DNA of 19,226 bases, taken from IMG/VR virus record IMGVR_UViG_2778261168_000002, positions 1 through 19,226 of that record; one strand, written 5' to 3'. Made by a program: the position numbers and the translations under genes. This DNA is from a virus (taxonomy: Duplodnaviria > Heunggongvirae > Uroviricota > Caudoviricetes). Below, one piece after another: positions 1 to 19,226 of the stretch. Every line of letters begins with the position of its first letter. Position 1 is the first letter of the stretch. Under the pieces are notes generated by a model. It did not search any database. It saw nothing but the letters and a program-made list of their open reading frames with translations, and was not told the origin of the DNA.

Positions 1-1236
1 CTACGATAACCGCGCATTCAACATAGCTACCTGTTCGTCGTTCATGTCATCAATCCACATACCGTAAATTTCATACACCATCTGCGCAGTTTCATGCCCC
101 ATCTGGCTGGCTATAAATGCCGGGTTCGCTCCTGCCGTCAACAGCCAGCAGGCAAAAGTATGTCGCGTATGGTACGGATTACGGCGGCGAATACCAGCAC
201 GTTTTACTGCTGCATTCCATCTCGCACCCAAACTGCTTACCGAGTAATAAGGTTTCTGTTTTCCGTTACACATCCTGGGCATGAAAACAAAATGCAGTTT
301 TTGCTTTTCGGTTCTGCCGTACTCCCGATGATAAAAAGTGATTTCGCTTTTGCGATGATGCCCGGTCAGTTTGTATTGCTCCTTCAGTGCTTCAAGAGCA
401 GGCTGTAGTAGTGATACCGTCCGGATCCCCGCATTTGTTTTTGGGGGACCGAACATATCAAGTATCGTCAGGTTTCTTCTGACATTCACAATTCCCTTCT
501 CGAAATCCACATCCTCCCACGCCAGAGCAGCCAGTTCCCCGTGACGAAGCCCGGAGTAAACGGCAAATTTCCACAAGTTCTGGCTCTGTCCTTTTTCACT
601 TTCCATTAATGCATTGAATTCTGTTTTAGATAAAGGATCAGGCTTTATTCTGTTTCGCTGTAATTTTTTTACTCCTTCAAATGGTTTGGTTGATATAAAT
701 CCCGACTGATACGCAAAACGTAACAACGAACAGAGCAGGGCGATATAGTTATCAACTGTGCGCACGGTTCTTCCTTTTTTGTTGGATCTTGGATTATCCA
801 GGTAAAGCGTTTCTCCATGCAGCAGTTCATTCCGGTAGTTTAAGATATCGCTATAACGAATATATGATATCGGGGTACTTTCACAAATTATTATTCTGAG
901 TGTTTTTAATTGTGATTTCGTTTTCTTCATTGTGTTTGTTGTTAACTCTGTCTCTTTAATTTTTGTCCAGATATCACAAAGCTCCCCGAACGTTTTTATG
1001 ACTCTCGTTGTCACCATTTTTGCCCCAGTGCTGGACTGGGGAAAACGTCTTAAATACTCAAATTCACCGGAGTTTATTTCATGAACTATCAGCGCTCTTA
1101 AATTTCCGGCCTTTTTAATATTACTGTTTGTAATCTCCCAGCCTTTTAATGTTTCCCGACATCGTTTTCCTCGAAACATGAACCAGATGCGAATGTTTCT
1201 ACCTCTAATCTCGACACCTGTTGGTAATTTAGACAT
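1..1236 (-). CDS. intR: Phage integrase, tyrosine recombinase (411 aa)
   Basis: ORF track 1..1236 minus; N-terminus MSKLPTGVEIRGRNIRIWF matches recalled Rac IntR; C-terminal tyrosine-recombinase-like region (HTRHTFA...Y); stop TAG at 1-3. Confidence 0.9.
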   Translation of the reverse strand: MSKLPTGVEIRGRNIRIWFMFRGKRCRETLKGWEITNSNIKKAGNLRALIVHEINSGEFEYLRRFPQSSTGAKMVTTRVIKTFGELCDIWTKIKETELTTNTMKKTKSQLKTLRIIICESTPISYIRYSDILNYRNELLHGETLYLDNPRSNKKGRTVRTVDNYIALLCSLLRFAYQSGFISTKPFEGVKKLQRNRIKPDPLSKTEFNALMESEKGQSQNLWKFAVYSGLRHGELAALAWEDVDFEKGIVNVRRNLTILDMFGPPKTNAGIRTVSLLQPALEALKEQYKLTGHHRKSEITFYHREYGRTEKQKLHFVFMPRMCNGKQKPYYSVSSLGARWNAAVKRAGIRRRNPYHTRHTFACWLLTAGANPAFIASQMGHETAQMVYEIYGMWIDDMNDEQVAMLNARLS

Positions 1237-1237
1237 A

Positions 1238-1453
1238 TCATGAGTCTTTGATAAACTGATTTATCTTTGGATAGTTGTACCAGATAATCCCTCGTTTGCT
1301 GTCTGGCTTACCTAAAGGAGATACTCGTTTGAAGTGGAAGCCCTCCACCCAACAGTTCTGGCGGTATGCTTCAATTTGTCTGGCCCCCAGACCAGTGCGA
1401 AGCATCAGGCCGTATTCAACCATCCACTCTTCATTAAAGATTACTTGTGCCAT
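1238..1453 (-). CDS. xisR: Excisionase-like protein (71 aa from MAQVIF start)
   Basis: Lies immediately upstream of int on the same strand; ATG at 1453 is preceded by a GAGGTGA Shine-Dalgarno; ORF track gives a longer 79-aa version from an upstream start. Confidence 0.65.
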
Positions 1454-1552
1454 CGCATCACCTCTGGCAGGCGCCAATGTTAGACTGAAATTGACGCCTG
1501 ATGTTGATTATTAATAATCAGCTATGAAGTTTTAATTTGAATACAATGCAAT

Positions 1553-1741
1553 TCACGAGGACTGAAGTTTCTCGCAATTAAAATTTATCAGTTTTACTTT
1601 CTGCTCTCTGGAAACGCCTGCTTCTTTTTTACCTGAGAGCATTTTTTCGCATTCTGATTTCGTTAGTTTAGATTTTGAATATCTTGTCCAGTTAGTAGGA
1701 GTGCCACCTTCCTTTTCAATTGTAGCGGTAATTTTATACAT
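1553..1741 (-). CDS. ydaC: Small prophage protein YdaC-like (62 aa from MYKITATIE)
   Basis: In-frame ATG at 1741 preceded by GGAGG; the longer ORF-track start (1813) would overlap ralR by 80 nt in another frame; matches recalled YdaC. Confidence 0.55.
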   Translation of the reverse strand: MYKITATIEKEGGTPTNWTRYSKSKLTKSECEKMLSGKKEAGVSREQKVKLINFNCEKLQSS

Positions 1742-1940
1742 GAACGCCTCCATTAATATTTTCAGTGGTTCGTTTATTCCATCTTTCGAGCGCTTCTTTT
1801 TCACTTCCACCATAGCCAGTTCGGGATTCGCATCCGTTGCATTTTGCCCGGTAATATCCTGAAATGTCTTTCACCGTTACTGATGGACAACCACAAAACG
1901 GACATGGTTTAACATCGTCATATCTCAAAGTTTTTGTCAT
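1734..1940 (-). CDS. ralR: Lar-family restriction alleviation protein (68 aa), zinc-ribbon CPFCG...CNGC
   Basis: Sequence MTKTLRYDDVKPCPFCGC...RAKCNGCESRTGYGG matches recalled RalR/Lar; start chosen at MTKTL rather than the upstream ORF-track start. Confidence 0.8.
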   Translation of the reverse strand: MTKTLRYDDVKPCPFCGCPSVTVKDISGYYRAKCNGCESRTGYGGSEKEALERWNKRTTENINGGVHV

Positions 1941-1984
1941 AAAAACTATCTCACGTTGGCGGTGCATTACACCGCCAGGCTGGA

Positions 1985-2818
1985 TTATTCTTCTGGATTA
2001 TCGATTACACTGTATTCCCCGGCTATAACCGATATGTCGTCTGGATTAATTGTTTCCACCTCTTTTCCATCCATCGATACTGCACGCTGGATTTCAATAG
2101 ATACCGGCAGATACTTGAACAGTTTTCGTATCACTGTCTTTTTGGCCATGTCTTCAAAGTGTTCATCCCAGATGGACGACGCCCCTTTTGACGCTGCGTT
2201 TTTTGCCGCCTTGCTGTGTGTGTCGCGAACTTTTTCTACTTGTTTGCGGGTCATGACTTCAAACTGCACTCCTCCGTCTTTCAGTTTTGCAACAGCATAG
2301 ACATGGGTTATAGGGGCATCTTCGTTTTCACCGGGACGATGAACCAGTTTTTCATCAAGGCCAAGTTCATAGCTGAATTCATCACATTCACGGACAACAC
2401 GAGCTGACAGACTGATGATTTGACCTGATCGACGGGCAAGGTCGATCATGCCGCGATAACCGATGATCAGCTGTACGTTCTTCTTACCGTTTTTTGCTTT
2501 TCCGTTGCCGAACGGTAGCAGATATGCATGACCGAGGGCGCTACCTGGCTCAAGTCCGAGCTGTGAACACTGTACGATGGCACCGATAAAACTCGTCGAG
2601 TCACAGTTTCTTAGTTCCGGTACTTTACGGATTTCTGTTGTAGCAATGCGGATCATGCGTTCCGCTGTCATGTGACGTGGCAGAGCTGCTGCCAGTTGCG
2701 CTTTCATTGCCGGGCTGTTAATCACGCACAGCACATCCTTATCGTTAACTGCTGCTGGTGCACGGTTTCCCTGAGTTTTTTGCAGATCGGCTTTTGCGAT
2801 AGGTGGTTGCTTAGTCAT
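1985..2818 (-). CDS. recT: RecT single-strand annealing recombinase (277 aa from [13 protein letters not shown])
   Basis: Strong match to recalled RecT; AAGGAG sits 7 nt upstream of the ATG at 2818; 8-nt overlap with the recE stop. Confidence 0.9.
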
Positions 2819-5462
2819 TTGCATACTCCTTAGCCCAGCGGGGCAGTGATAACGTCTTAATAGCTGGCCATTCATCGGTATTTAGGCAGTCAGCCAGGGT
2901 CCGCAGATTGCGGTGATATTCCTGCTGGCCTGCCAGTTTTGCTTCTTCGCCCATCATGAAAATCTCAACCGGATAACGTCCGCATTCAACAGTTGTGCTG
3001 GCAACCAGAAAAACGAAAGTTGGCTGCACACCAAACTGTGCTTCATAACCGTCACTGTAGAATGCATCCTGAACGTGATAGCGGTAGTCGTAATAAGACG
3101 TTTTGAATCGTTGAATATCCGCTGTGGTTTTCACGTCCATGATCCAGTGAAATTCAGGAATAATTTTGTCCGGACGGCACCGACACAAAATTCCTGTTTC
3201 CGGATCTTCCCAGTAAATTGATGATTCAGCGTGTCCGGCGCTTTCAACAAGCCATTGCCCCAGCGGCAAAGCCATAACGCTTTGATACATGAGTTCAATT
3301 TTCCGGCCTTCTTCCGCAGTGATAACCGTTTTTCCTGTGCTTGCGCATTCCATCAGAAACGCTTTCTCTTCTTCTTTTCCGGCGTTTGTACGGCGGTTAA
3401 ATTCAGGTGCTACGATAAAGCGGTTACTAAATTCTTCCGGTTCAAGTACCCGGCAGTGGAAAGCGGTTCCTAAATCGAGCGTTTTTGTCTTTGTAGTGTC
3501 CACGGGGGCATTTTTACGCCACAAATACAGTGCCGGAGTATCAGCAATGTCATCGAGCTGAGACTTACTGACACCGGGACCCGCGTGGTAATTCTCATTC
3601 GAAATTCCGTAATAAATACCTGGCTCTATGTCTTCTACGATTACGGGATCTGCGATTTCGCCAGTTTCATCACTGCAATCGCGATGCGGATCGCTGCCAG
3701 CATTCTCATTGTGCGGATGTTCAGCGCCTTCCATTTCCTCCGGATCTTTTTCCTTAGCTTCAACCTGATTCTCTTCACCGAATGTTTCCTGGTATGTTGC
3801 GTCGCCCATCACCGCACCACCGTCAGGGCAGTTATCCCCGCCAGTCTGACCGCAGGCATTGCAGACTATTTCCTGTTCCTGTTGCACTACTGGCTCAGGT
3901 TGTTTCGCATCCGGGCTGATTATTTCCGTTTCTGGCTGGTTCTGATACACAGAATCGCGAGTCTGGATCCCCTTAACCCATTTCGGATCGTTCGGGTCGC
4001 TAATTCCGTCAACAAATTCACCACGTGATGCAGCAAGCAATTTATCGGCATCGACAGGATTTTTTGATGGAATGTTTTTCCTGGCTTCATGGAGTTCTGC
4101 CCGCAGTTCCTGATATTTCGCATCAACAGAATTTACCTGTGACTGAGCATCCATCGGCTGCGTGTTCTGATGATGTTCAGTTGCATTCGGTTCCACTGTT
4201 TCAGCCGTTGCCTGTTCATCTGCCATTGCGCCAGATGGTTGTGGTTTTTCTTCATCGTCCTGTTTTCCTTCTTCTGTTACTCGCTGCGGCATCGGGGCCG
4301 AGGAGCGACCGCAGGCAATATCCACGATTTCCGGATCAGGGTTGGCATGATCGGTTTCAGTCAGTACTTTGTTCAGATATTCAGTGACGTGTGCGGGGAT
4401 GACCTCGATCCCAATTGGTGCTTCTTTCACGGACGCAACCACGATGGCGCGGGAATAATCCAGCCCGCCAGGCATGGTGATGAATTTGTCGCGGAAAACA
4501 GAAAAGGGTGGTTTATTTTCAGCGATAATTTCCTCAATGCGTTTAGCGTGTGCCGGATGAAGGTTATAGATGTCCACGTCCATTGAACGGGCCAGTACGC
4601 CAGTGGCTACATCGCGCGCCAGTGACGTCAGATCGTGGACGAAACCTTCGCCGCGATCGGTGAGGTTCCCGCCGCCAGCATTAGCACCGGAAGCCGTGCG
4701 AGTGATGCGTGAAACACGATTCCCTTTTCGCCATTCTTTTGTCAGAAGACCGCGATCAATGTGTTCGGTATCCAGCCAGGCTGAAATGAAATTCTTAAAT
4801 TCATAGGGCTGATGTTTTTTCGTGATAGAGAACACTGCCTTAATTGCATCAGTCAGGCGGAGCAGGGCGGCATTATCCAGAGTTGTCAGTTCTGCCATGC
4901 TGCGTATGGCCAACAGCAGATTCTGGACATAGCTGTTTTCCTGATCCATCTCAAGAGCAGTAATGTGTTTGCGTTGTTCACGGGTGGCATGATGCAGGTA
5001 TTTTCGATCCCCGGCTGCATACGTAAAAATGTGCAGAAGACGCTGTGTGAACCGCAAAGTGGCTACAGAGACTTCGCAATCCTGGCAATCCTCGTGGGCG
5101 TCTGCCTGCGCGTTTTCTTCCTGGCCTCCCGTCGGTTCTTCGGTTTCCGGTGCATCCTCCTGATGGTGAACGTCGTCTGGCGCTGCTCCCGGTTTTAGTT
5201 CCCAGGTCATGGAGTCTTTGCTGAGTTGATAGCGTTCACTCCAGGTAAAATCGATCTCACCTTCAGGGGGAAGGTCATTAACGACAGGAAAATTCGTGGC
5301 AACAGCTTTAAAATAGTTGCTCAGTTTTTTACCTGACTTAACGATCAGGTAGTCCAGAGTGGCACAGGTTGATTCAAAATCGTCGCTTGCCCACAGGACG
5401 ACGTCAGGTTCACCGGATGATTTTTTCGCTTTCCGTAAAAGGAAGAGTGGTTTTGTGCTCAT
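2811..5462 (-). CDS. recE: RecE exodeoxyribonuclease VIII (883 aa)
   Basis: ORF track 2811..5462 minus; N-terminus [14 protein letters not shown] and C-terminal nuclease region match recalled RecE; GAGGT upstream of ATG at 5462. Confidence 0.9.
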
Positions 5463-5532
5463 TGTTTTTTAACCTCAACTCAGATTAAAATTACTGCGAG
5501 TGATGAATAAATGTCCTAGGTTCTTCACTCAG

Positions 5533-5561
5533 GCCTGCACTCTGTGCAGGCTTTCTTTTTT
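5533..5561 (+). terminator. GC hairpin (GCCTGCAC-tctg-TGCAGGC) followed by a T-run on the plus strand, overlapping the racC stop
   Basis: Inverted repeat 5533-5551 and T-run 5552-5561 read directly; oriented against the leftward operon. Confidence 0.3.
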
Positions 5562-5836
5562 CAGATTTCACCGTTTAATTTCATTGCGATCATAGTTGCC
5601 AGAAATTCGGCTTTTTTTTCTGCAGGTAGATTCTTTCCGATATGCACCAGGCACATTTTTTTGACACCTTCATCAAGTGTTTTTACGTTGCCTGATGGAC
5701 CATCGATATCAACCACAGTGAATGGGGCTTCTTTATTTTCTGTTTTAATTACGTAGCCAATGCGCTTTCCTTCCAGATTCACCTCGTGAACAATATCATC
5801 GGTAGTTACAACAGTGGCTTCATAATTGGTAATCAT
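5561..5836 (-). CDS. racC: RacC (91 aa from MITNYEATVV)
   Basis: Matches recalled RacC; AAGGAG 6 nt upstream of ATG at 5836; ORF track extends 16 codons further upstream. Confidence 0.8.
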   Translation of the reverse strand: MITNYEATVVTTDDIVHEVNLEGKRIGYVIKTENKEAPFTVVDIDGPSGNVKTLDEGVKKMCLVHIGKNLPAEKKAEFLATMIAMKLNGEI

Positions 5837-5910
5837 GTTTTTCTCCTTAATTAAGGTTGAGCGAATACCTGCCATTTCTGGCATAAATTCAGTTTCGAAT
5901 AGTCAATTAA

Positions 5911-6081
5911 TTAAAGTTCGTGTGCCATCTGGTCTTTTTCGGCACAATTTTCACTACAATATTTTTTCATTTCCGTCGTTGGGATAACTCCACGCATGAA
6001 ATGAAGTGGTCTTTTAATGCTTTTGCTTTCTTCAATTCCTTTATTGCAAAGGTGGTAAGCACATTTTATTTTCTTAGTCAT
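5911..6081 (-). CDS. ydaE: YdaE-like small Cys-rich protein (56 aa, [12 protein letters not shown]...YCSENCAEKDQMAHEL)
   Basis: Hand-translated from the minus strand; below the ORF-track length cutoff; ATG overlaps the kilR stop (TGATG). Confidence 0.65.
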   Translation of the reverse strand: MTKKIKCAYHLCNKGIEESKSIKRPLHFMRGVIPTTEMKKYCSENCAEKDQMAHEL

Positions 6082-6302
6082 CACCATGACTCCGCCTTTA
6101 CAGGTAAACCATCACGACCGAGGAAGACTTTAATCATGCAGTCAGAAATGCATGTTTTTGTAGTCAGGTTACGAATATAAAGTTTTCGCTTTTTAATATT
6201 GTTTGCCGAGGCGATATATGTCCGGCCTTCATGAAGAACATAATCACCAGGAGTCACACACTGACGTGGTATTTCATCAGTTCCGAAGTGATGTGCAATC
6301 AT
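6081..6302 (-). CDS. kilR: KilR cell-division inhibitor (73 aa from [14 protein letters not shown])
   Basis: Matches recalled KilR; GGAG upstream of the ATG at 6302; ORF track starts 4 codons earlier. Confidence 0.8.
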
Positions 6303-6742
6303 AATTATCTCCATTTTTACAAATGAACTTTGTTGATGCGGTGCCTGGTGCCTCCAGGTGACTGCAACCAGTTAACAATTACAGTCGGCTTTCCCACCCA
6401 AACCAATAAGGACTAACATGACTTTTAACTGTGCCGCGTGCGCTTAGCCGCATTCACCGCATCACAAAATTCACTTTAAAAAGGGCGGACATCAGTCGAA
6501 CTTCAAGAAAAAACTGATGCCGCCAAGACTACACACAGCAGTGTTGTTATTCACAACCGGAGGCGCACTCCCACCATTTAAATTTAACAGACAAGACCGA
6601 CTCTTTATGGATATCGGAAATGCGCCTTCGTGTTGTGCCCGGTTTTATTTCACCACCTCCGGGCTTCGGTGGTCTCTGCTATACCCCTACAGCGAGAGCT
6701 TGTGTTAACATTTCAATACCCTTACAGTTGAGAGTTATTGAA

Positions 6743-7252
6743 ATGTTAGAAAGTCTTTTAACATTGGCAAAATTCTTTGCCGAAAAATCAGTTAGTCGGT
6801 TTATGATTACTATAGTTATATTTTTTCTGATATTAATGTTGGTACCAGAAAACTTGTCAGAGTATCTGGAAAAGAAAAGCGCCATTCCATATTCCATGCA
6901 GCTATTTTGCTTCAGCATAGCCTTTGTCTCGACTTTAATCCTTGATAGAGTAGTAATCCTTTTCTTGAGAATGTTCTACCTGATTCGGGGTTTTGTAAAA
7001 AAGCGTAAAATGCTAAAAAATCTGAATTCGCTAAATGCAGAACAAATTCGTATTATTGAACTTTTCCTTCAATATAATTGCCAACTTACGCTTTGTCCTG
7101 ATAACCCAAATGTCGCCTTACTTGTTAAAATGAGAATAATTAGTTTTGTGAGAAAATGTTCTTTGGGAAATGATTCCCAATTTCAGCTCAATCCTGAATA
7201 TGAGGATCTCATATTTGAAACATGGAATCCTTGCACTAAGCGCTTCGAATAA
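6743..7252 (+). CDS. sieB: Superinfection exclusion protein B (169 aa from MLESLLTLAKFF), membrane protein
   Basis: Matches recalled SieB; hydrophobic segments; AT-rich; the ORF-track N-terminal extension from 6620 is probably not translated. Confidence 0.75.
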   Translation: MLESLLTLAKFFAEKSVSRFMITIVIFFLILMLVPENLSEYLEKKSAIPYSMQLFCFSIAFVSTLILDRVVILFLRMFYLIRGFVKKRKMLKNLNSLNAEQIRIIELFLQYNCQLTLCPDNPNVALLVKMRIISFVRKCSLGNDSQFQLNPEYEDLIFETWNPCTKRFE

Positions 7253-7253
7253 G

Positions 7254-7409
7254 TCACTCCGTTAATGTTTTGACCAACCAGCGACGCGCGCCACCTTCGG
7301 TTTTAAACGTTTTGCTTTTGGTATATGTCATGGCGGTGAATGTTCCATCCTGGTTGGGGAACACGCCGCACACCAGGGATTCGTTATTGCCGAGGTCGAT
7401 TTTTTGCAT
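7254..7409 (-). CDS. ydaF: YdaF-like small protein (51 aa, MQKIDLGNNESLVCGVFPNQDGTF...)
   Basis: Hand-translated from the minus strand; not in the ORF track at this frame and length; matches recalled YdaF. Confidence 0.6.
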   Translation of the reverse strand: MQKIDLGNNESLVCGVFPNQDGTFTAMTYTKSKTFKTEGGARRWLVKTLTE

Positions 7410-7419
7410 TTTTCGCACC

Positions 7420-7554
7420 TCACATTTTGTTGTTGCGGATAGAGGCTTCTGCCTGCCAGAGATCCCAGTCGTTGCTGCGTAGAGTCTGTACAGCCTGGCT
7501 GTAAGTGATATCGCAACAATCCATCAAATACTGAACTACTTCGTAATGCACCAT
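7420..7554 (-). CDS. ydaG: YdaG-like small protein (44 aa, MVHYEVVQYLMDCCDITYSQAVQTLRSNDWDLWQAEASIRNNKM)
   Basis: Hand-translated; GGGGAG Shine-Dalgarno upstream of ATG at 7554; matches recalled YdaG. Confidence 0.6.
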   Translation of the reverse strand: MVHYEVVQYLMDCCDITYSQAVQTLRSNDWDLWQAEASIRNNKM

Positions 7555-7620
7555 CTTATCTCTCCCCTTAACGCCGGGTGGCGGAACTAAAACCTACAGC
7601 GCCGTGCTGCTTCTGTAATA

Positions 7621-7649
7621 ATATTAGTTATGTTCATATTAATGATCAA
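7621..7649 (-). promoter_or_regulatory. Candidate leftward (PL-like) sigma70 promoter: TTGATC-N17-TAATAT on the minus strand
   Basis: Hexamers read on the reverse complement of 7621-7649; positioned upstream of ydaG; overlaps a TTATG/TTCATA motif resembling the half-sites of the palindrome at 8264-8282. Confidence 0.35.
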
Positions 7650-7742
7650 TAGAAATATGCATTTTGTTGATAAAAATGTACTATCCTAATGAAATTTTTA
7701 GTGTTTTTTTTGATAAAAAGTAAGGCGGGGCGGGCGGAGGGG

Positions 7743-7770
7743 ACAAAAAAAACCGCCAAAAATGGCGGTT
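7743..7770 (-). terminator. Rho-independent terminator downstream of racR (hairpin AACCGCC-aaaaa-TGGCGGTT with a U-run on the minus strand)
   Basis: Inverted repeat 7751-7770 with an A-run 7745-7752 on the plus strand, i.e. a T-run after the hairpin on the minus strand. Confidence 0.6.
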
Positions 7771-7790
7771 TAGTTACGAGGTGGTGGGAG

Positions 7791-8255
7791 CTATTTCTTC
7801 ATGCGTTTTTGAGCTGCCAGCATATTTTCAAATGCTTCTTTGTAGAGTTCATTCTGACCTTTAAGTCTTTCGATTAGTTTTGCTTTTTCTGATTCGGGAA
7901 GGATATCAAAAAGATCTAGTAAATCAGCTTGTTGCTTGTTAACCATCCGCCAACCTTCGCCTTCGAAACTTTCGTCATAAGTTCCTGAGGAACGGACGTA
8001 ATTCATCAGATCAGCTAAATCAGGCCTCAACTCTTCAGGCTTAACTCTTAGTAATACAGCGAATTTTAATGCCGCATCAGTATTAAGTGGAGCCTTTCCG
8101 TTGAGATAATGGCTAACCGCAGATTGCGCCTCAAAACCCATTAGCTCGGCAGCAAGCTCCTGAGTCAGTTTGAGCTCTCTTTTTTTTGCATCCCAGATTG
8201 CGCGCAGACGTTGCGTAGCTTCCGGCGATGCGATTTCTTCGCGTTTTCTTCTCAT
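7791..8255 (-). CDS. racR: Prophage repressor RacR (154 aa), HTH DNA-binding
   Basis: ORF track 7791..8255 minus; matches recalled RacR; divergent from ydaS as expected for an immunity region. Confidence 0.85.
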   Translation of the reverse strand: MRRKREEIASPEATQRLRAIWDAKKRELKLTQELAAELMGFEAQSAVSHYLNGKAPLNTDAALKFAVLLRVKPEELRPDLADLMNYVRSSGTYDESFEGEGWRMVNKQQADLLDLFDILPESEKAKLIERLKGQNELYKEAFENMLAAQKRMKK

Positions 8256-8263
8256 ACCACCAT

Positions 8264-8282
8264 CTTATGAATACAGTTCATA
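8264..8282. promoter_or_regulatory. Candidate operator: inverted repeat TTATGAA-tacag-TTCATAA between racR and ydaS
   Basis: 7-bp arms with a 5-bp spacer read directly from the sequence. Confidence 0.4.
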
Positions 8283-8302
8283 ATCTCAAACTGATATAGG
8301 TA

Positions 8303-8331
8303 TTGATCATTTAAATTAGTATGGTTAATAT
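8303..8331 (+). promoter_or_regulatory. Candidate rightward (PR-like) sigma70 promoter TTGATC-N17-TAATAT driving ydaS-ydaT
   Basis: Same hexamer pair as the leftward candidate at 7621-7649; its -10 lies downstream of the ORF-track ATG at 8321, which argues for the 8360 start of ydaS. Confidence 0.4.
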
Positions 8332-8359
8332 TTTGGTGAGCATTACTAAGGTGACCCTT

Positions 8360-8635
8360 ATGACATTAGATGAATATTTGAAAAAAAATCGTGTACGACA
8401 GTCTTGTTTGGCCGCGCTGGCTGGTTGTTCGCAATCAATGATTAGCCTCGCTGCTACTGGACGTAGTCAGTTAAGCCCTGAAAAGGTATTGCGTATCGCA
8501 GAGGCTACGAATTTCGAGGTTACACCTCATGAACTCCGGCCTGATATCTACCCGAATCCGACCGATGGTTTACCTGTTGGATGTAAGGCTAACACACAAA
8601 ATACACAGGAGTTGATTCATGAAAATCAGGCATGA
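8360..8635 (+). CDS. ydaS: Cro-like HTH protein YdaS (91 aa from MTLDEYLKKNRV)
   Basis: AAGGTGA 6 nt upstream of ATG at 8360; HTH-like segment QSCLAALAGCSQSMIS; position immediately right of racR. Confidence 0.6.
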   Translation: MTLDEYLKKNRVRQSCLAALAGCSQSMISLAATGRSQLSPEKVLRIAEATNFEVTPHELRPDIYPNPTDGLPVGCKANTQNTQELIHENQA

Positions 8636-9041
8636 GCACATCGAATCAGTGCTGTTAGCCCTGGCAGCCGAAAAAGGGCAGGCGTGGGTCGCTAACGCAA
8701 TTACTGAAGAATATCTTCGCCAGGGGGGCGGCGAATTGCCCCTGGTACCAGGCAAGGACTGGAATAATCAGCAGAACATCTATCACCGTTGGTTAAAAGG
8801 TGAAACGGAAGTGCAAAGGGAAAAAATTCAGAAACTGATCCCAGCAATTCTGGCAATTCTTCCGCGCGAGCTGCGTCACCGACTCTGCATCTTCGATACC
8901 CTAGAACGCCGTGCATTACTGGCGGCGCAGGAAGCGTTGAGTACGGCAATTGATGCGCATGATGATGCAGTCCAGGCCGTTTACCGGAAAGCGCATTTCA
9001 GCGGCGGCGAGTCGTCCGGCGATTCTGTCGTAGTGCATTGA
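8619..9041 (+). CDS. ydaT: YdaT (140 aa), toxic partner of YdaS repressed by RacR
   Basis: ORF track 8619..9041; length and position match YdaT; ACAGGAG Shine-Dalgarno; 17-nt overlap with ydaS. Confidence 0.7.
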   Translation: MKIRHEHIESVLLALAAEKGQAWVANAITEEYLRQGGGELPLVPGKDWNNQQNIYHRWLKGETEVQREKIQKLIPAILAILPRELRHRLCIFDTLERRALLAAQEALSTAIDAHDDAVQAVYRKAHFSGGESSGDSVVVH

Positions 9042-9119
9042 TTGAAATTAATCGTGCCGGACTGTTTTGTTCGGTATCAGTTAAATGTAACGCTCACAGC
9101 GTTACAAGGTGAAAACAAT

Positions 9120-9914
9120 ATGGCTTCAAACTGGATAAAGCTCGAGGTTATTACGCCGGATAAGCCGGAAATATTCAGGCTTGCTGAGATTCTGAATATT
9201 GATCCAGATGCCGCATTAGGGAAAGTCATTCGCTTCTGGGCATGGGCGGATCAACAAATGATAGACGGTAACGCAGAGTGTAACGCACGCGGCGTTACAA
9301 AAAGCGCAATTGATCGCATCACTTTTATGGCTGGTTTTGCTGATGCGTTAATTCAGGTTGGATGGCTGGTCGAAACTAATGGTGTGTTGTCGCTTCCTAA
9401 CTTTGAGCGCCATAACGGGAAAAGCTCTAAAAAACGGGCGGTTACAAACGAGAGAGTTACAAAAATACGCGAACTGAAACGAAAAGGTAACGCTGCCAGC
9501 GTTACACAAACGGATCAAAAAGCGTTACCAGAGGAAGAGGAAGAGGAAGAGGAAGATATAAATACTGATCTCCCTCTAAATCTCCCTCACCAAAAACGAG
9601 CGACTAAAAAATTCGACCCGTCGTCAGTTGCTCTGCCTGAGTGGTTGCCGGAAACACTCTGGCATGAGTGGGTTCAATTCAGGCAGGCATTGCGAAAACC
9701 GATTCGAACGGAGCAGGGCGCTAACGGGGCGATACGGGAGCTGGAAAAATTCCGCCAGCAGGGTTTTACCCCTGAGCAGGTGATTAGACACAGCATTGCC
9801 CATGAATACCAGGGCTTGTTCGCGCCGAAAGGCGTTCGGCCTGAGACGTTGCTTCGACAGGTTAACACCGTCTCGTTTCCGGACAGTGCGATCCCACCAG
9901 GCTTCAGGGGGTAA
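9120..9914 (+). CDS. ydaU: Replication initiation protein YdaU-like (264 aa from MASNWIKLEV); contains an EEEEEEEED acidic run
   Basis: The ORF-track start at 9042 is a TTG codon; the first ATG with a Shine-Dalgarno-like GGTGA is at 9120; position upstream of the DnaC-like gene. Confidence 0.65.
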   Translation: MASNWIKLEVITPDKPEIFRLAEILNIDPDAALGKVIRFWAWADQQMIDGNAECNARGVTKSAIDRITFMAGFADALIQVGWLVETNGVLSLPNFERHNGKSSKKRAVTNERVTKIRELKRKGNAASVTQTDQKALPEEEEEEEEDINTDLPLNLPHQKRATKKFDPSSVALPEWLPETLWHEWVQFRQALRKPIRTEQGANGAIRELEKFRQQGFTPEQVIRHSIAHEYQGLFAPKGVRPETLLRQVNTVSFPDSAIPPGFRG

Positions 9915-9920
9915 CGAAGC

Positions 9921-10667
9921 ATGAAAAATATTGCGACAGGCGGCGTTCTGGAACGCATCCGCCGACTGACCCCGCCACATGTAACCGCGCCATTCAGGAC
10001 GGTGGCGGAGTGGCGCGAGTGGCAACTTGCAGAAGGCCAGAAACGTTGTGAGGAGATCAACCGTCAGAATCGTCAGTTGCGGGTGGAAAAAATCCTGAAT
10101 CGCTCCGGCATCCAGCCTTTGCACCGCAAATGCTCGTTTGCGAATTACCAGGTGCAGAACGACGGCCAGCGATACGCGTTGAGTCAGGCGAAATCTATCG
10201 CTGACGAACTGGTTACCGGATGCACAAATTTCGCGTTTAGCGGAATGCCTGGTACCGGAAAAAACCATCTGGTGGCGGCTATCGGGAATCGCCTGCTGAA
10301 AGATGGCCAGACAGTGATTGTGGTTACCGTGGCGGATGTCATGAGTGCTCTACACGCCAGCTATGACGACGGGCAATCAGGCGAAAAATTTTTGCGGGAA
10401 CTGTGCGAAGTGGATCTGCTGGTTCTTGATGAAATTGGCATTCAGCGCGAGACAAAAAACGAGCAGGTGGTGCTGCACCAGATTGTTGATCGCCGGACAG
10501 CGTCGATGCGCAGCGTGGGGATGCTGACAAACCTGAACTATGAGGCCATGAAAACATTGCTTGGCGAGCGGATTATGGATCGCATGACCATGAACGGCGG
10601 GCGCTGGGTGAATTTTAACTGGGAGAGCTGGCGCCCGAATGTTGGTCAGCCAGGAATTGAAAAGTAA
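9921..10667 (+). CDS. ydaV: DnaC-like helicase loader / IstB-like ATPase (248 aa)
   Basis: Walker [11 protein letters not shown] and Walker B LLVLDEIG; matches recalled YdaV. Confidence 0.85.
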
Positions 10668-10689
10668 TTTTTACCGGGAGGAAATTTTA

Positions 10690-11439
10690 ATGGAGACCGT
10701 TTTTGACGCACTGAAAGCAATGGGAAAAGCCACGTCGGTAGAACTGGCAGCGCGACTTGATATCAGTCGTGAAGAAGTGCTGAACGAGCTGTGGGAACTG
10801 AAAAAGGCTGGCTTCGTTGATAAAAGCGTATACACCTGGCGTGTGGTTGATAACAACGTTCAGCAGGAACATCCAGTGCCGGAAGAACAGCCGGAAGAAA
10901 TCGCCACGGCAACAGTGACGAAAATATCGGAGTGCGATTTAACCGCGACGATTGAACAACGTGGTCCACTAACTGCGGATGAACTGGCTACGTTGTTCGG
11001 TACCACATCACGCAAAGTGGCTTCAACGCTGGCAATGGCAATCAGCAAGGGGCGTCTGATTCGCGTAAATCAGAACGGTAAATTTCGTTACTGCATGCCG
11101 GGCGATAATTTACCAGCAGAACCGAAAGCTGCATTGGTAACGAAAAATGATGGTAAAGCCTTTCCTCAGCCAGCCGGTGTTGCGTTACCAGTACAGGAAG
11201 CGGCAACACAGGAAGATATTAAAACAGAAACTGTGGCGGACATTGTGCAGTCGCTGCCATCGTTTACTGAAACGCAAGCGAATGACCTGGTTTTACCATC
11301 GCTGCATATGGCAAACCGCGAACTGCGTCGGGCGAAAAATCATGTCCAGAAGTGGGAGCGTGTCTGCGCCGCGCTGCGGGAGCTGAACAAGCACCGGGAT
11401 ATTGTCCATAAAGTTATTGCAGCAGGTATGGAGAAATAA
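10690..11439 (+). CDS. Conserved prophage protein, YdaW-like by position (249 aa from [11 protein letters not shown])
   Basis: GGGAGG 9 nt upstream of ATG at 10690; N-terminal winged-helix-like segment; follows ydaV as ydaW does in Rac. Confidence 0.55.
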
Positions 11440-11624
11440 ATACTCCTGATTATATGAGTCATCCTGCTGCAGTTGTGACCAATATGAGCGGTTGTGCAGA
11501 GTTCTTCAGATAGAGGTAATGAAAACTGCGGTGATTTGTATTCGCTGCAGTTAATATAAGCTCGTCGTATTTTTTCATGAAATGTGATCTTAGTCATATT
11601 TATATCACGTCTATTTATCCGATT

Positions 11625-11640
11625 CTGATGAAATCATCAG
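11625..11640. promoter_or_regulatory. Perfect palindrome CTGATGA-aa-TCATCAG about 50 bp upstream of the 689-aa gene; candidate operator
   Basis: Read directly from the sequence; sits in the AT-rich leader. Confidence 0.3.
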
Positions 11641-11692
11641 GTGTTAAGATACTATTTGTGCTGTCACCTCAATGGTTTAAAAAGGAATCTGG

Positions 11693-13762
11693 ATGAAAGG
11701 TAATATTCTCGGGGATATCCGAGCTGAACATGACGAAAAGATGTTGGAAGCTTCATTTTGGCAAACAACTGATTATAAAGCTCTTCTCGAATCCTACGAT
11801 CGCTGCATCATTGTTGGCCGCAGAGGAACAGGAAAAAGTGCTCTGGTGCATATGCTTTCCAAACATTGGCATGCTAAGCCAAAAACCTATGTGATGACTA
11901 TTAGTCCGGTTGAAGAACAAATTATTGGATTAAGGGACGTTATTTCTTTATTTGGTGAAAATTACTTACATATAAAAGCCGGTAGCAAGTTAGCATGGCG
12001 ATATGCTATTTATATGGAGCTGCTTTCTGAGATCGCAAGTCATTACAAGATGAAAAACGATCTTGACTACAAAAGTGTAGAGTCGCATTTATTATCTTGG
12101 GGACCGAAGAGACAAAATATAAGTAGCAAAATAAGAAAAAAATTGAACACTATTCTCGATGATAACAAAAATATAAAACCAGCTACAAGAATAGCCGAAC
12201 TATCCGATAAATTTGAACTTGACTTATTGGAAGAGGTGATAGAAGAAGCAATTTCGAAGTCAAATAATCAATTTGTTATTTTTGCTGATAGACTTGATGA
12301 AGGCTATACACCGGATAATCTTGGTGTTGCAATAGTTGATGGTTTCATTCAGGCTGTGATTGATATAAAACAAAATATGAATGAAAAGGTTATTGCCTTT
12401 GCATTTGTTAGAGATAATATTCATCGAGCTATATCAAAAATGGACCCTGATTTCACTCGAAATATTGAAGGGCAAGTACTGAGATTACATTGGGATGAAT
12501 ATAACTTGTTTAATCTTGTATGCAATAGAATGAGGGTCGCTTTTAACTCAACCATTGAGAATAACACGAGGGTGTGGAATGCTTACACCGCAAATGAATT
12601 ACAGTCTAATACCGGTTTTAAAGAAACATTGAAACTGACTCTATATAGGCCAAGAGATATTTTGGTTTTGTTAAATAATGCATTCTTGCGAGCAAACACA
12701 CATGATCGTAATCGTATTGTCATTGATGACATTCAAGCAACAGCGAATACTATTTCACAAAATAGACTCAATGATTTGTTAAAAGAATATGAGAATGTAT
12801 TTCCTGCATTAGATATATTTACATCGCAATTTGCTAATAGCAAACCTTACTACAGTGTTTCTGAAGCGTCATCTAAGATACAATATGCCCTTGATCTCAA
12901 TGGCGTTATTGACAAGATGAAAATGCAGGATTTACTTCTTTTTGAAGGGCCAATCCAGGTGATTCAACGACTTTACAGTGTTGGATTTATTGGGTTGTAT
13001 AACCAGCAGTCATCTTCATATGTATTTTGCCATGACGGTAAGGAACCTGAAAAAGAATTTACACCAGATTCAAAATTGCTATTGCATCCATGCTACTGGC
13101 TAGCATTAAGTGTTCATGAATCAGAGATGACTCCCGATGCTGCTGATGATATTCATGATGAATATGATATTGAGGTCAGCTCTGTTTCCGAAGAGCAGAG
13201 GAAACAACGAATCGGTTCGTTGCTCCAAGAACTACATAATATACCTGAAGGACCTGAAGGTGCTGTCGATTTTGAAGCATGGGCGCTCAAAACTATAAAG
13301 TTACTATTTGCTACGAATTTAACAAACATTGAGTTGCATCCCAATAAAAATGGGTTGCAGCAAAGAGATATTATAGCGACAAATATAGCTGACACTCCAG
13401 TTTGGAAGAGAATTCTGACAGATTATCAGACACGGCAAGTTGTTTTTGAAGTGAAAAACTATAAAACATTAGGTGCTGCAGAATATAGACAGGTAAATTC
13501 CTATTTGTTTAAAGACTATGGGCGGATAGCTTTTATCATAAATAGAGATCATACAGAGAATTTAGAAAAACATAAAGAACTTACGTGGGTAAAAGAAATT
13601 TATGATAATCATAATAAATTAGTTGTGAAGTTACCCTCTAAGTTCCTTGAAAGACATCTGTCAAAAATGAGAAGCCCGCAAAAACATGACGAAGTTAATA
13701 AACAATTAGGTAAACTGCTCGATCAGTACATAAGGGTCTATTTAAATAATAAATGTAAGTAA
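11693..13762 (+). CDS. 689-aa P-loop NTPase with C-terminal PD-(D/E)xK-like nuclease motif; candidate single-gene anti-phage defence or abortive-infection protein
   Basis: Walker A GRRGTGKS (residues 42-49); Walker B-like FVIFADRLDE; C-terminal QRDIIATN...VVFEVKNYK...EYRQ fits a D...ExK nuclease core; AAGGA Shine-Dalgarno; visibly AT-rich relative to flanking genes; own terminator. Confidence 0.85.
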   Translation: MKGNILGDIRAEHDEKMLEASFWQTTDYKALLESYDRCIIVGRRGTGKSALVHMLSKHWHAKPKTYVMTISPVEEQIIGLRDVISLFGENYLHIKAGSKLAWRYAIYMELLSEIASHYKMKNDLDYKSVESHLLSWGPKRQNISSKIRKKLNTILDDNKNIKPATRIAELSDKFELDLLEEVIEEAISKSNNQFVIFADRLDEGYTPDNLGVAIVDGFIQAVIDIKQNMNEKVIAFAFVRDNIHRAISKMDPDFTRNIEGQVLRLHWDEYNLFNLVCNRMRVAFNSTIENNTRVWNAYTANELQSNTGFKETLKLTLYRPRDILVLLNNAFLRANTHDRNRIVIDDIQATANTISQNRLNDLLKEYENVFPALDIFTSQFANSKPYYSVSEASSKIQYALDLNGVIDKMKMQDLLLFEGPIQVIQRLYSVGFIGLYNQQSSSYVFCHDGKEPEKEFTPDSKLLLHPCYWLALSVHESEMTPDAADDIHDEYDIEVSSVSEEQRKQRIGSLLQELHNIPEGPEGAVDFEAWALKTIKLLFATNLTNIELHPNKNGLQQRDIIATNIADTPVWKRILTDYQTRQVVFEVKNYKTLGAAEYRQVNSYLFKDYGRIAFIINRDHTENLEKHKELTWVKEIYDNHNKLVVKLPSKFLERHLSKMRSPQKHDEVNKQLGKLLDQYIRVYLNNKCK

Positions 13763-13771
13763 TTCAATCTT

Positions 13772-13803
13772 TACCGAAAGATCATGTATCTTTCGGTATT
13801 TTT
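13772..13803 (+). terminator. Rho-independent terminator of the 689-aa gene (TACCGAAAGAT-catgt-ATCTTTCGGTA plus T-run)
   Basis: 11-bp stem and TTTTT read directly, 10 nt after the stop codon. Confidence 0.65.
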
Positions 13804-13888
13804 AAGCGAGAGTAATCAAAATCGTAATGAGAGCTATATAATAATGTGTATAGATTGATTTACGAACGCTTCAACATTTACCGTTATT

Positions 13889-13987
13889 ATGACGGTAAAT
13901 GTTGCAAGGAAAGACCTCTGCGAGGTACGAATCCGAACCGGTCAGACGGAGGTCGCTGTCTTCAGAGCTTACGAATCTGAGGAGTAA
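13889..13987 (+). pseudogene. hok-family toxin remnant retaining the conserved C-terminus (RKDLCEVRIRTGQTEVAVFRAYESEE) but lacking the N-terminal transmembrane segment
   Basis: Hand translation; C-terminal match to the Hok/Gef family (HokD/RelF-like); upstream in-frame sequence is not hydrophobic and runs into a stop at 13856. Confidence 0.55.
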
Positions 13988-14055
13988 GAGACCTGGCGGG
14001 GGAGAAATCCCTCGCCACCTCTCATGTGTCAGGCATCCTCAAAGCACCCGCACTT

Positions 14056-14081
14056 AACCCGCTTCGGCGGGTTTTGTTTTT
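14056..14081 (+). terminator. Rho-independent terminator (CCCGC-ttcg-GCGGG plus TTTTGTTTTT) at the 3' end of the hok-like transcript
   Basis: Hairpin and T-run read directly. Confidence 0.6.
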
Positions 14082-14160
14082 CATGAATAAGGGATTAATA
14101 ATTTTAACTGAAGTTATATTACCTTGTGGCCCGATAAGTTAATTAATTATCAATGCGCCT

Positions 14161-14250
14161 GTATTGTTTGTATTGTTTGCATTGTTTGTATTGTTTGTAT
14201 TATTTGTATTGTTTGTATTGTTTTTATTATTTGCGTTGTTTGTGGTTTTA
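14161..14250. repeat. Degenerate tandem array of about 10 copies of the 9-bp unit GTATTGTTT
   Basis: Units at 14161, 14170, 14179, 14188, 14197, 14206, 14215 and following, with single-base variants (GCATTGTTT, GTATTATTT, GCGTTGTTT). Confidence 0.85.
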
Positions 14251-14381
14251 TCTTTTTGGGTTTATTTTTTGCGTTGCTTAGAAATAAAGATTAATTAGAA
14301 TCCTCCTGTTTTGAGTAGCGCGCAGGGACAAGAGGGATGGACCCTGAGAAGGGGGTGCTATTTATCCGGAAGGATTCTTTG

Positions 14382-14555
14382 ATGAATATCGAAAAAATTC
14401 GTGAAACTTTTAGTGAAAATGGCCTCTATGCTGTGCGCGTTGAGAATGGAGAAGTTATCTACACAACGTTAATTCCTGATGATCATGTGATTTTATCTAT
14501 CGAGGCATTCATTGAATACCTGGAAAGGCTTGGTTTCAAGGTGGCTAGGGAATGA
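14382..14555 (+). CDS. Small hypothetical phage protein (57 aa from MNIEKIRETF)
   Basis: GGAAGGA about 7 nt upstream of ATG at 14382; the ORF-track start at 14337 has no usable spacing to a Shine-Dalgarno. Confidence 0.4.
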   Translation: MNIEKIRETFSENGLYAVRVENGEVIYTTLIPDDHVILSIEAFIEYLERLGFKVARE

Positions 14556-14614
14556 GTTATAATTCGTAAGCCAGCTTGAACAACTGGCAACCTACAGCGC
14601 CATTGGAGATAGCA

Positions 14615-15214
14615 ATGGCGCATATACAACTGATCAAACAAACTTCTTCCGGTTTACTGCTCCCGGCGACGCCGGAGAGTTGCGATTTTCTGCATCAAAT
14701 CAAAATAGGTGAGTGGATACACGCAGACTTTAAGCGTGTGCGTAACTACGCATTCCACAAGCGTTTTTTCAAACTCCTGCAACTGGGATTCGATTACTGG
14801 ACTCCGGTCGGTGGGGCGATCACACCTCGCGAACGAGAACTGCTGTCTGGTTTCGTGGATTACTTGTGCGAATCAGTTGGTCGGGAACACACACCAGCCC
14901 TGAGTGATGCCGCAGAGCAATATCTAAATACCGTTGCGACACGCAGAACCCGGGATACGGCATTGCTTAAGTCATTTGAGGCTTTCCGCGAGTGGGTAAC
15001 CATTCAGGCCGGATTTTACACCGAGCATATTTATCCGGACGGTAGCCGTGGGCGCAGGGCGAAATCCATCGCGTTTGCGAATATGGACGAAACCGAGTTT
15101 CAGCAGGTTTATAAATCTGTACTGAATGTGCTGTGGAACTGGATTCTGTTCCGTAAATTCTCCTCTCAGGAGGAAGTTGAAAATGTGGCCGCACAACTAC
15201 TGGAGTTTGCGTAA
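14615..15214 (+). CDS. Conserved lambdoid nin-region protein (199 aa from MAHIQLIKQ), tentatively DUF1367-like
   Basis: The ORF-track start at 14576 is TTG; the first ATG with a GGAGA Shine-Dalgarno is at 14615; position upstream of the ybcO-like and Q-like genes. Confidence 0.55.
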   Translation: MAHIQLIKQTSSGLLLPATPESCDFLHQIKIGEWIHADFKRVRNYAFHKRFFKLLQLGFDYWTPVGGAITPRERELLSGFVDYLCESVGREHTPALSDAAEQYLNTVATRRTRDTALLKSFEAFREWVTIQAGFYTEHIYPDGSRGRRAKSIAFANMDETEFQQVYKSVLNVLWNWILFRKFSSQEEVENVAAQLLEFA

Positions 15215-15504
15215 TGGTGAATTTACGTAAAGCGGCTAAAGGCCAGATGTGCCAGATCAGAATCCCTGGCTACTGCAATCACAATCCCGAAACCTCTGTG
15301 CTGGCGCATTACAGGCTGGCGGGGACGTGCGGAACAGCGACAAAACCACACGATATGCAGGCGGCGATAGCCTGTAGCTCATGCCACGATCTAATCGACG
15401 GGCGGGTAAAAACCAGCGATTACACCAAAGAAGAATTGCGCCTGATGCATGCTGAAGGGGTTTTTCGCACACAAGAAATCTGGAGAAAGAAAGGTCATTT
15501 ATGA
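15214..15504 (+). CDS. YbcO-like Cys-rich putative nuclease (DUF1364-type, 96 aa)
   Basis: Pattern NLRKAAKG.CQIRIPG.CN.NPETSVLAH..L.G.CG...KP.D...IACSSCHD resembles recalled DLP12 YbcO; start overlaps the upstream stop (TAATG). Confidence 0.65.
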   Translation: MVNLRKAAKGQMCQIRIPGYCNHNPETSVLAHYRLAGTCGTATKPHDMQAAIACSSCHDLIDGRVKTSDYTKEELRLMHAEGVFRTQEIWRKKGHL

Positions 15505-16043
15505 TTTACCCAACGAATACAGGAAAAAGCGGAGAACACCTTCGCCTCACCACGCTGGAAAGTGTCTGGATTCAGGGAAAACTACGTATGTGGGGGCGCT
15601 GGTCGTATATTGGCGGTGGCAGGTCAGGGAATATGTTCAATCAGTTGTTGGCATCCAAAAAACTGACGAAAACAGCCATTAATGAAGCCCTGCGCAGAAT
15701 GAAAAAAGCGGGAATAGAGAAAGCTGAGCTGGAAGCGTTTTTGCGAGAGATGATCAACGGCAAGCAAAAGAGCTGGCTGGCGCATTGTACTGATGCAGAG
15801 GCGTTATGTATTGATCGAGTCATAAGTGAGGTGCTGGCAGAGCATCCAGGATTGATTTGCATTCTCCGGCAACGCTATGAAGGGCGGGGGATGACTAAGC
15901 GCAAAATGGCTGAATTGCTAAATGATGCACACCCAGAGTGGTGTTTTAGCACATGCGAAAAACGGATTGCTAATTGGTTAGCTGTTGCTGAGTATGCCCT
16001 ATATATTCCCATGCGTGAATCATTTGCTGAGAAAATGGCTTGA
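15501..16043 (+). CDS. Putative late-gene antiterminator (Q-like, 180 aa)
   Basis: Positional: last gene before a strong terminator and the lysis cassette; ATGA overlap with the preceding gene; family assignment is from context, not from a recognised motif. Confidence 0.5.
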   Translation: MIYPTNTGKSGEHLRLTTLESVWIQGKLRMWGRWSYIGGGRSGNMFNQLLASKKLTKTAINEALRRMKKAGIEKAELEAFLREMINGKQKSWLAHCTDAEALCIDRVISEVLAEHPGLICILRQRYEGRGMTKRKMAELLNDAHPEWCFSTCEKRIANWLAVAEYALYIPMRESFAEKMA

Positions 16044-16123
16044 TTTCTTACGTATAAACTGCTTCAATTTTGCTATGCTTCGCAAAGCTGTATCGCGAGG
16101 CGGATTGCAGACATGGACATCGT

Positions 16124-16150
16124 AAAAAAACCGCTTAATGCGGTTTTTTT
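16124..16150 (+). terminator. tR'-like rho-independent terminator (AAACCGC-ttaat-GCGGTTT plus T7) about 85 bp after the Q-like gene
   Basis: Hairpin and T-run read directly; the 16044-16123 leader would hold a PR'/qut-like site. Confidence 0.6.
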
Positions 16151-17028
16151 ACGTCAGGAAAGCAGGGGAGAATGCTGCTAGTTGGGCAACTGGTCTTTCT
16201 GCTCCAAATTATAACAGAGACCAGTTATAGTTTCGGTGCTGTGTTTTTTTTACAATATTGTGATAACACATTGCTGGCGGGAGTTTTGATATTTCTTGGC
16301 AGGGGCTGATGATGCGTTATCCTGATGTCGTCAACTCATATAAAATGAGATGAGAGATCATTGCAGGGTGGTTTGTAATTCGCTGTTTAGCGGGACAATA
16401 TGTTGTCTGATACAAGACACCCGACGCCTCAGATTACTATAATAAAGACGAAGCATCCTTTGTATTGACCAACCGCCTGTTTAGGCGGTTCTTTTTGGGC
16501 TGGTTTATTGTATGCCAAATGATTATTAAAAAGGTTGTGTTAATAACAAAATCCGAAATAATATGCCTGCATATTTTTATCTTGCTTATATTCTGCATAT
16601 TGTGCATAGCAGGCTCATCCCTGCAATCAAAACTGTATGATGAGTATTTTTTGTTTTCCTTTTTTCCAGTCATCTGATGATGACCTGCTTCTTTTTAATC
16701 CGGATCGACATCAGTTTTTTAAGATAATTCCTGCGAGTTATATGCATAAATGCCACAAACTCCGCATTTTATGTGGTTGGGAGTTGCCGGGCGCGCAGTG
16801 AGTTTGCTAAGAAAACTCCTGCATGGTGAATCCCCCTGTGCGGTGGGGTGATACCATTAACCTTTTCTGTCGCCGACAGGTATCACGAACATTTTGTTCA
16901 CCGGGAGGCACCCGGCACCATGCACTTCAATAGATTCTCTCCACATTATGGATATTCTTTCAGAATATCCCACGCAGACTTTGTGTAAATGTTAACAAAT
17001 GTGCGTTTTATTTGATCTGATTCGCTGT

Positions 17029-17058
17029 TTGAGCGTCCAAAACAACGGTATATATAAT
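17029..17058 (+). promoter_or_regulatory. Candidate sigma70 promoter TTGAGC-N18-TATAAT upstream of the first TolA-like lipoprotein gene
   Basis: Consensus -10 TATAAT at 17053-17058; -35-like TTGAGC at 17029-17034; GAGGA Shine-Dalgarno before ATG at 17088. Confidence 0.45.
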
Positions 17059-17087
17059 CCTTTACTATATGACATATGTGAGGAAAA

Positions 17088-17516
17088 ATGGGTTTTCGTA
17101 GCGCATCAATTCTTACGTTGATTATTAGTGGGATTATTATCGGGTGCACTGATGCTGTATCGACAAATTATCATGACCGTACATCATATTACTCCGATAA
17201 AGCAATAGAGACACAGTATGTGAGTTCATCTGAACGTACTTCTGATGTTAGTGAGGATATCCGTCTGTATGCCCATCAAATCAAGAGCGCCATCGAAAAA
17301 CAGTTCGGGGATGCGAGTAAGTATTCAGGAAAAGAGTGTACACTGAGAATGCATATGGCCCCGAATGGCCTTCTACTGGAGGTTAAAAGAGAAAGTGGAG
17401 ACCTCGATTTATGTCGTGAAGCGATGAATGCGATAAAGAATGCTGATATACCTGCCCCCCCTTCGCCGGAAGTATATAAAGTATTTCAAAATGGGGTGCT
17501 GGATTTTAAACCCTGA
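17088..17516 (+). CDS. Lipoprotein with TolA C-terminal (domain III)-like domain (142 aa)
   Basis: Lipobox IIGC after a signal peptide; C-terminus QIKSAIEKQFGDASKYSGKECTLRMHMAPNGLLLEV...LCREAMNAIKNADIPAPPSPEVYKVFQNGVLDFKP closely parallels the recalled C-terminus of E. coli TolA. Confidence 0.8.
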   Translation: MGFRSASILTLIISGIIIGCTDAVSTNYHDRTSYYSDKAIETQYVSSSERTSDVSEDIRLYAHQIKSAIEKQFGDASKYSGKECTLRMHMAPNGLLLEVKRESGDLDLCREAMNAIKNADIPAPPSPEVYKVFQNGVLDFKP

Positions 17517-17666
17517 TATTTATTGTTTTGTAATAAACGGTTTCGGCTTAGGTTTGTTCTGACACAGCTACGGCACTGAGCTAAATTTAGCGGATAGTCA
17601 GCTCTGAGCCAGTGGCGGACGTAACAACTACTATTGCTGAGATTTTAATGGATTGAGGAGCAAGAA

Positions 17667-18062
17667 GTGGGATTAAAGAAAATCGTTATGTTGACTTTTT
17701 GGGTCGGTTTTGTTGCGGGATGCACACCTTTACACCCTTCAGATTGCCACAAAACTACTGCTACAGGTAGTTGCAGTTCAGGACGCTGGGATGATCAGGA
17801 TGAATGGGGGGCGCAAGCGCGGGGAATCAGAGCTGCAATTAATGCCAAACTTGATGAGCCGCATAACTGGAAAGGGAAAAAATGCAGGTTGCATATGGAA
17901 TTCTCTCAGGATGGCACGGCGTTAAAAATATCTACCAGTAACGGTGATAAAGCCTATTGCGAAGCGATAAAGTCCGCAGCTCATAAAGCCAAATTTCCGG
18001 CCTTCAACAATCCGGAAGTCTACAGAGATTTTCAGAAATCTGGCTTTGACATGCGAGGTTAG
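17667..18062 (+). CDS. Second lipoprotein with divergent TolA-III-like C-terminal domain (131 aa; GTG start)
   Basis: Lipobox VAGC; GAGGAG 6 nt upstream of GTG at 17667; C-terminus KCRLHMEFSQDGTALKI...YCEAIKSAAHKAKFPAFNNPEVYRDFQKSGFDMRG is paralogous to the upstream protein. Confidence 0.7.
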   Translation: MGLKKIVMLTFWVGFVAGCTPLHPSDCHKTTATGSCSSGRWDDQDEWGAQARGIRAAINAKLDEPHNWKGKKCRLHMEFSQDGTALKISTSNGDKAYCEAIKSAAHKAKFPAFNNPEVYRDFQKSGFDMRG

Positions 18063-18187
18063 CTCTTCAATTACTATATCTCATTCATAGCAAACTGACA
18101 GATTTGATGATGTTCTATATACGAAACCTGTGATGTCAAGTCTGAGCTAATACAAATAAACATAATATCAGAGAAATACATTTTATT

Positions 18188-18212
18188 AGCTCGCTACGGC
18201 GAGCTTTTTATA
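18188..18212 (+). terminator. Hairpin AGCTCGC-tacg-GCGAGCT plus T-run downstream of the lipoprotein pair
   Basis: Read directly from the sequence. Confidence 0.45.
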
Positions 18213-18313
18213 TTGCATCGTCTCCAGCATATATATCAATTAAGGCTCTGATTGATGTGTCTGAAAGCCTACACATAATAACTATGCCATCCGTTCCGTG
18301 CGGAGGTGAGGCT

Positions 18314-18529
18314 ATGAAATCCATGGACAAAATTTCAACAGGCATTGCCTACGGCACCTCCGCAGGCAGTGCTGGCTACTGGTTTTTACAGTTGCTCGAT
18401 AGAGTAACTCCGTCACAGTGGGCTGCAATCGGTGTGCTGGGTAGTCTGGTATTTGGCCTGCTGACGTACCTGACAAACCTTTATTTCAAGATTAAAGAAG
18501 ATAAGCGCAAGGCTGCGAGAGGTGAATAA
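18314..18529 (+). CDS. Phage-21-type class II holin (pinholin S21-like, 71 aa from [10 protein letters not shown]; dual-start motif)
   Basis: Matches recalled S21; GGAGGTGAG Shine-Dalgarno; ORF track extends upstream from a GTG. Confidence 0.8.
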
Positions 18530-19026
18530 TGCCTCCATCATTACGAAAAGTCGTTGCTGCTGCTATTGGTGGCGGAGCAATTGCTATAGCATCAGTGTTA
18601 ATCACTGGCCCAAGTGGTAACGATGGTCTGGAAGGTGTCAGCTACATACCATACAAAGATATTGTTGGTGTATGGACTGTATGTCACGGGCATACAGGAA
18701 AAGACATCATGCTCGGTAAAACGTATACCAAAGCAGAATGCAAAACACTCTTGAATAAAGACCTTGCCACTGTCGCCAGACAAATTAACCCGTACATCAA
18801 AGTCGATATACCGGAAACAACGCGCGGCGCTCTTTACTCATTCGTTTACAACGTGGGTGCTGGCAATTTCAGAACATCGACGCTTCTTCGCAAAATAAAC
18901 CAGGGCGATATCAAAGGCGCATGTGATCAGCTACGTCGCTGGACATATGCTGGCGGTAAGCAATGGAAAGGTCTCATGACTCGTCGTGAGATTGAGCGTG
19001 AAATCTGTTTGTGGGGTCAGCAATGA
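18529..19026 (+). CDS. SAR endolysin (R21-like lysozyme, 165 aa) with N-terminal signal-anchor-release segment
   Basis: Gly/Ala-rich hydrophobic N-terminus [20 protein letters not shown] followed by a lysozyme-like domain; start overlaps the holin stop (TAATG). Confidence 0.85.
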
Positions 19027-19226
19027 ACAGAGTAACCGCGATTATCTCCGCTCTGGTTATCTGCATCATCGTCTGCCTGTCATGGGCTGTTAATCATTAC
19101 CGTGATAACGCCATTACCTACAAAGCCCAGCGCGACAAAAATGCCAGAGAACTGAAGCTGGCGAACGCGGCAATTACTGACATGCAGATGCGTCAGCGTG
19201 ATGTTGCTGCGCTCGATGCAAAATGA
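19023..19226 (+). CDS. Rz-like i-spanin, only 67 aa before an in-frame TGA at the window edge (possibly truncated)
   Basis: [67 protein letters not shown] matches the N-terminal part of lambda-type Rz (about 153 aa); ATGA overlap with the endolysin stop. Confidence 0.6.

Follow-up and report, generated by a model that had tools for sequence, protein, structure and literature searches.

The 19,226-nucleotide stretch of phage DNA analysed here (the window) contains a repressor gene enclosed by two promoter-like sequences with identical hexamers on opposite strands, raising the question of which repressor is encoded and what kind of switch it would operate. A sequence-only reading had called this gene racR and had likened its surroundings to the promoters PL and PR on either side of the cI gene of phage lambda. 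The latter comparison is supported. In the window, as in nearly identical loci with annotation, the leftward operon consists of ydaG, ydaF, kilR, recE/recT, and xis/int, and the rightward genes are a cro-like gene, a cII-like ydaT, and replication genes (Table 1; locus L001 is 99.4% identical to the window locus). This distribution of kil, recombination, and xis-int genes to the left and cro, cII, and replication genes to the right is that of a lambdoid region. Similarly, the repressor and cro-like genes are divergent and enclose a control region of ~100 bp, as in lambdoid phages. The region is interpreted, with a probability of about three in four, as the on/off immunity module that controls lysogeny in a Rac-like lambdoid prophage, with ttcA as the integration site. 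Among 5,426 complete genomes of E. coli, about 75, including many from STEC strains, carry this immunity type. The arrangement as such is ordinary, but the particular repressor and its sites appear to be undescribed. A search of Rfam gave no match in the immunity region, RalA and STnc100 being the only matches elsewhere in the window.

Table 1. Genes and candidate regulatory features of the immunity region (positions in the window)
Feature	Positions	Strand	Details
ydaF	7254-7418	-	After the ydaG-like ORF; DUF1391 Pfam match
ydaG-like ORF	7420-7554	-	44 aa; first gene of the predicted PL operon; ORF list and annotation of locus L001
Predicted PL-like promoter	7621-7649	-	-35 TTGATC (7649-7644), 17-nt spacer ATTAATATGAACATAAC, -10 TAATAT (7626-7621)
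Candidate operator OL1	7622-7638	.	TATTAGTTATGTTCATA; overlaps the PL spacer by 12 nt and the -10 by 5 nt
Candidate operator OL2	7656-7672	.	TATGCATTTTGTTGATA; 5' of the PL -35; centre 34 bp from that of OL1
Predicted intrinsic terminator of the repressor gene	7750-7771	-	AAACCGCCATTTTTGGCGGTTT followed by a T run; terminator scan; 9-bp stem
Immunity repressor gene	7791-8255	-	154 aa; CI-type HTH, basic arm, helical tail
Predicted PRM-like promoter	8262-8289	-	-35 TTGAGA (8289-8284), 16-nt spacer, -10 TAAGAT (8267-8262)
Candidate operator, OR3 position	8266-8282	.	TATGAATACAGTTCATA; perfect 6-5-6 palindrome; 19-bp form at 8265-8283
Predicted PR-like promoter	8303-8331	+	-35 TTGATC (8303-8308), 17-nt spacer ATTTAAATTAGTATGGT, -10 TAATAT (8326-8331)
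Candidate operator, OR1 position	8314-8330	.	AATTAGTATGGTTAATA; over the PR spacer and -10
Cro-like (ydaS-like) HTH gene	8360-8635	+	91 aa; Pfam YdaS_toxin and HTH_3
YdaT-box	8612-8629	+	TTGATT-CATGAA-AATCAG; across the ydaT start codon (8619)

The repressor consists of a basic N-terminal arm (MRRKR), a helix-turn-helix domain (residues ~12-82) homologous to the N-terminal domain of lambda CI, and a helical C-terminal part of ~65 amino acids. Its start is conserved in the family alignment A1. A phmmer search against the PDB matched it with the lambda CI N-terminal domain (E-values of 5.5e-9 to 4e-7), the identity with the DNA-binding domain of CI being 34-42% over ~80 amino acids. Likewise, a Foldseek search with an AlphaFold2 model gave as best matches the lambda CI N-terminal domain structures 1lli, 3kz3, and 1lmb, with target-normalised TM-scores of 0.76-0.82. 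Both searches place the DNA-binding domain in the HTH class of CI, 434, and P22. Furthermore, equivalents of lambda Gln33, Gln44, Ser45, and Asn52 are kept, as judged by hand from the phmmer alignment and the 1LMB complex. Pfam recognised HTH_3 and HTH_31 only, and the model contains nothing but helices beyond residue 90; neither revealed an S24 peptidase domain, which confers RecA-stimulated autocleavage on repressors of the lambda, 434, and P22 type. This indicates that induction, if any, would not proceed via RecA-stimulated self-cleavage. Two distant relatives, P0034 and P0035, do have PF00717. The S24 domain is not universal among lambdoid repressors, as it is also absent from PaaR2 and RacR. 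Hairpins comparable to the predicted terminator of the repressor gene occur 3' of the stop codon in relatives.

An alternative, considered improbable, is that of a K-12-type racR that silences a toxic ydaS-ydaT pair, making the locus a repressor-toxin addiction module with the palindrome next to the repressor gene as a RacR operator. The gene indeed occupies the position of racR in the Rac prophage of K-12, racR is essential in that strain (PMC5700373, PMC5700377), the neighbouring genes match Pfam families named YdaS_toxin and YdaT_toxin, and YdaT of the window shares 95% identity with its K-12 homologue, whose expression is toxic (PMC11014345). However, K-12 RacR (b1356) shows no similarity to the repressor (BLASTP E-value of 4.5 over 7 residues), which already refutes the homology part of this alternative. 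Also, the K-12 locus (L002) contains five (T/A)TAGGC-n3-GCCTA(T/A) sites, whereas neither control region of the window has any, the lone match, with two mismatches, being located at position 18338. The Cro-like protein and K-12 YdaS are distant relatives, with only 42% identity over 50 amino acids. Moreover, YdaS and YdaT have been argued, and for prophage CP-933P of E. coli O157:H7 shown, to be analogues of Cro and CII rather than a toxin-antitoxin pair (PMC5917428, PMC8630535), and conditional essentiality is a property of any prophage repressor keeping kil-type genes in check. Judged by homology and by the lack of RacR-type operators in both intergenic regions, the gene between the two promoters is a relative of lambda cI and not racR. 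The addiction statement, which carries K-12 knowledge on an unrelated repressor over to this locus, is unsupported.

The promoters PL, PR, and PRM are predicted from consensus matches and conservation. The identical TTGATC-N17-TAATAT sequences on opposite strands were found as previously described. Exactly two matches occur in the 19 kb of the window, and still two when one mismatch is allowed, compared with expectations of 0.00 and 0.17, respectively, in 200 dinucleotide-preserving shuffles. As part of an inverted repeat of 39 nt (7620-7658 and 8294-8332; 72% complementary), both have TATTGATCATT and TAATATT in common. The pair was not listed by a simple sigma-70 scanner, as its score of 8/12 against the consensus falls below the threshold of 9/12. 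Transcription would start near 7614 from PL and near 8338 from PR. An identical PR pattern is present at the matching position in seven loci (L001, L003, L004, L005, L025, L026, and L027), down to a repressor identity of 65%, and the PL geometry and TAATAT -10 hexamer also occur downstream of the repressor gene in L003, L026, L006-L009, and L011. In alignment A2, ATATTA and GATCAA are invariant. A possible attenuator was rejected, as the folding of the PL leader, with its terminator-like hairpin just 3' of the PL start (7610-7596), is no better than that of shuffles (z = +0.73).

The putative PRM-like promoter scored 9/12 in the promoter scan. As its -10 hexamer ends 6 nt before the repressor ATG, the predicted transcription start is the A of this ATG (8255), about 83 bp from the predicted PR start, and the repressor mRNA is predicted to be leaderless. 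Nearly all relatives have a -10-like hexamer 6 (+/- 1) nt 5' of the repressor ATG, without a Shine-Dalgarno sequence. Experimental precedents for leaderless repressor mRNAs are those of lambda cI and PaaR2 of CP-933P (PMC8630535). An exact 11-mer, CACCATCTTAT, occurs at both gene starts (7549-7559 and 8258-8268); it is likely a coincidence, since a rough calculation indicates that an exact repeat of that length could occur by chance in ~1.1 kb.

The candidate operators have a common form of 17 bp (6-5-6), roughly TAT[G/T]AA-N5-TT[C/A]ATA, and are found on both sides of the repressor gene, two per side, overlapping PR, PRM, and PL. The first one is the perfect palindrome at the OR3 position, which had been noticed earlier as TTATGAA-tacag-TTCATAA, one base off (8264-8282 instead of 8265-8283), and had been ascribed to RacR; its role as an operator is supported, but not for RacR, of which the repressor is no homologue. 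Its centre is located 19 bp 5' of the repressor ATG, within the PRM spacer and -10, and about 64 bp 5' of the position where PR transcription would start, without overlapping PR. The arms are kept and the centre is variable in L003 (TATGAGCCACATTCATA) and L004 (TATGAACTACATTCATA), and a 17-mer ending in ATA is present at this position in 13 relatives. When the palindrome consensus was scanned against the entire window, just two non-seed matches of at least 10/12 emerged, namely OL1 and OL2, both in the 50 bp around PL, compared with 1.46 such matches expected anywhere in the 19 kb. OL1 matches TATGAA-N5-TTCATA in 10/12 positions, and a 17-mer is conserved in that register in relatives. The leftward TTATG/TTCATA motif reported before (7628-7638) is a real sequence that is better parsed as part of this 17-mer; read as TTATG abutting TTCATA, its spacing is unlike that of the palindrome, and the 6-5-6 frame fits better. 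In relatives, the second left site lies 31-36 bp from the first one (47 bp in L011). The sole polymorphism within the candidate operators among E. coli variants concerns the central base of OL2 (7665); over the repressor gene and the right-hand intergenic DNA, these variants do not differ and thus carry no information on constraint.

The site at the OR1 position, a weaker one at PR that the sequence-only reading did not recognise, is the least certain. It scores 8/12 against the strict palindrome consensus, as do 86 frames in the window, and is not significant by itself; its position and the family comparison argue for it. Its register relative to the -10 matches that of OL1 at PL, and it is concentric with a perfect palindrome, ATTAAT-ATG-ATTAAT, in L004 and L026. 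The half-sites at this position are clade-specific (TTCATA in L025 and CGAATA in L008-L011). More generally, 13-15 related loci have 17-mers with TAT...ATA ends centred near positions -19 and -67 relative to the repressor ATG and two more sites over or upstream of a PL-like promoter, with half-sites differing by clade (TATGAA, TATTCG, and TATT[G/T]G). The OR1 and OR3 positions covary to a modest extent, as the observed value is attained in 32 of 720 permutations, with related loci. Neither side yielded a third operator such as lambda has. A site at the lambda OR2 position (~-43; 8290-8306) falls below the listing threshold of 7/12 (about 5/12 by hand count), no frame near -43 is better, and the highest score in the gap is no more than 7/12 (8295-8311; centred about -48), leaving lambda-style activation of PRM without a visible site. 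Two further constructions were discarded. In one of them, TATTGATCATT, common to both promoters, was taken as the basis of second 17-mers abutting the promoter-proximal operators (8295-8311 and 7641-7657); both score only 7/12, the left one overlapping OL2 and the inner half being unconserved at PL in L003 and L004. A degenerate consensus giving three 12/12 matches was derived from the same three sites and, being circular, was not used as evidence.

That the hexamers and the palindrome arose by chance in AT-rich intergenic DNA, or are a duplication relic, without any regulatory role, is very hard to reconcile with these data. It is true that the intergenic DNA is AT-rich, that promoter-like sites found by the simple scanner are no more numerous than in shuffles, and that short two-copy repeats are common in the region. 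Nevertheless, the shuffles contain no exact match to the promoter pattern, the PR pattern persists in seven loci, the operators keep their positions in different genera but vary in their half-sites, and both 10/12 operator matches fall at PL.

Possibly, although this is rather doubtful, the Cro-like protein is the main ligand of the palindrome, from which it would stop the synthesis of the repressor in the way of Cro at lambda OR3, and the repressor prefers the weaker, T-type sites at PR and PL, so that both proteins would use the same operators with opposite orders of preference. This would agree with the location of the palindrome within the PRM spacer and -10, with half-site position 4, being G,G in the palindrome versus T,T in the PR site, and with CP-933P, where YdaS represses PRM more and PaaR2 represses PR more (PMC8630535). 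However, OL1 and OL2 carry G-type half-sites too, and K-12 YdaS did not repress racR (PMC9638921).

The start of the cro-like gene at 8360, as proposed before, is supported by a Shine-Dalgarno sequence (AAGGTG; 8348-8353) six bases 5' of it and by the same start in the PGAP annotation of strains STEC309, 155, and JNU. It leaves a gap of 104 nt to the repressor gene, compared with 106 nt in the gene calls of three relatives. The ATG at 8321 lies 5' of the predicted PR -10 and lacks a Shine-Dalgarno sequence.

Compared with K-12 Rac, the prophage in the window shares the backbone, the integration site, the gene order, YdaT, and a YdaT-box at the ydaT start. The latter has one mismatch to TTGATT-N6-AATCAA, as found by pattern search, and its K-12 equivalent has been footprinted (PMC11879457). 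Like the candidate operators of the window, those of K-12 lie on both sides of the repressor gene, but they are of a form of their own, (T/A)TAGGC-n3-GCCTA(T/A), with O3 overlapping the racR start codon and three racR promoters mapped (PMC9638921, PMC11014345, PMC11879457); depletion of RacR derepressed ydaG, ydaF, and kilR 40-70-fold (PMC11014345). The immunity type of the prophage in the window thus differs from that of K-12 Rac, and a third one is present in strain IrN. As the window and K-12 Rac have unrelated repressors and distant Cro-like proteins but nearly identical YdaT proteins, sequence comparison indicates that an immunity module (~7592-8610) is swapped within the Rac-like prophage, with the YdaT-box at its right-hand border. 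CP-933P resembles the window in having a non-S24 HTH repressor (PaaR2, compared by description), a Cro-like YdaS, and a CII-like YdaT. Its repressor mRNA is leaderless, as determined by 5' RACE, and its well-conserved palindromes cover PRM and PR, with degenerate ones in between (PMC8630535). Differences are its four 18-bp palindromic operators with half-site GTTTAGTAA, as opposed to 17-bp 6-5-6 sites, and the paaA2-parE2 toxin-antitoxin genes that follow PaaR2; no genes of this type follow the repressor gene in the window, which is directly followed by its predicted terminator.

From the sequence features, homology, gene order, and conserved site positions, we infer a promoter use, transcription starts, pairing of proteins with sites, and switch logic as follows. 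A weak PRM-like promoter would give a leaderless mRNA for the 154-amino acid repressor, which would bind as a dimer, through its lambda CI-type DNA-binding domain, to 17-bp 6-5-6 operators with half-sites of roughly TAT[G/T]AA. One operator, over the PR spacer and -10, would control the cro-like gene, the cII-like ydaT, and the replication genes; two others, over or just 5' of PL, would control ydaG, ydaF, kilR, recET, and xis-int. The TAATAT -10 hexamers of PL and PR may double as operator half-sites (TATTA-), which would account for their conservation. Occupancy of the best operator, the perfect palindrome inside PRM, would shut off repressor synthesis, either through autoregulation by the repressor or through the Cro-like protein, as at lambda OR3.

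This scheme resembles lambda in several respects, namely the CI-homologous domain, the 17-bp candidate operators with TAT- outer ends, the predicted leaderless repressor mRNA, and the functions headed by PL (kil, recombination, and xis-int) and PR (cro, a cII analogue, and replication genes). Similarly, the operator centres near -19 and -67 relative to the repressor start, together with a predicted distance of ~83 bp between the divergent starts, are like the OR3 and OR1 centres and the PR/PRM spacing of lambda. In contrast, lambda CI has an S24 C-terminal domain instead of a short helical tail, the window has only two recognisable operators per side and no visible OR2, its best operator is on PRM instead of PR, YdaT fills the cII position, and no N homologue was identified. 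A strongest site on PRM would be unusual if the repressor were its main ligand. Tentatively, and at somewhat less than even odds, the module may represent a simplified, SOS-independent lambda switch and an uncharacterised lambdoid immunity type of Enterobacterales prophages, combining a CI-like domain with a short helical oligomerisation tail, two right operators 48 bp apart without OR2, -10 hexamers serving as half-sites, and the highest-affinity site on a leaderless promoter. Enterobacterales with the proposed type would include Escherichia, Salmonella, Hafnia, Enterobacter, Serratia, Yersinia, and others. The induction signal of such a switch could be an antirepressor, or there may be none.

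The scope of these findings is modest, as they open no new kind of biology. They provide a concrete, testable map of operators and promoters for this immunity type, and a natural case for comparison, in which to ask to what extent a working switch depends on the three operators and the cleavable repressor of the lambda OR design. In addition, they correct an annotation habit: a gene that takes the place of racR in a Rac-like prophage is not always racR itself, so that the K-12 results on essentiality, operators, and cross-talk are not transferable to such genes.

Judged by its sequence features, the region around the repressor gene is a lambdoid immunity region of the ordinary sort; its particular type appears to be previously uncharacterised. 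The sequence-only reading, which had compared it with lambda PL and PR around cI, was right in outline; the gene name (racR) and the role given to a palindrome (RacR operator) are not supported. No similarity to K-12 RacR could be detected in the 154-aa repressor (7791-8255, minus), and the RacR operator consensus is missing from the two control regions of the window, versus five copies in K-12. Residues 12-82 match the N-terminal domain of lambda CI (E 5.5e-9 to 4e-7, PDB chains), structures of which were the best Foldseek matches of an AlphaFold2 model (mean pLDDT 78). A PDB alignment, compared with the 1LMB complex, gives the repressor equivalents of lambda Gln33, Gln44, Ser45 and Asn52. 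Its N-terminal arm is basic (MRRKR) and the part past residue 90 is helical in the model. No S24 peptidase domain was found in it by Pfam; two distant relatives possess one. The family is small (37 clusters, Enterobacterales only).

The two identical promoter-like sites described as flanking this gene, PL toward ydaG and PR toward the cro-like gene, were retrieved as exact matches. No further match, with up to one mismatch, occurred in the 19,226-bp window, and no exact match in 200 dinucleotide-preserving shuffles (expected number with one mismatch, 0.17). The likeness reaches past the hexamers, as 7620-7658 and 8294-8332 form a 39-nt inverted repeat (72% complementary), both arms of which contain TATTGATCATT and TAATATT. 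The TAATAT -10 is nearly universal in the repressor family, at PL and PR alike, probably because it overlaps the candidate operator half-site TATTA-. The TTGATC -35 is kept at PR in seven loci and at PL in only two. Both -35 hexamers (7644-7649 and 8303-8308) contain the Dam site GATC. Since 8 of 16 related loci retain TTGATC at the PR position, although TTGACA would make a better -35, the Dam methylation state might, speculatively, influence promoter strength.

Candidate control elements of the immunity region
Feature	Position	Strand	Remarks
PL-like promoter, TTGATC-N17-TAATAT	7649..7621	minus	exact pattern match
PR-like promoter, TTGATC-N17-TAATAT	8303-8331	plus	exact pattern match
PRM-like promoter (repressor gene's own), TTGAGA-16-TAAGAT	8289..8262	minus	ends 6 nt before repressor ATG
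Candidate left operator OL1	7622-7638		at least 10/12; overlaps 12 nt of PL spacer and 5 nt of -10
Candidate left operator OL2	7656-7672		at least 10/12; at left promoter
Candidate PR site, AATTAGTATGGTTAATA	8314-8330		8/12 only; same register as OL1 at PL
YdaT-box-like site, TTGATT-CATGAA-AATCAG	8612-8629		spans ydaT start codon; one mismatch to TTGATT-N6-AATCAA

The palindrome TTATGAAtacagTTCATAA is real; its coordinates are 8265-8283, the published reading having set it one base too far left. It is not the PR operator and is located within the repressor's own predicted promoter. The -10-like hexamer 6 nt from the repressor ATG recurs in nearly all relatives and no Shine-Dalgarno sequence precedes this ATG, so that a leaderless repressor mRNA is predicted. 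If the first base of the repressor start codon (8255) is taken as +1, the centres of the palindrome and the PR site fall at -19 and -67, close to those of lambda OR3 and OR1, and the distance to the predicted PR start is about 83 bp, near the value for the lambda PR/PRM pair. No OR2-like site was recognisable at about -43, where the frame falls below the 7/12 listing threshold (about 5/12 by hand count). Experiments have demonstrated leaderless mRNAs in the case of lambda cI and of PaaR2 from CP-933P, a prophage that also has a non-cleavable repressor and palindromes on PRM and PR (PMC8630535).

A scan of the whole window, seeded solely with the 17-bp core of the palindrome (TATGAA-N5-TTCATA), returned only two other frames scoring at least 10/12, OL1 and OL2, both at the left promoter, with 1.46 such frames expected anywhere in 19 kb. 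The PR site is most divergent within the window's own clade; in two relatives (L004 and L026), a perfect palindrome, ATTAAT-ATG-ATTAAT, is concentric with its frame. Furthermore, in 13-15 related loci (Salmonella, Hafnia, E. albertii, Serratia, Raoultella, Citrobacter, Shimwellia, Rouxiella and Yersinia), 17-mers of the form TAT...ATA are found at constant positions, beginning on the right side at -27/-28 and -75/-77 from the repressor ATG and on the left side as two copies beyond the end of the repressor gene, separated by 31-36 bp (47 bp in L011). Their half-site is TATGAA, TATTCG or TATT[G/T]G according to clade, and a permutation test for matching half-sites at the two right-hand positions was only modestly significant (32/720). 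The palindrome arms are kept around a variable centre (ACTGT in the window, GCCAC in L003, ACTAC in L004). The candidate operators of E. coli variants differ at a single position, the base at the centre of OL2.

The proposed start of the cro-like ('ydaS'-like) gene at 8360 is supported by an AAGGTG Shine-Dalgarno sequence 6 nt ahead, a Pfam HTH match beginning at residue 5, equivalent PGAP starts in three strains, a 106-nt gap to the repressor gene in the gene calls of three relatives, and the position of the 8321 ATG upstream of the predicted PR -10. In the window, this ORF and the ydaT start overlap by 17 nt (8619-8635); the gene annotated in STEC309 is shorter (249 nt) and stops before ydaT. 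The YdaT-box TTGATT-N6-AATCAA has been footprinted in K-12 and CP-933P. As the candidate box at the ydaT start lies just outside the swapped module, the YdaT autoregulatory site would travel with ydaT.

On the left, the leader past the PL start (7574-7611, minus; CAGCACGGCGCTGTAGGTTTTAGTTCCGCCACCCGGCG) is conserved across immunity types. Downstream of PL, more distant relatives (L003-L013) contain GTTCTGAC and then a short hairpin whose loop is GAAAGA, resembling boxA/boxB nut sites; the PL leader of the window folded no better than shuffles. The 5' ends of ydaG (7549-7559) and the repressor gene (8258-8268) share an exact 11-mer, CACCATCTTAT (coding strand, ATAAGATGGTG), probably by coincidence; at the latter it would give a three-codon mini-ORF, ATG GTG GTA TGA. 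Elsewhere in the prophage, Rfam matches were the RalA antitoxin sRNA (218 bits) and STnc100 (87 bits), at 1557-1735 and 16791-16977.

K-12 Rac has a two-sided design like that of the window, built of unrelated parts. RacR-consensus operators were footprinted in its racR-ydaS region (PMC9638921), and our own scan found such operators on the ydaG side, beside a TTGACA-17-TATAGT promoter. At 3120-3170 of the MG1655 locus, the inverted repeats ATAGGTAATGCCTAA and ATAGGCTATGCCTAA surround this promoter, which faces ydaG. Judged by their sequence, the ydaG-side repeats would be a left operator, of which there is no mention under 'ydaG' in PMC9638921 and PMC11879457. Conditional essentiality is a general trait of prophage repressors, and any one restraining kilR and ydaT would show it. 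RacR depletion raises ydaG, ydaF, kilR and others 40-70-fold (PMC11014345). The 'addiction' reading originates in K-12 work (PMC5700373, PMC5700377) and is contested, YdaS and YdaT being regarded as Cro and CII analogues (PMC5917428, PMC8630535); its application to the window is a transfer from K-12 and is not supported.

The window belongs to a lambdoid prophage of Rac-like type, integrated at ttcA, with the gene order intR, xisR, ralR, recT, recE, ydaE, kilR, sieB, ydaF, ydaG, then ydaT, ydaU, ydaV. Its part 7400-8700 shares 99.4% identity with E. coli STEC309 and was found, at a coverage of at least 80%, in only 75 of 5,426 complete E. coli genomes. Similarity with K-12 Rac ends at about 7592, shortly past the PL start, and returns at the ydaS/ydaT junction (about 8610, the ydaT start); YdaT is 95% identical to that of K-12 and the cro-like protein 42% over 50 aa. 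A third immunity type, with a 139-aa HTH protein, occupies the same backbone in strain IrN. The swapped unit comprises PL/OL, repressor, PR/OR and cro, and so corresponds to the 'imm' cassette classically known from lambdoid phages. In Rac-like prophages, at least three unrelated repressor types, namely K-12 RacR, the CI-like protein and the IrN HTH protein, fill this slot.

Follow-up and report, generated by a model that had tools for sequence, protein, structure and literature searches.

The window analyzed here, which is the whole stretch of 19,226 nt from a viral record of the Caudoviricetes (IMGVR_UViG_2778261168_000002), contains a short reading frame resembling the end of a Hok toxin at the right edge of a low-GC segment. 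A preliminary description made from the letters alone took this frame and the sequence behind it, 13856-14081, as a hok-family gene that had lost its 5' half when the cargo on its left was acquired. The locus thus raises the questions of whether the remnant is genuinely hok, where the hok sequence begins and what kind of event left it there. Our best explanation, to which as a whole we assign a probability of roughly 0.88, is that 13877-14081 is what remains of a type I toxin-antitoxin locus of lambdoid prophages, hokD/sok, namely its 3' 47%, now inert. The remnant has two parts:

13877 to 13987, + strand: 5'-truncated hokD pseudogene, codons 16-51 and a TAA stop (blastn, tblastn and the PGAP call on the FDAARGOS_497 equivalent)
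13988 to 14081, + strand: orphan hok mRNA 3' UTR with a stable stem, an fbi element and an intrinsic terminator

The coding part is recognizable at both the protein and the DNA level. The 32-codon ORF at 13889-13987 translates to MTVNVARKDLCEVRIRTGQTEVAVFRAYESEE, and the stub contains the conserved C-terminal periplasmic segment of the Hok/Gef toxins (RKxLCEx...AxxAYE). Pfam HOK_GEF (PF01848) matches it with a score of 49.5 bits (cutoff 22), covering profile positions 16-42 of 42, the NCBIfam Hok family toxin model matches over positions 26-51 of 52, and in a tblastn search with full-length HokD as the query, residues 17-51 aligned to 13880-13984 with 83% identity (E 1.5e-15), all of which bears out the original identification of 13889-13987 as a Hok-type C-terminal tail. 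A megablast search of 5,426 complete E. coli genomes with this region as the query matched annotated hokD genes in most of them; over ~175 nt the stub DNA has 95-97% identity to hokD as annotated in thousands of E. coli genomes, and the segment 13907-14081 is ~96% identical to hokD of the STEC type. Identity at this level places the hok similarity far beyond chance and, with the Pfam match, rules out a spurious resemblance.

The other way in which the truncated-hok reading could have failed is that an intact N-terminus is present and was misread through a frameshift. This is ruled out by the tblastn search, in which HokD residues 1-16 found only chance-level matches (E >= 0.7) in any frame of the whole 19-kb window, and we give these two alternatives together practically no weight. 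Upstream of the stub there is a TGA in the hok frame at 13856-13858; extended leftward, this frame reads ...CID, a stop codon and then FTNASTFTVIMTVNVARKD.... The preliminary description held that the N-terminal transmembrane helix was missing altogether, which is correct for residues 1-16, but ~9 residues of the C-terminal half of the helix are kept in degenerate form (TVIMTVNVA vs TVIVTALVT in hokD). The stub therefore lacks the complete ORF of ~50 codons with a start codon and an N-terminal transmembrane helix, and is a pseudogene rather than a functional member of the Hok/Gef type I toxins.

The boundaries of the remnant and of the neighboring cargo were defined by comparison with five prophages that carry an intact hokD/sok at the same position: those of STEC316 (L001), STEC383 (L003), JNU (L004), cq9 (L005) and HKUOPY1 (L006). 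The features that meet at these boundaries are:

10639 to 11439, + strand: DUF1627 gene (Pfam DUF1627, 324 bits), the left anchor of a variable slot
11407 to 13876, + strand: cargo module, 2,470 bp with 35.2% GC, replacing the accessory genes and the hok/sok 5' half of relatives
13877 to 13906, + strand: divergent first 30 nt of the stub (codons 16-25, C-terminal half of the transmembrane helix), which travel with the cargo
13872 to 13904, no strand assigned: 33-nt near-perfect palindrome (inverted repeat, 94% complementary) straddling the cargo/hok junction

In blastn alignments, homology to the window starts at 13877 in all five intact loci as well as in the best phage hok matches. This position lies 45 nt into the 156-nt hok CDS (hok ATG at -45) and codons 1-15 are gone; the sequence to its left is 96-99% shared with the cargo of other genomes and not with hok. 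Homology on the left side ends at 11406/11407, inside the DUF1627 gene (blastn vs STEC316, STEC383, JNU and cq9), and the GC content of the cargo (35.2%) departs from that of the left (50.8%) and right (47.8%) flanks. The remnant had thus been placed correctly, at the right junction of a cargo that is low in GC and is now delimited by breakpoints at 11406/11407 and 13876/13877. The junction itself had been put near 13890-13905, and alignment to the intact loci moved it 13-28 nt to the left; the divergence of 13877-13906 had hidden the homology. At the left boundary, the last 11 codons of the DUF1627 gene (11407-11439) derive from the cargo module, and each comparator prophage has its own DUF1627 C-terminal tail from the same point, making this a recurrent mosaic boundary within a CDS.

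The position at which the cargo resides is a hypervariable slot in Rac-like prophages, with the complete hok/sok locus as its conserved right border. In JNU and cq9 the backbone order is ydaU/ydaV, DUF1627, variable genes, intact hokD, DUF1367, DUF1364 and DUF1133, and the slot contents of the comparators include ead/Ea22, DUF4014, methyltransferase, KilA-N and DUF551 genes followed by the complete hok/sok. In the window the right border of the slot has been pushed 230-260 bp into the hok/sok locus. Two small RNA matches were seen elsewhere in the window: the RalA antitoxin sRNA (218 bits, full-length model, 1557-1735), which marks the element, an E. coli prophage, as Rac-like, and STnc100 (86.6 bits, 16791-16977), situated between a Q-like gene and the lysis genes.

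Complete hok/sok loci are ~430-460 bp long, and in the intact loci the conserved module extends 226-258 nt to the left of the position equivalent to the breakpoint, meaning that the window has lost a little over half of it. The missing portion comprises the promoter, the leader with its tac and ucb elements, mok, both the target and the gene of Sok, and the first 15 codons of hok. The search for Sok and Mok remnants that the preliminary description had proposed, run here with Rfam, blastn and tblastn, yielded nothing beyond chance matches and one expected complementarity. The Rfam sok model (RF01794), which scored 120 bits on the intact STEC316 locus as a positive control, had no match in the whole window at the gathering threshold and none in 13500-14400 at E <= 10. 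Similarly, blastn-short searches with four intact 5' regions returned chance matches of 10-16 nt only, apart from the complementarity to the fbi element. The locus in the window therefore has no 5' leader (tac/ucb), mok frame or Sok gene and retains the 3' fbi element and terminator.

The 3' UTR is as the preliminary description had it, a folded region of the hok type followed by a terminator. Positions 13988-14082 fold at -41.8 kcal/mol (z -4.6) with the two-hairpin 3' end typical of hok mRNAs, and the terminator scan found an intrinsic terminator at 14056-14073 which, with its T run, ends a UTR that is ~96% identical to that of STEC-type hokD. The fbi element, 14037-14052, is complementary at 15 of 16 positions to the 5' end (tac region) of intact hok mRNAs and is now without its tac partner in the window. 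The Rfam isrK model gave a sub-threshold match to 13996-14077 (27.4 bits, E 9.5e-4; gathering score 50) and a likewise sub-threshold match of 27.1 bits to 4121-4202 of the intact STEC316 locus. As the truncated and intact hokD loci score equally, the match reflects the generic shape of a hok 3' UTR, and the isrK resemblance may be just a likeness in having two hairpins and a terminator. The paper describing IsrK, an sRNA of Salmonella Gifsy-1, draws no link to hok (PMC4825925).

Beyond the hok terminator, the window departs from the other cargo carriers. The ~480 bp that follow (14075-14556) are unrelated to the sequence of the other 41 carriers; 14075-14344 matches STEC-type prophages and the sequence from 14311 onward matches prophages of the cq9/JNU type, which is a further mosaic joint. 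Just past the terminator, within an AT-rich spacer (14082-14336), is a 9-nt tandem repeat, TGTATTGTT, present in 9.3 copies (85% matches) at 14160-14243. The repeat stretch is 95% shared with the STEC-type intact hokD loci (STEC316 and STEC383), the matched lengths varying by genome. An ORF with a TTG start at 14124-14294, which is putative only, would render the repeat as (CIV)n, and a 72-aa ORF at 14337-14555 had no family match.

The first 30 nt of the stub differ from the remainder of the hok sequence in their degree of conservation. Against hokD, 10 of these 30 positions are mismatched, vs 7 of the 175 positions that follow (Fisher p 1e-5), and the divergence of the patch from every intact allele is 27-33%. 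We considered whether the junction might lie at 13906/13907, with the patch resembling hok by chance, and rejected this based on its 20-22 ungapped matches of 30 in exact register (P ~1e-6 to 4e-8; ~2e-6 for the 20 of 30 matches to hokD). Between the window and the other truncated lineage, 27 of the 30 patch positions agree. An exact 19-mer scan of 185,579 GTDB species genomes found no intact hok allele with the divergent 30 nt of the stub; the one relevant match was Escherichia ruysiae, which has the identical truncated junction, and the remaining five hits, in sequence not homologous to the window, are due to chance. The patch is far more diverged than neutral decay would have left it after a recent event; its source could be a divergent donor allele or templated mutation.

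The junction palindrome folds at -14.8 kcal/mol (z -6.1) and is composed of both sequences: the outermost 5 nt of the left arm are cargo and the remainder is hok stub. It is self-complementary at 30 of 33 positions in the window vs 24 of 33 in all six other junction carriers examined. The difference lies at 13897-13900, where the window has AAAT and all six other carriers have GCAG: the substitutions at 13897, 13898 and 13900 pair with 13879, 13878 and 13876, respectively, and raise the stability of the fold from -7.7 to -14.8 kcal/mol. Clustered substitutions that each improve an inverted repeat are the signature of quasipalindrome template switching, and the pattern is compatible with such a mutational mechanism. 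The alignment of the ancestral patch with intact hokD, read by eye, has eight differences, of which four likewise better the palindrome. As native hok has a short inverted repeat here, the left arm of the palindrome could itself be a templated copy, in which case the exact breakpoint could be uncertain by ~11 nt.

The content of the cargo is simple:

11693 to 13762, + strand: gene for a Sll1717-family P-loop ATPase of 689 aa (NCBIfam ATPase_Sll1717, 255 bits against a cutoff of 75, residues 6-472)
13772 to 13809, + strand: the cargo's own intrinsic terminator, with a perfect 11-bp stem, a 5-nt loop and TTTTT (terminator scan, inverted repeat)

The ATPase gene is the sole gene of the module, and PGAP gives its FDAARGOS_497 equivalent the same name. 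Residues 528-623 of the ATPase are matched by the PADLOC candidate PDC-M36A at 3e-11, with a second candidate, PDC-M28C, at 4e-6; the NCBIfam model DS41_1_antiphage scored 36 bits vs a cutoff of 370, and the C-terminal region has a weak PD-(D/E)XK hint (PDDEXK_3 E 0.049, FEVK motif). A search for a relative of solved structure found none. We regard the ATPase gene as the cargo's payload and as a candidate for a defence gene borne by the prophage. The terminator behind it, which the terminator scan placed at 13772-13798, folds at -13.6 kcal/mol (z -3.8), and a crude consensus scan of 11407-11692, an AT-rich region, called 0 sigma-70-like sites on the + strand. The module has the marks of a moron or accessory cargo in that it is a discrete segment with deviant GC and its own terminator, and has collinear relatives without it.

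Unrelated IMG/VR contigs, 4-110 kb long, carry relatives of the ATPase gene in two groups, with nucleotide identities of ~77% and ~66% (loci L016-L025 and L027). In the ~77% group, DNA homology extends from the ATG to the stop codon or just past it (to 13766), while in the ~66% group it again starts at the ATG and stops inside the final 28-40 nt of the CDS. The relatives at 66-77% on these IMG/VR contigs have only the CDS in common and no hok nearby. From these homology limits, the ATPase gene behaves as a gene-sized mobile unit.

We considered whether the hok remnant might have been kept because it serves a function of its own. As a toxin gene it is most likely inert: the absence of a start region, a Shine-Dalgarno sequence and the N-terminal half of the helix, along with the upstream in-frame stop, should leave it unable to make a toxin, and it is also without an antitoxin. 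Other roles that can be envisaged are a terminator insulating the cassette from the late-regulatory genes, a small RNA derived from the 3' UTR, a soluble peptide of 32 aa read from the chance ATG at 13889, or a palindrome (13872-13904) that binds protein. The 3' UTR and terminator are structurally intact, which would suit the first two, but the cassette's own terminator is already in place 80 nt upstream, and the isrK match that might point to a small RNA is far below the gathering score and equally present on intact hokD. For expression of any kind, the scan called no promoter-like site between 13799 and 13889, and for the peptide in particular there is no Shine-Dalgarno sequence before the ATG, which is buried in a hairpin. 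The stronger palindrome in the window than in the other carriers is in keeping with a binding site; however, the differences of the stub CDS from STEC hokD (1 synonymous and 2 non-synonymous) give no sign of constraint. Retention for a function is thus very unlikely, and we continue with the remnant as an inert relic.

The distribution of the junction bears directly on when the truncation took place. The cargo is present in 41 of the 5,426 complete E. coli genomes, at 99% identity, once in each and always after DUF1627, and all 41 have the cargo/hok junction. Outside this genome set, E. ruysiae and four IMG/VR contigs carry the junction as well, and the cargo was absent from 50,697 phage records. 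In the carriers, PGAP calls a "P-loop ATPase, Sll1717 family" followed by a "Hok/Gef family protein; incomplete; missing N-terminus". Hence the remnant is already annotated in ~40 public E. coli genomes and is mechanistically ordinary; what our analysis refines are the exact breakpoints, the common ancestry of the junction, the probable spread of the cassette by recombination and the junction palindrome. That the junction is the same base for base in all carriers indicates that it arose once. The remnant had initially been thought to date the insertion relative to the phage backbone, but a junction that travels with its cargo across diverged backbones only shows that hok preceded the cargo in some ancestor. 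The proposal that the acquisition removed a toxin stands in so far as the ORF is cut at codon 16, although the truncation was not made in this prophage.

Further evidence on the history of the locus comes from comparison with the carrier FDAARGOS_497 (L002, EGY17_RS20710). Between the two, the ATPase gene/cargo is 99.4% identical, vs 92.6% for the left backbone, 92.9% for the rest of the hok CDS and only 78.6% for the hok 3' UTR. The FDAARGOS_497 stub is itself 96.1% identical to the intact HKUOPY1 allele from the equivalent of 13877 on, and all eight mismatches appear to be confined to the 30-nt patch. A cargo that is 99.4% identical between flanks of 79-93%, adjoining different hok 3' alleles, points to spread by homologous recombination in the flanks.

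Based on these observations, we propose that an ancestral illegitimate recombination would have replaced the contents of the slot together with the left 230-260 bp of the hok locus, the incoming piece being a 2.47-kb low-GC cassette with the Sll1717-family P-loop ATPase gene and its own terminator. The preliminary view that cargo acquisition deleted the 5' half of hok is upheld in that this half was lost at the cargo edge, but the change is a replacement of the slot and not a simple insertion. The cassette and the first 30 nt of the stub would later have moved among diverged prophage backbones by homologous recombination, with the DUF1627 gene as the left arm and the invariant hok core, AGGAAAGACCTCTGCGAGGTACGAATCCGAACCG, from 13907 as the right arm. 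The right-hand crossover would fall within this core, at 13907-13941. Transfer of the cassette between backbones would explain why the window has the 3' part of a STEC-type hokD and other carriers have another allele.

A different order of events would have two steps, in which the ATPase cassette was placed upstream of an intact hok/sok and a later deletion removed sok, mok and the 5' end of hok. Selection for such a deletion is conceivable, for example if loss or disturbance of Sok made the toxin lethal and thereby favored deletions inactivating it. The Qin prophage, in which relBE sits directly against hok with the CDS intact, indicates that intermediates of this kind are viable. However, no arrangement of the cargo beside an intact hok/sok was found in the 41 E. 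coli genomes, the GTDB species representatives, the phage collection or the IMG/VR matches, and all carriers have one and the same base-identical junction. We consider the two-step order unlikely, yet the least improbable of the alternatives, and favor replacement in a single event. As these collections held no pre-deletion intermediate, and no donor context was found for the non-coding ends of the cassette, we infer both the single event and the direction of transfer.

Several broader expectations could be built on this explanation. The patch and hok core might act as a portable right homology arm and the 3' end of DUF1627 as the left arm, by which the ATPase cassette hops between diverged lambdoid prophages; hok loci might be general docking borders for cargo (relBE in Qin, the ATPase here); and the junction palindrome might be actively evolving and prone to template switching. 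We regard this extended model as a long shot. In a more speculative variant, the orphan, IsrK-like hok 3' UTR may be transcribed into an RNA that regulates the Q-region genes lying downstream.

While a specialist would find nothing surprising here, the remnant has value for annotation, as it fixes the cargo boundaries to the base (11407-13876) and shows that the prophage lost a toxin-antitoxin pair. It is a clean, small example of a conserved hok locus as the border of a lambdoid accessory hotspot, and of a 99.4%-identical cassette that appears to have crossed backbones just 79-93% identical through recombination in its flanks. For experimental work, the adjoining Sll1717-family ATPase is a more promising object than the stub.

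With regard to known systems, the intact hokD/sok loci of cq9, JNU, STEC316, STEC383 and HKUOPY1 and the hokW-sokW locus of the Stx phage Sp5 occupy the same prophage position as the remnant, between the DUF1627-bounded accessory slot and the DUF1367/DUF968 to Q region. The intact loci keep the 5' leader, mok, sok and the 51-codon ORF, whereas the window is without all four. The hokW-sokW locus of Sp5 is active and aids phage release (PMC8621323), and by analogy the loss of hok/sok here plausibly removes such a function. The FDAARGOS_497 prophage, which is also Rac-like, has the same cargo (99.0-99.4%), the same junction to the base, the 30-nt patch and the gene order of the window (DUF1627, ATPase, hok stub, DUF1367, DUF1364, DUF1133); it differs in having another hok allele right of 13907, and the window alone has the three additional substitutions that perfect the palindrome.

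A parallel to the truncation itself is hokD (relF) of the K-12 Qin prophage (L028, NC_000913.3 1645119-1645700), where the cargo, the relBE toxin-antitoxin pair, adjoins a hok locus that has lost the regulatory region on its 5' side. The prophage position, ahead of the Q-region genes, is the same. Pedersen and Gerdes reportedly noted in 1999 that this hokD is without sok and mok. In our alignments, the Qin locus is homologous to a full locus only from 14 nt ahead of the hokD ATG onward, and the relE stop codon precedes this ATG by 72 nt. The Qin break is thus 59 nt further left and leaves the 51-codon toxin ORF intact, whereas the break in the window, at codon 16, destroys the toxin. Judged from these alignments, Qin relBE is a second case in which cargo has taken the place of the regulatory 5' half of a hok locus in a prophage. 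The landing of cargo on the 5' side of hok is therefore recurrent, with Qin a milder version that spares the ORF. Lastly, like phage morons and defence cassettes, the cargo is a gene-sized, low-GC unit with its own terminator that is exchangeable between conserved backbone genes, and the relatives of its gene at 66-77% identity share the CDS only, in unrelated viral contigs; a simple promoter scan calls no promoter for it, and its defence role is that of a candidate.

Follow-up and report, generated by a model that had tools for sequence, protein, structure and literature searches.

Why should a nine-base-pair sequence be repeated, head to tail, in the gap between the terminator of a toxin gene and the predicted promoter of a prophage anti-repressor homologue? 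The question is raised by a stretch of DNA of 19,226 nucleotides (the window), which makes up positions 1 to 19,226 of the tailed-phage record IMGVR_UViG_2778261168_000002. An earlier note, made from the letters alone, had described the repeat and offered several readings of it: an iterated site for a regulator or nucleoid protein, curved or slippage-prone DNA that varies promoter spacing, or a recombination hotspot. The reading favoured here, which is probable though well short of certain, is that the array is a hypermutable 9-bp minisatellite arising from slippage and, most likely, without sequence-specific function.

The window is a Rac-type prophage. An Rfam search places the RalA antitoxin RNA at 1557-1735, and the closest relatives in complete genomes end at trkG and carry ydaT, ydaV and Rac-type lysis genes. 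The features leading up to and including the repeat are these:

11693-13762, P-loop ATPase cargo gene (689 aa), 5' of the hok remnant
13899-14057, plus strand, hok/gef remnant, consisting only of the C-terminal part (...RKDLCEVRIRTGQTEVAVF...) and the 3' UTR
14056-14083, plus strand, intrinsic terminator of hok, AACCCGCTTCGGCGGGTT plus TTGTTTTTCA, found in a terminator scan as a hairpin plus T-run
14084-14159, no strand assigned, AT-rich left spacer of 76 bp, conserved at every array-bearing locus
14160-14240, no strand assigned, 9-bp array of nine TGTATTGTT units, of which 1, 2, 4, 6 and 7 are perfect and 3, 5, 8 and 9 variant
14241-14249, no strand assigned, decayed tenth unit TGTGGTTTT, fixed across all alleles and forming the 3' edge of the variable part
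14250-14273, no strand assigned, T-rich tail with T-runs at 14253-14257 and 14265-14270

The truncation of hok is seen by alignment with the intact hokD of another array-bearing locus (L003). The remnant is without promoter, mok/sok region and N-terminal membrane segment, and the closest Rac relatives share the junction; in these the RefSeq label is 'Hok/Gef family protein, incomplete, missing N-terminus'. The terminator scan also finds a terminator-like site at 13772-13798, 5' of the remnant, while the hairpin that follows the remnant is the one which ends hokD in K-12 Qin and at most rem loci. The context that had been given for the repeat therefore stands as regards the terminator, a non-coding gap of about 300 bp (298 bp from the hok terminator to the next ATG at 14382) and the downstream nin-type genes (DUF1367/NinB-Orf, YbcO and a DUF1133/Q-like protein), but the hok gene itself is only a 5'-truncated remnant. 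Immediately 3' of the terminator, the left spacer (29-34% GC in the covering 100-bp windows) is identical or nearly so across the 16 retrieved E. coli loci that carry an array, two viral contigs and two metagenome contigs. At the other side of the array, the two T-runs of the tail differ in length among alleles, at about T5-T9 and T6-T9.

In register, the array reads TGTATTGTT TGTATTGTT TGCATTGTT TGTATTGTT TGTATTATT TGTATTGTT TGTATTGTT TTTATTATT TGCGTTGTT, the variants being TGCATTGTT (unit 3), TGTATTATT (unit 5), TTTATTATT (unit 8) and TGCGTTGTT (unit 9), and its longest unbroken perfect run is two units. Every allele compared ends in TGTGGTTTT followed by A or G and then TC. Tandem Repeats Finder reports 14160-14243 with a period of 9, 9.3 copies, 85% matches and a score of 126, together with a higher-order period of 27 bp (3.1 copies, 91%); the scores for the region run from 126 to 140. 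At a lag of nine, 62/72 positions of the array match themselves. If the intergenic region is shuffled 1000 times with its dinucleotides preserved, the corresponding mean is 29.1 and the maximum 41, and when only the T/G-rich core is shuffled these values are 37.1 and 49. Matches to the unit with at most one mismatch number seven in perfect register at 14160-14222, and elsewhere in the 19 kb, with both strands counted, there are just five more, which are scattered. Such periodicity far exceeds what chance would give and is not explained by composition. The array proposed in the earlier note is thus real, since Tandem Repeats Finder and the lag-9 shuffles agree; its span of 14161-14250, with GTATTGTTT as the unit, describes this array with a displacement of one base, and its estimate of about ten units was fair.

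How widely the sequence occurs was surveyed by sensitive BLAST with 14075-14345 as query. The spacer allele that carries the array is rare: it is present in 21/5,426 complete E. coli genomes, in a single copy each and always on the chromosome, with match lengths of 212-309 bp, and on four further contigs, two viral and two from metagenomes. For 17/21 of the carriers the E. coli locus was retrieved for comparison. In all 17 the gene order is hokD, terminator, spacer allele, rem-family gene, nin-type genes and Q. The cargo 5' of hok varies widely among them, and downstream two types of genes occur. The allele persists in several distinct prophage backbones, a Stx2e-converting prophage included. 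A 21-mer of the repeat is found at 133 loci in collections of viral and species-representative genomes, but the flanks match in only two of these (L038 and L048). The other loci, among them giant-virus bins and Bartonella, have no common flanks, and since flanks are not shared the 21-mer there represents independent low-complexity repeats. In the library of papers searched, none contains an 18-mer of the repeat, and a search for the 9-mer together with 'tandem repeat' found nothing relevant. The suspicion that the array is not a standard lambdoid element is thus borne out by both its rarity and the literature search.

The array is present in 16/17 of the retrieved E. coli loci. Ten have perfect arrays, of 5, 5, 6, 7, 8, 10, 10, 10, 11 and 13 units, and four, in the sub-lineage of the window, have interrupted arrays of 7, 8, 9 and 9 units. 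In two others (L011 and L016) another unit, TGTGTTGTT, is expanded to 4 and 2 copies, respectively, while in DCE7 (L017) there is a homologous T/G-rich stretch without a clean repeat. Perfect arrays of 7 and 13 units are found on the viral contigs, and of 7 and 4 units on the metagenome contigs. Across the perfect arrays of related prophages, therefore, the unit count ranges from 4 to 13, without a visible preferred length or helical phase.

The flanks of these loci have changed far less. One substitution across 5 kb of flanks separates a locus of 10 units (L001) from one of 6 (L012). Between loci of 5 and 13 units (L013 and L015) a single mismatch is found over the 2.5 kb to the left, with 99.2% identity to the right, and the 4 and 2 copies of TGTGTTGTT in L011 and L016 are accompanied by four mismatches in 5 kb. 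Tandem structure beyond chance is here combined with polymorphism by whole units among close relatives, and, because 4-13 units are found among prophages whose almost identical flanks show 0-4 substitutions in 5 kb, the array is a hypermutable VNTR. Among the readings first put forward, it is slippage-prone DNA with a copy number that differs between related prophages which the comparison upholds. The interrupted arrays present another picture. They are identical between the separate isolates STEC316 and STEC409 (L003 and L018), four STEC genomes agree in their BLAST match spans, and such arrays look stable. The copy in the window is of this kind and is probably stabilised and quiescent.

What the array lies next to is of importance to any functional reading of it. 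Beyond the T-rich tail the following features are found:

14274-14301, plus strand, predicted sigma-70 promoter of rem: -35 TTGCTT (14274-14279), 16 nt, -10 TAGAAT (14296-14301)
14302-14381, plus strand, rem leader, with a conserved block, a G+C hairpin, a T-rich stretch and a Shine-Dalgarno sequence
14382-14555, plus strand, rem-family gene (57 aa), PHROG phrog_340

By homology, the open reading frame at 14382 is placed in the family of K-12 Rem. Both proteins match phrog_340 (E=1e-16 for the window, E=4e-21 for K-12 Rem), and their N-termini are 59% identical (BLASTP, E=8e-11). The window protein is 70-79% identical to a Rac-SA53 protein annotated 'Rem' and to an E11 homologue, whilst the C-terminal half of its 57-aa form differs from that of K-12 Rem. 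A study of 2023 showed that Rem of Qin acts as an anti-repressor, relieving the repression of dicBF by DicA; production of Rem strongly derepresses prophage genes, and the condition that induces rem is unknown according to the authors (PMC10448788).

As predictions go, TTGCTT-16-TAGAAT is comparatively well supported as the rem promoter. Eight rem upstream regions were aligned (the window, four array-type loci, E11, K-12 Qin and Rac-SA53). TAGAAT is invariant in 8/8 of them, despite spacers that are otherwise unrelated, and the block GCGCGCAGGGA-AAGA-GGATGG, 3' of TAGAAT, is likewise invariant across the eight. In 78/80 rem loci on viral contigs TAGAAT lies 86-91 nt 5' of the start codon. Each distinct spacer allele supplies its own TTGNNN 16 nt 5' of TAGAAT (TTGATT, TTGATC, TTGAAC, TTGAGG, TTGCCT or TTGCTT), and in the K-type allele TTGAAG is found 18 nt 5' of it. 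The promoter of the window has 8/12 consensus matches and falls under the threshold of the promoter scan. The pattern fits a sigma-70 promoter under selection, with all of the DNA upstream free to change. Transcription would then start near 14308, which puts the array at about -148 to -68 (to -59 if the decayed unit is included) and the T-rich tail at about -58 to -35.

The leader is conserved in several parts. A near-invariant block of 23 nt, GCGCGCAGGGACAAGAGGGATGG, occupies 14318-14340 and is followed at 14341-14356 by a hairpin with a short G+C stem and a variable loop, then by a T-rich stretch; the stem is kept in 16/16 sequences while the loop varies. The hairpin is flagged as terminator-like in the terminator scan, and the Shine-Dalgarno sequence GGAAGGA lies at 14368-14374. 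No Rfam family matches the leader. A structured RNA was considered here, but covariation backs just a 3-bp G+C stem and a weak 5-bp stem, and the case is unconvincing.

The DNA between the hok terminator and TAGAAT is replaceable. In K-12 Qin the same terminator, TAGAAT and leader enclose a spacer of about 60 bp without an array. Among viral contigs with rem there are 28 distinct spacer sequences of 61-173 bp, which contain at most two-copy microduplications. The 29 closest whole-prophage relatives of the window (97% identity over 10 kb) have neither rem nor array; in them the hok remnant and DUF1367 are separated by another segment, one that lacks rem. Since other rem prophages, K-12 Qin included, have unrelated spacers without an array, the array is dispensable. 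All spacer alleles are T+G-rich, with T at about 0.4 and C at about 0.1-0.2, a common strand bias which hints at some regional constraint.

A three-way alignment indicates how the junction was put together. The window tracks its Rac relatives up to the hok remnant, then has the array-type allele from about 14,000 to 14,345, and thereafter a rem body of the E11/Rac-SA53 type. Breakpoints fall at about 13,990-14,000, within the 3' region of hok, and at about 14,345-14,450, within the leader or body of rem, so that by this alignment the crossovers lie outside the array. The spacer 5' of the rem promoter is a hotspot of allelic replacement among lambdoid prophages. That the repeat itself was the recombination hotspot which shaped the junction is contradicted by the position of the breakpoints. 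A MITE-like insertion was also considered on account of weak inverted ends seen by eye, yet no inverted repeats bracket the presumed element, and the only inverted matches are short, AT-rich ones within the left spacer. A clean insertion is likewise at odds with the comparison with K-12, in which a segment has been replaced.

The view that a GT-rich repeat promotes module exchange, or else encodes a small hydrophobic peptide of the form MRL(YCL)n, is accordingly scarcely credible and may be regarded as largely refuted. The window is mosaic around the array, as module exchange would have it, but the breakpoints are elsewhere. All three plus-strand frames are open across the array, as a coding repeat would need, but no ribosome-binding site precedes the MRL(YCL)n frame, indels in the T-run make it end in any of three frames, and it stops after 3 codons at one locus (L006). 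The array shows no coding signal. The gain or loss of a 9-bp unit leaves a reading frame in any case unshifted, and the one that is open across the array is non-coding, in keeping with the original remark that the period is not that of a frameshifting repeat.

No structural signal was found in the array either. In a wedge model of intrinsic curvature, with dinucleotide parameters, its ratio of end-to-end distance to contour length is 0.965-0.975 against a window mean of 0.971, with a bend of 4-25 degrees, whereas a phased A-tract used as control gives 0.43 and 106 degrees. Such a result is to be expected of a 9-bp period, which does not keep step with the helical turn. When folded as DNA, neither strand of the array forms a hairpin, and no Rfam family covers it at gathering score, the one overlapping hit being a sub-threshold minus-strand match to CrcZ (15.8 bits, where the gathering score is 95). 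Of the properties once suggested for the array, then, intrinsic curvature is predicted to be at background level. Nor would the array vary the spacing of the promoter in the strict sense, for it lies 5' of the predicted -35 hexamer, ending 25-34 bp from it, and not between -35 and -10. The array was also considered as the site of a promoter in its own right. The single 9/12 site, TTTGCA-16-TATTAT (14176-14203), is made from two variant units and is missing in perfect arrays; promoter-like sites in the array number 1 against 2.6 expected from shuffles.

The position of the array does allow for a subtler effect. The number of units, together with the variable T-run, might alter the geometry of AT-rich DNA and so tune the predicted rem promoter and, with it, spontaneous derepression or induction of the prophage. 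The array lies directly 5' of the predicted promoter of a gene of an anti-repressor family, and the T-run of variable length adjoins the -35 hexamer. That hexamer is weak (TTGCTT, 3/6), and for this reason the promoter may depend on upstream DNA. The comparison of flanks marks the array as highly mutable; Rem is a potent anti-repressor for which the inducing signal is unknown (PMC10448788), and a Stx2e prophage is among the carriers. A modulatory role would also accord with the T+G bias common to all spacer alleles and with the retention of this allele in several distinct prophage backbones. The classic structure of a phase-variation locus is absent, however, since the repeats lie neither in a coding frame nor in the interval between -35 and -10. 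Most rem promoters do without the array, the copy numbers show no preferred phase and no curvature is predicted. The allele of the window, moreover, would be poorly switchable because it is interrupted. Tuning of this kind is unlikely, though it is the main rival of the neutral reading. Its stronger form, in which the VNTR and the T-run constitute a contingency locus for prophage induction in E. coli, such that sibling lysogens differ heritably but reversibly in the ease with which the prophage (Stx2e-converting carriers of the allele included) escapes repression, has a slim chance of being right.

Repeated short units next to a promoter also call to mind an iterated binding site, the first of the possibilities raised in the earlier note. 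H-NS, or a small specific repressor, would bind the units cooperatively and silence rem. Many short units are indeed arranged head to tail 5' of the promoter, the region is 23-29% GC, as is typical of H-NS targets, and a silenced anti-repressor gene would be adaptive for a lysogen. Yet among the neighbouring genes of the retrieved carriers no candidate gene for a binding protein travels with the array, the only constant partners of which are the 3' end of hok and the leader of rem. The features of an iteron or operator array are thus lacking: neighbours differ, the number of units is unconstrained (4-13) and units decay by point mutation. In one sub-lineage a different unit, TGTGTTGTT, has been expanded. 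The period of 9 bp resembles neither the phasing of 10-11 bp used by response regulators nor a palindromic operator, and any AT-rich spacer would suit H-NS equally well. A binding array is, on this evidence, improbable. A DnaA box, an IHF site and direct repeats of the PhoP/ArcA/OmpR type were judged by eye and set aside, as sequence or 9-bp phasing is unfit. No LexA box (CTGT-N8-ACAG) occurs within 1.5 kb, and none with at most one mismatch across 8,668-16,382. According to the literature cited by PMC10448788, the Gifsy anti-repressors are under LexA-type control, and the rem promoter of the window differs from them in having no such box.

The array might also act in RNA. If transcripts read through the hok terminator, it would form a U/G-rich, unstructured stretch that could uncouple or destabilise the rem message. 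RNase E cleaves at the consensus RN↓WUU, which GU↓AUU in each unit matches, and the centroid structure predicted for the RNA leaves the array unpaired. The motif is, however, common in any AU-rich RNA. The hok 3' UTR and terminator give a sub-threshold match to isrK (27.4 bits, where the gathering score is 50), and in the isrK-orf45-anrP region of Gifsy-1 it is read-through of a terminator which drives a downstream anti-repressor-like gene (PMC4825925). In the window, by contrast, the hok promoter has been lost and the terminator-like site at 13772-13798 precedes the remnant. As rem appears to have its own predicted promoter 3' of the array, the array would be outside the main rem transcript. 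An effect at the level of RNA must be considered very improbable.

Together these comparisons point back to the minisatellite. It would have originated by replication slippage in one T+G-rich allele of a hypervariable spacer, lying between the hok terminator and the rem promoter of lambdoid prophages of the Rac, Qin and Stx2e types. A 9-bp motif may first have been duplicated, after which misalignment of nascent and template strands would add or drop whole units. Simple strand misalignment is the likely route, because neither strand can form a hairpin. As long as an array is uninterrupted, its length would change much faster than the flanks acquire substitutions; later point mutations would interrupt it and slow the slippage. 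The allele in the window would have entered the Rac prophage within a recombined module made up of the hok 3' end, the spacer and the rem leader. The neutrality of the array, an argument from absence, is suggested rather than demonstrated by the comparisons above, and if the promoter lies where it is predicted to, the array acts at most as variable-length AT-rich DNA 5' of it.

A number of parallels can be drawn with known systems. The array resembles the bacterial VNTR loci used for MLVA typing in E. coli O157 and other pathogens in that short units follow one another head to tail in DNA that is non-coding and often belongs to a prophage, in a copy number that differs between near-identical genomes, and in the greater variability of perfect over interrupted arrays. 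In the library of papers searched it was not found among the described typing loci, and it is confined to one rare spacer allele; it is apparently an undescribed VNTR or minisatellite. Promoter-proximal repeats of another sort are the TAAA repeats of Neisseria nadA, the 7-bp repeats of Haemophilus hmw and the T-tract of Helicobacter sabA. Here too hypermutable repeats lie 5' of a core promoter, with a variable homopolymer abutting the -35 element, and the array resembles them by position only. At 9 bp its unit is longer than theirs, the adjacent gene encodes a homologue of a prophage anti-repressor instead of a surface protein, and the host is E. coli, in which such loci are uncommon.

Short direct repeats are also bound by ribbon-helix-helix proteins, as in the met-boxes of MetJ, the heptads of omega from pSM19035 and the iterons of ParR. 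Many contiguous short repeats beside a promoter are common to these and to the window. The array differs in that no cognate gene is nearby, its units are unconstrained, and it is part of neither a plasmid nor a partition or regulatory cassette. A further counterpart is the hokD-rem region of K-12 Qin, which has the same order of hok, terminator, spacer, TAGAAT, leader and rem, with a homologous terminator and leader. Where the Qin spacer of about 60 bp has no repeat, the window has about 190 bp from terminator to -35, with the array inside, and its hok is truncated.

On the most likely reading the array carries little biological weight, and its interest is that of a clear case in which a minisatellite within a prophage spacer evolves fast. 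As a fine-scale marker it could help to follow one family of lambdoid prophages, some of which bear stx2e. Of wider use may be its context: a Rem-family gene 3' of a hok terminator, with a predicted promoter (-10 TAGAAT) and a leader block conserved across many prophages, and with a hypervariable spacer 5' of that promoter. It is at this predicted, conserved promoter and leader, more than at the repeat, that the control of Rem-type anti-repressors could be attacked. Were the repeat to tune rem after all, simple-sequence hypermutation would be tied to prophage induction and, possibly, to the behaviour of Shiga-toxin phages.

Judged from comparison of the loci, the stretch from the hok-type terminator to the rem promoter is an allelic replacement hotspot. 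Together with the spacer, two further elements can be distinguished upstream of rem, the anti-repressor-family gene:

14084-14273, hypervariable spacer, with counterparts in 80 rem loci from viral contigs (L156-L235)
14253-14257 and 14265-14270, a pair of mononucleotide T-runs in the segment that separates the array from the -35 hexamer
14296-14381, TAGAAT and the leader upstream of rem, defined by locus comparison (1425-1497 in L155, another rem locus)

Among the viral-contig loci, 28 different spacer sequences occur, with lengths of 61-173 bp; in the array-bearing loci the spacer is about 190-230 bp long. Common to all spacers is a strand bias, the coding strand being T+G-rich and C-poor. 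The T-runs also differ in length between alleles, from about T5 to T9 in the first and T6 to T9 in the second. The pair constitutes a second slippage-prone element, independent of the array and in the position of an UP element.

Immediately downstream, the sequence is highly conserved. TAGAAT and a 23-nt block precede rem in 78 of the 80 viral-contig loci as well; the hexamer is invariant and the block, GCGCGCAGGGA-AAGAGGGATGG, nearly so, exceeding the rem coding sequence itself in conservation. On its 3' side lie a short G+C hairpin, the loop of which is freely variable, and then a T-rich stretch. The block matched none of the Rfam families, and no clear covariation was seen in its region. 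Its function might be that of an operator, an attenuator or a boxB-like hairpin.

In array-bearing prophages of complete E. coli genomes, RefSeq labels the rem-family gene a 'frameshifted' pseudogene (6520-6780 in L001, with equivalents in L005 and L007-L016). The L001 gene translates into an unbroken 86-aa open reading frame (ORF) that aligns over its full length with Rem of K-12; for this locus at any rate, the annotation as a pseudogene seems mistaken. The array-type spacer allele is also carried by the Stx2e-converting prophages of four STEC isolates, whose sources were beef, a patient, a pig and cattle. At one such locus, L003, the toxin genes follow 5 kb downstream of it:

8086-8166, array
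13099-14334, stx2e

A 21-mer of (TGTATTGTT)n is also found in six Bartonella species (L083, L085, L087, L096, L108 and L124) and in many giant-virus metagenome bins (GVMAG viral contigs). These Bartonella and GVMAG repeats of TGTATTGTT reach up to 8 perfect units, and none has flanks in common with the E. coli locus.

Several other features of the window were recorded:

1557-1735, RalA, the RNA antitoxin to the RalR toxin of Rac (Rfam, above gathering score)
7631-7750, strongest predicted DNA curvature of the whole window, directly upstream of a divergent 154-aa ORF (7791-8255, minus strand) in immunity-region position
9530-9556, perfect hexamer repeat, AGAGGA x 4.5, within a 290-aa ORF (9042-9914) that has no Pfam match and occupies a replication-initiator-like gene position
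16791-16977, STnc100 (Rfam, above gathering score)

The hok 3' UTR and terminator are covered by a sub-threshold Rfam match to isrK (13996-14077; 27.4 bits against a gathering score of 50). IsrK may be related to a hok 3' end, since in Gifsy-1 an anti-repressor-like gene is likewise preceded by IsrK (PMC4825925). The 5' half of hok is lost where another gene has been inserted:

11693-13762, P-loop ATPase gene, 689 aa

The product is assigned by RefSeq to the 'Sll1717 family', and gives weak matches to ORC-CDC6-like/STAND entries in Pfam. In PADLOC it weakly matches two candidate defence families, PDC-M36A and PDC-M28C. The ATPase gene is possibly an anti-phage cargo gene.

Follow-up and report, generated by a model that had tools for sequence, protein, structure and literature searches.

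Introduction

TolA and TonB are two energy-transducing import hubs; group A colicins use the former and group B colicins the latter. The TolA protein is coupled to the TolQR motor through its domain I anchor and the spanning helix of domain II. Ff phages exclude superinfection through g3p, which sequesters TolA, and colicin tolerance has reportedly been obtained from periplasmic TolAIII. The C-terminal domain III of the Escherichia coli protein (TolA-III, residues approximately 334–421; PDB 1S62, 3QDP/3QDR, 1TOL, and 2X9A) binds its ligands weakly, with micromolar affinities (40–200 µM for TolB). Its site for g3p-N1, colicin N, and TolB has been mapped to two regions by mutagenesis and SPR; the substitutions D418P and K420P abolish TolB binding and confer a tol phenotype, and the TolA of Yersinia diverges at the terminal strand (VKFPQ) (Ridley and Lakey 2015). 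When TolAIII is engineered for export to the periplasm, it is reported to disturb the Tol system (Levengood-Freyermuth 1993 and Wan and Baneyx 1998, as cited in later work), competing with native TolA and causing periplasmic leakage.

Small lipoproteins carried by other mobile elements protect against phage, colicin, or DNA; Cor (phi80, N15, and mEp phages), Llp (T5), and TraT (F) do so by blocking an outer-membrane receptor (FhuA, OmpA). Accessory cargo such as stx of the Stx phages and bor and lom of lambda is found downstream of Q and pR' or in late operons.

We have analyzed a window of 19,226 nt, which is a Rac-type lambdoid prophage of E. coli, and in particular two tandem genes, ORF-A and ORF-B, that are accessory (moron-type) genes of this prophage. 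Their products share the fold and disulfide pair of E. coli TolA-III, and ORF-A also shares its helix-1 and beta3 docking residues, but they differ from E. coli TolA in having a lipobox signal peptide in place of domains I and II. Like the engineered TolAIII they are isolated, exported domains; the engineered protein is laboratory-made, of host sequence, soluble, and overproduced, whereas ORF-A and ORF-B are natural, diverged, mobile, and predicted to be lipid-anchored. With Cor, Llp, and TraT they have in common that they are small lipoproteins of mobile elements, but in sequence and fold they are unrelated, and they would mimic a periplasmic import hub rather than block a surface receptor. 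The interaction that they might target, that of TolA-III with g3p-N1, is the one underlying Ff exclusion and colicin tolerance; g3p is a ligand mimic that sequesters host TolA, whereas ORF-A and ORF-B would be receptor mimics that copy the host side. The products of stx, bor, and lom are likewise borne as late-region cargo and are unrelated to them.

Prophage Setting and Mosaic Module

ORF-A and ORF-B are located between a gene for a Q-like late-gene activator and the holin gene (Table 1), and in the 80 viral contigs analyzed, genes of this kind always fall within the Q-to-holin interval. A-type variants (A') are found singly, in the order Q, methylase, tRNA-Ile/Arg, A', nanS-p esterase, holin, which is the exact position of stx in Stx phages (between the tRNAs and nanS-p). 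An earlier note on this DNA, made from the sequence alone, had placed the pair in the Q-to-holin slot where Stx phages carry stx, and these contigs bear it out.

In blastn searches with the window, homology to five related sequences (L001, L017, L022, L035, and L038) opens sharply at position 16897 and stops at 18516–18530; homology to an A-only variant (L006) is limited to 16711–17517. The module is approximately 99% identical among phages whose Q and endolysin genes are unrelated. The cassette is carried with three unrelated Q types and occurs in both A-only and A+B forms. Insertion between conserved modules, variable presence, and the sharp mosaic boundary at its left end are the hallmarks of a lambdoid moron. 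The phage has its own lysis genes, encoding the holin, a SAR-type endolysin, and spanin-like proteins. In E. coli K-12, this entire late-region segment of Rac has been deleted, and ORF-A and ORF-B are absent. Rac prophages are often defective.

Table 1. Features of the ORF-A/ORF-B region, in coordinates of the window
Feature	Position	Strand	Content or evidence
Mobile module: A upstream region, ORF-A, ORF-B, terminator, S21-type holin	16897..18530	+	blastn
Sigma-70 promoter-like site, TTGAGC / 18 nt / TATAAT	17029..17058	+	Consensus match, 10/12 positions
ORF-A, 142 aa	17088..17516	+	Signal peptide and lipobox, linker, TolA-III domain
ORF-A lipoprotein signal peptide MGFRSASILTLIISGIIIGC, lipobox IIGC	17088..17147	+	Pattern match
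ORF-A TolA domain III, residues 55–142	17250..17513	+	AF2, Foldseek, site mapping
ORF-B, 131 aa, GTG start	17667..18062	+	Signal peptide and lipobox, C-x8-C linker, divergent TolA-III
ORF-B linker motif CHKTTATGSC (C27-x8-C36), then SSGRWDDQDEW	17745..17774	+	Alignment
ORF-B TolA domain III, residues 44–131	17796..18059	+	AF2, Foldseek, alignment
Intrinsic-terminator-like hairpin AGCTCGC-TACG-GCGAGCT, then TTTTTAT	18188..18205	+	Terminator scan

Two Predicted Lipoproteins with a TolA Domain III

In ORF-A, MGFRSASILTLIISGIIIGC is followed by TD, so that the lipobox cysteine is Cys20 with threonine at +2, and every element of the lipoprotein signal pattern is present (n-region arginine, hydrophobic core, and [LVI][ASTVI][GAS]C). 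ORF-B begins with MGLKKIVMLTFWVGFVAGC, followed by TP (lipobox VAGC, Cys19, and again threonine at +2). The lipoprotein signal peptides that had been proposed are thus found in both proteins at the sequence level, and the lipobox cysteine is invariant in an alignment of 20 A- and B-type homologs. Judged by the lipobox pattern alone, both proteins would be lipidated, and the residue at +2, threonine and not aspartate in each, suggests outer-membrane sorting by the Lol rule. The GTG start of ORF-B lies five bases 3' of a Shine-Dalgarno sequence, GAGGAG, and its homologs begin MGVKK in the alignment; PGAP annotates a shorter ORF-B, with an ATG at 17688.

Between signal peptide and domain, residues 21–54 of ORF-A form a disordered linker rich in S, T, and Y. 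The C-x8-C motif in the linker of ORF-B is kept across genera and is also present in the distant clusters P0168, P0171, P0177, P0180, P0185, and P0186. That SSGRWDDQDEWG in this linker is a TolB box is a low-probability idea: it is only loosely like the colicin E9 sequence DGSGWSSENNPWG, its spacing differs, and it has an extra arginine. In the AF2 model of ORF-B, W47 is part of the N-terminal helix.

The C-terminal part of both proteins is a TolA domain III. Against Pfam PF06519 (TolA_C; cut-off 25), ORF-A scores 82.6 bits (E = 2.4e-23) and ORF-B 54.6 bits (E = 1.3e-14), and the corresponding phmmer matches to E. coli TolA PDB chains have E values of 5e-28 and 5e-9. Over TolA residues 334–421, ORF-A is identical at 52 of 88 positions (59%) and ORF-B at 27 of 88. 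The AF2 models, each with pLDDT of approximately 90 across the domain, superpose in Foldseek on chain 2x9a_B with an rmsd of 0.6 Å (ORF-A; TM 0.94, 60% identity) and on 3qdp with an rmsd of 1.1 Å (ORF-B; TM 0.92, 31% identity), and the cysteine pairs are present in both. The earlier note had read TolA-III-like C-termini from the letters and had proposed structure prediction as a check; by profile, sequence search, and model the similarity is far above chance. All the motifs that it quoted (QIKSAIE, GKxCTLR, and IPxPPSxxVYxVFxNxxLDFKP) occur in ORF-A, the domain of which contains the helix QIKSAIE, the pair Cys84–Cys109, and the terminal strand LDFKP; in ORF-B the pair is Cys73–Cys98 and the terminal strand FDMRG. 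The two proteins are paralogs, as had been supposed (29% identity, E = 2e-18), and both match the whole 128-position profile of PHROG 5772, a phage family with no assigned function (E = 1.6e-62 for ORF-A and 6.7e-65 for ORF-B).

Neither protein has the full architecture of TolA. The N-terminal transmembrane anchor that engages TolQ and TolR (domain I) is replaced by signal peptides of 19–20 residues; the long helical domain II is replaced by a linker of 30–40 residues that is disordered in the AF2 models; the lengths, 142 and 131 aa, compare with 421 aa for TolA; and the genes lie in a prophage late region, not in the tolA operon (ybgC-tolQRA-tolB-pal-cpoB). The TolA profile TIGR02794 is matched over positions 265–362 of 362, and NF007065 over positions 293–386 of 387. 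ORF-A scores 107.8 against NF007065 (cut-off 213) and, for the domain only, 75.6 against TIGR02794 (cut-off 59.45), and PGAP names it “cell envelope integrity protein TolA” because the latter cut-off is exceeded; ORF-B falls below the cut-offs of both. Database names for these proteins are domain-based only. Neither ORF-A nor ORF-B has a match in PADLOC-DB (anti-phage defense models), and no superinfection-exclusion match of the Cor, Llp, or TraT type was found in Pfam, PHROG, or PADLOC. A full-text search of openly accessible literature found no functional study of these genes and no data on phenotype, expression, or binding.

Recent capture from host tolA was considered and rejected, since blastn, down to approximately 65–70% identity, gave no chromosomal tolA match in any genome. 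With respect to a single versus a repeated origin of the lipoprotein forms from TolA, a neighbor-joining tree of 88 columns is star-like; the one firm point is that ORF-A is nearer to E. coli TolA-III (60%) than to any other lipoprotein cluster (at most 57%).

Conservation of the Docking Site

Both docking regions mapped in TolA-III are nearly intact in ORF-A. Thirteen of the 16 residues of TolA helix 334–349 are identical, QIKSAIE included, and the terminal strand is that of TolA, with D418 and K420. ORF-B keeps an F-D-M-R pattern at the terminal strand and is without most of the colicin A-site and helix-1 residues. The colicin A contacts are retained in part in ORF-A (K368 replaced by H, P380 by R) and lost in ORF-B, and a decoy for colicin A specifically is not supported. 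Across 55 clusters of short lipoproteins, conservation is comparatively good at D418, F419, and K420, and variation is greatest in the colicin A face.

Promoter-Like and Terminator-Like Signals

The putative −10 hexamer TATAAT that had been taken to suggest expression in the lysogen is indeed present (17053–17058, in a site 30 nt upstream of ORF-A with TTGAGC as the −35 hexamer), but promoter-like matches in the region are not enriched (11 found compared with 7.1 ± 2.6 expected from shuffles), and the site is not conserved in the upstream regions of the A' variants, which fail to align there; the site is a consensus match, and lysogen expression from it is not supported. The hairpin between ORF-B and the holin gene has a dG of −16.4 kcal/mol (z = −3.3 relative to shuffles), and the scan found no terminator in the interval between ORF-A and ORF-B. 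A ciprofloxacin study of EHEC was set aside as evidence of expression: its text ties “TolA” to EDL933_2012, which the supplement lists as a tail fiber protein.

Distribution and Selection

Among 5,426 complete genomes of E. coli, 898 (approximately 16%) contain ORF-A, and 774 genomes have the cassette with at least 99% conservation; only one of 50,697 sequenced phage genomes is a carrier. A-type genes are confined to prophages and are all but absent from plasmids (3 of 962 places). B-type genes are found on approximately 600 E. coli and Shigella plasmids, in sites that include the leading region of pO157 and, in IncK2/Z (IncK/Z) plasmids, a position adjoining the relaxase gene. Chromosomal singletons of the B type are present in Enterobacter and in Serratia; the Serratia copy adjoins a GmrSD/HEPN pair. 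Many members of the family are chromosomal singletons with no bacteriocin or phage link.

Both genes are under purifying selection, with dN/dS of 0.07–0.29 in the domain. For ORF-A the values are 0.09–0.29 in the domain and 0.34–0.78 in the linker; for ORF-B, compared with the pO157 and IncK copies, they are 0.07–0.19 (domain 0.07–0.08, linker 0.17–0.19). Diverged variants retain the reading frame.

A Related Operon on Klebsiella Plasmids

In a family of Klebsiella ColRNAI plasmids (379 records, e.g., NZ_CP031718, which amount to one clonal instance), a TolA-III lipoprotein and a TonB C-terminal-domain protein are encoded in one operon; the latter protein has a signal peptide and is predicted to be periplasmic. 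Next to this operon lies a colicin-E3-like bacteriocin gene, together with the associated genes for immunity and lysis. Like ORF-A and ORF-B, the Klebsiella lipoprotein has a lipobox and a TolA-III domain (ending LDFRP) and is borne by a mobile element. It differs from ORF-B, to which it is only approximately 27% identical, in having a TonB C-terminal-domain partner and a bacteriocin operon as neighbor.

Possible Functions

On sequence evidence, the likeliest reading is that ORF-A and ORF-B act as unpowered decoys for Tol-dependent colicins and filamentous phages, a proposal to which we give slightly less than even credence. They would be lipid-anchored, probably outer-membrane copies of the C-terminal docking domain of TolA, unable to transduce force because domains I and II are missing and the genes lie outside the tol-pal operon. 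Tethered beneath the outer membrane, they would present the same beta-strand-augmentation site as TolA-III to candidate ligands, namely the N-terminus that colicin-loaded TolB exposes, the translocation domains of such colicins as N and perhaps A, and the g3p N1 domain of filamentous phages. A captured ligand would be stuck on a dead-end partner rather than on PMF-coupled TolA, and as a result the carrier would tolerate bacteriocins that depend on Tol and resist phages that depend on TolA. ORF-A, with its E. coli-like site, and ORF-B, with its divergent one, could cover different ligands. The analysis shows the domain and its fold, the kept docking residues, purifying selection, the lipobox, the genomic slot, and a wide spread on mobile elements; lipidation, an outer-membrane location, ligand binding, a protective phenotype, and expression in the lysogen are what we infer. 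The decoy idea is plausible, and it is circumstantially strengthened by the near-intact docking regions of ORF-A, by the conservation of D418, F419, and K420 among the short lipoproteins, by purifying selection on both genes, by the B-type copies on plasmids and chromosomes, and by the Klebsiella operon, in which a bacteriocin neighbors the paired TolA-III lipoprotein and TonB C-terminal-domain protein. Engineered periplasmic TolAIII and Ff exclusion through g3p are precedents. The moron anatomy (sharp mosaic boundary, terminator after ORF-B, three unrelated Q types) also argues for it. Given the micromolar affinities of TolA-III, a decoy would have to be locally concentrated, and if it bound TolB it should impair Tol-Pal as well, at a cost to the cell. 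Also weighing against a decoy are the unproven promoter, the single carrier among sequenced phage genomes, the partial or lost colicin A contacts, the many chromosomal singletons that have no bacteriocin or phage link, and the single clonal origin of the Klebsiella case.

Modulation of Tol-Pal through TolB binding, the main rival, is equally compatible with this evidence. Lipoproteins made in bulk from the late transcript would titrate the TolB N-terminus from TolA and stop Pal mobilization; the outer membrane would be loosened (leakiness, vesiculation), and lysis or progeny release would be aided or vesicles shed. Such antagonists of Tol-Pal would be well placed directly between Q and the holin, in one module with the S21 holin, and ORF-A retains the TolB-binding strand that contains the D418P/K420P site in TolA; overproduced periplasmic TolAIII causes E. 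coli to release periplasmic proteins. A Q-dependent late operon beside the holin, together with the restriction of A-type genes to prophages and their near-absence from plasmids, means that a role in lytic growth would fit too. For B-type and related genes, strongly selected on plasmids and chromosomes that never lyse the cell, a role in lysis would make no sense, which argues for a benefit to the living carrier; the phage is already equipped for lysis, and the Klebsiella pairing would be left unexplained. We regard lytic antagonism as distinctly unlikely. Somewhat less unlikely, though still improbable, is that the fold has been kept for a different partner, the proteins (ORF-B especially) serving as beta-augmentation adaptors for another envelope protein bound from its periplasmic side, whether by plugging or modifying a receptor in the outer membrane, in the manner of Cor and Llp with FhuA, or in a housekeeping role in the envelope that has nothing to do with Tol ligands. 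ORF-B shares only 31% identity with TolA-III and lacks most colicin A-site and helix-1 residues, its conserved C-x8-C loop and W-rich linker motif suggest an extra binding element, and the low dN/dS of that linker points the same way, as do the many chromosomal singletons in unrelated neighborhoods and the occurrence of the same fold in TonB, which docks on outer-membrane transporters. ORF-A, in contrast, is closer to E. coli TolA-III (59–60%) than to the other lipoprotein clusters (at most 57%) and keeps the docking site, the consensus of the family agrees with that of TolA at most positions, and gene neighborhood points to no candidate partner.

That the genes are nonfunctional debris of a captured tolA, mislabeled by PGAP, is scarcely credible. 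The name does derive from a domain-only match, and a Rac prophage can be defective, but both ORFs are intact and come with a proper signal peptide and Shine-Dalgarno sequence, diverged variants stay in frame, and there is no likeness to chromosomal tolA at the DNA level; dN/dS well below 1 and the conservation of ORF-A and of the cassette across hundreds of genomes already refute this reading.

Significance

If the decoy proposal is extended beyond this prophage, mobile elements of Enterobacterales may carry a broader class of exported, motor-less TolA docking domains (on some plasmids also those of TonB), “import-hub mimics” that would make the carrier broadly tolerant of bacteriocins and phages that depend on Tol or Ton, the tandem A and B genes of Rac-type prophages representing two specificities. 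We put this forward tentatively, with less confidence than the decoy itself. The deletion of that part of Rac from E. coli K-12 would explain why such mimics went unnoticed for decades.

Should ORF-A and ORF-B instead prove to be Tol-Pal antagonists, they would offer a natural means of destabilizing the outer membrane, and of producing vesicles, in a controlled way. If they are decoys, they would represent a new principle for colicin tolerance and superinfection exclusion, in which the host's periplasmic import hub is copied, in contrast to the blocking of surface receptors or the neutralizing of toxins. Natural strains would in large part be carriers, and among plasmids, related genes are found on pO157, in the IncK/Z group, and on common Col plasmids of Klebsiella. 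Bacteriocin- and phage-based antimicrobials may then perform differently on clinical isolates than on K-12, and the interpretation of colicin sensitivity typing, as well as the tuning of Tol-Pal in vivo, would be affected.

Tandem Lipoprotein Genes with TolA-III Domains

The two tandem genes ORF-A and ORF-B are both intact, and each encodes a short signal peptide that ends in a lipobox (MGFRSASILTLIISGIIIGC followed by TD in ORF-A; MGLKKIVMLTFWVGFVAGC followed by TP in ORF-B). Both C-termini are copies of TolA-III, the C-terminal docking domain of TolA: Pfam PF06519 (cut-off 25 bits) matches ORF-A at 82.6 bits (E 2.4e-23) and ORF-B at 54.6 bits (E 1.3e-14), and phmmer against PDB sequences aligns residues 55–142 of ORF-A (E 5e-28), as well as ORF-B (E 5e-9), to Escherichia coli TolA 334–421. 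AF2 models place both domains at a pLDDT of about 90, with disordered N-terminal parts; Foldseek superposes the ORF-A model on 2x9a_B (rmsd 0.6 Å, TM 0.94, 60% identity) and the ORF-B model on 3qdp (rmsd 1.1 Å, TM 0.92, 31% identity). The earlier note's sequence details, including the lipoboxes, the TolA-III-like C-termini, and ORF-B as the more divergent paralogue (29% identity to ORF-A), are thus all confirmed.

Neither protein is TolA: both lack domains I and II and the TolA operon context. Both are members of Pfam TolA_C and fall in PHROG 5772 (“unknown function”). The genes are already annotated, by domain; public names of such proteins are homology-derived only, and PGAP calls ORF-A a full “TolA” because a domain-only match exceeds the TIGR02794 cut-off. 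No functional study of genes of either type was found in the full-text literature searched.

The RefSeq/PGAP start of ORF-B (ATG 17688; 124 aa) drops the charged n-region MGLKK of the signal peptide. GTG 17667, preceded by a GAGGAG Shine-Dalgarno sequence, is the better start because homologues begin MGVKK. At residues 27–42 the ORF-B linker carries a C-x8-C loop followed by SSGRWDDQDEW, both kept across Escherichia, Citrobacter, Enterobacter, Serratia, Klebsiella, and distant clusters and under purifying selection; the linker loosely resembles the colicin TolB box.

Principal features, with coordinates in the window or in the compared loci
Feature	Sequence	Position	Strand	Details
RalA antitoxin sRNA, opposite ralR/rcbA	window	1557-1735; 1553-1813	+; -	Rfam, 218 bits
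P-loop ATPase	window	11693-13762	+	689 aa
STnc100 prophage sRNA (RF02076)	window	16791-16977	+	Rfam, 86.6 bits; gathering score 47
Promoter-like site	window	17029-17058	+	TTGAGC, 18 nt, TATAAT; consensus match
ORF-A	window	17088-17516	+	142 aa; ATG start, GAGGAA upstream
ORF-B	window	17667-18062	+	131 aa; GTG start 5 bases past GAGGAG
ORF-B linker	window	17745-17790		C-x8-C, SSGRWDDQDEW
Terminator-like hairpin 3' of ORF-B	window	18188-18205	+	z -3.3, good
Cassette	phage mEp460_ev081 (LR597641)	19998-21631		
TolA-III lipoprotein (123 aa) and TonB C-terminal-domain protein (121 aa) operon	NZ_CP031718	1512-2245	-	
Colicin-E3-like rRNase bacteriocin, immunity, and lysis genes	NZ_CP031718	3091-5277	+	divergent from TolA-III/TonB operon
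Thioredoxin-fold protein, then TolA-III lipoprotein	K. pneumoniae IncR NZ_CP141857	5217-6246		
B-type gene with GmrSD_N/HEPN pair	Serratia marcescens (L013/L014)	6001-8736		
ydaW–rzpR junction	E. coli K-12 MG1655 Rac (NC_000913.3)	1422752-1423782		

Selection and Docking Sites

In comparisons of ORF-A with its variants, dN/dS is 0.09–0.29 in the TolA-III domain and 0.34–0.78 in the signal peptide and linker; for ORF-B against the pO157 and IncK copies it is 0.11–0.12 over the whole gene, 0.07–0.08 in the domain, and 0.17–0.19 in the signal peptide and linker. These values rule out pseudogene debris. Because chromosomal tolA has no DNA-level similarity to ORF-A, the latter is not a recent capture.

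ORF-A is identical to TolA 334–421 at 52 of 88 positions. The phage protein domain g3p-N1 binds TolA-III through the first helix (334–349) and by strand addition to beta3; TolA with the substitution D418P or K420P no longer binds g3p-N1, colicin N, or TolB, and a tol phenotype results (Ridley and Lakey 2015). ORF-A keeps 13 of the 16 helix residues, with QIKSAIE exact, and the beta3 strand L-D-F-K-P exactly; ORF-B keeps few helix residues and retains the physicochemical pattern as F-D-M-R. Of the colicin A site (K368, L375–P380, L392, and K396; Li et al. 2012), ORF-A retains a part, with H in place of K368 and R in place of P380, and ORF-B has lost most. Across 55 lipoprotein clusters, a comparison that taxon sampling may bias, D418, F419, and K420 of beta3 are among the better conserved residues, and variability is highest on the colicin A face.

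Prophage Context and Transcription Signals

The window is IMG/VR contig UViG_2778261590_000024 and matches the Rac prophage at ttcA; RalA opposite ralR/rcbA identifies its left part as Rac. The gene order is intR, xisR, ralR/RalA, recT, recE, kilR, sieB, the P-loop ATPase gene, DUF1367, DUF1364, a DUF1133 gene whose product matches the Pfam Q antiterminator at a borderline score, ORF-A, ORF-B, the S21-type holin gene, the endolysin gene, one more lysis gene, and trkG. The ATPase (PGAP “Sll1717 family”), encoded past the replication genes and ahead of the Q-like gene and absent from K-12 Rac, has weak Pfam matches to ORC/CDC6-like, AAA_16, and nSTAND3 and is a weak PADLOC candidate (PDC-M36A, PDC-M28C); it is a possible prophage-borne defense gene. 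K-12 lacks ORF-A and ORF-B because its Rac has a deletion between ydaW and rzpR, so that a truncated ydaW runs straight into rzpR/rzoR/trkG; the Q-like gene, STnc100, holin, and endolysin are missing as well.

In 80 of 80 viral contigs ORF-A, with or without ORF-B, lies between a Q gene and a holin gene; the Q genes in question are of three unrelated types, and the lysis cassettes also vary, with several kinds represented. The common module begins abruptly at 16897 and extends to the stop codon of the holin gene (18516–18530). Homology to A-only variants reaches 17517 and no further, so ORF-B is a separate insert. A-type variants with 65%–68% identity stand alone (Q, methylase, tRNA-Ile/Arg, the A-type gene, nanS-p esterase, DUF826, holin) in the position that stx occupies in Stx phages, consistent with the slot named in the earlier note.

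The near-consensus TATAAT of that note is present. Its further suggestion of expression in the lysogen is unproven, since promoter-like matches of this kind are no more frequent than in shuffled sequence and the A-type variants do not have the site conserved in their upstream regions; by position, Q-driven late transcription is expected. A search for a terminator between ORF-A and ORF-B found none. STnc100, directly upstream of ORF-A and spanning the left mosaic boundary at 16897, has been related in a 2026 preprint to PasD sRNAs found near Q genes and may be the short pR'-proximal transcript.

Distribution

Among 5,426 complete genomes of E. coli, 774 carry the cassette of both genes at no less than 99% identity, and 898 carry ORF-A. 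Of the 50,697 phage genomes sequenced, the cassette is present only in that of mEp460_ev081, an “ev” derivative of mEp460 that may have picked it up by recombination from a resident prophage. B-type genes (about 88% protein identity) are carried by some 600 E. coli/Shigella plasmids, in the leading region 3' of psiB-psiA-hok on pO157 and directly after the relaxase on IncK2/Z plasmids, and as chromosomal singletons (79%–89% identity) in Citrobacter, Enterobacter, Serratia, and Klebsiella. In S. marcescens the B-type gene (84% identity) adjoins a GmrSD_N (DUF262) and HEPN (MAE_28990/RiboL-PSP) pair, flanked by nrdDG and phn genes, in what looks like a small defense islet. An exhaustive profile search gave 575 clusters (50% identity; E ≤ 1e-3); lipobox proteins of 110–190 aa make up roughly half of the best 150, some being chromosomal singletons in unrelated neighborhoods.

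On a ColRNAI plasmid family of K. pneumoniae (10–12 kb; 379 clonal records), to which the 10-kb plasmid NZ_CP031718 belongs, a TolA-III lipoprotein with the C-terminus NAPLDFRP is followed by a periplasmic protein that consists of a signal peptide and a TonB C-terminal domain; this two-gene operon appears uncharacterized. Klebsiella IncR-type plasmids carry another TolA-III lipoprotein (144 aa; C-terminus ALDFRL) directly 3' of a signal-peptide, thioredoxin-fold (DsbC/TraF-like) gene, whose periplasmic product may act specifically as a helper in forming the disulfide of the two-Cys domain.

Possible Function

TolA-III is the hub on which the TolB N-terminus, colicins A and N, and g3p converge. 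Colicin E9 promotes contact between TolB and TolA because it leaves the TolB N-terminus disordered, and engineered periplasmic TolAIII makes cells leaky. Such cells are also reportedly colicin-tolerant. ORF-A and ORF-B have the anatomy of the TolA docking domain copied without its motor and predicted to be tethered by lipid. Given that anatomy, the hub role, and the effects of engineered TolAIII, we tentatively favor, at slightly less than even odds, unpowered decoys that would capture TolA-III ligands beneath the outer membrane and so give the carrier tolerance or exclusion. That such genes also occur on plasmids and in chromosomes, and that a TolA-III/TonB operon sits on a bacteriocin plasmid, speaks for an advantage to the living carrier. 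The earlier note's interpretation is to this extent partly supported.

Among the main rivals, it is somewhat improbable that the proteins serve a different partner, a reading that applies especially to ORF-B, in which the linker C-x8-C is conserved. Antagonism of Tol-Pal during lytic growth, which is favored by linkage to the late operon and holin and by the restriction of ORF-A to prophages, we consider unlikely.

In function, the closest known counterparts of the putative decoys are engineered TolAIII, g3p-mediated Tol sequestration, and the exclusion lipoproteins Cor, Llp, and TraT, which are unrelated to them. The family is widespread and absent from K-12, and the proposed function, if true, would be a novel variation on mobile-element exclusion or tolerance.
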